A stretch of 62,560 nucleotides of DNA, counting the filler, from Hausera hauseri (lineage: Eukaryota): NCBI GenBank assembly GCA_046269625.1. It is 11 parts of 11 records of this genome, joined end to end, with 100 filler letters (N's around TTAATTAATTAA, not from the genome) between each part and the next. Parts side by side here need not be neighbours in the genome. Positions count along the whole stretch, not along the records: positions 56,882 to 62,560 come from JBJURY010207856.1; 10 more parts are not named here. One strand, written 5' to 3'. Below the pieces are notes generated by a model. The model did no database searches and was not told the DNA's origin. It was given only the letters and a program-made list of their open reading frames with translations. This document shows, one piece after another, positions 1 to 62,560 of the stretch (positions within the stretch are counted from its first letter, which is position 1; each line of letters starts with the position of its first letter). The position numbers were made by a program, and so were the translations under genes.

Positions 1-939
1 AAAACAATAAATATATGGGCCGGGTGATATTTACTTGAGCAGTTTCGCTCGGTGTTTTGTACGTGTCCGAATCAAGTCCAATAGAAGCCAGTAATTTTTT
101 ACGGTCTCCGCCAACATACACGGGTTCGGTTAGATCCGTTAAAATATTGATTCGATGAAATGCTTCGCAGAGACATGGTTTGTGTTTAGCAACCACGGAC
201 CGTCCTCCGCCGGTTTGACCGAATTCTCGTTTCTTAAAACCCAGATTCCGTTCCAATAGTTCAACAAAGGAAAAATATGTAACATTGTCATGTAGTGTAA
301 ACGAAATACGACCATTAGAGTTTAATTCAAATGTCTTTAGAGCCAATTTAGCTATAACCTTGATGTTTGCGCACAATTCTGTTTCCGTTTCAGTAAGAAA
401 AGCAGTTCTTTTTGCATGAGAGTAAAAAATTCAGTCTTTTGCCAGTTCACTGTAATATCGGTGGTTTTCATGGAAAAGTTCTATTCTTCACTAATTATAC
501 TCTGTCTACCGAGCTGTAGACCTTTCGAGCGCACATTGACAGATTGAAAACCCCAAGCCTAAGCGTCGGCTTGTAATTGAAATTGCAATTCAATCGGATG
601 TTTGTGTTTTAGAGTCAATTGATTGTTTAAATGAAAAATATGTACCAGGAAATATTGCCGCTTGTAATTGCGAACGTGAAATATTCCATTAGAGTCTCGG
701 ACTAACTGCAAACGATTAGAGGCAGGAGATTGTCTTACTGGAGTATAGTATATTCCACAGTTCTCACGAATTGTTATTGGTGAAAATGTAAGCGTCAATT
801 CCGCCAAAGCCACTTCCCAGGCTCCTTGGCGTAAGTCGAGCGGCTGGTCCAACGCCATGTTAAACCGTTCAGTGGTATTGTTGTTGTTGTCATGTTCTGA
901 TAATCTGTTACTCTCAAGTACCAAGTAAATACTCATCAC
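1..939 (-). pseudogene. Polinton minor capsid (penton-like) protein, truncated at contig edge
   Basis: N-terminus MSIYLVLESN...FNMALDQPLDLRQGAWEVALAELT fits the Polinton minor capsid pattern (YLxLPSN...LxxPxxLxGxWEVGLxE). In-frame stop at 559-561, with similarity to 52077-53013 continuing beyond it. Confidence 0.8.
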
Positions 940-2045
940 TCAATCTGCGATGCAAATATCCAACTCGGTGTATTGTATTCGTGCCACGTCACCAGATATT
1001 GTTTATTTGAACCTTTGCCGCGTGAACGCAGAATTTCCTGAATACGATATACATTAGGTTTTTCCGACAGTACGTGCAGTTCTTGTTCGTAGAATTTACC
1101 GCATATTTCCTCACCGTTTTCATCCTCTAAAACGTACATGACAGGTGTTTTTTCCGTTTATTGCCGAAATTCGGAAAACCTCGTCGCTCCAGTTCTTATT
1201 GAAATTCTTAATGAATGGCGTCGTACTTATTTTCAAAATACGTGCGTAAGCACTGATTTTATATTTTGGACGTTTAACTGCCTGTCGTTGTCGGTTTTGA
1301 TAAAACCACATCTCCACATCATCGATTACACCCACCGGCCGTAATCCATTGATGCCACGATGTGTCGAATGATTGTATGCATGAATAACATCCGGCAGTA
1401 CATCTACCCAGAATTTGTTTAGGTGACCGTGCAATATTTGATTAAATAGTTCAAGGAGTGCAGATTGTATTGGAAAAACACCGAGTAGTGATTTACGCCG
1501 AACCGTTTCAAGACCGCTGCAACGTGGGCGTTGCAGAATTCCTTACCCAAATCCGTTTGTAAATGCTTTGGCTGTTGTTATTCTTATTGTATCAGTGTCT
1601 GAACAGCGTCGGCAATATCTTTACCGGATTTAGATTTCACGGCAATTGCACACGCAAACCGACTAAACACGTCAACGCATGTCAGCACGTACAGATACCC
1701 ATCGTTGAATCATTTCCATCGTTGAATCATTTCCATTAAATCCATTTGTCATACGTTATTTACACTGGTAGCACGGCATGCACGAGTTGGAAACCGCCTT
1801 CTTATCTGTTTGTTTTGGCTGTATGCTAACTGTTTCCCGAGCCAACGTTTGGTCTGTTGCCGAGTCTGTTTGACAGTCTTTGCTAGTTTGTCAACGCCGG
1901 TATACCCGACGAAATCACGAGGATCGAACCACACGTCGCCCACCGTTGTCGTCGGTGGTGTTGCTTTTGCTTGTATTACAACAATTTGAACGAAACGTAA
2001 ATGAAAGACTCGGTAAACTGGGAGAGAAAGATGAAAAACATGCAC
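936..2045 (-). pseudogene. Polinton c-integrase (rve) with C-terminal chromodomain
   Basis: WFDPRDFVGYTGVDKL, QMDLME, YVLTCVDVFSRFA, LQTDLGKEF, WVDVLPDVIHAYNHSTHRGI, NWSDEVFRI, GKFYEQEL, then chromodomain YRIQEILRSRG...YLVTW...SWI. Broken by stops and frameshifts. Confidence 0.9.
1699..1732. repeat. 17-bp tandem duplication (CCATCGTTGAATCATTT x2) within integrase
   Basis: Directly visible. Not present at the homologous position in copy B. Confidence 0.85.
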
Positions 2046-2087
2046 CCATATCGCCGAACCATCATATACTTACCGTCATTGTTTGTA

Positions 2088-2459
2088 CTAAATTGTTAAA
2101 CCAATGAATCCACCCAGTAATGAAATGACAACCGGTAGAATTGCACCAAGGAATCCGCCATCTTGCTGGTACATGGCTTCTCGTTTCAGTCGTTTACTAC
2201 GGGCGTTGGCAAGGCCAATTAGTCGCTTTCGATACTTTTGTAAATTCCGCTCTCCACTACCAATGTCAATGTGACACACAACGATATTGTACAAAATTTG
2301 AATCAAATCGTCCACAACAAATTGCGGGAATGATCGCAACATGTTTCGCTTATATCTTGTAGATGCCTTGAGCAAAGCAATAAAGTATGGCTGAATATGT
2401 TTTAATCGCATTTTTGGACGTGTTGATGCTGAAACGTAATTGTTTATAACCGTTGACAC
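2088..2459 (-). CDS. Conserved small basic Polinton protein (PW-like) with C-terminal GGFLG amphipathic segment
   Basis: ALLKAS...LIQILYNIV...LQKYRKRLIGLAN...QQDGGFLGAILPVVISLLGG. Typical Polinton ORF lying between ATPase and integrase. Confidence 0.7.
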   Translation of the reverse strand: MSTVINNYVSASTRPKMRLKHIQPYFIALLKASTRYKRNMLRSFPQFVVDDLIQILYNIVVCHIDIGSGERNLQKYRKRLIGLANARSKRLKREAMYQQDGGFLGAILPVVISLLGGFIGLTI

Positions 2460-2614
2460 TGAGACGGTAATTTGCGTCTAGCTGCTGCTTTTGTTGTTCG
2501 AAGCACAAAAGTTATTAATCGCTTGGCTGTAGCAGTTCGTTTTGTTACACGTTTCTTGCCGGGCAACCGCTTGGTAGGTTTACGTTTAACAATTGTTTTT
2601 CGGAAATTCTTCAT
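2444..2614 (-). CDS. Small K/R-rich putative core/DNA-condensing protein (56 aa)
   Basis: MKNFRKTIVKRKPTKRLPGKKRVTKR...AARRKLPSQCQRL. Homologue starts at 50374. Confidence 0.5.
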   Translation of the reverse strand: MKNFRKTIVKRKPTKRLPGKKRVTKRTATAKRLITFVLRTTKAAARRKLPSQCQRL

Positions 2615-2623
2615 TTTATCACA

Positions 2624-3281
2624 ATCATGTCGTCGATTTTCGAATTTGTTTATAGACACATACACCTTTCTTATTTGAAATATCTGTTTGTACACGCATG
2701 TTATCGGTATACTGCTGTATAAAGTGAATAAAGAGATATCCATGCGATTTGTTCGTAACATCATGCTATGCATCTACCCAGTAGGCTAAATTGTGAGAAA
2801 ATGCTTGTCATGCAACATAATCAATGATAGTCTGATCACGGTGATTTTTGAACAACACCAAATAGTATACGTTTAGATTTCTTGTTATATGCTGTCTTAC
2901 CTGATGGAACATTTTTTTTGTAATGAAAAGAACCGTCACATCACGGTATCGAGCAATCTTCGTAAACAGGTTGTTGAAGTCCGATTGTTTCGCGGCTTTC
3001 TGAAATAAATCGTCAATGACAATAACGTCACTGTTGCGTAATCTCTCAAACCACTTCTCATCCAACCCACCTATAACCGTCATGGATTTCAGTTTACAAA
3101 ATTCCCGATGTGTCAAACCAGACTCACCATTTTTACAAACATCGTGATGCCAGTAAATGTTATTGTACCGCGGCGAATAGAACATGTCACTGTAGTTTTG
3201 CAACTGTTTACACAAAAATTGTGTGTTACCACTTCCAATGGGGCCTAAAATCTGGAAAATTGCATCATTCTTCAGCTTCAT
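2624..3281 (-). pseudogene. Polinton DNA-packaging ATPase (FtsK-HerA/A32-like)
   Basis: Degenerate Walker A GPIGSGNT, Walker B VIVIDD, FTKIARYRDVTVLFIT and YLVLFKNHRD. Premature stop at 2808-2810. The 3' end is approximate. Confidence 0.88.
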
Positions 3282-3316
3282 CTAAATAATAATATAATCT
3301 TTCCTCACATGATTTG

Positions 3317-3347
3317 TTTATAATCATGTCACAAGCACATATAAATA
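3317..3347. promoter_or_regulatory. Back-to-back TATA boxes (putative bidirectional promoter for ATPase and TBP-like gene)
   Basis: TATAAA on - strand (3317-3322) and TATAAATA on + strand (3340-3347). Both are conserved in copy B (49696-49701 +, 49676-49683 -). Confidence 0.5.
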
Positions 3348-3373
3348 GCTACAGTATAAAAACTGTTTCCATA

Positions 3374-3805
3374 ATGTTAGCTAATATCAATTATCTCGGA
3401 TATGTTACCCAGTGTGACATTAACACACAACCTTTTAATCCATGGAAGCCGAGGCAGTATATCCTCAAGTGTCCACCGGATTTTACATGCATAGTATTTC
3501 AATCGGGAAGGTGTCGTATTATGGGTTGTCGCAAACCAACCACAGCTGACAACAGTAACAGTAAACTACTTCCATTCGGAGTTGTCATTGACCAAATACA
3601 ATCAATAACGGTATCGACTCAGTTAGGCTGTCCATCAATAAATTTATACAAATTAGCAATGACCACTGAATGCACGTATGAACTTGAACTGTTTCCTGCA
3701 CTGAGACTGACATTGTTTTGCCAATTTTGAGTCAATGTGTTTAGCAGTGGAAAAATTGTTGTACTTGGTATTCGGACAGTGAACTATGAATCGATCATTA
3801 ATTAA
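3374..3805 (+). pseudogene. Minimal TATA-binding-protein (TBP)-like protein
   Basis: Repeat 1: LANINY...TCIVFQSGRCRIMGCR. Repeat 2: IQSITVS...INLYKLA...YELELFPALRL...*VNVFSSGKIVVLG. Compare TBP YEPELFPGL...LIFVSGKIVLTG. In-frame TGA at 3728-3730. Confidence 0.85.
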
Positions 3806-3859
3806 ATTAAAAACCACAAAAATATTTCAGCGAATCAAAATAATGTACTCTGCACAATA

Positions 3860-4489
3860 ATGACAAACTACAAATACTATTCCCATGCTCACTCAGACAC
3901 TACTACCATGGAAGACGATGATAAAACGATTCAACTCATTGATGATGATGACGATGATGGTGGTTGTGACAATGTTGAAAGTTCAGACTGGTCGTGGTTG
4001 TTTGGCTACAGAAAGGACAAATCTAATGTCAAATTGCTGGAAGCGAAAACACAACCTGCCCAACAGGTATAAAAATGGAATTGCCTTTAGGACGATTATG
4101 ATGTCGATTGCCTAGAAACGAAAAAGAAACTTGCTCAGAAATCACCAGCACAAAACCGACGTTAAAAAGGCAAATGGTAATGATTGGAATACGTGAACGA
4201 AAATCAAAACCGTCGCGCCAAACATAGACACTTTTATCGAAGCGAATTTTTTGCAAGTATGAAATGCAATTTCTTCAAATATCCGTTCTCATTTCATTGA
4301 ATGATCCCGTGTTTTTATGCGCACCCAAGTACAGCTATCGCGTAAAATGGCTTTCGGGTGAAAATTTGGATAAACTTTCTGATGCTCTAATTCAACTAAA
4401 CGTGGATTTAAAGTTGAACGAAACGACCGTGCAACAGCAATCTGTCGTTTTACCGCCTCAGAAAACGAAATTGTTTGATTTTATCGGTC
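3860..4489 (+). pseudogene. Unknown Polinton ORF(s): acidic DWSWLFG region and ISLNDPV...LSDALxQLNxDLKL domain
   Basis: Both peptides are conserved in copy B (48438-49120). The acidic part is in the same frame as the TBP-like ORF. Confidence 0.55.
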
Positions 4490-4589
4490 NNNNNNNNNNN
4501 NNNNNNNNNNNNNNNNNNNNNNNNNNNNNNNNNTTAATTAATTAANNNNNNNNNNNNNNNNNNNNNNNNNNNNNNNNNNNNNNNNNNNN
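4490..4589. other. Artificial contig linker (N44-TTAATTAATTAA-N44)
   Basis: Identical 100-bp linkers at 8846-8945, 12954-13053, 17815-17914, 23072-23171, 28405-28504, 32623-32722, 38582-38681, 44132-44231 and 56782-56881. The core has stops in all six frames. Confidence 0.98.
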
Positions 4590-5157
4590 CCCTAAGTATG
4601 AAGACTTCTAGTTTTCCATGCAATATTATGGGTGTTTCATATCACTCACACTGACTTTAGTAAATTGCTAGTGTGTTACAAGGAATTTATGTACAACAGT
4701 AACCAAGGTTAAATATTTAAAATTCTAATGAAATTCATTTAAATAATGTATTTAAACAAAAGAATGCAATTTTAATGCAATCTATACTACAATATAAATG
4801 CAATTTTGCAGTATAAAAAGCCAAAAAATTATTTTTGCAATAAAAATTGTGAAAATTTTGGTCCAATATTCTGCTTGATAGCAGTGGATAATTTATTATT
4901 CTATTGACCAAAATCGGGCAGGGGAGGCGAGTACGTATTAGACAACGTATCATTTGGTGAACAATGGAACATGTCACAAAAATCATTTCATTAAAAATCC
5001 GACATCATACAAATTTCAATATTGCAATAAAAACAAAAGACAAAAAAATCTATTTATATAAAATATAATCCTCTCAGTTAGAGACAAAAATAATCCAAGT
5101 AAATAACTGTTTTGCTTTTATTTTTTGTAGTAAAATGCAATAGAAATTTTTTCCAAC

Positions 5158-8100
5158 TCAGACGTTGGACATTTCCGATTTCAATTTGACAGTTAATTTC
5201 CCACTTTTCCACGGTTGTTTGAGTAGAAGAGGATGGAAATTATCCGGAAGTGGACGACTCATTTTATCGATCGATACGACTAAACAGAATTTGTTGAGGT
5301 CATCATTGGAATACTGAGGTGCGCATGGATTCCTTTGTAGTGCCGTATCGTTTAGTTGTTGAACGATGAGTTTGATAACGTTCCCAGTCGTTGTTTGAGA
5401 TGTTAATGATATTTTAACGGATGTTCCTTCGAGTAGACCACACGGATAACCGGCATAAATACGTAGGGTACCTTTTGGGATTTGTTTTCGTGGAGGGGTA
5501 GCAACATGATTATCGTCGACATCAATGGGCTTATCATGGATGTCATTGATGTGAGAGTCCGTTTTGTTGATGTCATTAACGGGGCTATTGGATTTGGATT
5601 TATCTGATCGATTTTTGTGAATAGGTGATCGACGAATAGGACTTCGGCTGGGTCGTTTCAATAACGGAGAAGCATCGGAATCACTCGATGAGATATTCCT
5701 TAATGAGGTAGGACTGACACTATCTGATGGAACATTCAAGTTATATATATCATGTTTGTCGGACAGTGAGGTGCTGGAACTGCCCCATGGATTCGATTCT
5801 GGACAGTGTATTTCTGTAAAAAGAACTGTCTGAGATGATGCATCAGTGTTTACCACAGTCTGTAGAGGGATAGTCAAGAATGATGAAATCTGCTTATCCC
5901 TGCAGTTGTTAATGACATCAACGGACCAGCGCATAATTTTGCAGTACTGTTCCAATTTATTTTGAATATCCTGAAATTGTTCTAAACGCTCTTTGCTTTG
6001 GTCAATTTCATGCTGATCGAAACCTTGCCGTAAACTCTGATAGGCCAATGGTAACAAAAGGTCCAAACATGAACTCAGTGTTGACCAAGACGAGAATGAA
6101 CCATCTTCAGATAGATGAGCGTAAAAATGGTAAAATTCAAAGGCATGCAGAGGGACCCATTCGTAATCCAATGGTAGAATAATTTCACTACCCGGAACAC
6201 CACAAAAATCTTCAAGTGCTGGTACGATTAGTATTATTCGAACTCGTGGCTTTATCCACAAAACTTCTTCCAAATACAGTCGACAATGTTCAATATCGGG
6301 TAGTTTTAATTTTAAATTAACTTGTAGTTTCTGCCACGTTTTGACAATTGCACTCTGAAATTTTAAACATCGTTTGTCTGTCGAATTATTGGGAGTCTCT
6401 GTCGAATGTTTAAGCGAAAGTATATGGCTCCATTCATCCTTGTCCACGTGCCAATTGTCGCGAATTTTAACAATCGGTATTGTGTTTGGATTAAACAAAT
6501 GCTGTTGAATGTAAAGTTGATCGAGTGTACTTTTAAAACGGGCATAACCCAGATAAAGTCCATCTTCCATTGTATGGGTAATTCGTTTATTAAAAGCTAG
6601 ATAACTATCCATCTTGCCGTAGAGTTCTTCTTCGAGACCGCTTTGTGAAGAGACTGAATCGTTAATATTGCCCGTCGATTTGGTTATTTTTGAGCCGAGT
6701 GTCCATTTGAGACCAGCAGGTAGAGTAATGTGTTTAGCAACGGAAACAAGTCTACTTAACACAATTACACTGTAATTCGTCTCATGTATGACACCAGAAT
6801 ACACAAGTCCGAGATCTGTCGTACCAAGTGTGAGTTGCAATTGCAATGCAGCGAATATTAATTTCACCCTTATCTGCATGCTAGCCGGAACTTGAATCCG
6901 TCCAAGAACCTCCACCATTAATTTCAAATCGGGTTTATTAGCTAGAAGTCTCATAAACCAAACTATTTCAACATTAATAGCTTGTAGACTGGGTTGTTCT
7001 TCATCAACCAAAACGAATGGTAATTGGTCTTCACCAAAACTTAACACCTTCTCCGTATCTTGTGCTTTAAAAACGAGACTCAAATAAAGACCATGTTTTG
7101 GTTGACGAACAAACTTACTGGACGACGAAAACAAAGCCTTCAACAAAGATTTTCGACCGGTTATTCCAGGAATGTGTAACTTGTTCGACTCATTCTGTTC
7201 ATTGTTATTACCTTGAATGATTTTGTTATGGCTTCGAATACTCGACAACCAGAATTGTAGTTGCTGTTCCATTTTCATTTCTTCGACATCAAAACGTGTA
7301 ACATACCACTGCTGGGGATGGGAACAACGCCGACTGCCTGTAAATTCTGAAGATTGTGTGATAACCTCAGTCCAACAGGACGGTGCTGAACATGATGGAA
7401 CACTAGCAACTTTGGCTCCGGCACCTTTAAGATTCATTGAACTCACTCGAACATAATAGTCAACTTGTGGAGATAGATCACAAATCTGATATCTACCAAT
7501 GGGGAATTTTGTCCGAACAATAATTTCATCATCAATTTCACTGAAATCCGCATGTTGAGACCACTCGATTTTATATCGAGTTACGATACTATCCGATGGG
7601 GGCGAAACAGTCACGAGCAAAGAATTCAAACCGGCAACTTCAAGCGTTACCTTTCTGGGCGGAGAACCGGGTTTCATTTGTTCAAAGTTCGATTTCAGGG
7701 TATTAATCTGTCGATGTAACGAATCGAGCACTTCCACATCACGATTGATAGATCCGATACTACCACCGTACATGTGGCTGCATAATTCCAACATTTGACT
7801 GGTACAATTATTGGCAACAATTGTCAAATGTCGTTGGAGCAGCTTTGGGTCGTTTTCGAAACAAACGCTATTCCGTCCACCGCTTTCAATGAGTCGCTTT
7901 GCCAGAGTCGAATAATTATAGAGCATCGCAACGTCAAGCGGAGTAAGATCGAAATTGTTATGGTTATTTACAATACCGGGATGGCTGTTTAAAAGCGATT
8001 CAACAGTTTTCAAGTCATTATTATTTACAGCGGTAAAGAGCATTCCAATTTCTCGTTGCATCAATTTCCCATCGTTCCAAACCAGACTCAAATCGTCACG

Positions 8101-8613
8101 GAGTTCGGTAAGATTTTTTGCACTACCGGAACGCGGCATTCGTTTGTTAAATGATCGAGAAATTTTCATTAAATTCGGTTCGTTCATTTGGACGGTTTTT
8201 AAATCATCTTGCAATTTCTGACTATGATCAATACTGTGTGAACGATTAGTTCGAGAATTGAGAACAAACACCGTTGTGTCACTGTGTTTTCGATGGTATT
8301 CGTTCGTTCGATTAGCAACACCTGGACTTTTATGTCTGACACGATATTTAATCTTACCTGGTGGCGAAATGGCTCGAGACTTTTGAAATTGAGATAGTTT
8401 TCGTTCGCGAGTTTCTGACTGATTATTTGAATCAGTAGCAATCGCCGTTACTCTATTCGTTAACTCGGATTCATGAACAGTTTTATTCATTGAATCGTGT
8501 GTGTTTTCATTCGAACTGGCATTGGTGTTGTTCAATTCAATGCTGGAAGCAGTATCGCTTTTACCGAATCGTTTACGTTTATCAGTCAAATAGGTGAATG
8601 ACTTTCCGAGCAT
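5158..8613 (-). CDS. ANKFN1: Ankyrin-repeat and fibronectin type III domain protein (ANKFN1 / wide awake family) with C-terminal Ras-association domain, intronless
   Basis: 1151-aa uninterrupted ORF. ANK repeats (LFTAVNNND...LTPLDVAML), FN3 (VTRYKIEWS...DLSPQVDYYVRVSSMNLKG...PSCW), HGLYL and DGLYLGY blocks, RA-like GTLRIYAGYPCGLLEGTSVKISLTSQTT...VIKLIVQQLN. Confidence 0.88.
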   Translation of the reverse strand: MLGKSFTYLTDKRKRFGKSDTASSIELNNTNASSNENTHDSMNKTVHESELTNRVTAIATDSNNQSETRERKLSQFQKSRAISPPGKIKYRVRHKSPGVANRTNEYHRKHSDTTVFVLNSRTNRSHSIDHSQKLQDDLKTVQMNEPNLMKISRSFNKRMPRSGSAKNLTELRDDLSLVWNDGKLMQREIGMLFTAVNNNDLKTVESLLNSHPGIVNNHNNFDLTPLDVAMLYNYSTLAKRLIESGGRNSVCFENDPKLLQRHLTIVANNCTSQMLELCSHMYGGSIGSINRDVEVLDSLHRQINTLKSNFEQMKPGSPPRKVTLEVAGLNSLLVTVSPPSDSIVTRYKIEWSQHADFSEIDDEIIVRTKFPIGRYQICDLSPQVDYYVRVSSMNLKGAGAKVASVPSCSAPSCWTEVITQSSEFTGSRRCSHPQQWYVTRFDVEEMKMEQQLQFWLSSIRSHNKIIQGNNNEQNESNKLHIPGITGRKSLLKALFSSSSKFVRQPKHGLYLSLVFKAQDTEKVLSFGEDQLPFVLVDEEQPSLQAINVEIVWFMRLLANKPDLKLMVEVLGRIQVPASMQIRVKLIFAALQLQLTLGTTDLGLVYSGVIHETNYSVIVLSRLVSVAKHITLPAGLKWTLGSKITKSTGNINDSVSSQSGLEEELYGKMDSYLAFNKRITHTMEDGLYLGYARFKSTLDQLYIQQHLFNPNTIPIVKIRDNWHVDKDEWSHILSLKHSTETPNNSTDKRCLKFQSAIVKTWQKLQVNLKLKLPDIEHCRLYLEEVLWIKPRVRIILIVPALEDFCGVPGSEIILPLDYEWVPLHAFEFYHFYAHLSEDGSFSSWSTLSSCLDLLLPLAYQSLRQGFDQHEIDQSKERLEQFQDIQNKLEQYCKIMRWSVDVINNCRDKQISSFLTIPLQTVVNTDASSQTVLFTEIHCPESNPWGSSSTSLSDKHDIYNLNVPSDSVSPTSLRNISSSDSDASPLLKRPSRSPIRRSPIHKNRSDKSKSNSPVNDINKTDSHINDIHDKPIDVDDNHVATPPRKQIPKGTLRIYAGYPCGLLEGTSVKISLTSQTTTGNVIKLIVQQLNDTALQRNPCAPQYSNDDLNKFCLVVSIDKMSRPLPDNFHPLLLKQPWKSGKLTVKLKSEMSNV

Positions 8614-8945
8614 TGTGCCATAAAAAACAACAGATGATGTGCTGATGCATGTGCGATTTGCACACCGATAAAGTTCAATTAATGAATATCCGATAGAAAT
8701 CGGTTAGTCTGTCAGCAAATATCGAGTTGTGTGTTGGGAAGTTCAATTCGAGCTAAAAAACAGAAAACTTGAGATAACATTTTAGTGTAATGCAAAAGTT
8801 AAGATTAAAATCAAAATCAAAATCAACTTAATAAATAATATAGAANNNNNNNNNNNNNNNNNNNNNNNNNNNNNNNNNNNNNNNNNNNNTTAATTAATTA
8901 ANNNNNNNNNNNNNNNNNNNNNNNNNNNNNNNNNNNNNNNNNNNN

Positions 8946-11395
8946 GGAAACAGACACGTAACCACTACCAAGGATTGCCGAAATACTCGACAAGTTGCAC
9001 GGCTCAACCATATTCACTACAATTGATCTACAGAAAGATATTGGCAAGCAGAAGTAAAGGAGCAGGATGAGCCAAAAACGGCCTTCTCCATAGGAGAAGG
9101 GTTGTGGAAATTCAATAGAATGCCATTTGGATTAAAGAACGGGCCCTCGACTTTTCAAAGAGGAACAGAATTATTACTCCTAGATGCACCACATGTCATA
9201 GTATATATCGGTGATGTAATTATAGCATCTTCGGATTTCCAACAGAATTTGAAGGACATACAAGATCCCTTTGATAGATATGAAGAAATTGGTTTAAAAA
9301 TAAACTGGAAGAAATTTTCATTTGCTCAAACCGAAGTTAATTTTCTCTGACATCGAGTTGATAGGTACGGTGTAAACCTCAAGTTAGACTATTAAATAAA
9401 ATTAAACATTTCCCAACAGCCACTACTGTCAATGAATTATACAAATTTTTAGGATTAGCAAATTATTATCGAAGATTCATAAAGAATTTTAGTAAAGTAG
9501 CCAAACCAATATATGAACTATTACGTGAAGATTTAGAAAAGGTAATATGGACAAGTGAGTGTAAAAAGGCCTTCGAGGACCTGAAAGAAAGATTATTAAA
9601 TGTCCCCATCCTGATTTATCCAGATATGACTAAACCATCCATACTGGCAACGGACGCAAACAATTATGGATTAGGAGCGGTATTGTCACAAAAGGGAGAA
9701 GATGGCAAGGAATATCCAGTTGCTTATGCGTCGAGAAAATTAAATAAACACCAAAAGAAATGTTCCGTTATTGAAAAGGAATTACTAGCGGTAATATTCG
9801 CCTTAGAAGTATTCTCACCGTATATTAGTGAGAATAAACCATTGATAATCTACACAGACCATAGACCTCTACAATGGCTAAAGAAACATGAGAACTCCAA
9901 TAGTAGACTACTACAATGGGCTTTAAAACTCCAACCTTATACATTAGATTTTCAATACAAGCCCGGTACACAAAATGCAAACGTGGATTATTTATCAAGA
10001 ATGCAGCAGAAAGAAGTAGAAAAGAAAGAGCTGATTGCAGTGGTATGGAGTATGGATGAATCCGTAAAAAGGATAAAAGAGAATCAACGAGAAGAATAAG
10101 AAATAAAAGCCATTAGAAATTATCTATAAAACAAAATTATACCAAAGGATAAAGAATTGGCTCATCACTTAACCAGATTTAGCGATGCATACAAAGAGAA
10201 AGATGGATTTCTATACTACATTCATCAAAATGGACCTGCACTAGTATTGCCAAAGAAGAATAGAGCGGTACTGCTAACCCAATATCACGATGGATTACTA
10301 GGGGGACATCAATCAGTAAGAAAAACGATAAAAATGTTGAAAAGGAAATACTTCTGGTCTACTATAGCAAATGATGTCCAAGATTGGAGTGACAGTTGCA
10401 AACTTTGTGCCACACAAAAGAATACAGAATCCAAATTTAAAGCTCCCCTGAGAGTATGGGACAATCCACCTGCCCCATTTGAATTTACAGATATGGATAT
10501 AACAGAACCCTTACCATTGACAAGAAACGGGAACAAATATATCTTAGTGTTTGTAAATTATTTCACACGATGGGTCGTTGCACTGCCTATGCCAGATACG
10601 AAAGCTGAAACAATAGCCAAAAAAGTTGTAGAAAACATCATATTTAATTAAGGAGCTCCTCGAATTGCGTTAACAGACCAAGCATCCAACTTAACCGGCA
10701 GTTTCATGCAAGCAATATATCATATTATGAAGATATTAAAGTTGAGGTCAACCCCGGATCATCCAGAGAACAACGGAATGGTTGAAAGATATATAGGAGA
10801 TCTGAAAGAAAAGCTACAAACAGTAGTCAATGTAAGACAGGATGACTGGGATGAGTACATTAATGCGTGTGTCTTTGTGAATAGGACGTATGTGCATGAA
10901 GCTACCAAAGAGACACCCTTTTATATGATGTATTTAAGAGATGCCAGATTACAAATTGATTCGGACTTCAATGTATGGCCTATATCTCAGTTAACGGAAG
11001 TAGAGGAATATAAGCAATTAATGCAGGAACGTCTCCAATTAGCGTATACAATAATAAAGGATAACCAGAAGGAATATAAAATGAAATACAAAAAGTATTA
11101 CGATAAAAAGACAAAGCAACCGATAATCAAAGTAAAAGACAAAATGATGCTATACACGCCATTAAATAAGAAAGGCAAAACATCCAAGCTGGATAGACCT
11201 TATAAGGGACCGTACGAAGTAGAAAAAGTGGATTTACCTAACATATGGTTAAAGAAAAATAACACTAGAATTAAAGTACATGTCAACAGATGTAAACCGG
11301 CATCTAAGGCGAGCGAATTAAGAAACGACGAACAGGAAATAGTATGGGCCATCGACTATAAAAAGAGAAGTAATAAAACTCCGAATTATGAAGCA
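8946..11395 (+). pseudogene. gypsy pol: RT, RNase H, integrase with GPY/F domain
   Basis: MPFGLKNGPSTFQR, YIGD (mutated YxDD), TDANNYGLGAVLSQ, PVAYASRKL, EKELLA, YTDHRPL, HHCC zinc finger, GMVER, PYKGPYEV, VHVNRCKP. Several stops. Confidence 0.93.
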
Positions 11396-12807
11396 TTCAA
11401 ATACCTATGTCTATTGGTTCTCATAGGGATACCAGGCCTGTTAGCTCAAACGACAAAACCTCTTGATCCATGGATGAGAACCTTCCCTTCAAATGAAACG
11501 TTAGAAAGTAGCCTGATAAAAAGTATTTATCATGTGATAACCTACACAAGGAAAGGCCAAAAATGTATAAGATTTATGACATTCGAAAGACTACCCAACC
11601 AGTATATGATAGGAATTCAGGTGATCCACAAATATGATTATGAACGAAACCTGAAACAACGAAAATATGACTGTGGCCTTACCCATTGGAGGAACACGAC
11701 GGAATGTATAGTAGATTACTGTAGCAATTATCTCATATACTATACTCTGATCAAGAGACATAAAAATCGCCATCAATGGCAATAACCGAAGTGCCGAGGT
11801 ATCATACAGGTTCCTAGTAGACGAACAATGAATGCAACTGGATTAGATAAAATAATAGTAACTCAACTCACTATTAAACCGATTAGATTCAAAGGTGGAC
11901 GAAGTTGTGTCGAAATTACAACAATGATAGAGTTGGAAGAGGACAGAGTAATAAGTATAAGACTTACGGATGTAGAAAAGAAACAAAGAATGCCAACGAA
12001 TTGCCAGTTAACCGAGAAGCACCTCAGAGTCTGTTGAAATGCCCTAAGAGGAAGAACCTGTAATTTACAATTTATATTAATACAAAAGGATTCAGAGAGA
12101 GGTAAAACTCAAACTTACCAAGGGCATAGAATACATGTTCCACTCAAAAGTGTCACTGAATATGACGACGACCAGCAGCCACGTGTCACGACACCTCTTG
12201 CGAATCTTACACTATCTAATAAAATAAAGACAAATGTTGGAAATATGACAGTTCTTATTCGACCTCACGCCTCATGTTATCGCTATAAACGTTCTGTCTT
12301 AGAAAATGTCACTATATTTTCCACGCTCACTTCATTAGTTGTAGATATTCAACCCGATTTAAACTTATATAAAATAACGCTTACTTGTAAACTAGGTGAA
12401 ACGATTATAGCAAAAGGTATAATTACGCCAGACGATACAGTAATGCCGTGTGCCGATCTAAGTCCAAATACAAAATATGCGGTCACACTACAATTATATT
12501 GTGACTATAATACAATAACCTCTACTAAATTACTGATAGTTTCGATGAAAGCTAAAACACAACGAAAAGTAAAAAACCAAAAAAAAGTACAGGCTCAAAT
12601 AAAAATCCACCACCACCAAAAGCAAGCTATGCCTATTTCCGAACAGAAATAATCATAATAAGTACTGTATGTCCCACGACCTTCTTGATTGCGCTAGCGC
12701 TTTTAATAAAAACAATTGTTTGTATACGAAAACGTCGCAGACCAAACTGGGTTAGAATAGACATGCGACGCATACCAAATATTTTGGATACTGATAATCC
12801 AACTTGA
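11396..12807 (+). pseudogene. Env-like type-I membrane glycoprotein fused in frame to integrase (signal peptide, two Cys domains, FN3-like domain, TM)
   Basis: ORFs at 10706, 11828 and 12245 share one frame and are split only by single stops. Signal-like FKYLCLLVLIGIPGLLA|Q; sequons NET, NTT, NAT, NLT, NMT, NVT; RYKR at 12281-12292; CADLSPNTKYAVTL. After a shift in the A-run near 12580: IIIISTVCPTTFLIALALLIKTIVCI-RKRRR, stop at 12805-12807. Confidence 0.78.
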
Positions 12808-13053
12808 CGATGGCTTCAGCAGATTGTTGTCGACACAATCCGAGAAATTAAGATAATTGAATATTATTTATTTACCGTGAAAAATAATAAGTTTAAAATG
12901 ACAACGATTACCAAACCGAAATATATGATAACCCTTGTATTATATTTAAGATTNNNNNNNNNNNNNNNNNNNNNNNNNNNNNNNNNNNNNNNNNNNNTTA
13001 ATTAATTAANNNNNNNNNNNNNNNNNNNNNNNNNNNNNNNNNNNNNNNNNNNN

Positions 13054-16000
13054 AACTATGCCCTCCATTATCATCGGACCCTGTTAGCATAGGATCATTT
13101 GGGCAAATACCGAAGCCAAAATTTAAGTGGACCCCTACCGTTTATATGATGGGCCAAGCACTTCAACACGAATTTGCGATAATGGACCAGTTAACAGACT
13201 ATGTAGTACTCGGTTGCGACATATTGAAACAAATACCAGGCATGGAAATCGATGCGCATAATGGAAAATTACTTGGGCTTGCAACAATTAAGGGGACAAA
13301 AATAATAAAGGAAAAGAAATCGGGCGAAGTATGGATTCCGGTAGACGGAGACATTCCGCCCAGAACCGAAATGATAATTTTCCCACAGATTCATCAAGAC
13401 GAATATCTGCCAGTATATTTTGAACCTCAAGAGAATATCGATCCAAACCTCGTGTTTAGCAATATCCTATGTAGAGTAACGAAGGGACACATACCTATCA
13501 GATTAGTGAACAATGCACAAACCCTCGTAAGATTGCACGCTAACACTACTTTAGTCACACTTGCAGAGTATCGGCAGTAACAATAGAGGAAAAACCATAC
13601 AAGTGCGCTGAATTTCCATCTCACGTCGAAACCAAATTTTCTCCGGAGGCGTATTGCAAGTTCTACGAATTATTATGTAAATACCGTTCAATAATGGCAC
13701 AAAATGTGGAAGACATATGTAGAGCAAAAGCCCTGAGATTAACAATCCCATTAAGAAAGAAACGAGGCTCGAACGACGAAATCGATCTAGAGGAACAGAA
13801 AATGCTCAAATGGTACCCACCTCCCCATTCATTGAGGCTAGAAATAACTAAAGAGATAGAACGAATATTAAAGGCCGGTATAATTCGACCAAGCTACCGA
13901 TCATGGTACTCACCTATACTTATGGTTAAAAAGAAAGAAACCACGAAACATCGATTTTGTATAGATTACCGGGCATTAAACACGCTTATGATGAAAGACT
14001 CGTTCCCTCTACCGTCGGTAAAAGAAGCTTTAGACAGACTATCAGGAGCGAAATGGTTTACCACTATCGACTTACAATCGGGATTCTGACAAGTGGAAAT
14101 CGAAGAAGAAGATCGATATAAGATAGAGTTTAAAACACATGATGGCGTATACGAATTTAATGTTATGCCTTTCGGCATCACCACAGGACCAGCTATATTC
14201 ACTAGAATGATGAATAAGATGCTCATGGGACTCGATCATGCTTTCGCATATTTAGACCACGTAATGATAGCATCAAAAACAGAGGAAGAACACTTATAGG
14301 ACATTGAAGATACACTCTTGCGACTGGAACAAACAGGGTTGAAACTAAATCCAAAGAAATGTAAATGGGCACAGAACGAAGTATCGTACGTCGGACACAT
14401 AGTTGGAGAAGTAGGATCAAAACCGGATAAATTCCTGCTAAATAAAATATCCGATTGTATAGAACCGCAGAATCAAAAAGAGTTAAGACACTGGTTAGGC
14501 CTATGTGGGTATTATGCCACTTGCGTACCAGACAATTCGAAAATTAACGCGCCATTATATCGCCTACTCAAAGAATGAACAAAATGGAGATGGACGGAAG
14601 TGGAACAAAAAGCATTCGACGAAATGAAGAAAATCTTGACAAGCGAACCAGTTCTAAGACACTTTGATTTTAACGTACCATTCATCACTAAACAGGTCCA
14701 AGTAAAGAGGGTATAGGATATGAATTAGCTCAGAAGCGGGAAGATGAAGAACTAGAACACCCAACAGCCTATGGAGGACGCTCATTAAAGAAAGCAGAAA
14801 TGAATTATTCGGTTACAGAATTAGAAACATTAGCCGTAAAGAAAGCACTATGACACTTTATTGTCTATGTCTATGGACAAAAGATCATAATAGTGACCGA
14901 CCATAAAGCAGTTACGACATTGAAAGGACGAGCTAATAACCTAACACGTAGATTAAACCGTTGGATAGAGAAAATCTCACGATATAACATCGAATTCCAA
15001 TACAAACCAGGTAATAAACACGTCGACACCGAAGCACTATCGAGGTTAAAAACAAAAACAAGTGGGATTACCACGGTGAAAAAATTCAGCTCGAACAGAT
15101 AATCGAACGTCAAAGAACCCATACCCTGGATAAAACGATTAAGATCACCGCAGAGCAAGCGAAAGATAGGATTATTCAGCAAATTGTCGAGTTCATACAA
15201 AACGACAAAATACCCAAAGGACGACAACTAAAGAAGCATCTACAAAAACACGGACATAAATATCGCGCATCGAACCAAGATAATATCCTGTATTACTAAC
15301 GAAGCGGAAGGAATCTAACAGTTATTCCAAAAGGATTACGCGCCGAGGTACTCATGGCTGAACGTGATTCGTACTTAGCTGGACACATGTCTTGGAAGAA
15401 GACATTGGAGAGGATATTAAATAAATACTATTGGCCAAGCATTTATATCGATGTAAAGAATTTGGCAAGTGCTTGCGAAGTTTGCGCGATAAAGCAAAAG
15501 AAAACCAAAAGCTATGCAGCGAAATTAAAACACATAAACGTACCAGATAGGCCCATGCAAGCTATCTCTATAGATCTAGTGGGACCCTTGCCGAAAACTC
15601 ACAAAATAACACATATTTTAACATGCGTGGATCGATTAACGCACTTTGTCGAACTAGTGGCACTATTAGATAAAAAGGCAGGGACTTTACCCGACTCAGT
15701 GGTAAGGAAAATCATCTGTAGATACAGACCATCAGAAGAAATCTTAACGGATAGAGGACGGAACTACACGAGCGAATTATTCGAAAAAATTACTAAGATA
15801 TTTGAAACTGAACGTTTAACTACTACCGCATACCACCCCCAATGTAATGGAATGGTCGAGCGAATGAATTCAACAGTCATTCGTATACTGTCAACAGTAG
15901 TGGCCAAATACCAAAAGGATTGGGACGAATTTCTAGAAGGAACACAGTTCGCAATCAATATTACCCCACATCCAGCAACAGAATTTAAACCGTTCTTTAT

Positions 16001-16430
16001 AATGTATGGACGAGAGACAATTTTACCCGCAGATCTAGGTATGACACCGTACTAAAAAACCTTGAGGATTTAGAGCAAAACTTTGCCGAAGTCTTACAGA
16101 CAAGATTGCAAAAGTGTTGGGAAGTTGCAAAGACATTATGACTCGAATACCATGAACAATTTAAAAAACAATATGATAAAAAGACTAAGCCCCATGATCT
16201 GGAAAAAGGGAACTGGGTTAATATACATTACCCGGTTACGAAGAAAAGTACATGTTTGAAACTAACCCATACCGGAAGAAGACCATATGAAATCGTCCGC
16301 ACAACCCCAACCACGGTTTATGTTAATAAAAACGGTAAAGAGGGTCGTATCGATTCAAAGAGTAGTTAAAACAGATATAATACCAACAAAACACTACAAT
16401 CTAAGAAAGCGAGAAACAAAGACCTCGTCA
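13054..16430 (+). pseudogene. gypsy pol: protease, RT, RNase H, integrase
   Basis: VVLGCDIL; SWYSPILMVKKK, RFCIDYRALN, IDLQSGF, MPFGI, YLDH; TDHKA; GHMSWKKT...CEVC, IDLVGPLP, LTDRGRNY, TAYHPQCNGMVER; ends in HYNLRKR. Confidence 0.93.
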
Positions 16431-17806
16431 ATTGTCACCAGACTGGTATCTTACGTACAGATAATAGTAGCCTTATCGTTTATTGCTGTCCTAACGCCCA
16501 AGTCTAACGCCCAATATTGGGTCGATGAAACTTCGCTGAGCGATATATATGGAATCAGGAAAATCGGGCTAAAACCTTCACCGCCGAAGGAAGGAACTTC
16601 CAAACACAAAGACGAAAAATTTTTACGAGCAATAAAATTAGATTATTTTTCGCCAGAAGCCCCATGTGTTGGATTTAGGTTACCAGGACCACATGAGGGG
16701 CGAATCCAGACACTATTCCATGACCTATTAAGCCAAGCCGAATCTGAATGTAAATTCGAGACAGAAGATGATACAATTTGCTGCAACGTAGAATACGAAC
16801 ACTCAGTTATCGTTCATATTTGTCAGACTGTGATAATGTATACGCTGAAATAAATCTGAATTCACATTTAGTTGTGCCACGAACTTATGGAGATTACCTT
16901 AATATAGAGCTGGAAGATCTGCTCCAGTCCATCGACCCAATAAAACGGATGCTAGAAGAAAACAGCCAGTATAACGGGAAACCTAAAGGACGACTGTATC
17001 CAAATAATCACAGAAGGACGGTAAATTAAAGGATAAGTGATCATGGTTCAATTCGTAAAAGAGGACAAAGCAGCTTATAACCAACAATACTGTCAAATTG
17101 ACGCAGAAAGGACAAATAAGTGTTGTAAGTTACCTCAGGGATATAAATATAGAATTCGACTAGACTTATGAAGTTCGACCGAATCAGCCGAGTATTTACC
17201 TATGAAGTTATCAATTGTAAAATCCAGTTTGGGGAATTCCGCCCGAGATGACAACAAATAGAATTACGACTACAAGAATGAATACGACTACTTCACTGCC
17301 AACAGAATCCTCCAAACAAGTGGATTACCTCAGAAGGATCTAGAAATGATCCCTATAAAATATTGGACAAAACAACGTGAAATAACATTCGTTGTGGAGG
17401 AAGCACTTAATTACGACGTAGAAATAAGCTGCCAAACATTATATAACAACCAGAAAGTAACATTGAAAGTAACTATCGGATCAAATGCACCTACTTGAAA
17501 CCCAAAACAGATTACATAATACAAATAGGTGCAGAGAACAAACAAAGTAGAACATTTACGGTACAAACCTTAAACGAGATTGTATTAACAAAACCACTGA
17601 CTAATGAGGAGACGGAAGACGAAACTACGACTACCGCTAAAATAGAAAACTTAACTAAATGGACAACTTTGTCATTAATATCGATTATTGGAACGTCAAC
17701 GTTCGCTCTCATAACCTTTGTTCCGTTTTTCCATTTCATTACCAAAAACTGTTGTAATAAGCGTCATAAAATCACCGAGAGGGAATTAAGGGTGATGGGA
17801 CCGTAG
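16431..17806 (+). pseudogene. Env-like type-I membrane protein downstream of integrase, homologous to 11396-12807
   Basis: Signal-like IVTRLVSYVQIIVALSFIAVLTPKSNA|Q right after YNLRKR. Cys domains PCVGF...ECKF...ICCNV and DCIQI...YCQID...KCCKL. FN3-like CTYLKPKTDYIIQIGAEN, Thr/Glu stalk, TM WTTLSLISIIGTSTFALITFVPFFHFI, tail KNCCNKR. Frameshifted. Confidence 0.78.
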
Positions 17807-17989
17807 AACGAAATNNNNNNNNNNNNNNNNNNNNNNNNNNNNNNNNNNNNNNNNNNNNTTAATTAATTAANNNNNNNNNNNNNNNNNNNNNNNNNNNNNN
17901 NNNNNNNNNNNNNNCGCTTGAAAACAGTGGATCAGGTTCTGGCTCAGGTTTAAACATACAGTAACAAGAAAATCATTTGAAGAGAATTA

Positions 17990-18610
17990 CAAAATATTAA
18001 ATTTATGTAATAAATGTACAGTTTTTATGGCTTTTGGGTTATTAGAAGATCTAATAAGATGATTGAACATATTCAATTAGTTAATGAATATAGAAAGTAA
18101 TGGTTTGTTTTTGCAGAACTTGCTTTTATGTATAAAGAATTTAGCAAGAAGTACAATAAGGTTGATGACAAAAAAAGAGTCACAGTTCTTCTGGTCGAAA
18201 GCCGTAAATCCAAGAATAACAGTGTGAAAACTGAGAGGAGTTTGTGGGGAAATAGTACGAATAAGGTTCATGATATCATCCCAGAGTGTTTTGGTGTAGT
18301 CGCAGCTCCAAAACAAATGATTCATGTCTTCAGTGTGAGTGGTACAGAAAGAACACAACGTGTCAATATTTTTCTTAAATTTATACATATTCTGTTTGGT
18401 AGGGTAGCATCTATGGACAAGTTTAAAAGCCACTTCTTTAACTTTGTTAGTGACAAAGAATTCATGAGGCAGAGACCAAACCTTCTTCCAGTTAAGACCA
18501 TGAATGGACCTATTCCAATTAACAGCAGCACAAGGTTGGGAGACGATCAGCTGTTGGAAAAGGGAACAAATTTCCTTGTTTTTGGAATTAGACACCAGAG
18601 AAGTTTTACC
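17990..18610 (-). mobile_element. LINE (L1/Tx1-type) ORF2 3' fragment, zf-RVT domain
   Basis: WKKVWSL...KVKEVAFKLVHRCYPT...CSFC...EDMNHLFWSC...LW...LAKFFIHKSK. Boundaries are approximate. Confidence 0.85.
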
Positions 18611-18679
18611 AACAGAAGTATCCATTAAATTGCATGAGGTTGGGTCTGGTTTCTGACTGATGATGCCCTTCATAATCCA

Positions 18680-19216
18680 ACACATTCTCACTCCCGACTC
18701 GTCACATATTGACGCTTGGTCAGGTTCCCTCAGCGTCACATATTGACGCATCGGGTACCCCCTTCGCGTCAATAATTGACGACAAGGGTTCTCTCGTTGA
18801 ATGTTGTATCACCGCTTCGGATTTTTTTTTAGCTTTTATTCAAAACCTTTATTTACAATTTATCTGCTAATTGAACACGATATTTACTACAGCTACATGT
18901 CGGACGTATCAGTCATAAGACTTTAATTCGGTATTTAAAAATAACTCAGTAAAGCATAAAACCGGAGGGTTTTTGTTGTTCTTAGCTTGATTTAAAAGCC
19001 TTTTTTTAAAAGTTACCTAATATTTTTGAGTATATCAATGATTTACTCCAAATAAATGTAAGAAAAATTAAGATGTATTTTCTTTTGTGATTGCATGCCA
19101 AACTCTTCTGTAAACGTTTTAATATTTTTGATTAAAATAATAAAAATAAGGACATCCAAGAAGAAGAAGAAGAAGCTGACGTCATTATATGCGACGCTCT
19201 GGTGAGTATAAACCTG
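18680..19216. mobile_element. Putative non-autonomous DNA transposon with palindromic subterminal repeats
   Basis: CGTCA-N5-TGACG at 18700, 18734 and 18767. Related inverted motif plus imperfect TIR at ~19178-19216. Confidence 0.45.
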
Positions 19217-22200
19217 CATCTGTCAAAATGTTTTTGTTCTCTAAAACCACAAAATAACTCCAAAGTGTTGCGTTATAAAGTTACTGATGGTAGTTTTAGG
19301 ACTTAATGGCAGCAGGACTGAGCTGCGAATGGTTGAAGACACGTTTGTAACATTTTTTTGCCGGAAAATATGCGGTGGAAGAAGCTAGCTAAATTAGCCT
19401 CTTGGAGGCTAATTGCACCTGTACACCTGTGCTTAATACGTTTAATTAGCCGTGATAGAGTCACATTATAGTGTTTATAGTCATGCCTGTTGCCACTTTG
19501 TAAAGTTGGAGGGTTGGTTGCTAAAAACATCAGTGCCCCTAGGCTGAGATCATCTTTAAAGCCTTTTTTATGAACCCTGTCTGAATACACTGATAGCAGC
19601 TAGGTCATTTACTGGAATTAAAATGAACTTGCATCAGTACAGGCAATGTTCTTTCCTCCTGTCTATGTTATTTATTGCTGTTGAAGAGAAATAAAGAGCT
19701 GAGAACTTGATCTGTGGACAGACAGAAACCATAGGGGAGGAGCAGCCTGGAGAATCCAATGACGACACCAGAGAACCAGGAAGAGACTGTGATTGTGCTG
19801 GATCTGGTTCCTGTTTCTCCTCCTGTTGTCCCTTCCTCTCAGTCTTTTCAGAAGAAGAAAAGACCCTGAAGACCTCCAGCTGCCTCTCCTCCCACTGTGT
19901 CATCTGTCTGCCCCCATAGATCAGCACATCTGCAATCATGTCACCGGCTGGCCATCTCATCTCCTTAAGTCAGGGTGGCCGATAAGAAGAGAGAGTAAGT
20001 TTTGTTGTCCCTACATTCATCAGTCCAACATGTCAACCTCTTTAGCACGATTCATACTTGTGGAGATACCAGTTAGAATTAGTGATTGTCCATCAGAGTG
20101 TTTAAGAATCAAACCAGGAAACGCGGTCACTGTGGTCATGCTCAACGGTATGGATAGCATTTTTTGAATGACTCAAAACCAAAATATAAAAAAGTATAAT
20201 ATCAAAATTTAAATAACTCTACTTTGGCCGTGTGAGTACTTTAACGTACATATCATAGAAGGGCTGTCTGGTGTGGTTATGTTCTTCAACATTTTGGTGA
20301 GGTATCTCCTCATTCATTCAGCATTCAGATCATACGTAGACCTGGCAACATCAAAATTAATTGAGTGAGATGTTTTGTGCCAGAGACACACCTAAAACTT
20401 GAAAGACACCTATCCTTGAGGTATTTGGACACCTATGCCCTATTTTATGTTTTCATTTTTTTATCTGTCATTTTAAATCAGACAGGTAAGATCTCGGCTG
20501 ACAGCTTCCTGAAAGGTTTTTTGAGTTGGGAGTTATGCCTGAACTCCAACACCTGCTTAAAATGAAGCCATTTATCTTGATTGTCCATGGCAAAGTCCAT
20601 GAATGTGAGGTAAGAAACACTGACCAATTGCATAACCTTGCTGAAACATAACTGTATAAACATCTTTGACACAGTTGATATTGTTTGTGCATGTTTGTGC
20701 AGACACAGATGGACACAAAGCTTCTGCCAAGGCTCATCGCAAGATCAGAAAGGAGAAAACATCTTAGCATTGGCTTTAGAAGATATTAGTCACTTGAAGA
20801 CTGATACAGACACAGACGTTCTGTCTTTGGAAGAGATCCTGTCCGGTGACCCAACATTGCCATGGCAGAAATCACACAGTGGTAAATAAACATACACTCA
20901 TCTGTTTTATACTGTCATCATACCTGACAGATACTGCAGGTGTTGACCTAAACATACAAATTCTAACTTTTACTGTGTTGATTTGTTCTTTTTATAAATG
21001 CATTTCAGACTGTCGGTCTTCACACAAAAACAAGGGCAATCGATGACATGATAGTAAAGAGACTGGATGAGGAAAAGAGGATCCTTGTTGATGGACCATC
21101 ATTGGAAATCTCTGTCATCCTATGAAGACACGCTAAAGGAGTTTCCCGCCTGTTATCAGGAGGTAAATTTAAAAGCATGTTTTTAAGAATTGCATAAACA
21201 TATCAAAAGTTAAAGCATCTAAATTTTTCATTTTTATTAATGTTCAACTTTAAAGGATGGTCCTGTGCCCTAACTGACGAAGGTCCAAGAGGTCTCCAGA
21301 GCATCATCCTCAGAGAGCTGCAGCATCAACAGATGAAGCAAATTACAGAGTATTATCTACAGACTTGGACAGGAGCAGAGAGTGTTAGCTTTGATGACGA
21401 CTTCAGTAGTAACTGATAATACTCTTTAATCATTTGTGAATGTACTGCTGACAAAGATCTACACTGGTGTGACAGTGTTCGCCTCTTTCTGACCAATATG
21501 TCACGAGTAAAAAAAAAATTATATATATAATATATCGTTTGCTCGTAAGTCACAAAGAGACACCTTACAATTTGTTCTTGTGCTTTCATGTTTACAAATG
21601 GCCAGTGTTTTATCTTGTTGATTCTTTCTTTTTTTATAGTTAATTACTAGAGCTGTAATTACTTGCACAGGCATGTCCCTGTGACTATGTAGTAACTAAC
21701 ATAACCAAGACATCTTTTTGGATGTTCTACTTTTATTTTATTTATTTATTAATATGTGCAGTTCTGTTTTATTTCTTAATCCAAAGAATTAAGTGTGTAG
21801 TGGTGGAACAATTTCTTATCTTTGGTCAGTTTTCTGTCAATATTGTTATTAAAAAGAAATGAGTAAAATAAAATTTCAGTACTTGTCAAAGTGATCTTTT
21901 AATGCTGTGTTCAGGTATGATTTTGTTTCATGACATGCATTTATACAAAAATCATAAAGGCATGATTTTATTAACAAACAGCATCTAATTTAGTGGATAC
22001 TTCAGGACATGTTCTGTACCCATCAGTTGATAAGTCAGTAATGAAGCCTTTTAAAATTTTGGACAAACAAGAAGTGGTTTGAAGAAATTATCAGGAGAAA
22101 TAAGCTGTTCAGCTTTTCGGTACTCTTTAATGACATCTGAAAATAAGTTATAATTGCATACATAGACGTAGTGTTATTCAAGCATGTCTATGTTCAACAG

Positions 22201-23171
22201 TTGACAGGTGAAAAAGGAAGCCGACTAAGGTTTAGTAGAAAAACTTGCTGTTGGTGTCATTTAGTTGAAATGCTTCAGATTTGGACATAACTTCTTTTTT
22301 AAAACAGGTTTCTGATTTAGTGAAATAATCTTAATGAAATAAAGAACATTAACTTGGTATTTGGATACATTTACAAACCAAAAAGGGTCAGACCTCTAGT
22401 TCACCTACAATAATTAGATCAACACAACTTAACTTACATTCTCTTTAGGCCTTTCTCTGCAGGCTTATGAAATGATTAAATGAGCCACAGAAACCTGAGA
22501 CACCATCAGGCAAATCATTCTTTTCCCACCAGAGCAGATTTAGAGTCGGGCTACAGAGCTCAATTCTAGAGAAAATGCATCTTTAAACCAGTACTTTCAT
22601 ATAGCATTTGACCCCAATCTAACCCTAGATTGTTTTTATACAGTTTAACACAGTGTTTTAATCCTAGAGAAACACTATGTTAATCAAACATAATTTAGAT
22701 TACTATGCTAACGTAGTTTAAATTACAGTAGACTCAGACTGATTCAATATTAATTTACTAAACTGTAATGTTGAAGGACTTCAATCTGGGTTTCTTTCAC
22801 TGGGCATACGCAAAATAAGATGCAAACTTTAACTTAAATAATTAACCTTAGACAGGATAACATGCTATGCAAAATACTTCTCCTTAAAGTTTTTTATGTG
22901 TAAATACTGATCACACTGAATAAAACACAACATATTGCGCTTACACTTCTACAAGTGTGTAGGAAACGAATCTGTTGCACAGTTTAACCTTGCTTCATGC
23001 CTTAAAGACAACACACAGGGCAAACTTGACCAACCTACAATGACGGCCAACTTGTCAGGCAAAAAGTCTATNNNNNNNNNNNNNNNNNNNNNNNNNNNNN
23101 NNNNNNNNNNNNNNNTTAATTAATTAANNNNNNNNNNNNNNNNNNNNNNNNNNNNNNNNNNNNNNNNNNNN

Positions 23172-24050
23172 CGATCTCACCTCTTACAGAGCTTCTAAAT
23201 TCTTGGGCGATGCTGGAATACCTTAGCTTTCAGGTAGCCTTACAGGAAATCAAGCGTGATTTCATGTTGGGTGCAACTGCACCTGTGCAGTTTGAGTTCC
23301 TGTGGCAGTTGGTCTCACACCTCCAACAACGCTGTTTTCAAGCCCTAGATGATTTTTGGAAAGTGTATGGCAAGTTGCAATTGTCCTCCCAAGAATGTTC
23401 GAGGCATGCTCTATAGGGTTCAGGTCTTGAGATCTCATTGCCCAATCCATCCGAGAAATATCCTCACTTTCTTGAAATTCGAGGACCAGATGAGCCTAAT
23501 GTGAACATGCATTATCATCCATTAAAATGAAATCAGGGCCAACTGCACCCCTGAAAAAGCATTAATAGGACTCCAAGATCTCATCCCTATGCGTCACAGC
23601 AATCACAAAGCCTCTGACAAAGACTGGGATTTTGTGTGCTCATTCAGCATGATGTTGCCCACATTGACAAACCTCCTCTACCATAGTGGTTTCTTTCTGG
23701 GATATTGGAGGACAGGTAGTGGGTCCCTTTTTCTATCTAGATGAATGCATGTTGAGAATCAGTGGTTAGGCTGAACCAGGACTCATCAGTGAATAGAATG
23801 GTTCAACACTGACCTGTGGTCCAATGTCAATGCCCTGTTCACCATGCTAAATGGACTCTCCTGTGCCTAGAAATGAGTGGGACACAAACAGCAGGTCTTG
23901 CAAACAGTCCTCATTCATGTAGCCTTCTGTAAACAGTAAGCCTTGTAACTCTGCTTCCTGTGGTCGTATAAAGGACACAAAAGATCTGAGAAGCTGTTGA
24001 ACTCCTGTTACACCTCGCTGTAATGGACAAATATCAATCTTCATCAGCTG
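23172..24050 (-). mobile_element. Tc1-family transposase relic
   Basis: ILFTDES, GAVGPDFILMDDNA and MDWAMRSQDLNPIEH...ILGR (Tc1 WPxxSPDLNPIE motif). Many stops. Confidence 0.85.
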
Positions 24051-24462
24051 TTGTAACTCTTGAACATTGTTACCCAAGCTTTCTCTCTATGGTGACAGTC
24101 ACCTTAAACTGTTTCCATAAGTTTGTCATTACTTTGGGAGTTAAATTAAAGTTTCTAGGAATCTGCACTCAAGTCAACCCTGCATCCAGTGCCTCCCATG
24201 ATTTACTACCTCATTCCATCATCCAAATGCACATGTACACTTATGTATTCGATTCGAAAGAGTTGTATCTTTTTTTTGGAAGCATTAGTTTTACTTTTAG
24301 TACAGTAATTTTTGAAGATTTTCTTAATTTTGTACACCAGTGTATTTCTGAACCAAAAATGTATATAACTAGCTTTCTTTACCAGGTATTGCACTGGTGA
24401 AAGAGAAAAGCATTATCATATAATGCTATAATCCCATATGAATATCTCCTGAAAAATTACTA

Positions 24463-25466
24463 CAGTTGAGCCCGCTTATAACGAAATCTGATATAATATA
24501 ATGAAATATCGGTTATAGCGGGATGTTTCTGATCCCCTTGAATCTGTCATACTAGAACCATGCTAAATTAACCTTCTATAACAAACCTCTAAAAATGTAA
24601 GCATCGGCTATAGAGAATTTTATTTGTCTTTTGAAATTTTCCAAAATTGTGACATAGCACATTTTCCTAACAAATCGTAAAAAAAAAAGGAGTATGTGTA
24701 AAGTTATTTCTAGTTTTGACAATGATGCAATCACCTCTGGCTTTAAAATTTCTAGAAACAGGGAAACCTTCTAAAAAATGAGTTGATTTGCTTCTTCTTA
24801 ACCTTTGGCTTTTTCAAGGGGTGGTTAAAGTCATCCCTTGAAGACTTGTTTCTTATTGTTTACGACACGCTAAATTGCTTCTGGACCACTCCTCCATAAG
24901 AATGATCCACATTTCTGAATTCTCCAGAATTTCTGGAATCTTCCCTTTTGAGCTTTGCGATTCTTTAGTGATCCTTTCTGCCTTCTGCTTGGCTATGAAT
25001 AAAGAGAAAATGTTTAACTTCAGAGACAAAAGTTGAGATAATTTAACTGGTTGAAGAAAATGCTACAAAAAAGAGCGACAAAACGTTTCCAAATTCATCC
25101 AAGTTCATCAACAATTCTGAAAAATAATACTAATTAGTTTTAGCAAAATAGAAAAAATATTATGCTGTTCAGAAAAAAGTTAGCTTTTTTTCATTAAAAT
25201 ATTAAAAAATTGCATATTGACAAATACTATTGTCACTTTTTACTTTATTTACTTAGTAATTTCATAGAAAAAGCAGGTAAATGCTTTTTCAGTTTCTTTT
25301 CATAATCCGAGAGCATTACATAGTGATAAGTATTGCCAAAATTTTTCTGGTAGTTTGCAGTTATATATGATTAGATTTAATTTTGGTTTGATCGGATATA
25401 GCGAATTTCGGATATAACGAAATATTCTCTTAGTCCCTTTCATTTCGTTATAAGCGAGCTCGACTG
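24463..25466. mobile_element. pogo/Tigger-like MITE (Tc1/mariner superfamily)
   Basis: TIRs CAGTTGAGCCCGCTTATAACGAAAT / ATTTCGTTATAAGCGAGCTCGACTG, flanked by TA on both sides. Subterminal GATATAACGAA-type repeats. Confidence 0.9.
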
Positions 25467-27329
25467 TACAAGATTTCTCTATCAGAAAGCAGTCGACTTC
25501 TATCGGTGACTACAGTGTTGTGTAGTCACTTCATAGTGTCTCTTTTGGCTTTAATTTAACCTCTTAAACCATTTAAACACGCCCAAGCTTCATTTAATCG
25601 CATTTCTTTCTATATCTTCATGTTTTCCCAAAATGGTGGCCTAAGATGCTATCATGTCTTGAGGTTTTGCAAAGCGAAATTCGGATGTTTTTAAATGCTT
25701 TAAGGGAATTTTCCTATTCTAAATTGGGGTGTTTGGTATGTTTTTAAAGCTGAGTTTTTGCTGAATTTAATGGTGGAACTCATTTGTGTGCAGCACCATT
25801 CATTAATTATGGGGATTTGTTTTAATTTCGACCTTTTTCTTGGGGGCTTGTCCACCTATCTCGTAAATTCGAGTCCCGAACAGGGAATGTAAATTTATGG
25901 GATGGGTGAACGAGTTGGGGCTAGTCGTTGTGCACATTTCTCATGCCTTTGGTTTTATATAGTTTTCTCCTTAACGGTCTTTTTGCGGGAGTGTTGTTTG
26001 TGGGTTTTTTTGACGTGTTGGCTATCTTTTAGGAGATGGCCTACGGCAATCTTGAGAACAAAATTTCAATGCACAGGCTGAAGAAGGGAAGATGGTGGAT
26101 GTTTTTGAATTGTTAACCATCATGCTGTCACTGAGAATGAATATTGTATAAATAATTGCCTTTTCTCGGCCCGAAATGTAATCCTTCGCAGATGCAGAGA
26201 AAAAGGAATTTTCCCTCTTAGGCCAAGCTGAGGCCTCAAGTGTAATTTATGCTATCTGGAATAAAGAGCTTGGTGTGGAAGTAACATCTATTTATTTGTG
26301 TTCGAGTGATTTTATGATGATCGGCGAATTTAGGAAGCCGGATTGCCATTCAAGGATGCTGTAGATGTTGATGGTGAACTAATCATACATTCCTGTCACG
26401 GTTATTGTGGCCACAACACAGCGATACAAGATACGTTCACAGACGATCATAGTGAATTTAGGAGTAAATTAAAATAGATGATTGGAAAATATTTATTTAT
26501 TGAGGTGCAGTTTTGAGAAATAATAATGAAGAGAATAGTGTAAGCAAAAGGTTCATAACATCACAACATTACCATCAAAATATTGCAATGAAACCTGAGC
26601 TCGTAGAATCCCAAAGCATTTCTTGCATATAAAGGCAAGTTGTTTAATAAGCCAGAGAACCAATATGACATTGTAAATAAAAAAAACTTTGAGAATGGTA
26701 AAGAGCTGCCGCTCTGTTTTCTCTGCTTGGTAGAAAAAATATATGGAATGCTGAAATTTAGATTTCAATCTTACCAGTTTTATGAAATAAAATTTAATTA
26801 AAAATTAACTGGTGGTTTCTAAATTTTGAATTAGCCTAAGTGTTCCCTTGTGACATAAGTGATAATTGACCAAAATTTGGTTAAGATAGGTCAAATGGTG
26901 TAGATTTGTGTGCTGTACATACACAGGTTTTGTTTTATATAGTAGTTTGATTTTAAATTTCAGATCATGAGAATTTTAATGTTGCTATCTTCTCAACTTG
27001 ATTATTGATGGAAAATTCATTGGCATCATTATAGTCGAATTTCAGCTATTTAACTGTATAGTTTTAAAGAGTTAAGAGATTCATTTCGGTTTGAAACAAT
27101 ATAAAAATAAGCAGTTTGCTGTCTCCTTTCAACATTCTGCCATAAGAATGTTTTTATTTTCTTAGTTTTTAACATTAGTTTGTTAAAACAAAGTAATGAC
27201 AGGTTTTATAATGTTCAGTATTTGTAGTTTGTCAGGACTCTGAGTGTGGTGAAACAGTAACAAAACTTCTGAATTATACCTGGAAAAGTCAGGGAAAACC
27301 AAAAATCTCTACTGCTGACCACCCTGATT

Positions 27330-28260
27330 AAATGTTTTTGAGACAGTTGCTGTTATACAACCCTTTATAACCAAATTCCAAACAGATGCACCCTTTTCCC
27401 CATTTTTGTATGAATCTTTAAAGAACTTGATCAAATCAGTTTTAGTTCATTTTATAAGGAAAGATATTTTTCATAGCACATCATCTGTTACTAATTTTGA
27501 TATACTCAACAAAACCAATATGAAGCAACTCAAAGAAGTTGATATGGGCTATGCTGTAAGAGTGGCCTTGAAAAAAAGTAAAGCATCTCCAGTTCAGGTC
27601 AACAGCTTTTTAAAATCTTGCCATGCTGCTCTACAAAAATTTGTGCTGAAACTGTTTGAATGATCGCCCATAAAGTATAAATTGACCAGAGGAATCGCTT
27701 GTTTAGATCCTGTAGTTTCAATTAATGAAAAATTAGCTACAAAGTGTCTGTCCTTGTGCTTGGAGATCTTAATCGTACATAATTGGATATCGGGAAATGA
27801 TCTGACAAAATTGATTTACAGTTTAAAGCAATCATCCAAAAGCCTGCGGTGGTTGAATTATTAAGGGCTTACGGTAGAAACCACAGGCTAGACCATTTTT
27901 AGATGAATATACTAGATTCCAATCATGGTTATTTGCAGCTGAAATTTGTTATTCAGTTTATTTTAATTTTGACTCATGGAAATGCAGCAGTCGAAAGAGG
28001 GCTTTCCATAAACAAGGATTGTTTCTTGTATAACCAAGCGGAAGAAAGTCTGATTGCTGTTCGTCTGGTTCATGATGCAGTGACTATAGCAGGGATTACT
28101 TCTGTAGAAATAAGTAAAGATATGATTCATGCTGCCAAAAATACCCATTGATTTTATAAAGATGCATTAAAAAATAAAAAACAAAAAGAAGCACTTAACA
28201 AACAAATTGAGAATGAAAAGAAAATACAGCTAAAAAGATGAAAGAACTGCAGCTTAAAAA
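27330..28260 (+). pseudogene. hAT-like transposase C-terminal relic
   Basis: PFITKFQTDAPFSPFLY, TRGIACLDP and ILTHGNAAVERGLSINK (hAT dimerisation-like motif). Confidence 0.7.
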
Positions 28261-28504
28261 ATGAAACTATTTTTAAAGCGTATTTTTCATGCATAAAACG
28301 CGAGTTTGCATGTTTAAATAAATGTAGCTTAAATATTAGATCAAAACGTGCGTGATGGACTGCGGAGGCTTTTACGTGCGCGTCACAATTGTCCTACTGA
28401 TGCGNNNNNNNNNNNNNNNNNNNNNNNNNNNNNNNNNNNNNNNNNNNNTTAATTAATTAANNNNNNNNNNNNNNNNNNNNNNNNNNNNNNNNNNNNNNNN
28501 NNNN

Positions 28505-29735
28505 TTGACCGGAAGTGATAAAACAATAATAACTTAACTTAGTTCACAATTAATCCATTTCAATGCAGTGAAGGTGACGACACCAAGAGTACTTTTTAAC
28601 AATTTATTTTTTCTTTCACTAACAGTTAAATTTTCGCATGTTTCAAAGTTATGAGTTCCCCCGCAATACAAACACTTGTCATTATCACTAGTGGCCGCCA
28701 ATAACTCCGAGGCGCTCGTTTTATTGGCGATCGAAGGTCGACAGTCTTTTCGAAGGTTAGAATTAAAATTTCCATAGGATCGAGCGGGAAACGAAACCGC
28801 TTCACTCACAGGCTTTTGAGTACTAAACTGACCGGCCTTCTCCCTCGCCGTTACCGATTTATACAAAAAATCCAAAAGTTTATTTAAATCGTGGCATGAA
28901 CTATCTATATGTTGTTTATTAAATTCTAGCGCCAAATCACTTGGAAGTAATCTAATTATAATGGAAGAAAGCAGCGTAGAATAAGTTTCGGATTTCACCC
29001 CCAGAGATTCTAGTGAACGTATTTGTGTTTGACAATCAAAATACAGATTACGTAAGGCCTGTATATTGGAAGAAGTTTTCAGAGGGGGAATAGAAAGCAA
29101 ATTTGACATATGAGCATTAATCAAAACATCCTTTTGCCCAAATGTTCCACTAATTAATGTTACTGCCTTCTTATAATTTTCTTCCGTAATTGCGAACCCT
29201 TTTATGCATGCAAGTGCTTTCCCACCTAAAGACGATTTTAAATAGCAGAATTTATCGATATTGGAAAGCGAAGGGTTTTTATCTACCGAATTTTCAAAAT
29301 GATTCCAAAAATTTAACCATTCTGATGGGTCTCCAAAATATTTAGGAAGTACAAGTTTTGGTAGTTTGACAATATTCTCAGAAACTCTGTGCTAAATATT
29401 AGTCACATCTACATTTTGCTTCTATTTTTCACCGGAAGTGCCTTTATTTTATTTTCTAATTTAACCTTCGCTGAAATTATGCTTTCCTGACACTCATCTA
29501 CGCGAATAATTTCCGCCTCTAAATCGTCATCTTCAATCGCGCTTTCTATATCCTTATCCAGTTCACAAAGTATTTGGCGTTTATTAATTAATTGTTCTAA
29601 AAGTACCTCACACGGCACTGTGTCAGTCTCGGTTCCCGCCAAACACTGATCTATTTTTGTCAATAACTGGGTTAACTGTCCCCTATGACCTCCCCGTTTC
29701 TTTATCAGTCTTTCTAAACTTTCTGAATTTGCCAT
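28505..29735 (-). pseudogene. BEL/Pao gag (DUF1759-like), frameshifted
   Basis: KKRGGHRGQLT, VKLPKLVLPKYFGDPSEWLNFWNHFENSV, DKFCYLKSSL, IRSLESLG and CLYCGGTHNFETC zinc knuckle. Confidence 0.88.
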
Positions 29736-29970
29736 TTCAATCAAATCAAACAAAGCAATAATATTCTAATATTCTAACAATGCTAAAAATCAAATATAAT
29801 ACAACAAATATTCCAAAAATGCTAAAGTCAACTATAATACGGCAATCTCAAATATAATACTATAATAAGAAGGGATATGAACAAGCGAAACCTGCCCCAC
29901 GAATGCAATTCAAATAAAAAGTAAACCAATTCGAACATACCTCTAGATTCCGCTAATCCTTTAATCACAA

Positions 29971-29992
29971 ATTCCCGTGCCTAGATGCACCA
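29971..29992 (-). promoter_or_regulatory. Primer-binding site, tRNA-Gly-like
   Basis: TGGTGCATCTAGGCACGGGAAT directly after the LTR end. Resembles the complement of the tRNA-Gly 3' end (TGGTGCATTGGCCGGGAAT). Confidence 0.7.
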
Positions 29993-30321
29993 TGAAGACG
30001 AATGATGCGAAGTAGATACTATGTGGTTCAGTGGATTTTATAACACTTCGCCATTCTGTAAACAATTATTCAATATCTCTAGACTATATTTTATTTATTT
30101 ACATACGTACATCGATAATTACTCTATAACACAATCTCAACCATATTGGTAGGAATAACAAGTACATTCTATATCACCGAGACGATTCGAAACGAAAACT
30201 AAAACTAAACTAAACTAAAGATAATATACATCTAGATTTTACATAACAGCTCCACCTAGCATCGAGACGATGAGCTGACACGAAAAACAGTTTGAGGAGC
30301 GGAAATTACAAAGATTCTTCA
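29993..30321 (-). repeat. BEL/Pao LTR (329 bp)
   Basis: Inverted termini TGAAGA...TCTTCA, preceded by PPT GGTGGGGAG and followed by the PBS. Confidence 0.85.
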
Positions 30322-30586
30322 CACTCCCCACCGGTGAACAATATGTTCACCTACTATATCTAAATACACTAATACAGCACAATAATATAATCATTAAATA
30401 TATAAAACATTTACATTACAACACTCTACATATCAAATTAAAGTACTAAATCTATACATTGCAACTTCAAAAGTATGAGTATAATAATTAAAACATAATT
30501 AGTAATAACAACAAATTTTCAAAACCAAATCAACATTTTAAAATTAAAACATTAAATTCAATTATCACCAAATTTGAAATACAGGA

Positions 30587-32602
30587 TTAATGGCATAGGT
30601 CCAGTTCTAAAGGATAAAGTAATTGTACTGGTTTTCGAAACAGTCCTTTTTTTGTTTTCACTACACAAGCTCGAACATTTTTGTCTCTACCCTCAAACAC
30701 CTCTTTAATAATGGCCAATTCCCACAGTAGCTTAGATTTGCTAGTTCCTTCAACCAGAACTACATCTCCAGGTTTTAAATTTCTGTGGACTTGAGGCGTT
30801 TTATAATTATGAGCAGAACGAAGCTGAAGCAAATATTGTTCCTTCCATCTCTTCCACAACTGTTTAAGAATGACAGTGTGATATAGTTTCCTTCTCAAAA
30901 GTGATTCTTTGTTTTTGTTCGTATTAGTCAGTTCGGCAAAAGGCAACGGAAAGTCAACATCACGTCGGCCAAAATGGAGAAAATGAGCTGGGGTCAATGA
31001 TTCAAGCTCATCCCCACTCTCAGGAGCGTAAGTGAAAGGTCTAAGATTAACTATATTTTCTATTTCTGTCAAGACCGTAGAAAGTTCCTCATAGGTTAGG
31101 AGTGCTCGTCCAAGAATTTTCCTAAGAGGTTCCTTTACTGTTTTCACAAGTCTTTCATAGAACCCTCCCCACCATGGGGCTCGTTCGACTATAAATTTCC
31201 ATGACACATTCTCTTTTGTTATAAGATCTTGAAGTTCATTATCCTTTAAAATATCCGCAAAATGTTTCAGTTCCCTTTCAGCGCATTTAAAGACCTTTGC
31301 ATTGTCAGAGTAAATAACACTGCAATTTCCTCTTCGCGAGAGGAATCTACGAAGTGCCAGAAGAAAACATTTTGTTGACATGGCTGAAACGAGCTCTAAA
31401 TGAACAGCTCTAGTTACTCCACATGTAAATAAAGCAATATATGCCTTGCTATTAGTCTTATCATTTTTTACATAAATAGGACCTGCAAAGTCAAGTCCAA
31501 CTACACTAAAACAAGGAGCTTCAACTATTCTGTCTCGAGGTAACTGTGCTGTCAACTGATCAGCAGGTTTCGACAAATATTTTCTACAAACTAAACAGTT
31601 ATTTACAAGTTTTTTGACTAACTGGCGTCCTTTTGGTATCCAATAGGTACGTCTAATTTGTGTCAGGGTTGCCGAAACACCACAATGTGCGATTTTTTCG
31701 TGTTCTCTGATAACTAACAACTCCGTAAATTTTGCCTGCCGAGGTAACAGAATAGGTTGTTTTTCCCATTCATTGAGATCAGTTTCCTCTAATCGACCTT
31801 TGATTCTAAGAATGTTTGCATCTAAGAAAGGAACTAAACATCGAATTTTAGAATTATTTCGAATTTGTCTATTGTTTCTAAGATCATAAATTTCTTCAGC
31901 AAAAAATTCGGCCTGAATTTTCATTATCCAAAATCGTTCAGCTTGTTGTATTTCCTCAGCTGAAAGAAACAAATTATCAATTTTAACATTTCTAGTATTT
32001 TGTACGAATCGCAAGATCCAGGCGGTGATTCTCAATATTCTAGTCAAGCTGCTGTATCTATTTAAATGCAACAGTGGCTCATTAATTTCGACAATACATT
32101 TATTCTGTAATGCATCACTAAAATTTTTACGCAATTCGAGTTTATCATCATCTACTCTTGTCTCATCCATCAAGGGCCAAAATTCTGAAGATTTCCTTAA
32201 CCAAGGTGGACCACACCACCACAATTTGCATTTCAGCAATTCCGCTGCCGATAACCCTCGAGAAAGGATATCTGCTGGATTATCCCTCACAGGGCAATGA
32301 AACCATCTTGACGGGTCTGTCAGAGTTTGAATTTCTTCTATTCTATTTTTTACAAAGGGTTTAAATTTAGAAGAATTCCCTTGAATCCAAAAATGTACAA
32401 TTTTCGAATCAGTCCAATGAAAGCATGTAGCACTAAATTTAAGACATTTTGAAACTTGTTTAGTTAACCTAGCTGACAATAGAGCTCCCATTAACTCTAG
32501 ACGAGGCAAAGTTAATGATTTTAATGGGGCAACTCTGCTCTTTGAACAAATAAAACTGGTATAAATTTGGTTATTTTGGGTAACTGTTCGAAGGTATAAC
32601 AC
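30587..32602 (-). CDS. BEL/Pao pol C-terminus: RNase H, integrase, DUF5641-like domain (uninterrupted, 5'-truncated)
   Basis: SKSRVAPLK..TLPRLELMGA, WTDS, NPADILSRG, GLDFAGP, TRAVHLELV, YSDNA, APWWGGFYERLV, LTPAHFL, WKRWKEQYL and LYPLE. Confidence 0.95.
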   Translation of the reverse strand: MLYLRTVTQNNQIYTSFICSKSRVAPLKSLTLPRLELMGALLSARLTKQVSKCLKFSATCFHWTDSKIVHFWIQGNSSKFKPFVKNRIEEIQTLTDPSRWFHCPVRDNPADILSRGLSAAELLKCKLWWCGPPWLRKSSEFWPLMDETRVDDDKLELRKNFSDALQNKCIVEINEPLLHLNRYSSLTRILRITAWILRFVQNTRNVKIDNLFLSAEEIQQAERFWIMKIQAEFFAEEIYDLRNNRQIRNNSKIRCLVPFLDANILRIKGRLEETDLNEWEKQPILLPRQAKFTELLVIREHEKIAHCGVSATLTQIRRTYWIPKGRQLVKKLVNNCLVCRKYLSKPADQLTAQLPRDRIVEAPCFSVVGLDFAGPIYVKNDKTNSKAYIALFTCGVTRAVHLELVSAMSTKCFLLALRRFLSRRGNCSVIYSDNAKVFKCAERELKHFADILKDNELQDLITKENVSWKFIVERAPWWGGFYERLVKTVKEPLRKILGRALLTYEELSTVLTEIENIVNLRPFTYAPESGDELESLTPAHFLHFGRRDVDFPLPFAELTNTNKNKESLLRRKLYHTVILKQLWKRWKEQYLLQLRSAHNYKTPQVHRNLKPGDVVLVEGTSKSKLLWELAIIKEVFEGRDKNVRACVVKTKKGLFRKPVQLLYPLELDLCH

Positions 32603-32945
32603 AGTTCCATAAGCCTTTTTGCNNNNNNNNNNNNNNNNNNNNNNNNNNNNNNNNNNNNNNNNNNNNTTAATTAATTAANNNNNNNNNNNNNNNNNNNNNN
32701 NNNNNNNNNNNNNNNNNNNNNNCAGGGCAGGCTGCAGTGGGCTCCAGAAGCAACGGTTTTTGGCATCCCACTTCTGACACCAATTTATACGTAAATCTGG
32801 GATAAAAAATCTAAAGATTAGATTTTAAAAACTGCAAGAACTACATGACATTTAAAACAACTCTGACAATAAATGATAAGAAATTTCGTTTAAAATGTCG
32901 AAATTCAAAATGTGCGTAAAAAATCAATTTTATTCAAAGCAAATT

Positions 32946-34452
32946 TCAATTGTTGAAAACAAGTTTACAATATCGAAACAAAACGAATTTCAGTAATTCA
33001 TTAGATTCGACAGCAACGATAGTTTGTAATGATTGTTGACTCATTCTCTTTGACTTGTGTTTCACTGGAATTACAGTGTGCAAAAATGCTATGGATTGGA
33101 TTAAGAAATCCGACTCGCTAACATGTTCAACAACTTGGGTATTTTTCAGCAATTTTGAATCATCTTGAGATACTTTAAACAAAGTAGCGAACATATTGAA
33201 ATAAGTAGCCGTGCGACACATGTATCGTCTAACGTTCGACAATGCGTCCGTTTGTACCCATTGGTAGATTTTTTCCAACAGTCTTCGATCAAACTGAAAT
33301 GTGGGAAATAAGAATACAATTGATTTCAATGACATTTCGACGATCGTTTTTCTGTGCATGTCGATATCAAGGTATTGCGGTAAATCGAAAAACTTAAATA
33401 CCAAGTTCCATAATTCGACATTCTCATCGTCCATATCCCATTTCTTGTTCAAGTACTTCAAATGGCAACCAAATAGACTTATACTTCCGGACATAAATGA
33501 AATACTCCGTCTTTCAATTCCATCATCAATCAACATTATACAGGCGTCAATTAGTGACGTGGAATCTTTCGTTTTAGACAATTTCAATCGCATATTCTTC
33601 TGATAATATATAGATCGTTCCGATAGTTTTTTCAACTGCCCATCAGTCTGTGTTAAATTACAAAGACACACAAGAAGTCCACTCAAGTTCGCCCAACCTA
33701 TAATTGCAAAATCTTGAGTGGAAACAATTGAGTAAATTACTGCCAAGGCTGATTCTACGTTCTCACCGAGAATATTTGTTGAAAGACCGATATTTATTAC
33801 TGCTATGGCGTTTGTGAAAATTGCTGACAATTCATCAAATGGCCTAGCTCGTTTCTTTCCAGATTCCAAGTAAAACAAAACACAATCAAGGCATTGATTC
33901 AAAAAAAATTTTTCTTCTGCCGAAAACTGAATCATAAATGTCGATATAACAGAATCGATCTTGTATTCTTCTTTAACCGATATCATAAACACTAGAAGCA
34001 ACCAAAGACAACGAGAATTTGATGCATTGGACAAACTCTACCAATTCCTTATAAAATACAACAGCTCCTTTCTTGGAAATATCCGAACATCTTTGTATGA
34101 ATTTCGAGACAAATTCGACCTTATTCGAAATGCTTCTTGATTCCTGTTTATGATTATCGGTAGAGTCTCACTAATTATCGAACTTAACACATTATTTAAT
34201 CGAAAATCTTTCCGTGATGCTAAATCGGAATCAATCAAATTCATCAATAGTAAGAGATTAAATGTTTTTGTGCCGGATGAATAAATGAGACATTTTGTTA
34301 TATCGTTTAAGTCGATTGTGATTGATAATTTTTTTGTCCAGTGCCATATTTTCATTGAGCATTGCAGAAGCTATTTTGTCAAAACATGTCATGAGTGATA
34401 CGGTAAATTTCACAATAATGTTATCGAAATTATTATCCTGGGTTTCATTCAA
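32946..34452 (-). pseudogene. Unidentified helical eukaryotic protein, split into adjoining ORFs
   Basis: 362-aa, 105-aa and 64-aa ORFs abut across a stop and a frameshift. No family recognised. Confidence 0.35.
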
Positions 34453-34946
34453 ATTTGTTTCCGTTTCATAATCTTTACACTTTTTTCGGAAACTGGTAAC
34501 TGAACCTGCATAATATCGACACCTATTTTGACACCAAGACCAGCAGTCAGAACTGTATAATTACCTTGGTGTGAAAGTTTAAAATCGAGTGATCGAGGAT
34601 AGGTAAGACGTTCCATAGAACTCATACCAAGACCAGTTACGCCTCCGTTAGTCAAACTGCTGAAGTGAGGTCGGGTGTAGATACTTGCGGAATTTGTACT
34701 GGATACGTTTGCACTAAAATTTGATCGTGATTCTAACGGGGTCGGAGGGGGATCCGACGTTAGATGATGAAATTCGGCGTTATGGTTAGGATCAATCATT
34801 GGGTTAGACATATAACTCGGAATAGTCTGAGAAACGGATGTTGCACTGTATTGAATATCATGAGAGGAAGCGTTTATATCGCGAAGTGATTTAGCGGCTA
34901 ACTCCAAAGACTTTTCGAATTTTAATGACTCACGACTGACGAACAT
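34449..34946 (-). CDS. Unidentified Ser/Pro-rich ORF fragment
   Basis: 165-aa ORF with no recognisable domain. Confidence 0.25.
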   Translation of the reverse strand: MFVSRESLKFEKSLELAAKSLRDINASSHDIQYSATSVSQTIPSYMSNPMIDPNHNAEFHHLTSDPPPTPLESRSNFSANVSSTNSASIYTRPHFSSLTNGGVTGLGMSSMERLTYPRSLDFKLSHQGNYTVLTAGLGVKIGVDIMQVQLPVSEKSVKIMKRKQI

Positions 34947-34954
34947 TTTCTTTC

Positions 34955-35073
34955 GAGGCGGAAAATCGGGGTCTGCCTATGTGCCGACGTGCTAGTAGCG
35001 GAAGCTCGGCCGTGCCCAACCGAATGGGCCAGAGGGCGACGATCGATGCGGCATTACATCACCCCCCGCCCCC
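34955..35073 (-). repeat. gypsy PPT and truncated 3' LTR
   Basis: PPT GGGGGCGGGGGGTGA (35059-35073) followed by TGTAATG at 35058. The GC-rich stretch ends abruptly near 34955. Confidence 0.6.
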
Positions 35074-38000
35074 GTGACAAAGTTGAAACTATGAAGGATA
35101 AAAGATGGAGAGAAAAACCGCAGAACGAAAAGTGTTTGTGTCAGTTGAGCTTAGTGTGCATAAGACGTTGAATACATTGAACTGCTTTTCCCTACTATAC
35201 TTGCTGAATGTGACTCTGCGTGTTGTGTGTATATGCGATGTGTTTGTTTGCAGATGTTGAGGTTGGGGAAAAATTGTTACATTTTGGTGTAGGTGTTGTG
35301 TCGTGAAAAGATGAATCGGAATAAAGAGAAGAAGACGAAGAAGGAAGATGGGTTGTTGAAGACAGATGGTTAAAGCATTGGAAAGGGTATTAGGAGACGA
35401 GGGAGTGATGAAAGGTGTAGTGGCAGATAAAGGAAGAGACGAAAAAGTTAAAGTAGAGATTGAAGTTTTGTTTAGTGGAAGAGTGGAAGAGGAAGATAAA
35501 ACAGACGGAGTGATAGGAATAGACGTAGGAAGTGTAGGAAATGATGGAGCAGGACTAAGCGCAGAAGAAGAAGGTGGAAATGGTGTAGCAATAGATGTAG
35601 TAATAGCAAAAGTGGAAGAGTAAGAAAAGAGTTTGGCGTGTCGGTTGGTAAGGTGTCATCTACAAAGAAAGCGGGTTTTAAGTTGGTGATGTGTACTGTG
35701 AGGTCTTTGCCGTCTTTGGAGATAATGGTGTTGTGTGAGTGTAGCTGTATAAGTTTATAGGGCTTCAGATACCGTGGCTGGAAACCATAAGGCGCTTGAT
35801 TCTTTAGCCATACTAATTTCACCGAATACAAATCTTCGGGTATGTTTTGTTTTTTGTGAAGTAGTCTGCAGAACGAATCTTTGCTGACCTCGTCGAAGTG
35901 ATTTTGCGCCGCCTGTATCGTCTTATCCGTGGGAGTGTCGTCTAGGGCGGTTAGTTCAAATAATGATCGGACAGGAGCTCCGAATAAGGCTCCAGTAGGT
36001 GAGCATCCTGTAGAAGTGGTCGGAGTGTTCCGACAGCCGAGCAGAACGAACGGAAGAAGATTCGTCCAACTAGTGTTGGACTCTGCCTGAATTTTTAGTG
36101 ACGTTTTCAATGTTCGGTGGAAACGTTCTAGAATGCCATTCGATTGGGGGTGATAAGGCGTAGTATGTATGTGGTGGATCCCAAATCGGTTAGTGAGGAT
36201 TTGAACAGGTTGGATTCAAACTGTGGACCCTGGTCCGTGATGATGAAGCAATATGATCCAAACCTGCTAATCCATGTGCGAATGAAAACGTCAGCTATGG
36301 TGTCGGTGTTTGTGCTCCGCAGAGGGATGGCTTCTGGCCATCGCGAGGAACGGTCCATCGTGGTGAGGATAAATTGATGACCGTTGTCTGGAGGAAGGGG
36401 GCCAACGATGTCGATATGCACGGATTCGATGTGCAGTGAAAGTGGAACAGTGGTGGCTTTAAATTCTTAGCTGTTTTGTATTTTTGGCAAGCCACACACT
36501 CATTAACTTATGCCTGCACATCAGAACGCATTGACGGCCATATTACTTGTTGATGGAGTAGACGAAAAGTGGCTTTAGCACCAGGATGGTGTTGTGAATG
36601 CACGCTGTGAAAAGCTTGCCTTTGCAATAATGGTGCTAGAATTATTACTGAATGGCTTGGTTTGGAGGTGTCTAAAGCCACTCCGTCAACGATTTTGCAA
36701 GACTTAAAAGACTTAAGCATGTCTTGAGGTGGCTGGTTCTGTTGAAGTTGATCTTGTGTAAAAATCGGAGAAAAACTAATCGAACGAACCGACCTAGATA
36801 AAAAATAAGCAACCAAATTGCTAATCCCGTTCATATGTTTAATATCAAAGTTAAATGTCGATAAGTATGATATTTGTTGTTCATGGCGTGTGAAAGAGTG
36901 TTTCATAGCCATGATGTTAAGTAAGGGCTTGTGATCGGTTTGTAGCGTGAAATTACGAGCGATAAGTAGATGTGAGAAATACTTTAAAGCGAGAACGATA
37001 GCCAATAGTTCTCTATCGAACGTGGACTATCTGGTTTCAGGTGCTGTTAGCTTGCTAGAGAAAAATTCTAATGGTTGATTTCCTCCCTTGTAGATCTGGT
37101 AGAGTACAGCGTCTACTGCAGTGGTTGACGCGTCTGTAGTAAGGATGAGTTCTGCATCAGGCTAGGGGAAAGTTAGAATATCGACGGTTTTGATTCCTTC
37201 GCGTAGCTTGTCAAATTTGTCAACCAATTTAGGTGTCCACTGGATTGGTTGATGTTTTTTGCCTCCGCTTAGGTGTGCGAATAGTGCTGTCAATTCGGTG
37301 CAATATGGTACATATTTATGTACAAAGTGTAGTGTGCCAAAGAAGCTACGCATTTCGGTGGTCGTACGTGGCAAATGGATGTTTTTAAGAGCTTCGACTC
37401 GGTCTGATTGCGGGGAATGACCGTCTGGCGTAATAACGTGGCCTAAAAAGTTAATACGCTTTTTGGAGAAATGGCATCTGTCGAAATTGATTTGGAGATT
37501 ATGGTGGTTAAGACGTTGGAATATTGCACGAAGGTGTTCTTCGTGTTGTTTGGCCAAAGATGAAACGACTAGAATATCATCGATATAAGGGTGTGAAATG
37601 GGAAATCTTGAAGAATGGAATCAATTTGGCGCTGAAAAATTTGTGCGGCATTTCGCAAACCGAATGGCATAAATAATTATTTATAGAAACCAAAAGGAGT
37701 AGTTACTGCAGTTTTTTCTATGTCTTCGGGTGCTACCGGTATTTGATGGTATGCTTTAGCTAAATCAATGGTTGAATAGATGGTGGTTGAGATAAAGCTA
37801 TGCAAGATATCCTTGATGAGTGGTAAAGGGTATACAACAATAATATTCAAGTTGTTAAGCTGTCGGTAGTTACCGCATGGTCTAAAGGTACCGTCCTTTT
37901 TTGTACAACATGTATTGGTGATGACCAAGGAGATTTGGAACGGCGTACTATTCTTGAATGTTCTAGCTCAAGAAATTCGGCTTCTACGGCCTGTCTACGA

Positions 38001-38581
38001 CGAGGTGACAGAGGCCGTACTTTTTGGCGTATCGGACGTTGGTGCTGTGTGACTATGTGGTGTAAAGTACTGTTTGCGGGAGTAATGGTACGGTCTTTTT
38101 TAAGTATGCGTGGACATGATGTGTTGACGAACTGTTGTAAAGTTGTAGGTAACTGTGAGAGATTCAGTGAAAGTGGTGAAACGGCTTGAGTAGTAGCAGA
38201 TGCAATGTGTTAGTTGTTTGGTGATGTGCAGTCAAGTGGTATTTGGTGCAAGATGGTTGAATTGAAAATGGTGTTGGATGAAGTATTGTCGTCGATTGAG
38301 TTAACGTTGGTGGCAGTACCACAATTATCGACATAAAACCTCAATCGTATATCAATATTATTATTTAAAAATTTACGAATAGAATTATTGTGATGAAAAA
38401 TCGAAATATTCATTGAGTTTTTTAAGATTGACTTTCGCATTTCGGTCCACTGCGCGGTAGTCAAAACGCTATTGACATATCCAAAAATGTCGCCAACAGT
38501 GCCCTTCCTCAAACATCGTTGACTGCAGTCAACCAGTAAATTATAGTGTGAGAGAAAATCAGATCCTAGAATTGCCGTCTG
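35074..38581 (-). mobile_element. Ty3/gypsy element G3 pol (RT, RNase H, integrase), degraded
   Basis: [92 protein letters not shown] and TDQGPQFES. Confidence 0.92.
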
Positions 38582-38681
38582 NNNNNNNNNNNNNNNNNNN
38601 NNNNNNNNNNNNNNNNNNNNNNNNNTTAATTAATTAANNNNNNNNNNNNNNNNNNNNNNNNNNNNNNNNNNNNNNNNNNNN

Positions 38682-40800
38682 GGAAAATCAAGACCTGAGA
38701 GTACGGTGTCAATGTGGCATTGAAACGTCTGAGATGCGCTACGTAGGCCGAAAGGCATGAAAACGTATTCATAAAGGCTAAATGGTTTGATGACAGCGGT
38801 TTTTGGAATATCATGAGGTGCGACAGGAATTTGATGATAGGCCTTGTGCAGATCAATGGTAGAATAGGTATTGGTGTTATTGAGGCTATGAAGGATGTCC
38901 TTAATGAGTGGTAGTAAATAGGCATCTATAGTAGTCAGGTTGTTTAATTGACGATAGTCGCCACATGGCCTGTAAATACCATCTTTGCTACTACATGAAG
39001 AGGGAAGCTCAAGTTGAATTCGATCTCCGAATGATGCCAGACTTTTCCAGTCCATTAAATTCCTGTTTCACAGCTTTGCGTCTGCGTGGCGACAAGGGTC
39101 TGACCTTTTCTTTGATAGGCCTCTGGTGCTCTGTTACTATATTATGATAAGTTGAGGGTGGAGACTTGAAGTTGATGTCCCTGTAAACTATGTGAAAGCA
39201 AGACGTTGTGATATATGATTTAAGATCGGAATCTAGAGATAAGAACGACTGAAACATATCATCGGAAGAAACCGTTGCAGTAATTGACGAAAAGCAACCG
39301 GCACTGCCACTGTCAAGACTCAATTTAGATTTTTGTTTTAAAATAGGTTTGTGAATGTTATTCATAACTGAAAGAATACCGACTTTATCGAAGGTTTTGT
39401 TAATAGTTGAAGAAGCGTTCAACATATTTACAGATGAGTGCAATGAACTGCTTGCTAGATTGTTTGTGAGACATCTGACTGGATTTGCTATCGAATTCCT
39501 GCGCAGCAGACAGCTGTATTTATAATCAACCAACAAATCGTGTGCGGCCAGGAAATCCAAACCGATTATTGGTGAATTTATGTTAGCAATAAGGAACTTC
39601 CAAAGACTTGTCTGGCAAGTGATAGAAGATAAAAGCTAGCTCTGTGGTGCCAACAATGCGCAAAGGCTGACCACTGGCTGTGAAGAGTTGAGGTGTGGAA
39701 AATTTGTTGGATGTTGGAGCGAAAGATAGCGGTAAAAGGGAAAAGGCGGCACCAGAGTCAATGAGAAAGTCTATATTTGATGAACTGTCAGAGATGATTG
39801 CAGCTTTCAACAGAAAGACTGCAGAGGTGATATTAAGATGGCCAGAAGAATGCAATGTATTGTCTATATTAGAATGTGTCGTGGAATCTGGCGGCGTTAT
39901 TAGTTTTTTAAAGGATTTGGAGAAAAGTCAGAAAGGGAGGAAAAGGAAGAGATTTATTTTGGTCATATTTGCAACCAGGTACATATGACCTAGCCTGTGA
40001 CTGGAACTTATTGTGGTAGAACCAGCAGCCCAAGAAACATTTCCTTGCATCCTTTCGAAACCTCGTATGATAGAAGCAAGCCATGCGTCCGCCAGGTGAA
40101 ATCGATTGCGTAGAGGGTCTTGAAGTTCTTTACTCCTTTGAAGGTCTGGCTTCTCTTTGGCGAAGCCCATTAAGATTGTTCAGTTGGGTGGTAATGGCCG
40201 AAATTTACTGCTGTAATATGCCAAATTGTTGTTGCATCATTTGCAATTATTGAGTGAAGAATGTTGTGTCTATAGCTGGTGATTGTGTGGTTGCAGCCGC
40301 AATTGGGAGAGAAGTTTTTGTACGGAGAATTTCAAAGGCCTTATCAGCCATCATAACTAGTTTTTCAACAGCAGTAGACTCGTAGACGACAGTAAGCAAG
40401 GCTCTAATTGAGGTGGCCAAGGACGACAAGAAATAACGGCGAATTAATTTCGCGTTATTCGTAGGCGTTATGCCTAAGGCTCTAAGCTGCAAAATGGCCG
40501 TTTGGAAAAAATCGAATGGCTTTTGGTTTTCTATCGCAAGGTCATTGAAGTATTTTTGTATAATGTTGTCTATCGAAGGATCTGTGACATGGAGTACAGC
40601 CTCAGAGTGTTTGGTAAGGTGTCGAGAATTGGAGCAGTTCGAAGATGTTACTGATTTGCTGCTTGACGTTAGCAGGCAGAAAAATTAAAAGACTGTTGAC
40701 TAGCACAAAAGAGTCAGTGATGTTAGATTTTAGCCACTATTGGTTGAAATAGAGCCATGGTTTACTGGAATTGTTTTTGGCAAGAAACACATTCACACAA
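38682..40800 (-). mobile_element. Ty3/gypsy gag, protease and RT 5' part, same family as G3, degraded
   Basis: Protease FLIDSGAAFSLLP; RT YRPCGDYRQLNNLT...[14 protein letters not shown]...MPFGLRSASQTFQ; gag-like ADKAFE region. Confidence 0.9.
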
Positions 40801-41289
40801 GGCAGATTCAGCGAAGCTCGTGGTTGTTGAGAGTTTGGTAAGCGATAGATATTACATATATTTGTAGATTGATCATCTGAGAAAGATTAATTTGGATCCG
40901 ATCCACCCCGAAAGCGAAAGTGAATCATGAGATGTATGATCGAATGTTCGTGACATGTTAAGAGTAAGAGTCGGAAGGATATATAGTAAGACCTTGATAG
41001 ATGAAGTAGAAGTCAGAAGTACTAAATAAGGAGGATAGAGTTGTATAAGAGCTGTCCTGTGTCGCTGAGTGCAGCTGTTATGGTTTTTATATGCTGATTA
41101 TTGCTAAAAACAAGAAAGGAAAATTTCTTTGAGGTAATTTTGGGAAAAGGTTCGTATGCGCGGAGGGCTTTGGCGGTTGCATTTGGGCTAGGGAGAGGTT
41201 TGAGCGTGCCGCCCGGTGAGTAGTGGCAAAATCATCTGAAATCATTTGCCAAATCTGACATGTTCTCCCCACTGGATTATCCTTATTGA

Positions 41290-42300
41290 TCAAATCGATG
41301 CCGGTCTCATCGACACCTTGTGAATGTCTGTTCTTTTTTGCAACGCAGATTGTTGCCGAGAGACTTTGAGAGGACATTGTGAAAAATCGTAACGAATTTT
41401 GAGCCCGTTGACTGATTTTCCTACTCCAGAAATTGAGAAGACTGACAGTGAAATATCCTCCACTGATGAATTTCTCCACGTCCTTATTCAACAGTGGCCA
41501 AATGACCTCATAATTCGGTTTTTTCTGACGTAAGAAGTTAGTAAATCGGAACGTAGCCTCAGTATGTTTTTGTAATCGAGTTTCAACACGAGTGTGTAGA
41601 AATTCTAAGCGGGAATATTGTGGGCCAACAGTGGTTCTCACAGAAAGTACTGTTCGATAGTGCCCCAATCGAGACTGTGGATAAACACGTCGACAACACT
41701 GTTGGCATCGACTAATTCGATGTCTTTTTTTGAATCTCGAGACCTAACTGGCTAATTTCCGCGGCATCAAGTGACAAAATAATCAGACGAGGAAAGGTCG
41801 GGTTTTTGATTAGTTCTGTTTTGAAAGCTCGACAGAGGTGTGACAACAGATAAACCATAAGTTTGGTGTCGTCTTGGCTGAGTAATTCCAAGTCTTTAAA
41901 CAACGAATTTTTTTATTTGCTTTTTCAGACTGTTGCACAAGCTACGATAACGACTGAGGTTGGGGCCGTTGATCTTTGCGACTTTAATAAAGTAAAGCAA
42001 ACAGTAACCCACATGCGATTGTCGCATTTGCATTTCTGAAAATGGTGATAATAGTAATTCTCTTTTTTTGTCTTGATTACTCATCGAACAAAAATTTCTG
42101 AACAACACGAATATAGGATGTGACAAAAACGCTTTGAGCTTTTCTTCATTGGAATTATCCGGAAACAATCGACGTTCGAAATAAGGGTAATAAATTTCAC
42201 AGATAACTGCTGCTGTTTTTCCAGCAGTACCTAGATAATCAAAACTGTCGTCATTCAAAATTGCGATGACTGCCTGTTCCATTTCCTCGTACAAGTCCTA
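41290..42300 (-). pseudogene. INTS3: Integrator complex subunit 3 (INTS3/SOSS-A) C-terminal part, frameshifted fragment
   Basis: HPIFVLFRNFC, EMQMRQSHVGYCLLYFIK, DLELLSQDDTKL, SLDAAEISQL, LRQKKP and FTVSLLNFW parallel remembered INTS3 blocks (PLYLIFRNLC, QPKIGYHLLYYL, CQEDDVRL, IDSAQLQEL, LRREKP, FTTSILRHW). Confidence 0.75.
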
Positions 42301-42371
42301 ATGATTCTCCTTGTCTGAAGCTGAAAGCTCGTCAGCATCTTTTTTACATTTCGCTTACTAACAGTTTTTTG

Positions 42372-43539
42372 TTACTTTTTGACTTTTGTCAGTAAAGGAC
42401 GACATTGTTCGGACGCTTCGTAAAGATTTTCCAATGCTGCAGTTATTGATGAATTAATTTGAGGAATTGTTGAAGGAACTTCAATTCTCTCTACGTTGTA
42501 ATCAAAAGCCAAGGAATAATTCATAAATCGACGCCTCAAGTCATCTAATGAAATTACGAATGACAACTCATCAATGTTGATTGCAAAAGTGGAAGTAGGT
42601 TTCTTCAAAACGGAAGATCGATAGTAGTTCGTATAGCTCAATAAATAGTGTCGAATAGTTGAGATATATGATAATGTTATGCATATTCTCATAGTAAGTC
42701 GGACGTGTTAGTGAGTTCTGTAAACTGTGAATGTTTTCAAGTCGAATAAAAGTATTTGTGAAATCGGAAAAATTAATATGAAATGTAATTAGTAATTTTT
42801 TGATAAGAGCAGCGGCAATATCGTATTTTGACAATGTCTCGTTGCTAAATATGATAAGCTCATTGCTACCATCATTTCCAATTGTCAGAAAATACTCATA
42901 ATAAACAGGTATGTCACTACAATCACTTAGTAGATACAAATCAATTTCCCGTTACAATATCCTTGCTCGATCAGAATCCAACTCTTTCATAATGAGCGAT
43001 ATCAGTCTTTGTTACGTTAGTTCGGAATTATCGACTAGATTTGTAATAAACGTATGAAGCTTTCTAACGTGCATGGAATCAAAAAACATTTCGAAACCCG
43101 ACAAAACAAGACTATAACTCTTGTCCAGGTAATATTCATCATGATTTGGAATAAAATCTTTAACAATTTCTTTCGTACCCTTGTATCTCTGACGCATTTG
43201 AAGTTTGATAAAATAGACCAAATACGGAGGAATTTTTACATCAAAATTTTTTTCAAATTCAAACATACGTATAAACTTCTGATATATTTTCTTTAACGTA
43301 CTCTGGAAATTATCAATAATATCCTTCATTTTATTTTTCAACGACCAAGCAACATTAAATGCATTAAAAGTTATGGCAGAATATTTGCTATTATTCTGCT
43401 TCTGACACCAATGTCGTTCCAACGATAATACCGACATTGGTAGAATAAAAAGAGTCAGGATTGATGACTTTATTTCGAACCTCAAAAACAAACTCCATAA
43501 ATAGTTGATATTTTGAGCACAAACAGAAATAACATCCAA
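42372..43539 (-). pseudogene. Unidentified eukaryotic protein fragments
   Basis: Three consecutive ORFs (175, 122 and 106 aa). No family recognised. Confidence 0.3.
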
Positions 43540-44022
43540 ATAACTGAGCAGAAAATTAAAAAAAAATCCGATAAATCAATTGTAATTTGTCTTGCCAACT
43601 AAATAATATAGCCAACGATATAATAGCCAGTTTATATAATATCTGATCTGCAGTGTAAATATCACCACAAAAAAGAAAATTTTGAACTCTGAGCTGATAT
43701 GAATAAAAACCAAAACTCGAACACATCGCATATGCGTTGATGAATCGATTAATTTGCTACTCTAATCCAAGTTCTTGAATTTAAGTTTGTCTGTATGTTT
43801 TTCGGGAACAGATAAATTCAGGCGGTTTTATCGAATCAGTTCAAATAATTTCCTCTTTCTGTTTCAATTTTCTTGGTTTTCTACTGCCATGTTACTGAAT
43901 CATGCCGAATAGTAATCTGCGATGAATACTTTTAATTAACGGCAATAAGTCCCTTTCGAAAAGGTATAGTTGTAAACATGACAATTCAGATAATTCGCAA
44001 CCGTATTATTTGTAAACAATTA

Positions 44023-44131
44023 CTCCCTCCGTCCGGAAATATGGTATACATTTAAACAAAAATCGTAGATTATCGTGATTATAAAAATAAATTGGCAACT
44101 GTCATTACATTGTTATAGTAAATACTCATGA
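44023..44131 (+). mobile_element. Left end of a Stowaway-like mariner MITE
   Basis: TA followed by CTCCCTCCGTCC. The other end is lost at the contig edge. Confidence 0.6.
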
Positions 44132-44231
44132 NNNNNNNNNNNNNNNNNNNNNNNNNNNNNNNNNNNNNNNNNNNNTTAATTAATTAANNNNNNNNNNNNN
44201 NNNNNNNNNNNNNNNNNNNNNNNNNNNNNNN

Positions 44232-46799
44232 ACCTGGCCGTGACAAATTTTGACAGACTATTGAACATGGAACATGATCAATTCATCGAAAAGCGTATAT
44301 GTTGTAAGTAGTGTCCTGTGTGTCTGCATGGATTCACCTCGGAAACAACGTGGGAGAAACATGTGACACTATGCAGACAAAATTCATCGGGAACAACAAT
44401 GTATATCGTGTCCGTCCAAAAGGAACTGAGGTTCACTGATTGGTTTAAAACAGACAGTCCGGCATATGTAGTGTATGCCGATATCGAAGCTATCTTACCA
44501 CGGCACAACATATGTGACTTAAAAACATGTTCCAATCGCCGTCGATATGTTGGTTATCTCAATAAAAGTCGGAGGTCAACCACAATATTACATTTTTCAT
44601 GGATGAAACTGCGTACGCGATTTCCTGCATCAGTTGGAAACAATAGTAGAAACGGAAATCGCACCCCTGTACAGTAGAAATGTCAATAAACCTTTGATGT
44701 GGTCAAATGAATATGAACGCCTGACATTTATGGCCACAGATGAATGTTACCTCTGTTACAAAATATTACCGTTTCATGCACAGGAACGGCTCATACCAAA
44801 TCACGATCATTTTACCGGTCGATATCTCGGAGTCTCATGTAATTTATGCAATTTTGCAAGGCATGTGCGGCCATTCCTATCGGGGGTATTTCATAACTTT
44901 AGTGGTTATGATTGTCATTATATTTTGAAATGGGTAATAAACGGATTTTCTCACTGGGAACTATCCGTAATTTCGACTACGATGGAGAAATACCTGTCAC
45001 TGTCTGTACGTATAAACCGGTTTCAGGAACGATTCCTTGATTCGCTGCAATTTCTCAATGATTCTCTGGCAAAGCTGGTGAATGCCTTGCCATATGTGCC
45101 GCTAACAATGACTCAGTTCCCTGTACATATTGCGCATAGCAAGGGCATATTCCTGTATGACTTTGCGATATCGTACGAGCGGCTCCAGATAGCAGATGAA
45201 TTACCACCGCAATAGCCGGTATCACAAAATATGAATATCACAGAGTGCAGTCCTTTTGGACAAAGCTCGATTGTAGAAACCTGATGAAGTACATGCTTCC
45301 CTATCTGAAATTAGACGTGTACCTGTTAGCTGATGTGTTTTACATCTTTCAAGCTAAAGCTTTAGCAGAAGATTGGCTGGAGTCACTCAACTTTTACTAA
45401 ATACCCGGAATGAGTTGGGCATCAGCTCTGATGTCATTGGATCAGGTTATTGAGCTGTTGCAAAACCTGAAAATTTACCGAATGTTGGATGTTGGTATTT
45501 ACGACGGCATGGCATTTGTCAACAAGCATCGGGTCCGTGCTACCGACACCACATCACTGCTGTATATTGATATTAACAACCTGTACGGCTGGGCGTTTTT
45601 GCAACTGTTGCCGTACAGTTCATTTGAATGGGTAGTCGACAAGCAGGACCTGGACACAATACCCGAAAATTTGTCTAGAGTAGACACAATAGCAGGAAAC
45701 AGTTCAATCGGATACCTGATGGAAGTCGATCTCGTGATACCGGATGAGCTGCATTACTTTCTGGATGAACTGCCGGTCGCAGCAATTATCCAATGTCCAC
45801 CCGGCTGGAAGGTGAAGAAGTTGTTTATGACGCATGTACCCAAGCAAAATTACATATTTCATTGGTGTCTGTTGCAATTTCGGTGTACGCGTCACACGGC
45901 TACATCGCACAATCCCATTTGCTCAGGCTCCCATATTCAAGGCGTACATAGATAGAAATACGGAGAAACGAACCGCAGCTTGTACAAAGTTCCAAAAGGA
46001 ATACTACAAGATGAAAAACATTTCCCTGTATGGAAAAACAGTAGAGAATCTGAAAAAGTGGATCAATGTACGCCTATGCAATAGGGAAAAGCGGTTGGTC
46101 ACGTACACGAGCAAGGAACAGTTCAGGCGGTCAATTCACGTTGTTCGTGGATTGGTTGCCGTGCTTTTAAACAGAGAAGAAGTCATACTGGTCCGGCCAA
46201 GTTATATAGGACAAGTGGTGTTGGATCTGAGCTAGTTGCTAATGTATGAGCTGCAGTATCGCGATTTGGCACATTACCGTCAAATGTTCGGCGGCGTAAT
46301 CAAGACCAGTATAATTTCCGGTGACACGGATAGTTTTTTCTTGGAACTGGAAAACGTCAATCGCGAAAAATTACTGCAGCAAATGATGGAAGACGTATAC
46401 TCTACACATCCAATTACCTATAGAATCATCCATGGTAAACGCCACCACAAACAAAATCGGCTGATTCAAGAATGAAAGTGAAGGTCGGATTCAGTATAGG
46501 GAATGGATATTTCTACGACCAAAGTGTTATAGCCTTTTAACCGTCTGTGGATCTAAAATGCGCGCCATAAAGTTCAACTGGCGCAGACGAAAATAAACCA
46601 CGGTGATTATTGCCGTGTCTATGAAGAAAAAGTAGAAGGACAACAAAAGGCTGTTGTGTCACAAACGATCATCCGATCGATTGCGCACCAGCTGTATAAG
46701 CTGTACAATGCAAAAGTCTCTTTATGATGCAGTGATGATAAGCGAAAGTGGGTGGAGCAAAATGACAGTAGAGCGTACGTACATTTTCGTTTGAAATAA
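44232..46799 (+). pseudogene. Protein-primed family B DNA polymerase with C2H2-like finger and endonuclease-VII-like insert
   Basis: CPVCLHGF...H...C, VVYADIE, CYLC...HDHFTGRYLG..CNLCN, FHNFSGYDCH, FLDSLQFL, KGIF, YIDINNLYGWA, KMKNISLYGK, IGQVVLDLS, GDTDSFF, LRPKCYS and DDKR. Confidence 0.95.
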
Positions 46800-47199
46800 A
46801 ACACGCATGAATTCGGTGCTGATAATACAGACAGATCAAATTACTGTATTACAGTATTAAATTAATTTGTGTCATAAAATCGGTGAATGTACATGTTCTT
46901 TAACACAATAACTAGATTTTCTATAGAGCTGCAATCTTCTGTTGTTGTTGTCATCAATGATATTGACGCTAAATCTTCTTTTAATCCAAAATCACTTGCT
47001 GTTTTCGCATCAAGCTCACTATGAAGTTCTTGCCACCATTCTACCATGTTTGAAATTTATAATCCATCGAAATTTTGCAATTGCTTCAGTTGATTAACTA
47101 TTTTCATGATGATTAATGTTATTTCCTACCCGTATTTATAGTTTTTGAATTACTCAAATGACCAATACAGTGGACCTTATTTACGGAAAGAAAAAAAGA

Positions 47200-47709
47200 A
47201 ACAGAGAAATATATTTATTTATTTGCATTAAATATAAGCAATACAAAGCAGTAAATATTTTTGTAAGCACAATGTGGTCTACCATCATGATACGGACATC
47301 AAATATTGTCAGGTACCCTTACCAGCGAGTTGCTCGATGTTGTTGAATACGTCATCATTCGCAACTCGGGAAAATGTGAATGTGTTTGTGTAAATTTTTA
47401 GCCGTCAATTTAATCTTTAATGTAAAATATTGTATTTTCAATGTCAAAACAATCACAAATGTCTCGCAAGATACATGATACGCAAAACACTTAATTGCCT
47501 TTGTGCAACTAAAGTCCATGATGACGTCGTATGAGATATCCATTGGTAATTTTTGCCTTTTCTGTCAACTGATTCCACGTAACGGCCGGCTTGAATACGT
47601 ACACAAACGCTTTGAAAATGTTATCGACGTCCACAATGCATAATTCCTTTATCATGTACCGGGAATTATCATCTTGGAAAGCTTCAATATCTATAAATTC
47701 TATGGCCAT
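47200..47709 (-). pseudogene. Putative DEDD-type 3'-5' exonuclease-like protein
   Basis: FIDIEAF (ExoI-like DxE), IKELCIV, FKP..W..L....TNGYL...HHGL. Stop at 47509; the 3' end is uncertain. Confidence 0.5.
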
Positions 47710-47784
47710 TACTTATTATATACAAAATTATTTTTTGTTTATAACACAAACAAACAAACTAATTATTTTTATTATGATCACAAA

Positions 47785-48256
47785 TCAGTAAACATAGGTG
47801 GTTTTTTTCATATCACCAAAGCCAAATTATTTGCGTTAATTTCGTGTTGCTTCATTGACACAAAATAGTTCCCATTGTTCCGCTGACATTACACTGAATT
47901 CCGCCTCTTCACAGCGGAAGAAAACCGATTTCTGCAATTGCACAGCCTTTCGCAAAAGCATACGGTTCCCCGTATTGGTTTTTCAACAACACCTTAACTT
48001 CACCACGAAAGTCAGAATCATTGACACCGCCACCCGCAACAGTCAGTCAGACCTTTTCCAGTCCGCTTTTCAATAAACGTTGGCCGTAGTAACCGGGTGG
48101 AATCGCCAATCGAATCCCAGTCGTTACGTATTTTATTGTGCTGTACGAAGTTGTCGTAGTGATATTGGAAAACACATCGTAGCCCGCACTGCTTGCCGTA
48201 ACACATTTTGGTACACTAGAACTTTTAGCTGTCAAAATAATCTTTACATCATTCAT
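47785..48256 (-). pseudogene. Trimeric dUTPase
   Basis: SAGYDV, TGIRLAIPPGYYGQ...KSGL, then after a stop GGVNDSDFRGEVKVLLKN, AIAE and a degenerate GFG motif. Confidence 0.9.
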
Positions 48257-48437
48257 TATCATTATTAATGAAAAACCCATTAATCATGTATATTTACATT
48301 CATTGTTAAAGAAGACGAAAATTAAAACATCAATAACATTTATTGATAATCAGAAAGTGCTTCGGATAAACGACGAATCGGGCTTTTGACACCGTTCTTT
48401 TCTTTGTATCTCTGCAATTCAATGTTGAGTAAACACT

Positions 48438-49120
48438 TTAATTCATCGGGCACATTAGACAATTCACGACCGGTAGTTTAGATTTTGCGGCCCGTAAAAC
48501 TACATATTTCTGTTGTAAGGATGTTTCTTTCAATTTTAAGTCCATGTTTAATTGACTTAAAGCATCACTAAGTTTCGTAACATTTTCACTCGATAGCTGC
48601 TTTACACAATATCTGTACTTGGGTGTGGTCAACAACACCGGATCATTCAACGAAATCTGTACGGGCGTTTGCAGATTATGCATTTCATACTTTAGAAAAC
48701 GTCATCGTCGGTAAAAATGTCGGTGTTTCATACGTGGGCTTTAATTTTTGTTTCTGTATTCAATTAGTCATTCGCGCTTGTCGTTTTAATTTAGGCTTTT
48801 CTATTTGATGGACAGGTTATATTTTCGGTTCCAGACAGTTGACATTAGAATTGTTGCTACCAAGCACTTGTGACAAATCGGAACTCTCATCATCATTACC
48901 ATTGAGTATTAGTGCTCTATCTTCTGTTAACATGCGCTTACCACCAATAATTCTCCATTGCCATTTTAATATCGCTTTTATTAATTGTTGGACAAGTTTC
49001 GGTTTCAGACACTTGTCATTGTCATTCTTGGCACCAAACAGCCACGACCAATCTGTACTTTCGTCATTGTCAGATGTATTATTGTTGAGCAGAATCATTT
49101 CCTCGTCGTTTTCCATCGTA
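48438..49120 (-). pseudogene. Unknown Polinton ORF(s) homologous to 3860-4489
   Basis: MENDEE...DWSWLFG and ISLNDPVLLTTPKY...LSDALSQLNMDLKL. Confidence 0.55.
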
Positions 49121-49189
49121 GTAATGTCTGAACGAATATGGTAGTGGTATTTGTAGTCCTCTGACCAAAGTCTATTACTTTGATTTAGT

Positions 49190-49645
49190 AAAACACTTAT
49201 ATGGTGTTTAATTTGATTAATAGTCGTCTCATAGTTGATTGACCAAATTCCCAATATGACAATTTTTCCACTTCTAAACATATTGGCACAAAGCGGACAG
49301 AATAGTGTTAGTCGCTATGCAGGGAACAGTTCAAGCTCATAAACACATTCGGCAGCCATTGCTAATTTGTGCAGAATAATTGATTGTGGTAGTGGTGGTG
49401 AGAAATCTAACTGAGTCGTTACTGTTATTGGTTGCATTTGGTCAATTACTATTTCCGAATGGTAGATGTTTGTCATTTGTGATTGGTTTTCAACAATCCA
49501 TAATACAACACTTTCCCGATGGAAATATGACGCACGTAATATCCATAAAACATTTGTGAACATAATAACTCCGCCTCCATTGATTAAACGGCAGTGCATT
49601 AATACACTCAGTAATATGTCCGCAGTAGTTGATATTAGCTATCAT
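49190..49645 (-). pseudogene. Minimal TBP-like protein, copy B
   Basis: MIANINYCG...TCVIFPSGKCCIM, frameshift, then QMQPITVT...LHKLA...YELELFPA*RLTLFCPLCANMFRSGKIVILG. Confidence 0.85.
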
Positions 49646-49709
49646 GATTGATTGAAACAATGTTTATGCTGCATCTATTTATATGCGTAGGTGATTATAA
49701 ACAATATAT

Positions 49710-50371
49710 ATGAAAAATGCATCACCAAGGACAGAAAGCTGCAGAGTAGTGCCATTTTCCAGATTATAGGCCCCAGTGGAAGTAGAAAAATGTACTTTGT
49801 TTGCAAATTGCTGCAGAACTACCGTGAAATATTCAAATCGTCGCTGTTCAATCATATTTTCTGGCATCAGGGCAGTGGTGATGATAAATAGTGCGGTTTG
49901 AAACATCAGGAATTTTGTAAATTAAAATCCGTTACGGTAATATATAATTTTGATGAGAACTGATCTGAGAGATTATGCAACGGTAATGGTATTATCATTG
50001 GCGATTTATTTCAGGAAGACGCAAAACAATCGGACTTCAACAACCTTCACCGTGGTGTGACGGTTATTTTTATTAAGTAAAACATGTTCCATTAGAGCAG
50101 ACAATATCGAACATGAAATCTAAACGTAAACTATTTGGTGTTGTTTAAAATTCGTCGTGATCAGACTATCATTGATTATGTTGCACGACAAGCATTTCCT
50201 TACAATCGAGCCTACTTGATAGATACATATTATGATTCTACGAAAAAACCGCATGGATTTCTGTTTATTGACTTTACACAACAGTGTTCCAATGACATGT
50301 GTGTACGAACAGACATTTTCAATCAAAGAGGTGTATGTGTTGACAAACAAATTCGAAAATCGACGATATAA
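49710..50371 (+). pseudogene. Packaging ATPase, copy B
   Basis: IFQIIGPSGSRK, IIIGDLFQ and LVLFKIRRDQ...VARQAFP...KPHGFLFIDF...VRTDIF. Confidence 0.88.
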
Positions 50372-50373
50372 TT

Positions 50374-50917
50374 ATGACAATAAAGAGGAATTTCCAAAAA
50401 ACAATTGGTATAGGTAAACCTACCAAGCGGATGTCACGCAAGAAACGTGTATCAAAACGAACCGATGCACTCATGCGATTAATTAATTCTGTGCTTCGAA
50501 CAACAGCAGCAGCAACTAGATGCAAATTACCTTCACATTGTCAACGGTTATATGCAATTACGTCTCATCAGCATCAATACGTCAAAAAATGTGATTTAAA
50601 CGTAGTCAGCCGTACTTCATTGCTTTGCTCAAGGCACCTAGGAGACATAAGCGAAACATGCTACGATCATTCCTGCAGTTTGAAGTAGACGATTTAATGG
50701 AAATTTTGTAAAATATCGTTGTCGGTAACGTTGACATTGGTAGTGGGAAGCGAAATTTACTAAAGTATCGAACACGACACATAGACCTTGCCAACGCTTG
50801 TAGTAAACGAGTGAAAAGAGAGATAATGTACCAGCAAAAAGGAGGATTCCTTGGTACAATTCTACCACTTGTCACGTCATTACTGGGTGGACTCATTGTT
50901 GGAACAGTTCAGTATAA
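50374..50917 (+). pseudogene. K/R-rich small protein plus PW-like protein, copy B
   Basis: MTIKRNFQKT...SRKKRVSKR; QPYFIALLKA...YQQKGGFLGTILPLVTSLLGG. Confidence 0.65.
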
Positions 50918-50920
50918 ACA

Positions 50921-52080
50921 ATGACAGTAAATATATGGCGATTTGCGATATGGGTGTTCGGTTTTTATCTTTCTGTCCCAGTTTACCTTATCTTTCATTT
51001 ACATTTCCTACAAACTGTTTTAAAGCAATCAAAACCGACACCATCGCCAAGAACGATGGGCTACGTGTGGTTCAATACACGTTATCCCGTCGGATATACT
51101 GATGTCGACAAACTGACAAAGACTGTAAAACAGAGTCGGCGACAAACCCAACGTTTGTTAGGAAACCGTTAGCATGAAACCTAAACAAACCTATAAGAAG
51201 GCGGTTTCTAACTGGTGCATACAGTACTGCCGGTGTAAATAACGTATGGAAAATAGATCTGATAGAAATGATTCTCAACACCAGCACTAACCATGGGTAT
51301 CGGTACGTGCTGACATGTATTGATGTGTTTAGTCATTTTGCACGTGCAGTTGCTGTAAAATATAAATCCGGTAAAGAGATTGCTGACGCTGTTCAGACAC
51401 TGATACAACAGTAACAACAACCGAATCATTTACAAACGGATTTGGGTAAGGAATTCTACAACGCTCACGTTGCAGAGGTCTTGAATCTTTTCGGCGTAAA
51501 CTACTACTTGGTGTTTTCCTAATACAATGCTGCACTCGATTTAACTGACCATTGCGCGGTCTCCTAAACAATTTCTTTACAAAGCAAGGCAACAAATCTG
51601 AGTAGATGTACTGTCAGATATTATTCGTACATATAATCATTCGACACACTGTGGCATCATTGGATTACGGTTGGTGGATGTAATCGATGATTTGCACATG
51701 TGGCTTTACCAAAACCCAACACAACAACAACGACAACTAAACGTCCCAAGTACAAAATCTGTGATTACGTACGTATTTTTAAGTTGCATACAACACCATT
51801 CATTAAGAATTCCAATCAGAACTGGAGCGATAAGGTTTTCCAAATTTCGGCAATCAACACAAAACAAACATCTATTATGTACGTTTTAAAAGATGAAAAT
51901 GATGATGAAATACGTGGCAAATTTTACGAAAAGGAACTGCAAGTACTACCGAAATAACCTGGTGTGTATTGTATTTATAAATTTATGCGTTTATGCGACA
52001 AAAATTCGAATAAACAATATCTCGTCAAGTAGCACGGCTACACTACACCAAGTTGGATTTTTGCATCGCAGATTGAGTGA
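50921..52080 (+). pseudogene. Polinton c-integrase with chromodomain, copy B
   Basis: VGYTDVDKL, WKIDLIEM, YVLTCIDVFS, LQTDLGKEFYN, NWSDKVFQI and GKFYEKELQ. Confidence 0.9.
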
Positions 52081-53133
52081 CGAGCATTTATTTGGTACTT
52101 GGTAGTAAAAAATTATCAGAACATAACAACAAAAATACCGCTGAACGGTTTATTATGGCGTTCAACCAGCCACTCGACTTACGCCAGGGAGCCTTTGGCG
52201 GAATTCACATTTACATTTTAACTAAAAACAATACGTGGGAACAGTGGAATATACTATACTCTACTAACACAATTTCCTGCGTCTAGTCGTTTGCAGTTAG
52301 TCCGAGACTCTAATGGAACATTTCACGTTTGCAATTAAAAGCGGCAATATTTCCCGGTTTACATTTTTATTTAAACAATCATTTGGTGCTAAAACCCAAA
52401 CAACCGAGTAAATTGCAATTTAAATTATTAGCCGACGCTCAAGCATGGGGTTTTCAATCTGTCAATGTGCGCTCGAAAGATTTACAGCTAGGTGGACATA
52501 GCATAATTAATGAAAAATTGAACTTTTCCGAAAGCACCATGAAAACCACCGATATTACAGTGAACTCGCAAAAGACTGAATCATTCTTCTACTCTCATAC
52601 AACAGTAACTGTTTTTCTTACGGAAACGGAAACAGAATTGTGCGCAACCATCTAGATTGTATTTAAATTGGCTTTGAAGACATTTGAATTAAACTCTGTT
52701 GGTCGTATTTTGTTTACACTACATGATAATGTTACATATTTTGTCTTTGATGAATTATTGGCACGAAATCTGGGTTTTAAGAAACGAGAGTTCGGTCAAA
52801 CCGGCGGCGGACGGCCCATTGTTGCTAAACACAAACCACGTCTCTACTAAACATTTCATCCAATCAATATTTTAACGGATCTAAGCCAACCCTTATATGT
52901 TGGCGTAGACCGTAAATAACTATTGGCTTCTATTTGACTAGATTCGGACAAGTACAAAATACTGGGCAAAACGGCTCACGTAAATATAATCCGGCTCATA
53001 TATTTATCGTTGTCTCACAATGTTGTAAACATTATTTCCTTGTATATAGTAGACGAATTTTGGAAAGCCATTAAATTTCTGTTTGGAACCAAGACACATT
53101 TGATGCTACATTTTCGTCGTCGTCGTCGATAAT
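52077..53133 (+). pseudogene. Minor capsid (penton-like) paralogue 1
   Basis: SIYLVLGS...NQPLDLRQG at the start; NILTDLSQPLYVG...IYLSLS...ISLYIVDEF...THLMLHFRRRR at the end. Confidence 0.78.
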
Positions 53134-53177
53134 AAACAAACTGTGTCATCACTATCATCATCATCATCATCGAGATC

Positions 53178-54242
53178 ATGAGTATTTGCATGGTGTTGCC
53201 GAGCAGCAGTTGTCCGACGCCTCGTCCGAACAATTCAGACATTGAATACGTTGTGGATTGGAACAATCCTTTGGATTTATTTGAAAAATGGGAGGTTGCA
53301 CTGACAGAATTTAACTTTTCCTACGCACCGGTGACATTGGAAGGTCGTACGATAATAAAGTTCAACAAAACTGTTATTAAACCAAAACACATTCTTGTCT
53401 CCTAACACTTACTAAAAATAAAATAAAAGTTAGAGAATCGGCCATTTGCACGAATAGTACAAAATACGATTTTTATTTTAGGGAAAAACATATTTTATGG
53501 CAGATTTTGAATTTACTGTTACCTTTGAGTCCTCGGATATGGCATAGTAATTTGGATTCAAAAATACAGAGTAAAAATATAAACATATTAAAAGTGAATA
53601 TGTATGTTGCTTTAAGATTATTTCCCGTATATTACCAGACAACGGTGAAATTTACCTATGCAGCCGAAAGAGTGTCAACATCATATATATATATCGATTG
53701 GTGACAATGTCTACTGCGATTCTGTAGCACATCTCTCTCAATAATTTTCCAATCAAAAGTACAAGGAGATGTTTAAAGTTTTCGAGTCAGATGCAAGTGG
53801 GTACATTAAATTTGAACTGGCTAAGAATTTTGTCGACATTTCATTAGACAAAGCTTAGGCCATAATATTGGGTTTTAAAAAACAGCGGTTTGAGGAACTG
53901 AATACGAAAACGGCTGCACATGTTGCAACATTTACACCCAAATTGAAAACGGAACTAAGTCAAATGTACATTTACGTGAATGTCACCGAACCGATTTTGG
54001 TCGGTGGAGTACGTGTACCGCTACTCCGTGTAATTTATCCCGAAACCAGCAAGTATACTGCCGGTGACAATGGCGCTGTCAAGCTCGATAATCCAATATA
54101 CCTACATGTGGCATCTACATCTATAAACAATGTTGAAGTGAATATCCGATGCGACGCGGGCTAACTTATTGAATTTCCGTACGGTACCACAGCCAGTCTA
54201 ACTCTTCATTTCCGTCGAATACAACAACAACAACATGATTGA
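53178..54242 (+). pseudogene. Minor capsid (penton-like) paralogue 2
   Basis: MVLPSSS...NPLDLFEKWEVALTEF; QMYIYVNVTEPILVGGVRVPLLRVI...NPIYLHV...INNVEVNIR...LTLHFRR. Confidence 0.85.
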
Positions 54243-54596
54243 TTCTGAAATCGTTTCCATTTACAGTAAACCCCAGCAGGGCAGAGAACTGCTGTATTTT
54301 GTTGGTAAAAAGTATGACCCTGGATGGTTGCGTACATTGGCACGTTTAGCATTTCCGCTGTTGAAGCGTATATGGACAGTGGCAAAAAAAGAGCACAGGC
54401 TGTAATATATGAAAACAAATAGATTTTGCCATCGCTAAAGCAACACGTTTCGACAGAAATTAAAAGCGCTTTACCGGGAGTCGTCGTATCAGTAAAAATA
54501 CAATTTATTGACAGTAGTTTGAGAAAACGAAAACATGGCAGATCAGCTAGCTTTTAAACTATAAACCAACGTCGTCGTCATACGATTTTCGATTGA
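54235..54596 (+). pseudogene. Polinton small protein with amphipathic helix (putative membrane-active/cement protein), not in the ORF track
   Basis: Hand translation: MIDSEIVSIYSKPQQGRELLYFVGKKYDPGWLRTLARLAFPLLKRIW, frameshift, then basic tail RKRK...RRRHTIFD. Lies between penton and major capsid, as is usual. Confidence 0.6.
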
Positions 54597-55803
54597 TGGC
54601 ATCCGAAAAATCTAAATTGTGTATATTTGACAAAGACGTGCCACAAGTTGTTATTGACAAAGCATCATTTGAGGAAATCTACCCCGTTGATTTGGTTTCA
54701 ACTGACGAGAACATTGACATTCAATTTAACATTAAGGCATCGGAAAATTAATATTTCGATTTGATCTATAAGCTACTCTATGTAAAAGTTATTGTAAAAG
54801 GGATGCATCAACAGTTTACGCTGCAGCAGACACTATCACGTCGGCCAATTACCTTTTTCTCGTACTGTTCCAGGAGGCTTCAGTGACTCTAAACAGCGTC
54901 AAAACCGAACGCAACGCCAGTCTATACAGTATTAAAGCACTCATTAAAACGGCTTTGAATTACAGTGCAGACACGAAAATGACTCATTTGACAAAAACCA
55001 TTGGATATGACGCCACTGAAGCAAACCGTTAGGCATGGGCGGCATAATGAAAAGCACTGACAATGTGTGGACCGCTGTACTTTGACTTTTTTGATAAGCC
55101 GCAATACCTACTGCCCGGTGGTAAAGCCATGAAATGCTCAAACGTAGTCTTTTAATTGAAAACAGCAGTTGCAAATATCAAACCCATACTAAAAATTACC
55201 GAGGCGCAATTATACGTACGTCGTGTAAAGTTAGAACCATCTGTACTTATGGGACATCGGTTGGGCTGGGAAAAACAAAATTCCTGTTACCCAATACAAC
55301 GTACAAAACTCGTGTTTTACATCATAACCAAAAGTTCAATTGCGTTTTGTAAAGATGCACTATTTGGCGCCATGCGATTGCAGAAATCTATGCTCATTAC
55401 ATTTCAAACGACTGTTCAACAAACGGGCAGTTATACCACCGATTCGGAAACGTTTCCACATAGCAATATGAATTACATCAATTTGGGTCGAAATGCAGAT
55501 TTCGTTGAGACATACAAGCAGAATTTCGATACCGGCAATTATGTTTGCACATATATGCAATCTATCGTGCGAAACATGGGTTTTTTGTACATAAATGTCA
55601 ACAATGAAATGTCGATGGATTTGTACAAGTCCACCTATTCATTTTTCACCTTTTTCCTGGCTCCAGATTATTACGTTGAACAGACTCAACTACCTGTTGG
55701 GAAACGTGCGATTGGAGTTTCACTTTGCTACTACCGTGATGCATTTTTATGGTATATTTGATGACTATGTTTAAATAAAGAAAATTAAACCGTCATTGTA
55801 TAA
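54596..55803 (+). pseudogene. Polinton double-jelly-roll major capsid protein
   Basis: MASEKSKLCIFD..PQVVIDKASFEEIYP...IQFNI...YFDL...LYVKV; GPLYFDFFDKPQYLLPG; LKITEAQLYVRRVKLEPSVLMGH...YPIQR; GNVRLEFHF. Confidence 0.85.
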
Positions 55804-55864
55804 ATAAAATCCGTTGTGAGTCACCTTTTCGTTGTACTATGAAGTAATTTGTTTGATTACTATT

Positions 55865-56299
55865 ATGATTAAATCACATTCTTTTACATTTAGTTCCACT
55901 GAGCTTTGTCACTACGGAGAAGTGCTCTTGGGCGTGAAATATCGTGACGTGTTTGCACTGAACTGTATGCCGCGTGATTTGCGAACATCTTGCTGCTTTA
56001 TTGTCAATCCCCACACTTCATCGTTGCCAGGCGCACATTGGATTGCTGTGTACGTCCATCCGACCAACGTCGTCAGAGTATTCTATTCGCTCAGATTTTA
56101 CTGTTCGTCATTGTTAGATTCTCACATTGAACGGCAATCATTATACCATGTTAAATATAATCGAGTTCACTATAAATATTCAATGACTATACTATGTGGT
56201 TTACATTATAATCACTTTTTTAAAATATATATGGTTATTATTTTATTTCTGTTGTTGTTTTCTTGCGAACAAATCATGAAAAATAATATGATATTTTAA
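55865..56299 (+). pseudogene. Adenain-like (C5) cysteine protease, degenerate
   Basis: IVNPHTSSLPGAHWIAVY...FYS...LCGLH. His and Cys are kept; the expected Asp (FDS) and oxyanion Gln are substituted. Confidence 0.8.
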
Positions 56300-57126
56300 T
56301 TAATGTGAGCTTCACATTTGGTGGTACTCATTACTTTGAAGGCAGACGGTGTCACCTCCTTGTGACTAGTACTCAATTATGACCTTGTGCGCCGTCGTCC
56401 TCGTCGTACAAAACGAACGCATTTACAACGATGATGATGATAATTATTTTGACTTTTTAACAATATATTTTTTCGTTCGTTTGTTCGTTCGTTCGATGGC
56501 ATTTTTCACCCCGACCCATTCATTGGTCTGGGCATGAGGCGGCTATAATATGAAAAATTTCACAACTTATGTGCAATGTATTAGACCCATTTCCATCACC
56601 ATCAGACTTGAACATGGGGAATTTTTACCCGAGCGAAATATCCCTATTGATTTTTCCACACGTTCCCATGGTCTGACCGAGTTGCAACCGTGTCCATAGC
56701 AATTGCCAATATCGATTTACCCCTTGTACACGTTTTCTGCGTACTAGCAATTTGTTTTTTGTTACGCGTGGCGCATTTCTTNNNNNNNNNNNNNNNNNNN
56801 NNNNNNNNNNNNNNNNNNNNNNNNNTTAATTAATTAANNNNNNNNNNNNNNNNNNNNNNNNNNNNNNNNNNNNNNNNNNNNGCTCGGACTCCACTCTACA
56901 CTTTCTCCTATCCATTCCCGCTCAAATTTTGCTTCTGGAAAAAGTTCGTTTTTTTCTTTTGCATTTCCCGGCTTTGTCTTTTGCGACACAGAAAAACCGA
57001 CCGCACCATTCAACTCGGCGTTGTCGATTTGACAGAAAACCGTTCATTGCTAGGCAGCAATGATTCTATTTCCTGTGTATATTCCCCCCTGGCCCAGACT
57101 CGCCTTTTTCCCCTACTTATCAATAT

Positions 57127-58600
57127 TTATATAAATTTATATAAGTGGAAATTCCCACAAATTCCTGCAGATATCTGAGTCCTGATTTTGTTTTTCTGAA
57201 ATGATTTTATTCTTTTATTCTTTGTCGATGTGTATTTCACAACACTGTTGCCCAAGAATTTTCGATTAATATTTCCAATAGTAGGATTGTCTTGCTGCAT
57301 GATATCTCGCTGACACAAATGTTCCATTAGAGGATTACAATAGCACGTTGCTTTGTCCATATCAGGAACACAGTAGCTTCGTTCCGGGTCACCTTTCGGG
57401 CATGGATTGTGAAGTGTTCCACACGGTGAACCTTGCCATTGTGATATATTGTTGAGATAAACGACGGGGCCTTGTAACTGAATATTTACCCCATTGACGA
57501 GTACCTTCTGAATTGCTACCTGGAAACTCGGTTTTAATGAAATAAATGAACCCAGTTTTTCGTTTGTAGCCCCTCCAAAGAATAGCGGTTGATTTCTCAT
57601 TTGGATTTGCATTAACAATCGACGTTTAATAAAATTGGGAAAATTATTCAAGTTGAGCGATACGTATTTTGCTGCTTTTAAAACACTAACGAAGTTCCAT
57701 TTTCCAATATTGATTTGTTCGTGTGATATTAGCTTCGTAACCCCAATTTGAGTTTTGCAGATGACTTCAATGTAATTTTGATTCAATGATACGTGGAGGA
57801 AACAGGGATATTTCTCTTAATTGTACAATGTAAAGACGAGTACACCTTGTCCACTAGTCGGAAGGAAATTCAAGTCGATTTTCAATCGTCGATTTAGCTG
57901 GAGAGGTTCAGTGTCTAATTTGGCATAAGATGTTTCTTTAAATTTCCAAATTGGTGAAACAAATTCTTCACATGTATGACCTTGAAATCCTGGACTGCAT
58001 TCAGAATTGTAAATATTTCCGCTGATGACTTTACAGCTGCCTTTATTTTTACATGGCTTGTACATATCGCAGTAATCTCTATTGTCACTTTCCTGATTCG
58101 TGTTTTCATTGTACTCGTTTGGATCTTCAATGACCTTCATTTCAGGAGTAAGGTCAGCGTATGAACACATTGGCTTAATGTTTGAGCTTTCTGTTATCCA
58201 ACTGGCATCTTGATTTATGACATATTCTTTTACTCCGTTCCAGAGGTTATTTTCAATGACTTAAGGCAACCAATTAACCCATCGGTTACGTAGTTTGTGT
58301 GGCTCAGCATATTTGTTTTAATTCCTTGAGGTTGACCAATGGAAAACATTGAACCAGTATCCAATTTTGTCATATGTTTCGGACTTTCACCATACTGAAC
58401 ATCTGTATCATCAATAACGAGTCGTGCGTGACGTTCGAATCTTTCAGCGACGATATTATGGGGTTTACCATATGTTAAAGGATTTTGACTTCGTAACAAT
58501 AGTTCTCCGCTTCCGAGATCAAATCCGAATTCAACGAGTTTGTCTTTCATAATTAACGTCAGAAAATCTTTTGATCGCCACGAATCAGCAAAATAGAAGT
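57127..58600 (-). pseudogene. Laminin-G/EGF protein fragment (agrin/perlecan/pikachurin-like)
   Basis: DFLTL...VEFGFDLGSG...GLIGCLKSL; EGF CDMYKPCKNKGSC...CSPGFQGHTCEE; FKETSYAKL...GVLVF; LFFGG; WQGSPCG..NPC. One frameshift and one in-frame stop, no evident introns. Confidence 0.8.
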
Positions 58601-58955
58601 TAATACCATCTTTGGCTTTTATTTCGTTTTTTTTACATTTCAAAGCTCAAATTGCGTTATCTTCGCTTTGTTAACTAAAATATTTCCACATTCTTATTCG
58701 GCTTTATATTTTGTACGTATCTCTGATTCATAGTAAAGTTTATTTCATTCCACCACCTCTAGAATTGTAAAATTTCAACGTCTGATTATTCGATGACCAT
58801 TCCGATTCAAAATCCGTTTGACAACATTTATTAATGAATTTATTCAAAGCCTGTATATCCTGATTTCTACGAGAAATCACTTCACGACATCCAAATGCTG
58901 ATGAAGGAAGTAAATATTTTTCATACGACATTGCGTGCAATTATAGCAGAAAATT

Positions 58956-59189
58956 TGTATAAGACCGTCTAACGGCTTTCAGCTTTCGATGAATCATGGT
59001 TATTCCCGCTTTCCCAGTTTTCCGAACCCTGCCAGGGATCATCTATTCATCATTTTGCGCACTCATTCAACCATTTTAACCTTTAACAACCCTTATTTTT
59101 ATACAACCAATACACACAGTGCAACCAACATGAACACACATACATTCATATATACATTATATATAATTTTATTATATACATTATATACA
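58956..59189 (-). repeat. Putative 3' LTR (234 bp) with upstream PPT
   Basis: On the - strand, purine-rich GGGAGAAGTATAGGGG is followed by TGTATA...TATACA inverted termini. Confidence 0.55.
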
Positions 59190-60712
59190 ACCCCTATACT
59201 TCTCCCGTTGAGGTTCGACCGGATTCCCCAACTAGTCATTCTGGTTCCAACACCTTTATTCGCGGTGTCCTCAAATTTATCTTTTGATAATCCTTTGATT
59301 AGATTCGTCCCTGTTAGCTTACTAGGGGCTGCGGCCGTTCCTCTGTTCGGTAAACTTATCCAGTCGGTTCCACTGCGTCTAAACATTGGCTCGCCCAGAC
59401 TCGTCTTGCATTCCTTCAATATTGTTGGCTCAGTCGAGTTTGCCAGTAATACTCTGGTGAGTGGCATCGCTAGTCTTGGCATGTTTTCGTAGATGACAGG
59501 TAATTCTTGCATGCATCTTTTCTCTTCTACGTTGATCGACACGTCTCTTTTTTCGCATTCGTAGGTTAATAGAACTTCTTCGGTAACTCATCCAAAGACA
59601 CCCTCTTTCATCGGTATAATCGATTATGCCAATTCTGGGTTGGAGTGAATTAAAGCCAGTTTGGTTCTTATGACTTCAGTATCTAATCTGTAGTCATTTG
59701 TTATCATGTTGTAATATAGTTCCGCTATTCCGGTTTGCCCTTTGTAATAGAAATAGTCGTCTCGATTTTTGAGGTAATCTTCGATCCGCACATCTTGTGT
59801 TTTTAAATCGTACGTTTTCATATCAATTTCTGTTTCCGCTACAAAAAATGCTTCGTAGTTGGTGGCATCAATAACTACATCGCAGTGTGATAACATATCC
59901 TTTCTAATAAATTTTAACACGTGCACATCTGATATTAGTATTGTCAATGTGGATTGTTCTATGACATCTTCCCTTGATCTGGTATTAGCATGTAATTTTC
60001 CCGAATAACGCTGTACAGTGGTCTCATTAAATTTTAATTCTTTGATTTTGATGAAATTGCAATCCTTTTTAGAGGGCGGATTCTATACGATGACCGAACT
60101 TCGGAATGTGCAGGCACTATCATTAAAGTGGCATTTCTGATTTTCGGTGAATAGTTTGGTAACGCTGTGAAACATCGCTTTTATGGATCTTAACTCGGTT
60201 TCATAAAAATCTACAACTAATATTCCTCCTTCTATTCCTTTCCCTGTGTCATATTCTCCTCCGACACAATAACCGGTGTGCATGTTCAATTTTCCCACTG
60301 CCACTTTGTAGGCTGTAATTATTTTTCCTTCTTGGGCTTCCAATTCCATGCAGTCCCAAACCATTTTACCGGTTGACCGGGCTTCTAAGCAATGTTGTCT
60401 CTCCACGTTCATTGGTATCAATGGTGTGGTAGGTTTTATTATTGACGAATGGTCGTACATATTACCACAAAGAAATATGCTGCGGGATCTATGTATCATA
60501 CATTCTGCTGCATCCATTGAGATTAGCTCCCATTGTTGATATAGTATGTATTTCTTCTCTATTGTCTGAAGCTTGAGGGGCCTCGCATCCTCACATGTTT
60601 CTAAGTCCATCAAGAAATATTTCTGGCCCACCTTGAATTTGTCACAGTCGTATATGGTGACTGCTCCCATCTGCTTCACTAACATCATTATTGTTAGTAG
60701 ATTGATTAACCA
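59099..60712 (-). pseudogene. Chuvirus-like (class III) fusion glycoprotein, env-like
   Basis: Three ORFs in one frame with three stops. Signal WLINLLTIMMLVKQMGA|VTIYDC; ETC, LYQ, EC.I.RSR...CGNMYDHSS, C....TG, GYCVGGEY; EVLLTYEC...CMQELPV...PLTRVL...EC...PMF...W. Confidence 0.8.
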
Positions 60713-60759
60713 ATTCGACTGGTTCTCTTTACTCCAAGAGATGTTTCGTACTATGTCCT

Positions 60760-62560
60760 CTAAGTTATTGGTACTTTTCGCATTGTCTTCTTTTCAAATA
60801 GTTTAGCCCATTTTATTTCTTTAGGTATCCTTCTCGCCGCTTTTCTAGCTAACTCGATTGTCTTGTCGAACTCATTTTCTCGGAGAGGATTAGTTTTTAC
60901 AGCTAAATAAATCAAAAATTTCCTTAATTCTTCCATCATATTATGCGTCATGATTTTATCAATTACTGTTTCATCAGGAAGAGTACTTTTAGATAGTTTG
61001 AATTGCGACGTTTTCATTGTCCGTGCTATATTATATATCAGTCTTTCTTTTTCGGATAATATGTCACCTTGTAGTCCGGTATAATTAAGTATTCCTATTA
61101 AATCTTTCATTAGCTCAACTAATTCTTCATTATCTTAGCTTGGAGTTGGTACTGATAATTGTCTTAGTTCTCTAATCAGATCTGCATTATAATCCACTTC
61201 TTTTATTTTCCTTAATCTTCCGACCGGTCGTTTCGGTTTCGTTGGTTGTAAGGTTTCACTTATGGGTACTAGATTTTTATTGTATTGCGGTTTGTCGTCC
61301 TCAGTTTGTAAATATTCGAAGTACATTGCGGCGTCTTGAATCCTCATAATTCTTCCAACGTAATGTTCTGTATGTGTCTTCCTTATGGCTTCGTCTTTGG
61401 TTTGCTCACTAGCAATTATTGATATTATTCAATTCTCTTCGTGGGGTATAATCCCTACGTCTATTAAGGATTCTAGCTCGCCTAGTATCCTCCCTCTGAA
61501 ATATAGTCGATAACTAACTCTTTCCCTGTCATTCTTATTCATTATCCGCTGCTTTATATCCGTAACCGTAGTACAGGTAGTACACTCAAATTCCTCGTCA
61601 TCCATCCACTCGGACGATACCTTTACTCTAAGTTCCGCTTCTGGTTTACTTCTTAGCAATTTAGCGTATTTTTTTATTAGAAGTTTGGGTACAGCGCTGT
61701 AGGCGATGTTTTCACTGGATAACTTAGTCAAAGTCGGAATCAATTTCCTTAACCTTTCTTCACTTATGTTTACTTTCAATGCACAGCTCAATTACTTTTC
61801 AGCTAGCGCAGGATCGAATAGCATTTGCATGTCGAATTTCGTTTTCTGTGCACCAGTAAGTGACTCATAAATTTGTATTGGAGTTCTTTGACTTTGCCTG
61901 GTTAGACCTTGGAGATATTCATCCCATTCGGCTTCATTATCTGCGTCAGGTAACTCGTAGTTCATTAGTGCCGCATGTCTGACCTGTACTCTTTTGCGTA
62001 ATTCTCTTATCTGCGGTTACAATGTTTTCATTATGGGTATCCTAAATCCGTCTCCATTTTTGCATGATTGTTGTATTAGTGTTATTACTCGGCACATTTC
62101 CTCTGGTTGCGTAAAGGCTTTCTCTTGATAGCTGGTTATTTCTGCGTTTCTGTCTCTTTGCCATCTCTGTACGAATTCCATTTTGTCGTTCATTTCCGAT
62201 TCCTTAAGGGAATACTTGTTTTTGTAAACTTCTTTTTCTCTCAGTAATTCGTTTAGCTCGCGTTACCTTTTCTCGGAGCGTAACCGGGTTTCTTTTACCA
62301 GACGTATTCGATTTGTTAGTCTTTCGGCTATTATCCAGTCAATTTCTGCCATTTCTATTAATAATAATATTAATTTGTGAATTTGATTCAATACTTCCGC
62401 GTTCGGATCTATTGCATTCATTACCTTGCCGATAAACTTGGCTTCGTCGGCCGTCAACTAAAGATCCTTCCTAATTTCCGTTAGTTCGGCGTGGCAATGT
62501 AAGTCGAAGCCTAGCGTCCTTTCTGCTGGATTCTTTAAGTATTGTAATGTTTGTGCCAGG
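60760..62560 (-). pseudogene. Degraded polyprotein of unknown function containing a ubiquitin-like domain (~61432-61625)
   Basis: ORFs ending at 62457, 61791, 61347 and 61110 share a frame. LRVKV...TTVTDIKQRI...YRLYFRGRILGELESLIDVGI is ubiquitin-like. Confidence 0.55.

Follow-up and report, generated by a model that had tools for sequence, protein, structure and literature searches.

A dead Polinton gene in the Hausera hauseri assembly is a copy of a conserved mini-TBP that likely acts as a late-gene promoter factor

We know of no explanation for the way in which Polintons turn their capsid genes on, and the question bears on whether these elements are real viruses with a life cycle. It is raised in concrete form by a frame at 3374..3805 (+) in a 62,560-nucleotide stretch of the Hausera hauseri assembly GCA_046269625.1 (hereafter the window), which a first-pass annotation took to be a minimal TATA-binding protein (TBP) encoded by a Polinton/Maverick element and perhaps used to redirect host Pol II and TFIIB to the element's own promoters. 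Is this frame a TBP, does it belong to a gene that selection maintains, and which DNA would its product read? We conclude that the frame is a remnant, now dead, of a conserved mini-TBP gene of Polintons whose product, judging from sequence patterns across the family, likely acts as a late-gene promoter factor.

Two fossil copies of a Polinton

The window consists of 11 separate contigs joined by N44-TTAATTAATTAA-N44 spacers, so the two copies of the element, copy A on contig 1-4489 and copy B on contig 44232-56781, do not form a single locus, and nothing can be read from their facing opposite ways. They share 78% identity over ~4 kb. Run X1 contributes 28,720 contigs that map onto contig 1-4489 and run X2 another 1,279, and the element is therefore highly repeated in its host. 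No RNA data set was listed for 2400-4480, a result with no bearing on expression. Other contigs hold, by Pfam, remnants of Gypsy and BEL/Pao retrotransposons, the latter mainly an animal group, together with host-like genes, a content suggestive of an animal genome.

Mapping the proteins of related loci onto the window gave its gene map. The contig of copy B carries a protein-primed PolB remnant cut by the contig start (44234..46796, +; Pfam and mapping), a C2-family gene remnant (47239..47743, -), a dUTPase remnant (47894..48253, -; PF00692, E 3.6e-13), C3, the TBP, a packaging ATPase remnant (49736..50350, +; mapping), C4, an rve integrase remnant (51029..52074, +; Pfam and mapping), putative penton remnants in two partly repeated pieces (52404..54218, +), C20, a double jelly-roll major capsid pseudogene (54596..55783, +; E 2e-87 to the capsid of locus L008) and an adenain-type protease remnant (55874..56206, +; Pfam in relatives and mapping). 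The shorter contig 1-4489 holds the TBP-to-penton part of the element only: a putative penton remnant (68..930, -; cluster C7, named from its size and position, with no Pfam capsid match), an rve integrase remnant (939..1973, -; mapping), a packaging ATPase pseudogene (2646..3281, -; 56% to the L001 ATPase, E 9e-77) and, beyond the TBP, an acidic ORF followed by a C3-family remnant (3864..4419, +). The acidic ORF (C11) and C3 look like two exons of one gene, possibly spliced, as the relatives show GT...AG-like ends; the C3 cluster had no usable family in the Atlas.

The Polinton setting proposed by the first-pass annotation was thus recovered, with the Polinton/Maverick (adintovirus) set of PolB, rve integrase, ATPase and adenain protease all present as remnants on contig 44232-56781. 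Pfam supports PolB and the rve integrase in the window itself, and the adenain-type protease and PLA2X in relatives, while the L008 capsid homologue is predicted to fold as a double jelly-roll like the capsids of iridovirus, PBCV-1 and virophage (E 2e-15). Terminal inverted repeats were found neither in contig 44232-56781, which is partial, nor in six long related loci, and Pfam showed no RNA polymerase gene in the two element contigs.

As had been claimed, a TBP occurs at the same position in both copies, broken differently in each; it lies head-to-head with the packaging ATPase in both. The copy A pseudogene (3374..3805, +) has in-frame stops at 3728 and 3803 and retains the motifs VFQSG, YELELFP and VFSSG, and the copy B pseudogene (49183..49645, -) starts at 49645, has a 15-nt insertion relative to copy A, and is interrupted by stops at 49492 and, beyond a shift of frame near 49445, at 49317. 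Both copies are fossils, since the TBP is broken, the neighbouring genes are broken too and box sites (described below) have been lost in a complementary manner. Any inference about function therefore applies to the TBP family and not to these two dead copies.

Identity and fold of the protein

Read with an X at the break, the copy A frame matches PF00352 at E 2e-14, with 53.6 bits against a curated cut-off of 22.9, and all 35 PDB sequences that it matched contain TBP (best E 3.8e-7). An intact relative, P0002, was modelled at pLDDT 93; with this model all Foldseek rows listed at E<=1e-3 (ranks 1-44) were TBP-containing, and VIA-align superposed 147 of 149 residues on human TBP (Z 12.6, rmsd 2.8), the next non-TBP row scoring 6.9. 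Sequence identity to solved TBPs is 19-28%. On this model the family of the window gene has the two-lobed saddle fold of TBP, and the profile and structure searches agree in calling the frame TBP-like.

The description of the frame as a ~145-aa two-repeat protein held as far as its TBP-like nature is concerned. This length is in part a product of the stop at 3803; the nearest two intact relatives measure 149 and 160 aa. The first repeat appears incomplete because the model of the intact relative has no helix in residues 1-60. The predicted structure comprises ten main strands with helices only at 84-90 and 133-147; no helix of at least 4 residues precedes residue 84, and the N-lobe helices H1 and H2 are absent from the model.

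A conserved family with an altered DNA-facing surface

A word-seeded search limited to proteins of 78-251 aa recovered 26 relatives among 45 candidates, 24 of which, 144-170 aa long and 40-69% identical, align over almost the full query. A profile search gave 54 clusters at E<=1e-30; at 1e-10 the number was 572, cellular TBPs among them. In metagenomes a TBP relative is encoded by 125 of 258 pattern matches, and 80 loci were kept. These loci are mostly short and their gene order varies; among them the integrase occurs in 17, the capsid in 12, the protease in 11 and PolB in 7, and the linkage of TBP to ATPase seen in the window extends to the 26 that carry an ATPase. The patterns applied to IMG/VR recovered no relative of the mini-TBP, and the phage collection likewise gave none; alignments of the capsid and of TFIIB gave no match in IMG/VR, and that of the capsid none among phages.

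Median dN/dS is 0.18 (Nei-Gojobori; 18 non-independent pairs from 34 intact genes, each pair at >=70% identity with unsaturated synonymous sites), and the mini-TBP family, which resides in capsid-encoding Polintons, is therefore under purifying selection. This disposes of the idea that the frame is a host TBP retro-copy caught decaying in the element. Both window copies are indeed broken, but so are the neighbouring core genes, intact relatives are many and constrained, and the modelled relative shares just 19-28% identity with solved TBPs; we regard this explanation as refuted. In a tree of 51 rows, which is a quick tree only, a branch of 41 rows separates from the cellular and near-canonical TBPs with SH-aLRT 99, and the shortest TBP forms and copy A nest inside this branch.

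Residues were mapped on the plant TBP P0086 returned by the search and numbered as in yeast TBP, with N69 as the anchor; V203, where the alignment register is ambiguous, was left out of the counts. Like cellular TBP, TRF and TBPL (PF00352), the family has the saddle fold and keeps F116, F190, F207, N69 and the E186/E188 stirrup, all six residues being invariant in the 24 short relatives. Unlike cellular TBP, it is ~30 residues shorter, has no H1 or H2 in the model, carries Pro at F99 and has a polar DNA face. The residue calls of the first-pass annotation proved accurate: three of the four intercalating Phe are kept and the first is replaced, by Pro in copy A and in 24/24 intact close relatives, leaving the canonical four-Phe set incomplete, and the TFIIB-contacting stirrup persists as YELELF, with E186 and E188 in copy A and 24/24. 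Also fixed in 24/24 short relatives, along with F99P, are V71N, V122R, T124M, N159S, I194R and L205N, and K138 and K145 are deleted in all of them. P99, R122, M124 and N205 are fixed as well in 23/23 longer relatives that keep the helices (47/47 together). The basic patch of N-lobe helix 2 (the surface for TFIIA, Mot1, Brf1 and TAF1) is missing, as K138 and K145 are gone and the helix is absent in the model. The two stirrup glutamates are linked to TFIIB, and the N-lobe basic patch to TFIIA, Mot1, Brf1/2 and TAF1, in PMC7221094.

A box upstream of packaging and virion genes

The 92-bp spacer between the TBP and ATPase genes holds two classes of box back to back, a canonical TATA box TATAAATA at 3340..3347 (+), 34 nt before the TBP start, and a TATAAAC (consensus YATAAAC) at 3316..3322 (-), reading from 3322 and 41 nt before the ATPase start. 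Both are kept in copy B, at 49676..49683 (-) and 49696..49702 (+) respectively. Further YATAAAC boxes lie at 2648..2654 (-), 40 nt ahead of the start (2614) of a small basic ORF, and at 2442..2448 (-), 37 nt before the ~100-aa conserved gene C4 starting at 2411, both being altered in copy B, and at 50913..50919 (+), 37 nt before a small ORF preceding the integrase, this one altered in copy A. Of the four box sites between ATPase and integrase, one is still intact in each copy, another two survive in copy A alone and the fourth in copy B alone. Elsewhere in copy B the box stands at 54560..54566 (+), 36 nt before the major capsid start, at 47737-47743, 34 nt before the start of the C2-family gene, and at 53578 and 54122 in the putative penton pieces; a CATAAAC also occurs 23 nt before copy B's own TBP start. 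The raw count of YATAAAC in the window is that of chance (30 vs 27.8), and position alone is informative. As a separate observation, a small minus-strand ORF remnant at 46864-47140 lies behind a canonical TATAAATA, with TCAT ~29 nt downstream.

Across the related loci we counted boxes in dereplicated windows of -90 to +30 against shuffles. The highest-ranking 6-mer upstream of packaging and virion genes is ATAAAC (76/95 vs 8.2 in shuffles). The full YATAAAC lies upstream of the ATPase in 22/24 cases, C4 in 14/17, C2 in 14/18, PLA2X in 10/12, the capsid in 8/10, the penton in 8/14, the protease in 4/7, the integrase in 7/15, C20 in 1/5 and PolB in 1/3, with shuffle means <1 and no antisense matches in these ten gene classes. 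The TBP genes themselves show the other class: YATAAAC precedes 2/59 of them (2.8 expected) and canonical TATAWAWR 24/59 (7.4 expected). Canonical TATA is likewise found before the acidic ORF/C3 gene class in 5/8. Among accessory genes of the relatives, LRR proteins (C23; L029, L046) have YATAAAC in 5/5, and L070 encodes KilA-N/zinc-finger proteins (C21).

The box also keeps its distance from the coding sequence. With gene starts taken as the last Met before the conserved core, YATAAAC lies 32-129 nt (mostly 32-58) before the start in 93 of 109 packaging, virion and integrase genes; none of the 109 has a box only nearer than 32 nt, and 16 are without one. Out-of-frame ATGs are common directly after the box and fall ~4.6-fold further on (37/1953 positions at +7..27 vs 9/2185 beyond +27), which suggests that transcription starts near +28 to +32 of YATAAAC. 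The two classes differ here too, as TCA is found at +28..30 of 22/36 canonical sites (TBP, C11 and C17 genes) vs 8/113 YATAAAC sites, and no initiator peak follows the box in these 113 sites. We infer that YATAAAC is a promoter-like box and a candidate promoter. The proposal that the element has promoters of its own for its TBP thus gained a box that fits, with one amendment, as the likely target would be YATAAAC and not an ordinary TATA.

Two other identities for the box were tried and rejected. As a poly(A) signal it fails in that AATAAA upstream is only weakly raised or at chance (ATPase 10/24 vs 5.7; capsid 1/10 vs 1.9) and ATAAAC is preceded by T or C at 79/87 sites. As a poxvirus-style start motif it fails in that no gene has its box only <=28 nt from the start and out-of-frame ATGs abound immediately behind it.

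Co-occurrence of the box and the TBP type

In two held-out loci found via their ATPase and carrying the same TBP type (L081 and L082), the box precedes 9/11 late-class genes and neither TBP gene. Seven other Polinton-like elements, two with other TBP types and five without a TBP in the part examined, have it before 0/18 genes. Three loci whose TBP lacks R122/M124 (L077, L078 and L079) score 0/10 vs 86/107 in 27 other loci, 3 of which gave a blank R122/M124 read-out. One locus, L069, has the altered TBP yet shows the box before 0/2 genes. In 12 PolB loci from IMG/VR without a detectable TBP the box stands before 2/107 long ORFs. One of these 12, L098, is a complete 12.3-kb Polinton bounded by TIRs and carries the box before 2/8 core genes, one of the two overlapping a canonical TATA, which is a mild argument against the box being exclusive to mini-TBP elements. 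The ORF at L098:11376-11885 has a weak match to the PC4 coactivator (E 0.0034, below cut-off).

Because protein and box both mark one clade (SH-aLRT 99, quick tree), their co-occurrence amounts to about one evolutionary event, and because all positives fall in that clade the association is no independent evidence of binding. It follows that some other factor of the element or host might read the box, the mini-TBP and the box travelling together by descent alone, and uncharacterised neighbours common in the 80 loci, C2 (22/80) and C3 (19/80), would be at hand for such a role. However, the box has TATA geometry, C2 is itself found behind the box (14/18) and looks nuclease-like, and C3 was not seen in the long box-bearing loci L024, L050, L057 and L060; we hold this possibility to be quite improbable. 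The nuclease likeness of C2 comes from a weak Maelstrom/3'-5' exonuclease match (score 0.85) and is a lead only. C2 is a ~160-aa conserved gene that often adjoins the TBP; its Atlas clusters are unnamed and mostly arthropod, and it is doubled in L058, L060, L064 and L065.

Other Polinton lineages carry TBPs of other kinds. At L088:4708-5828 a TBP (PF00352 E 2e-18) adjoins a TFIIB-like gene (PF00382 E 7.5e-7, with a zinc ribbon) whose family has 47 relatives among 340 candidates; this TBP is without the first stirrup Glu, and no YATAAAC precedes 4 core genes. Near-canonical two-lobed TBPs that keep F99 are encoded at L085:2446-2997 and L079:1300-1812, with no YATAAAC. The TBP is head-to-head with the capsid gene in L085 and L088, and the L076 TBP has an N-terminal extension of ~130-150 aa with no assigned family. 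With a narrow, one-family Polinton TFIIB profile, no TFIIB-like gene was detected in the window or in 91 of 92 mostly partial loci, L088 being the only one to show it.

Proposed mechanism

In the scheme that we propose, transcription of the mini-TBP gene would depend on host TBP/TFIID acting at its canonical TATA and initiator. The mini-TBP would then bind YATAAAC, since in TBP it is the N-lobe that reads the 3' half of the box, and this lobe is rebuilt in a family whose box has there a C that TBP disfavours. In TBPm3, I194 and L205 are two of the three specificity-changing positions, and selection with TBPm3 disfavoured C in the downstream half, contacted by the N-lobe (PMC1636458). The protein would be expected to prefer YATAAAC over TATAAAAG and scrambled DNA. 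Its two kept glutamates would recruit TFIIB and Pol II, both presumably from the host, with a start ~28-32 nt downstream of the box, and a protein without N-lobe helix 2 would escape control by TFIIA, TAF1, Mot1 and Brf1. The outcome would be a two-step programme from one 450-bp gene, the canonical-TATA class being putatively early and the YATAAAC class late.

Only a single base separates YATAAAC from canonical TATA, and host TBP may therefore recognise it weakly. This opens a different role for the mini-TBP, as a decoy or repressor, sequestering TFIIB or silencing early or host promoters, the box being a weak TATA for host TBP. The two boxes of the TBP-less L098 suit such a role, as do the invariant TFIIB glutamates in a protein that has lost one intercalating Phe and several hydrophobic DNA contacts. 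But a decoy leaves unexplained why the DNA-face residues R122, M124, N205 and P99 are fixed (47/47), why the C of the box is nearly so, and why the TBP gene has a canonical TATA; we consider it unlikely. A mini-TBP that binds the box outside Pol II initiation, with Brf and Pol III or by bending DNA for replication or packaging, is very unlikely in our judgement: the Arg in contact with the same Glu is retained in Brf1 and Brf2 (PMC7221094) and KSHV ORF24 also aids DNA replication (PMC6541308), but the boxes are strand-specific and come no closer than a fixed minimum to the protein-coding starts that follow, and the family has lost the N-lobe basic patch, which Brf1 grips as well.

We therefore retain a mini-TBP that would activate transcription from YATAAAC. 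Stated more broadly, a widespread clade of animal Polintons would run a true early/late viral programme through a single 150-aa altered-specificity TBP that reads YATAAAC and relies on the host for TFIIB and Pol II. This would amount to a minimal orthogonal promoter-recognition system, with other lineages having reached separate solutions (a near-canonical TBP or a TBP-TFIIB pair); on balance we lean towards this wider proposal. If true, it would supply a natural altered-specificity TBP, informative about how TBP reads DNA and about which of its surfaces are dispensable for Pol II initiation. With a protein and its candidate box, the switching on of capsid genes becomes open to direct test using a single small protein and a site of 7 bp, and the box offers a quick sorting of Polinton genes into two expression classes.

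Comparison with known viral TBPs

Viral TBPs are already known, and the novelty that the first-pass annotation saw in a Polinton TBP is lower than it assumed. 'TBP' appears as a gene label in the legend to Fig. 5 of Starrett et al. 2021 (PMC8502044) and in the preprint, for MELD viruses with an adintovirus-like PolB, so a TBP-like gene in a mid-size Polinton-type genome is common to both. The difference is that theirs is a label in a legend, in a section on non-animal datasets, and the label alone does not establish that the family is the same. The paper's text holds no family analysis, residue pattern or promoter box, and its text supplement does not contain TBP or TATA. In the text of the openly accessible literature searched, we found no description of the mini-TBP family or the YATAAAC box, and none linking TATAAAC, TBP and Hoogsteen pairing. 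It is the residue pattern and box class of the Polinton mini-TBP that we did not find described.

The closest functional model is found in herpesviruses, where KSHV ORF24, EBV BcRF1 and HCMV UL87 are TBP-like proteins that work with host Pol II at a modified TATA ~30 bp before structural-gene starts (PMC6541308), a pattern that the box and its spacing here would fit. BcRF1- and UL87-type models are also weak fold matches of the mini-TBP. Yet the mini-TBP is not a member of the herpesvirus TBP-mimic family. Those proteins are large, belong to a six-member complex and make direct contact with Pol II, whereas the mini-TBP has ~150 aa and no extra domain, keeps the TFIIB glutamates and pairs with a box altered at its 3' end (C) and not at position 4 as in the herpesvirus TATT. 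The large Pol II-binding N-terminal domain is absent, as the close relatives measure 144-170 aa (within the 78-251 aa searched) and the model has the TBP fold end to end.

The mini-TBP resembles the Nucleocytoviricota TBPs (such as ASFV B263R-like, mimivirus and poxvirus), which are also among its fold matches, in its divergent fold and the loss of the N-lobe regulatory signature (PMC7221094). According to the same source, a TBP-like gene is accompanied by TFIIB in almost every virus that has one, with ~40% conservation of the first Glu among them; the mini-TBP differs in that both Glu are invariant and no TFIIB was detected, with a narrow profile in mostly partial loci. In the readable supplements of PMC7221094 that were searched, the terms Polinton, Maverick, adintovirus and virophage do not occur.

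Other observations

Nine of the related contigs with a Polinton-type ATPase (L081-L089) are filed within bacterial MAGs and are probably mis-binned eukaryotic or viral DNA. Outside the Polinton copies, the window contig 56882-62560 carries laminin-G domains, a remnant of a Monjiviricetes-type fusion glycoprotein and a ubiquitin-like domain on the minus strand, and is likely an envelope-bearing mobile element. An intact single-exon ORF of 1181 aa at 5158-8703 contains ankyrin, fn3 and RA-like domains and presumably resembles ANKFN1/wide-awake, and Ints3-like HEAT-repeat fragments, possibly a retro-copy, are present at 41090-42297.

Follow-up and report, generated by a model that had tools for sequence, protein, structure and literature searches.

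The DNA analysed here, a stretch of 62,560 nucleotides from Hausera hauseri (the window), points to a lineage of animal Ty3/gypsy elements in which the Pol frame continues behind the integrase into a signal-like segment, an ectodomain of predicted FN3 type with a dibasic site and a transmembrane (TM) helix, a module that would be cut off Pol by signal peptidase and act as a non-fusogenic attachment protein on particles. Reading the sequences together, we give this interpretation a slightly better than even chance. The module itself is borne by the element, and its layout is conserved across three deeply diverged elements, one of them intact.

The window consists of eleven short contigs joined by N44-TTAATTAATTAA-N44 spacers, adjacent contigs not being linked in the genome. 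The module-bearing contig (8946-12953, 4008 bases) has N spacers on both sides and starts inside the RT; gag, protease, LTRs, PBS and PPT of the element lie outside it and the 5' half is missing, and no purine run of 10 or more was found in 12800-12953. Pfam, alignment and tblastn identified the order RT-RNase H-integrase with a GPY/F-like end on this contig, which places the element in Ty3/gypsy (Table 1). The integrase frame is open from 10652 to 11782, with the GPY/F-like motifs GPYEV at 11207 and HVNRC at 11279. Stops interrupt the pol frame at 10097, 10127 and 10649 and the RT is divided between frames; the window copy of the element is dead throughout.

Table 1. Positions in the window of the pol and module features of the first element and of the module of the second; P0002 is the intact relative described in the text.
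Feature	Position	Strand	Evidence or remark
RT, C-terminal part, split over frames	8953..9374	+	Pfam RVT_1 E 5.5e-14; tblastn with P0002
RT thumb and RNase H	9365..10096	+	Pfam RT_RNaseH E 1.6e-38
Integrase: H2C2 finger, core (stop 10649), GPY/F-like C-terminal domain ending HVNRC	10130..11293	+	Pfam Integrase_H2C2 E 2.7e-17, rve; alignment to P0002
Charged linker, 34 codons, in frame, no Met	11294..11395	+	
Predicted internal signal peptide FKYLCLLVLIGIPGLLA, 17 residues	11396..11446	+	hydropathy peaking at 2.44 over 15 residues; aligns with the signal of P0002
Cys-rich ectodomain 1 (stop at 11783), beta-rich on inspection	11516..11815	+	no Pfam family above noise
Cys-rich ectodomain 2 (stop at 12035), weakly repeating domain 1	11846..12142	+	
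RYKR convertase-type site, directly before domain 3	12281..12292	+	aligned to K-R of P0002
Membrane-proximal, probably FN3-like domain with C-x2-L-x5-Y motif at 12449	12293..12550	+	weak PDB sequence matches; aligned P0002 domain
A-rich, Lys/Pro-rich stalk, reading frame changes inside	12556..12648	+	register varies between copies
Predicted transmembrane helix	12649..12726	+	hydropathy peaking at 2.44 over 19 residues
RKRRR stop-transfer, short cytoplasmic tail, stop	12727..12807	+	
Corresponding module of the second gypsy element, which is decayed further, on the next contig	16443..17806	+	signal-like 16449-16505, motifs 17121 and 17486, TM from 17666, basic tail, stop 17804

The original prediction, that the integrase frame enters a signal-like segment without a stop and runs on for some 400 codons with two stops, was borne out by counting: of the 418 codons to 12649 only two are stops (11783 and 12035), where base composition would predict 29.5 (P 3e-11). 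The six N-glycosylation sequons, RYKR at 12281 and CADLSPNTKYAV at 12449 were all located as claimed, as were, in another frame that opens at 12556, the TM helix (12649-12726), RKRRR (12727-12741) and the short tail with its stop at 12805. The window module holds 14 Cys, and its signal peptide was called from hydropathy and a small -1 residue only. Programmed -1 frameshifting at the A-rich slippery-type heptamers of the stalk (12556-12600) was considered and rejected: there is no stable downstream hairpin (z -1.0 and -0.1), in both relatives described below the last domain joins the TM without a break, and the register varies among copies.

Other copies of the element were sought in two public runs, where 9175 and 1219 contigs match the 4-kb contig and leave none of its 30 bins uncovered. 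Among them is one that crosses 11311-11732, from the linker through the signal into domain 1, gap-free and with 76 differences. The stop at 12035 is not carried by contigs of other copies and the one at 11783 is not among the variable sites listed. Three contigs have a stalk of another length than the window copy, and one that spans the stalk has the same length; since other copies lack the second stop and the stalk varies in length, the breaks in the window module look like decay. The 16 contig pieces listed carry 610 substitutions versus 8 gaps, a comparison of little weight because these pieces were selected for length. The 29 variable sites listed show no third-position bias (10/11/8 by codon position) and so give no sign of selection on the module; most sites in such listings are ones at which the window copy departs from nearly all others. 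At 80% likeness, the contig depth summed over 12028-12697 (domain 3 and stalk) is roughly a tenth of that over 12698-12831 (TM and tail); this can do no more than hint at a variable ectodomain, as depth does not rank the parts.

The second element (window 13054-17814, plus strand) reads protease end, RT, RNase H and integrase, then signal, Cys-rich ectodomain and TM, and its pol is about 32% identical to that of the window element. Its module includes a Ser/Thr-rich linker, the motif CTYLKPKTDY and a basic tail; inspection revealed no clear R-X-K/R-R site in it. The distances in the second element agree closely with those in the first, with 1037 versus 1053 nt from signal to motif and 1217 versus 1253 nt from signal to TM. 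The only intact relative found, P0002, came from a search of longer proteins with the integrase end as query, in which 2 of 1530 candidates matched; it is a 1862-aa protein from one contig and forms a singleton cluster. Its unbroken ORF encodes a signal, one domain, TM, PR, RT, RNase H, INT, and then a second signal, domain 1, K-R, domain 2, stalk, TM and basic tail. P0002 and the window element share 39% identity over 778 residues (tblastn) and 35% over 361 residues running through the signal into the ectodomain. Another protein, P0003, is an ordinary pol that lacks the module.

None of 28 other gypsy integrase loci from JGI has an in-frame hydrophobic segment after the integrase (three of them end at a contig edge); these control loci are distant and, by reading, mostly of the chromodomain type. 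In an integrase tree of 15 rows, which includes 11 of the 28 loci and omits a short piece from the window, P0002 and the first window element form a group at 89/90, and the second element is unresolved and does not group with them. Further gypsy pol pieces lie at window 35092-39635 (minus strand), where the integrase is followed by a low-complexity Ser/Thr/Pro tail and not by the module. That the module belongs to the element follows from three findings: other copies span the junction, the second element shares the layout and P0002 is intact. The same data bear on a recent capture of host mRNA, in which a fragment of an FN3 receptor would be carried along without serving the element, a reading suggested by the intron-free host pieces in the same window (an ORF with fn3 that we take to be ANKFN1-like, and LamG/EGF pieces). 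It is already weakened and appears very improbable, as the module stands in frame and in an equivalent position in elements that share just 32-39% pol identity, occurs in many copies, and has no host-like protein among 1.84 billion representatives or in two length-bounded searches.

P0002 also carries an in-frame signal-domain-TM cassette before the protease (residues 45-237), whose domain resembles the first domain behind the integrase (z 9.1, 0 of 1000 shuffles). The homologous cassettes flanking Pol, with four hydrophobic segments in all and a predicted topology that leaves PR-RT-INT cytosolic, could argue for a device that cuts and anchors, in which signal-TM pairs tether or release Pol at the ER for membrane assembly and the FN3 domains are lumenal spacers. 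We regard this as rather unlikely: a putatively glycosylated, multi-domain ectodomain of 290-370 residues with a dibasic site exceeds the needs of an anchor, and the domains before the dibasic site differ between elements, as expected of a binding part. The sequon enrichment of the modules over the pols is modest, with 14 in 799 residues (window ectodomain and P0002 modules) versus 15 in 1872 (two pols), a 2.2-fold difference (p 0.04). As for the furin-type site that had been predicted, the window protein has R-Y-K-R, but only K-R stands at the aligned place in P0002.

Homology among the ectodomains of these elements has moderate support from the sequences, and rests on layout, an after-the-fact motif and rank enrichment because the pairwise scores are mostly within shuffles. 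This is so for the window against the second-element ectodomain; signal plus domain 1 of the window against P0002 gave z 4.6 (2.0 without the signal), and domain 3 of the window against P0002 domain 2 gave z 1.2. The motif in question, C-x2-L-x5-Y-x-[VIL], was defined post hoc. The first window module has one instance of it, the second element two and P0002 three, one in each domain; neither the two pols nor P0003 contain it, and a six-frame reading of the window yields three further matches. With a profile of P0002's three domains alone, 5 of the 8 extension segments taken from the two elements in the window ranked in the top 20 of 1112 (P 6e-8), ectodomain 2 of the window protein at rank 7, and in a length-matched ranking with a P0002 profile 4 of 7 were in the top 10 of 156 (P 3e-4); no segment is significant alone in these rankings, for which domain limits were chosen by eye. 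Within the window protein, ectodomains 1 and 2 resemble each other at z 3.1 (9 of 1000 shuffles).

The membrane-proximal domain is probably FN3-like, as judged from a model for domain 2 of P0002 and from weak sequence matches for the window domain. All eight PDB sequence matches of the latter are fibronectin or monobody (E 0.33-1.4, below threshold), and all eight obtained with a six-row profile are FN3 proteins (E 0.44-2.3, below threshold). A piece of the second element matched the Pfam families Pur_ac_phosph_N (E 3e-4) and fn3 (E 0.017-0.038) under their gathering scores (for fn3, 15.7 bits versus 25), and Pfam fn3 gave no match for the window membrane-proximal domain. The noise level of the FN3 sequence matches is indicated by a two-row profile, for which 8 of 12 matches were unrelated dehydrogenase rows at better E-values (0.06-0.12).

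AlphaFold2 modelled the P0002 ectodomain from a two-row alignment at a mean pLDDT of 47, with about 59-72 for domain 2 (residues 101-200) and below 40 for domain 1; a single-sequence model of the window ectodomain (pLDDT 31) was unusable. Compared with 48,161 solved chains, the domain 2 model matched ROS1 FN3 with Z 8.3 (rmsd 2.7, 84 aligned), and the top 7 rows and about 35 of 50 were FN3 by title (receptors, fibronectin, FN3 scaffolds). As a Z of 8.3 is near the common background of 7-8, the FN3 call for the membrane-proximal domain is probable, not certain. Atlas matches, all at lead level (below 0.9), were FN3 receptors (0.83-0.86) for the C-terminal module of P0002 and viral glycoproteins (0.84) for its homologous N-terminal module; the former include FN3-containing 'epidermal cell surface receptor' clusters (0.83), which we presume to be Sas, a host protein considered below. 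The FN3-like strand of the original prediction holds for the membrane-proximal domain, through the PDB matches and the P0002 model; we infer that the two outer, Cys-rich domains of the window protein may be disulfide-bonded FN3-type sandwiches.

The best structural matches of P0002 domain 2 include the cytokine-receptor and receptor-kinase FN3 domains of ROS1, IL-9R, leptin receptor and Sevenless, and these would also fit a module acting on the host cell. As a mimic of a receptor or a decoy, it would prevent reinfection or damp down signalling or immunity, and cleavage at the dibasic site would release its outer domains. Burro elements, according to the accessible part of PMC6431247, carry several host-manipulating domains. 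Such an action on the host cell nevertheless seems unlikely to us, since Pol-level stoichiometry and co-assembly fit a particle component, a common fold proves no function and the short tail leaves no space for any known signalling domain.

The original prediction had seen no signature of a described Env, and our searches agree. Neither the window protein (P0001) nor P0002 matched an Env or fusion-protein family in Pfam at E up to 10, nor the gB-type family PF24664, which as a positive control was matched by 3 of 3 decayed gB-type pieces in the window; the ectodomains span 373 (window) and 288 (P0002) residues versus about 560 codons for the gB control. A fusion peptide was not detected, the 20 residues after the dibasic site holding 0 and 2 Gly+Ala in window and P0002, nor was a heptad by a crude test (score reached by 264 and 101 of 300 shuffles) or any hydrophobic periodicity in the module, and the P0002 segment aligned past the dibasic site models as beta strands and not as a helical stalk. 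The window ectodomain had no match above noise in Pfam, nor, as a whole protein, among PDB sequences. Word-based searches for its homologs found none among 1332 candidates of near lengths and 1762 longer ones; other searches gave no match among 1.84 billion representatives or in 157 stretches of JGI metagenomes, and the window integrase had no relative in IMG/VR. No confident match to a described Env or retroelement ORF3 family appeared, and no set of matches confined to a host gene. A search confined to open papers turned up no description of an FN3 module behind a gypsy integrase.

A highly diverged fusogen or its remnant, for example one allied to domain III of class II proteins or to a companion protein of Ig-like type, would share with the module the Env position, signal, candidate convertase site and TM. 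According to the part of PMC9094657 at hand, class II domain III has FN3 topology, and EFF-1 domain III aligned with the P0002 domain 2 model (Z 6.9, rmsd 3.2, 83 aligned), below the cellular FN3 at 8.3; membrane-proximal FN3 topology is present in the module, but it is not specific to class II Env and came with no Pfam match. The Atlas lead to viral glycoproteins for the N-terminal P0002 module and the unusable model (pLDDT 31) of domains 1-2 of the window protein leave this reading some room. We nonetheless consider it improbable, because the P0002 cassettes hold one 100-residue domain (N-terminal) and two (C-terminal), too little for class II domains I-II, and because of the missing Gly/Ala-rich peptide after the dibasic site, heptad and Pfam Env family. 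The sequences thus support placing the module protein outside the described Env classes, as a predicted type I protein at the env position with a receptor- or adhesion-like character. The earlier description of an element-borne, env-position type I membrane protein resembling a receptor or adhesion molecule was in this respect upheld by the FN3-like domain and the lack of an Env family match.

In the preferred reading, a non-fusogenic attachment protein, the module would be translated as the tail of the Pol polyprotein. Neither the window element nor P0002 has a Met in the segment that links the integrase to the signal, no polypyrimidine acceptor was seen there by eye, and manufacture as a Pol tail is on these grounds the simplest route, with splicing as the alternative. 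The internal signal would send the ectodomain into the ER, where host signal peptidase would free the module protein from Pol, and a convertase would cut before the last domain, shedding or priming the outer domains. In P0002 each signal-TM pair would return the chain to the cytosol, so that the enzymes would be kept where they are needed. The ectodomain would then bind a host surface protein and attach budding particles, attachment being the most likely role in view of the receptor-like fold and the lack of fusion features. Fusion itself might come from a gB-type protein encoded upstream or in trans; alternatively, uptake might proceed without a fusogen, as for Arc capsids in vesicles.

A published classification divides gypsy Envs into F-type and gB-type and describes the flatworm elements as gB-carrying, in the order GAG-ENV-POL (Chary and Hayashi, PMC13524379, in its accessible part); in Burro/GYPSM1 the env lies in frame between gag and pol (PMC6431247, likewise in part). 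Like these flatworm errantiviruses and Burro/GYPSM1, the window element is an animal Ty3/gypsy element with membrane proteins in long polyproteins, but their Env is a fusogen between gag and pol and the window module stands behind the integrase; the available portions of PMC13524379 and PMC6431247 describe neither a protein behind the integrase nor FN3. Since flatworm elements carry a gB-type fusogen between gag and pol, the module protein may be a second envelope protein and not an Env replacement. The N-terminal cassette of P0002 occupies the place expected for a gB env, so that a gB partner is no more than a possibility in this lineage. The second element of the same layout, the second cassette of P0002 and the gB-type Env of flatworm elements had no part in the original prediction. 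In P0002 and the second element a dUTPase-like segment was seen by eye between protease and RT, through a motif that we assume to mark it; it had no Pfam match.

The F-type Env of errantiviruses such as Drosophila gypsy and ZAM, as far as the accessible text of PMC13524379 goes, resembles the module in its place behind pol, signal, TM and basic tail and perhaps in its furin-type site, but is a separate ORF with fusion peptide and helical stalk, whereas the window module is in frame with the integrase, probably FN3-like and has neither fusion peptide nor heptad. Atlas virus, a BEL/Pao element, has a single Gag-Pol-Env ORF with phlebovirus-like Gn/Gc, a class II fusogen of about 500 residues whose domain III has FN3 topology (PMC9094657, in the part available), in contrast to short tandem domains of predicted FN3-like type, without Pfam match, in a gypsy element. 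Among non-Env membrane proteins, sORF2 of the Drosophila MDG1 group is used for cell-to-cell spread (PMC11952523, from the accessible portion); it is a short FAST-like fusogen with its own ORF, unlike the window module of about 470 codons, which has a predicted folded ectodomain and is in frame with the integrase. Rotifer ORF3s include short TM proteins, with fibronectin not mentioned in the accessible part of PMC5408684. In Drosophila, vesicles loaded with Arc capsids, which derive from Gag, are directed by the surface protein Sas to receptor-bearing cells (10.1101/2022.09.06.506798, in the section at hand); there the vesicle-targeting surface protein is a host gene, and the window element would encode its own ligand, an analogy only.

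A further step, which we put forward tentatively and hold to be less probable than the attachment role as such, is a two-part entry as in herpesviruses and paramyxoviruses, with a fusogen elsewhere in the element and a fast-changing FN3 attachment protein of host-receptor origin delivered from the Pol end, cassettes lying on either side of Pol. Herpesvirus gB-type fusogens need partner proteins for attachment. For gB-carrying retroelements, no attachment partner is described in the accessible part of PMC13524379, and the FN3 module is a concrete candidate for this role. A receptor-like protein at the Pol end would be missed or read as integrase, as surveys use F-type and gB-type baits. If two-part entry were true, the module would represent a further class of retroelement envelope protein, and the intact natural P0002 makes surface display, cleavage and binding testable.

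Several other features were observed in the window. A decayed gB/chuvirus-type env (PF24664) lies at 59102-60793 (minus strand), with 61000-62560 upstream and no pol on the contig, and is preceded by a long decayed ORF with a weak ubiquitin-like match (E 4e-4); its pieces resemble, as judged by eye, planarian rows in the accessible part of supplement 2 of PMC13524379. Directly behind it, intron-free LamG/EGF host-type coding pieces (57130-58646, minus strand) are followed by a purine-rich run near 57090-57115, and these pieces are possibly captured host mRNA inside the element. An uninterrupted, intron-free ORF of 1181 codons with ankyrin, fn3 and RA domains, which we take to be ANKFN1/Wake-like, occupies 5158-8703 (minus strand). 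Furthermore, a decayed virus-like element is present in two copies, 74-87% alike and in opposite orientation, at 1-4470 and 48477-53011; nearby ORFs at 44607-46232 and 55156-56296 resemble Polinton-type DNA polymerase, capsid and protease by eye, and a BEL/Pao element (Peptidase_A17, DUF5641) is found at 28505-32622 (minus strand).

Follow-up and report, generated by a model that had tools for sequence, protein, structure and literature searches.

What kind of protein follows the integrase in two decayed retrotransposon copies of the Hausera hauseri genome, and does it belong to their lineage? The copies lie in a window (the whole stretch of 62,560 nucleotides analysed) made of eleven contigs with N spacers between them. 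A Pfam domain search identified G1 (8946-12953) and G2 (13054-17814) as decayed Ty3/gypsy pol regions. Both contigs are internal pieces of elements and begin inside pol. G2 had been described as a separate contig with a divergent pol, and it is indeed flanked by N spacers on both sides (12954-13053 and 17815-17914), while its pol shares 33-41% identity with that of G1 over the main blocks. The domains RVT_1, RT_RNaseH, Integrase_H2C2 and rve come in gypsy order across G1, G2 and their relatives (Table 1), and no Pfam family matched G2 at 13056..13580. The integrase tail (HYNLRKR) had been read in both elements; it stands for G2, where YNLRKR occurs, but G1 lacks any YNLRxR. Among the relatives, a [YF]xLRxR motif follows the integrase in P0003-P0006 and P0043. 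G1 and G2 are multi-copy in one public run, possibly the window's own source: 12376 of its contigs match G2 and another 3324 match the 3' part of G1 (at least 85%). Coverage extends to all 30 bins, and the junction between the G1 integrase and signal is spanned by divergent contigs.

Table 1. Features of G1, G2 and the fusogen-bearing contig in the window. KD19, Kyte-Doolittle 19-mer; TM, transmembrane segment; PR, protease; RT, reverse transcriptase; IN, integrase.
Feature	Position	Strand	Evidence
G1 RT (part), RNase H, integrase	8953..11389	+	RT_RNaseH E 1.6e-38; IN 41-46% identical to P0003-P0008
G1 cargo, integrase frame, two in-frame stops	11390..12550	+	translation
G1 signal (part of G1 cargo)	11390-11446	+
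G1 FN3-like domain 3	about 12300-12520	+	profile E 2e-4; 0/500 shuffles
G1 Lys/Pro-rich stalk, TM (from 12649), basic tail; different frame from ectodomain	12556..12807	+	translation, hydropathy
G2 protease end and PR-RT spacer (dUTPase-like by position)	13056..13580	+	tblastn to P0006 2199-2333, E 3e-8
G2 RT and RNase H, with stops and frame change	13667..15050	+	RVT_1 E 4e-35; tblastn to relatives
G2 integrase, broken	15126..16330	+	Integrase_H2C2 E 1.6e-15; rve E 1.7e-9
G2 YNLRKR motif, integrase end	16395..16412	+	sole YNLRxR in window
G2 signal-like hydrophobic stretch, same frame as YNLRKR	16443..16512	+	KD19 2.07
G2 cargo domain 1, Cys-bearing	16560..16835	+	alignment to G1 domain 1 p 0.04; relatives' profile, 162/500 shuffles as high
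G2 cargo domain 2, two in-frame stops	16965..17165	+	alignment to G1 domain 2 p 0.0095; profile, 33/500 shuffles
G2 cargo domain 3, FN3-like, two frames, split near 17470	17340..17563	+	relatives' profile
G2 Thr/Glu-rich stalk, TM (17675-17731), juxtamembrane CC, tail	17564..17806	+	translation, hydropathy
Decayed ubiquitin-like domain, then gB-type env (separate contig)	59243..61791	-	ubiquitin E 4e-4; PF24664 E 4e-12

In each copy, a signal stretch, Cys-bearing domains, a stalk and a TM lie 3' of the integrase; we refer to this module as the cargo. The cargo peptides quoted in the initial annotation are all present in the translations of G1 and G2, and we recovered both the signal-like stretch that it placed after the G2 integrase (KD19 2.07 at 16443) and the G2 TM with a juxtamembrane CC (KD19 1.95 at 17675, with KNCC behind). 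The G2 cargo does not form one frame: its translation changes several times between two frames and meets in-frame stops. A furin site had been noted in G1 only, and the R-x-K/R-R site (RYKR, about 12281) has no counterpart in G2. Since none of the seven intact relatives carries such a site either, it is not a lineage trait, and we rejected furin cleavage as a family trait. The short basic tail said to end both modules is doubtful: the G2 stop lies 8 bases short of the contig end, the G1 frame stays open beyond the tail stop up to the contig end, and intact relatives have longer tails. Given these contig ends and longer tails, the short tails are probably not the true end.

The two modules had been said to align by eye. 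Compared directly, they are not similar beyond chance overall: the best tblastn match has an E of 37, and the frameshift-aware cargo score of 41 compares with a mean of 40.7 for shuffles. Of 150 shuffles, 68 scored as high, as did 33 of the 110 other segments taken from the window. Domain by domain, p is 0.04, 0.0095, 0.36 and 0.07, with domain boundaries set afterwards. This lack of overall significance favours separate captures of unrelated host surface genes, with G1 and G2 sharing only a generic FN3, or else a tolerated passenger; we hold this explanation, on which later results also bear, to be very doubtful. Against separate captures stands domain 3 of both copies, which fits a Cys-spaced family profile far better than the window's host FN3 does. 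The profile comprises 24 units from intact relatives only, G1 and G2 being excluded. Among 2496 window segments, G1 domain 3 ranks first (E 2e-4, 18.9 bits). Next come both halves of G2 domain 3 in their profile order (positions 15-48, then 52-71), with 11.0 and 9.1 bits. For all three matches, 0 of 500 shuffles scored as high. A frameshift-tolerant scan places the window's top peak at G2 domain 3 (38 bits, above 30/30 shuffled profiles); in this cruder scan, G1 domain 3 reaches 27.8 bits and does not exceed the shuffled profiles. Domains 1 and 2 of G1 and G2 were equalled by 33 to 162 of 500 shuffles against the relatives' profile. Thus, the shared domain series proposed initially is supported for domain 3, via the intact relatives; domains 1 and 2 lack a significant match. 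Similarly, the FN3-like label applies by profile to domain 3 of G1 and G2, and for domains 1-2 an FN3 fold is a possibility. In Pfam, G2 domain 3 matches fn3 (E 0.038) and Pur_ac_phosph_N (E 3e-4). By profile, then, domain 3 of G1 and of G2 is homologous to the cargo unit of intact relatives. Run against long proteins in a word-based search, the G1 cargo retrieved 0 of 1460 candidates.

The phylogeny of pol places both copies in one lineage. In a tree of RT, RNase H (RH) and IN, the nine cargo-bearing rows, including G1 and G2, form one clade (support 98/94); this more careful tree has 24 of 41 rows, a chosen subset. G1 is nested in the cargo clade and G2 is basal on a long branch, which counts for separate captures. 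An RT phylogeny had been proposed to see if G1 and G2 make one clade. They share one with the relatives, but a sister pair of the two has no support: it is absent from the tree, yet not rejected (AU p 0.18). One protein, P0023, falls inside the clade in a quick IN-only tree and outside in the three-domain trees; we took the former as long-branch pull and dropped P0023 as a clade member.

Intact versions of the module come from relatives of G1. Searching long proteins with the G1 integrase gave 22 matches, of which the best six (41-46% identity) are P0003-P0008; the G2 integrase gave 10 matches at 27-35% identity and no close long relative. The closest long relatives of the G1 integrase are giant single ORFs with the order gag-gB-PR-RT-RH-IN-signal-ectodomain-TM. 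P0004 (4029 aa) and P0006 (3700 aa) encode gag, a linker, a signal, a gB-type env (PF24664, E 1e-83 or better), a TM, protease, RT, RNase H and integrase. These are followed by another signal, a Cys-bearing domain that is repeated, a stalk, a TM and a tail. The cargo module is immediately 3' of the integrase in P0007 and P0008, and is separated from it by protease-like and ankyrin domains in P0005. P0003 and P0043 also have a gB-type env; their slot is occupied by a small Cys-rich ectodomain (P0003) and by an Ig domain (E 9e-5) followed by a hydrophobic end (P0043). P0009, from the P0043 cluster, ends 112 residues past the IN core, without cargo. By eye, residues about 1900-2226 of P0043 (signal, Ig domain(s) and a C-terminal hydrophobic stretch without cytoplasmic tail) resemble a GPI-anchored protein.

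A signal and a membrane-anchored ectodomain follow the integrase in all seven distinct complete polyproteins of the clade (FN3 type in five), against one of 46 integrase ORFs outside it when in-frame cargo is counted (P0010, with a gB env after integrase); one further outside ORF of the 46 has a single in-frame hydrophobic stretch. With G1 and G2 inside the clade, the proposal that the cargo is a lineage feature is borne out, and the suggested search for intact copies has yielded these seven complete polyproteins. The three ectodomain types in the slot speak for separate captures; frames open over 3700-4029 residues speak against them and against a passenger. A metagenome scan returned 80 loci. 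Just two of them, L001 and L002, fall within the clade, and these represent elements already counted (P0005 and P0003), so they are not independent. IMG/VR scans gave no confirmed clade member (none in 3 of 3).

Is the cargo the Env? A gB-type fusogen precedes the protease in four of the seven clade polyproteins: PF24664 lies between gag and pol in P0003, P0004 and P0006, and P0043 is an env-pol protein that starts in env. Both gB and FN3 cargo occur in a single frame in two polyproteins, P0004 and P0006. We rejected the cargo as Env or fusogen: the modelled cargo matches FN3, the cargo has no fusogen Pfam match, and no fusogen is among the PDB or BFVD rows listed. Since the fusogen of the lineage is separate and ahead of the protease, the cargo is, on this layout, not the Env and is best described as another surface protein, one that diverges fast and occupies a slot whose content can be swapped. 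This cautions against labelling any ORF with a signal and a TM after integrase as env, the fusogen being upstream here.

The window itself holds a gB-type env on another contig (59243-61791). Its ubiquitin-like domain matches the pre-env linker of P0004 (residues 622-734, E 1e-9), and its env is 25-28% identical to those of P0003, P0004, P0006 and P0043, with no match to P0010. By these matches, the segment is the front half of a P0004-like gag-env-pol layout, on a contig that has no physical link to G1 or G2. The gB region is absent from the G1 and G2 contigs, which start inside pol.

The presence of two surface proteins raises the question of whether they act as one machine. Herpes gB requires gD, gH and gL, and the entry of gB-type errantiviruses is, in the available text of Chary and Hayashi (PMC13524379), unexplained, which counts for an obligate gB partner: a gD/gH-gL-like trigger on the particle, whose FN3 would bind a receptor and activate gB by direct contact. 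The production of both proteins from one frame in P0004 and P0006 would also suit such a trigger, which we nevertheless judge improbable, as P0010 has its gB-type env after IN and no second membrane protein, and the ectodomain is replaced within the clade while gB is kept. PF24664, which we take to be a Monjiviricetes-type fusogen, argues in the same direction: class III fusogens such as rhabdovirus G can act alone at low pH.

Structure prediction indicates what the intact cargo may look like. From a five-row alignment, AlphaFold2 (AF2) produced a model of the P0008 cargo with a pLDDT of 78, in which the chain forms two sandwiches of seven strands each. Foldseek matched this model to the tandem FN3 of fibronectin, LAR, Dscam, Tie2 and NCAM (E about 1e-6), and VIA gave a Z of 9.2 and an rmsd of 3.2 over 89 residues against NCAM FN3. 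CD45 and cytokine receptors are also among the fold matches, and those in BFVD are FN3-type phage and giant-virus proteins. The cargo of the relatives is thus predicted to be a tandem FN3 of two to three domains. Atlas look-alikes of P0058 are FN3 membrane proteins, including cytokine receptors; all score below 0.9 and are therefore leads only. The G1 model, from a partly misaligned six-row alignment, is unreliable except at the end of domain 3 (pLDDT 36.6; below 50 over residues 18-324); it gave no Foldseek match at E 0.001, and the best (fibronectin, E 1.4e-3) was not counted.

The predicted tandem seven-strand fold and the type I topology with a stalk recall the FN3 ectodomains of animal adhesion proteins and receptors, from which the cargo differs by its low identity (7-17%), its own Cys spacing and the lack of a Pfam fn3 match, which we found for no intact cargo. 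A search of 1.84 billion proteins with the cargo profile gave 16 matches: two inputs, six further family members, six Pfam-fn3-repeat proteins and two other repeat proteins. The absence of a close host source among these 16 is a further point against separate captures. In the PDB, the profile found no sequence match below E 0.3. No animal FN3 match stands above the others, so no donor could be identified.

The initial annotation described the module as constrained in structure with a fast-evolving surface, and the relatives agree. Elements that share 79-88% identity in RT-RH have ectodomains with 24-46% identity, and no Cys varies between variants of one family, the P0004 cluster, in which changes are mostly conservative. 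The full-length frame is kept in 15/15 members listed, of 20, and the mean difference is 1.9% for FN3, 0.17% for gB and about 0.25% for pol; as these members represent about two haplotypes, the counts are not independent. The divergence of the ectodomain may reflect positive selection or relaxed constraint, both compatible with the protein-level data. That the cargo is a host-interacting protein, as first suggested, we retain as an inference.

Fast divergence also suggests that the cargo could be a receptor mimic or decoy on the producing cell. Such a protein would have a host ligand or defence receptor as its target, or else prevent superinfection, with no role in entry. The ectodomain diverges much faster than gB, gag and pol (1.9% versus 0-0.3% between haplotypes), and the cytokine receptors and CD45 among the fold matches point the same way. 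Swappable FN3, Ig and Cys-rich ectodomains recall viral immune-modulator cassettes. For this decoy reading we also count that Burro1 is reported, in the accessible part of the source, with host-modulating cargo (PMC13465017). If true, it would place a surface immune-modulator cassette in an invertebrate retroelement. We consider it rather unlikely: the tails have no signalling domain (no Pfam match) and most of the changes that distinguish the haplotypes are conservative.

The end of the polyprotein offers another indication of function. An S/T-x-V end is found in 5/5 intact FN3 polyproteins and in 5/5 C-terminally complete fragments, tails that are otherwise very divergent; as these proteins fall into about five related groups, they do not count as independent cases. 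None of the 46 outside ORFs ends in S/T-x-V, and three of the 46 end in S/T-x-I/L. S/T-x-V is the class I PDZ-binding pattern, which HTLV-1 Env uses with DLG1 at the virological synapse and cell contacts, according to the portion of the source available (PMC4810129). The FN3 polyproteins thus likely end in a putative class I PDZ-binding motif, and its retention where the remaining tail has diverged argues against separate captures. A PDZ anchor would suit placement at junctions better than a decoy, though decoys can carry one. P0003 ends in E-V-V and P0043 has no such end; with the tailless Ig protein of P0043 and the Cys-rich one of P0003, both FN3 and the tail motif are dispensable for the clade as a whole. 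The motif is not visible in G1 or G2 (decay, contig ends).

Together, these observations make adhesion or attachment at cell contacts, by a PDZ-anchored type I surface protein accessory to a separate gB, a reading to which we give an even chance. The internal signal would enter the ER and signal peptidase would free the cargo from the integrase; alternatively, a spliced subgenomic mRNA could give the same product. The cargo tail would bind a junctional or polarity PDZ scaffold, which would place the protein at cell contacts, and the Cys-bridged ectodomain would bind a partner on the neighbouring cell or matrix. At such contacts, gB-bearing particles would bud and fuse. G1 and G2 would themselves once have had a gB and a PDZ-type end, which we can only infer because their contigs show neither region. 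FN3 is a generic fold, and the cytokine receptors among its look-alikes weaken the adhesion reading. More tentatively, in a scenario that is possible although less than probable, entry would use two glycoproteins: a conserved gB and a captured, PDZ-anchored adhesion protein in an exchangeable slot (FN3, Ig or Cys-rich) that would set tropism and build synapse-like contacts. An endogenous LTR element would then assign attachment to one protein and fusion to the other, the division of labour seen in herpes- and paramyxoviruses.

How do these elements compare with known systems? HTLV-1 Env is also a retroelement membrane protein with an S/T-x-hydrophobic end and cell-contact spread, as far as the available text describes it (PMC4810129, PMC3395148); there the motif is on the fusogen, whereas here it is a predicted motif on a separate FN3 protein that ends the polyprotein. 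The planarian Burro/GYPSM1 is a giant gypsy element with an in-frame gag-env-pol polyprotein (PMC6431247, in the part available). The clade shares with it a single huge polyprotein and a mononegavirus-like env in frame between gag and PR (intact relatives of 2871, 4029 and 3700 aa), as well as a ubiquitin-like domain before env, a PR-RT spacer and ankyrin repeats (here in P0005 and P0053). Unlike the clade, Burro is given no FN3 or membrane protein after integrase in the accessible part of that account, where "fibronectin" does not occur (PMC6431247). The BIR, MATH and BCL2-like domains of Burro had no Pfam match at E 0.5 in P0003-P0010, three of which are N-terminally incomplete. The likeness is one of layout.

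GAG-ENV-POL errantiviruses of HSV/gB type are described from Platyhelminthes, Bryozoa and Nematoda in the available portion of Chary and Hayashi (PMC13524379). They have a Ty3/gypsy pol with a gB-type env before it, and their size (12-18 kb in the rows listed) is similar to that of the relatives' contigs (13-20 kb); in contrast with the clade, their main text has no second membrane protein and neither "fibronectin" nor "accessory" (PMC13524379). The ORF3s of bdelloid rotifer LTR elements are likewise non-fusogen-like membrane proteins after pol, in elements with DEDDy exonuclease ORFs downstream (here, RNase_T in L001, E 1.5e-11); in the accessible text they differ in being separate ORFs of 210-230 aa, with FN3 unmentioned and no gB before pol (PMC5408684). 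In the literature searched we found no description of a post-integrase FN3 module, although prior annotation in key Burro papers is possible. This is therefore a gypsy clade that resembles Burro, bears gB and has an additional surface protein that can be exchanged; the layout is known and the second protein is apparently undescribed. The entry of gB-bearing retrotransposons without gD, gH or gL is called unknown in the available part of the most recent survey (PMC13524379), for which the clade provides a candidate gB partner; some of its natural members are intact, and their four-residue motif predicts junctional localisation.

Some clade members carry further modules. Residues 45-245 of P0007, and P0053, have an extra module of one FN3 and a TM before the protease; in P0053 ankyrin repeats precede it, and P0053 and P0008 both list a 20084-base contig. 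After the integrase, P0003, P0004 and P0005 have extra aspartic-protease-like domains, up to three per polyprotein (P0004), one of which in P0004 sits between the integrase and the cargo signal. L001 and L002, which are 3' parts of elements only, showed no pair of direct repeats of LTR size. Accessory ORFs lie 3' of the polyprotein in L001 (7268-10374) and L002 (5011-6528). The one at L001 9043-10374 encodes an RNase_T-family exonuclease (E 1.5e-11) and two others look similar by eye, with no Pfam match; tandem repeats of 89 and 62 bases lie between the L001 accessory ORFs.

The rest of the window is heterogeneous. An uninterrupted ORF of 1181 residues with ankyrin, FN3 and RA domains and no apparent intron (5158-8703, minus strand) is presumably ANKFN1/wide awake-like. 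Fragments at 1-4489 and 44232-56781 resemble polinton-like/adintovirus-type elements, with DNA_pol_B_2 and Endonuclease_7 matches at 44607-45215 and other ORFs that are capsid-, ATPase- and protease-like by eye. The two contigs at 17915-28404 have CpG counts much below the rest and are possibly DNA of another organism; a C-terminus resembling that of non-LTR retrotransposons lies at 18077-18808. Finally, 28534-32622 and 35472-39635 (both minus strand) hold a piece that by eye resembles BEL/Pao, together with decayed pol pieces of gypsy type that are unrelated to the G1/G2 clade and only 25-40% identical to it.

Follow-up and report, generated by a model that had tools for sequence, protein, structure and literature searches.

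A decayed, internally deleted retroelement of probable GAG-ENV-POL Ty3/gypsy type in Hausera hauseri, with a ubiquitin-like domain ahead of a chuvirus-type fusogen

Burro and GYPSM1 are giant gypsy-like LTR elements of planarians, typified by thousands of copies (Jurka 2007 and Grohme 2018, cited in Arkhipova and Yushenova 2019, PMC6431247). As described in that review, their polyprotein carries gag, a Ubi2/SUMO-like motif, BCL-2, an env with matches to mononegavirus fusion proteins, and a protease, and decaying fragments with stops and frameshifts are reported from a related species. A protective effect of the Burro1 IAP region on planarian stem cells has been reported (cited in PMC13465017). 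GAG-ENV-POL elements of Ty3/gypsy with a gB-type env have been described from flatworms, nematodes and bryozoans (Chary and Hayashi 2026, PMC13524379); the words 'ubiquitin' and 'Bcl' have no occurrence in the main text and seven supplement files of that article. In the literature consulted on Bcl-2 or ubiquitin-like (Ubl) domains in LTR retrotransposons, the passages of PMC6431247 are the only element-specific account found.

The window analyzed here, 62,560 nucleotides of Hausera hauseri (GCA_046269625.1) with filler included, is a composite in which N spacers separate 11 short contigs. The feature under study is encoded on the minus strand of the final contig (JBJURY010207856.1, 56882-62560). 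Judged from its sequence, it is most probably what is left of a Burro/GYPSM1-type GAG-ENV-POL element of Ty3/gypsy (Metaviridae), dead and with an internal deletion. As the contig contains no gag and no pol, this class assignment rests on relatives at 27-32% identity. The copy is inactive, having nine stops, a frame break, no anchor and no pol. The features on this contig, all on the minus strand, are as follows.

62559-60763, minus strand: upstream frame, 599 codons, 6 stops
61825..62559, minus strand: first ~245 codons of this frame, charged, helical and unassigned to any family; 3 stops; continues past the contig end
61423..61797, minus strand: conserved helical and Ubl accessory module, located with an HMM from 5 relatives
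61402..61638, minus strand: ubiquitin-like (beta-grasp) domain without GG; AlphaFold2 pLDDT 77-90; one stop before the last strand
60763..61134, minus strand: helical region where relatives carry a Bcl-2-like domain; W..xGGW motif absent; pLDDT mostly <50
60763..60793, minus strand: frame break; the glycoprotein frame overlaps the one upstream of it in a different register
60793-59177, minus strand: glycoprotein frame, 539 codons, 3 internal stops
60653..60712, minus strand: internal signal-peptide-like hydrophobic stretch (hydropathy peak, residues 28-47)
59245..60706, minus strand: fusogen ectodomain of chuvirus/Monjiviricetes type (gB-like, class III), interrupted by 3 stops and lacking its C-terminus and anchor
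59190..59206, minus strand: polypurine tract, 13/15 purines
58956..59189, minus strand: putative 3' LTR, 234 bp, with good support for its start at 59189 but an uncertain far end
57130..58646, minus strand: LamG-EGF-LamG-EGF segment (agrin-like), intronless, broken; best PDB match agrin, E 1.3e-14

Both long frames are decayed genes, as follows from the stops they contain: three in the glycoprotein frame, where 500 shuffles average 37.5, and six in the upstream frame, where shuffling gives 43. The initial annotation had read about 540 codons of chuvirus-type glycoprotein directly upstream of the purine tract, and a match to PF24664 (E 3.9e-27, 94.9 bits, cutoff 27) bears this out. Residues 30-494 align with profile positions 6-458 of 653, so that about 195 C-terminal positions, the anchor among them, are missing, and homology to relatives stops by tblastn at ~59245 (59210 for one of them), about 40 nt before the purine tract; the C-terminal deletion proposed earlier is thus real. 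Of the clade-invariant cysteines, 13 of 14 are retained. Past the TG that opens the putative LTR, the glycoprotein reading frame continues as far as 59099 and encodes a hydrophobic tail.

No in-frame Met precedes the signal-like stretch of the glycoprotein frame, in agreement with the earlier observation, and this is accounted for by the signal being internal to a single polyprotein. The further proposal that the signal continues from the upstream frame holds for relatives, in that the stretch spanning the frame break is one uninterrupted frame in P0013, P0154, P0007, P0004, P0005 and P0019, but in the window's copy the two frames are out of register.

Within the 599 codons of the upstream frame, Pfam profile searches at E<=10 detected neither a gag nor a pol family, and likewise no MATH, BIR, ankyrin or dUTPase domain, the latter four being absent from P0154 as well. 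Contig 56882-62560 ends at 62560 with the frame still running, and on it no gag, pol, paired LTR or TSD was found. For the first 245 codons of the upstream frame there are no matches in relatives, and a Pfam match of coil type is weak (E 0.015). Searches of both frames against NCBIfam profiles gave no match, and phmmer against PDB gave nothing useful. Word-index protein searches with the two frames gave nothing at E<=0.001, which reflects their low sensitivity, since a full HMMER search did find relatives. No relatives were found in a viral-contig collection, and no tRNA was found in the window. In a comparison with sequencing runs by shared words, one run contained 0.45 of the words and no RNA run was listed, which carries no weight for copy number, LTR pairing or expression.

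What the upstream frame does hold is a ubiquitin-like domain, as first proposed for this degraded frame of ~1.8 kb. The Pfam match to ubiquitin lies under the Pfam cutoff (E 0.0032). The AlphaFold2 model, however, aligns with FAT10 in the VIA fold search at Z 11.9, with an rmsd of 1.8 over 76 residues, and also resembles SUMO, OASL and ISG15; the model of the corresponding part of P0013 has a ubiquitin fold as well (Z 12.3, rmsd 1.5 over 73). On these predicted structures a real ubiquitin fold in the upstream frame is confirmed, with fold support covering the Ubl part alone, as Ubl matches filled the results. An HMM of the helical and Ubl region, built from five relatives with the window excluded, matches 61797-61423 at E 2.5e-14 and 48 bits, the best of 300 shuffles reaching 6.9 bits, and P0154, held out of the profile, scores E 2e-29. 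The module occurs in six of the 22 relatives scanned, five of those six by construction of the profile, and gag lies ahead of it in P0013, P0007, L001 and P0154. Aligned pairwise, the upstream frame follows the gag-to-env stretch of P0013 collinearly, at E 1e-10 and 21% over 352 columns, and it does likewise with L001 (E 3e-7).

A Gly-Gly near the end of the Ubl is seen in only one of seven carriers, consistent with the earlier remark that the window's domain shows none at its C-terminus. With no GG conserved, a ubiquitin-type processing role, which had also been suggested, is unlikely, and the domain would be an integral Ubl rather than a cleavable tag.

Five of the 22 relatives scanned (P0004, P0005, P0013, P0019 and L001) have in common a Bcl-2-like helical segment with a terminal GGW motif, immediately ahead of the signal. 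A profile from three of these sequences, searched against PDB, has Bcl-xL or Bcl-2 in all of the best 60 of 106 rows (E 0.0016-0.005); Pfam Bcl-2 matches in the relatives' segment are below cutoff, and the ESM Atlas gave no usable match for the Bcl-2-like part of P0013. The corresponding helical region of the window aligns weakly to P0013, and the Bcl-2-like profile scores there not above shuffles (hhalign probability 0.07%). A Bcl-2-like domain is therefore not detectable in the window's copy and is not claimed for it. Among relatives, the Ubl occurs by itself in P0154 and along with the Bcl-2-like domain in P0013, P0019 and L001, and the two are missing from L002, P0009, P0015 and P0018, so that the accessory cassette is modular.

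The 3' side of the element is marked by the purine tract followed by TG at 59189, a combination equalled by 9 of 5114 TG[TA] sites in the window and by no other site on the minus strand of contig 56882-62560. Of the LTR-like unit initially delimited as TGTATA...TATACA, the start thus stands, but the end at 58956 is no better than chance, 13 of 43 TGTATA sites having a TATACA within 100-1000 nt. Alternative ends are at 58852 and 57076, which would make the LTR ~340 bp or ~2.1 kb long. The words TATAAA and AATAAA occur within 58956..59189, and there is no second copy of this unit in the window. The TATACA at 57076 sits just past the LamG-EGF segment (57130-58646, minus strand), and that segment may be a retrocopy, flank, or, if the LTR is long, LTR cargo.

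Relatives were obtained by an HMMER search with the fusogen of 1.84 billion representatives, with 249 matches at E<=0.001, of which 150 were listed. Among the 17 best (25-32% identity), an aspartic protease lies downstream of the fusogen in 11 and a reverse transcriptase in five, and six end within the fusogen or soon after it; an integrase or DUF5641 ahead of the fusogen is found in none of the 17. P0154 (4029 aa) displays the order capsid, zinc knuckle, Ubl, env, PR, RT, RH, INT; L002 is one 2693-codon ORF in the order gag-env-PR-RT-RH-INT; and L001 is ordered gag-Ubl-Bcl-2-like-env. The fusogen tree (FastTree, midpoint-rooted, SH-like support) includes 114 of 155 sequences, 41 having been dropped for a span outside 330-620 aa. 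In it the window's fusogen falls within a clade of 21 (SH 0.951) that holds all 14 of the 114 proteins in which motifs flag either a downstream PR/RT or an upstream zinc knuckle. This placement, together with PR and RT downstream of env in relatives, indicates that pol belongs 3' of env in this lineage, contrary to the initial expectation of pol upstream, and the window's missing pol would consequently be a deletion between ectodomain and purine tract.

Several features of individual relatives were seen along the way. In L001 an in-frame stop at 3058-3060 divides gag-Ubl-Bcl-2-like from env with the frame unchanged, as a readthrough signal or a point mutation. Between gag and env, P0012 displays by eye a DEDDh-exonuclease-like pattern (residues ~115-295, no Pfam match) and P0019 an insert of about 600 residues without assignment (~340-950). 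P0003, P0004, P0007 and P0154 carry several retropepsin-like domains per polyprotein, and in P0003 and P0154 one also follows the integrase. P0006 (HBK71150.1) has the polyprotein order gag-Ubl-env-pol and is on deposit as a Flavobacteriaceae MAG protein; its likely source is animal DNA that ended up in a bacterial MAG during binning.

In intact relatives a single polyprotein reads capsid and zinc knuckle, then the accessory region, the internal signal and the class III fusogen together with its anchor, and after these PR-RT-RH-INT. The accessory region is helical with a Ubl and often a Bcl-2-like domain. The internal signal may thread the fusogen into the ER without a start codon of its own, and the parts could be released by signal peptidase and the element's protease. 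The Ubl may be an integral interaction domain, most likely directed toward the host ubiquitin-proteasome system or cell-death control, and the Bcl-2-like domain, where present, could act with it on host proteostasis or cell death. In the window's copy, a deletion would have fused the fusogen ectodomain to the purine tract with loss of anchor, pol and 3' ORF, the frames decaying thereafter; its gag would lie beyond 62560.

A pol-less alternative can be put in two forms. In the first, which is unlikely, the locus represents a satellite of Burro-like elements that retained gag and the Ubl module together with a shortened env and spread with helper enzymes, possibly with an LTR reaching to 57076 and a captured intronless agrin-like LamG-EGF segment, and possibly in a non-planarian host; the hydrophobic tail of the glycoprotein frame could then once have stood in for the lost anchor. 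In the second, which is also unlikely, it is a natural non-autonomous derivative (gag-accessory-truncated env-PPT-LTR) multiplied via the pol of a helper element. The junction is clean, fusogen homology stopping so shortly before an intact purine tract, and a gypsy pol at 44% to P0154 is present on another contig of the window (8953-11296). Against a natural derivative are the nine stops and the frame break, the single copy in the window, and the loss of the anchor, which would make the env unusable.

A chimera is quite unlikely; here the purine tract and LTR would come from another element, which recombined with a Burro-like fragment or cut it short. The 234-bp unit is short for Burro, and no DNA links the window's LTR to intact relatives, L001 and L002 having no LTR pair. 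However, the purine tract and LTR are on the same strand as the frames, at the expected 3' position, and a continuation of env does not turn up beyond them on the contig.

A BEL/Pao framing, as in the initial annotation, would make this an 'Anakin'-like element with env after integrase, and this is very unlikely and already largely refuted. The fusogen is of the same Pfam family and sits directly before PPT and LTR, as a 3' env would, but the 599 upstream codons hold no integrase or DUF5641 and the Ubl module links the region to gag-env-pol elements. The BEL/Pao-type protein P0050, with DUF5641 before env, is moreover far off in the fusogen tree, at a distance of 3.97 against 2.1-2.4 for the nearest gag-env-pol relatives. 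Finally, a plain endogenous chuvirus glycoprotein fragment is hardly tenable. The contig does lack gag and pol, but the upstream frame is collinear with retroelement polyproteins, the fusogen groups with these and not with stand-alone glycoproteins, and PPT and TG are present.

Other contigs of the window carry further elements. Gypsy pol occurs at 8953-11785 (plus strand) and 13002-16853 (plus strand), at 44% and 35-39% to P0154 respectively, followed on both contigs by a signal-peptide-like stretch, as at the relatives' 3' ends. The post-integrase tails of relatives have no significant match on these gypsy contigs, which are therefore not shown to belong to the fusogen element's family. A BEL/Pao fragment (DUF1759, Peptidase_A17, integrase, DUF5641) with no env seen is on a separate contig at 28534-32620 (minus strand). 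Degraded Polinton/Maverick-like pieces lie at 1-4489 and 44232-56781 (DNA_pol_B_2, E 1e-7; ATPase-like and protease-like ORFs by eye), and the stretch 1-4470 recurs in inverted orientation at 48477-53011 (74-87% identity). At 5158-8703 (minus strand) is a 1181-codon ORF without interruption, with ankyrin, FN3 and RA matches, which is presumably ANKFN1/wide-awake-like.

As regards the deleted GAG-ENV-POL copy, the dead fragment itself adds little, its domain order being already published for Burro/GYPSM1. Of more use is the helical and Ubl module, which seven or more divergent gag-env(-pol) sequences have in conserved form, the window's included, and which now has fold support. The intact relatives are better suited than the window's copy for studying the roles of the Ubl and Bcl-2-like domains.

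Compared with described systems, the Anakin BEL/Pao elements of mosquitoes (Dezordi 2020, PMC7642597) are alike in having a chuvirus-like glycoprotein inside an LTR element, but differ in their BEL/Pao pol, in the absence of a Ubl from that article's text as consulted, and, by proxy of P0050, in a distant position in the fusogen tree. The bdelloid LTR retrotransposons (Rodriguez 2017, PMC5408684) are likewise gypsy-like elements that capture accessory domains; theirs are DEDDy, GDSL or an F-type env, placed as ORF3 after pol, and the article's text, as consulted, has no mention of ubiquitin or Bcl. Closer are the HSV/gB-type 'errantiviruses' of PMC13524379, whose Platyhelminthes C1a group has the gene order and chuvirus-like gB-type env of the window's relatives. 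Six Smed C1a env rows given there share motifs by eye with the top fusogen relatives and may well be Burro elements. That survey, as it describes itself, kept intact elements only, unlike the decayed copy here.

The closest likeness is to Burro/GYPSM1, by the published description in PMC6431247 rather than by Burro sequence. The window's copy differs in having no env anchor, no pol and no detectable Bcl-2-like domain, in having no MATH, BIR, ankyrin or dUTPase in the part of the element seen, and possibly in LTR length, which may be 234 bp against the kilobases implied for Burro in that review. The initial reading of an enveloped LTR retroelement thus stands as to element type, but the accessory polyprotein taken to be unusual follows an order already known from Burro/GYPSM1. 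As in those elements, a Ubl lies upstream of env, and a mononegavirus/chuvirus-like env follows the accessory region behind an internal signal, here with the frames out of register.
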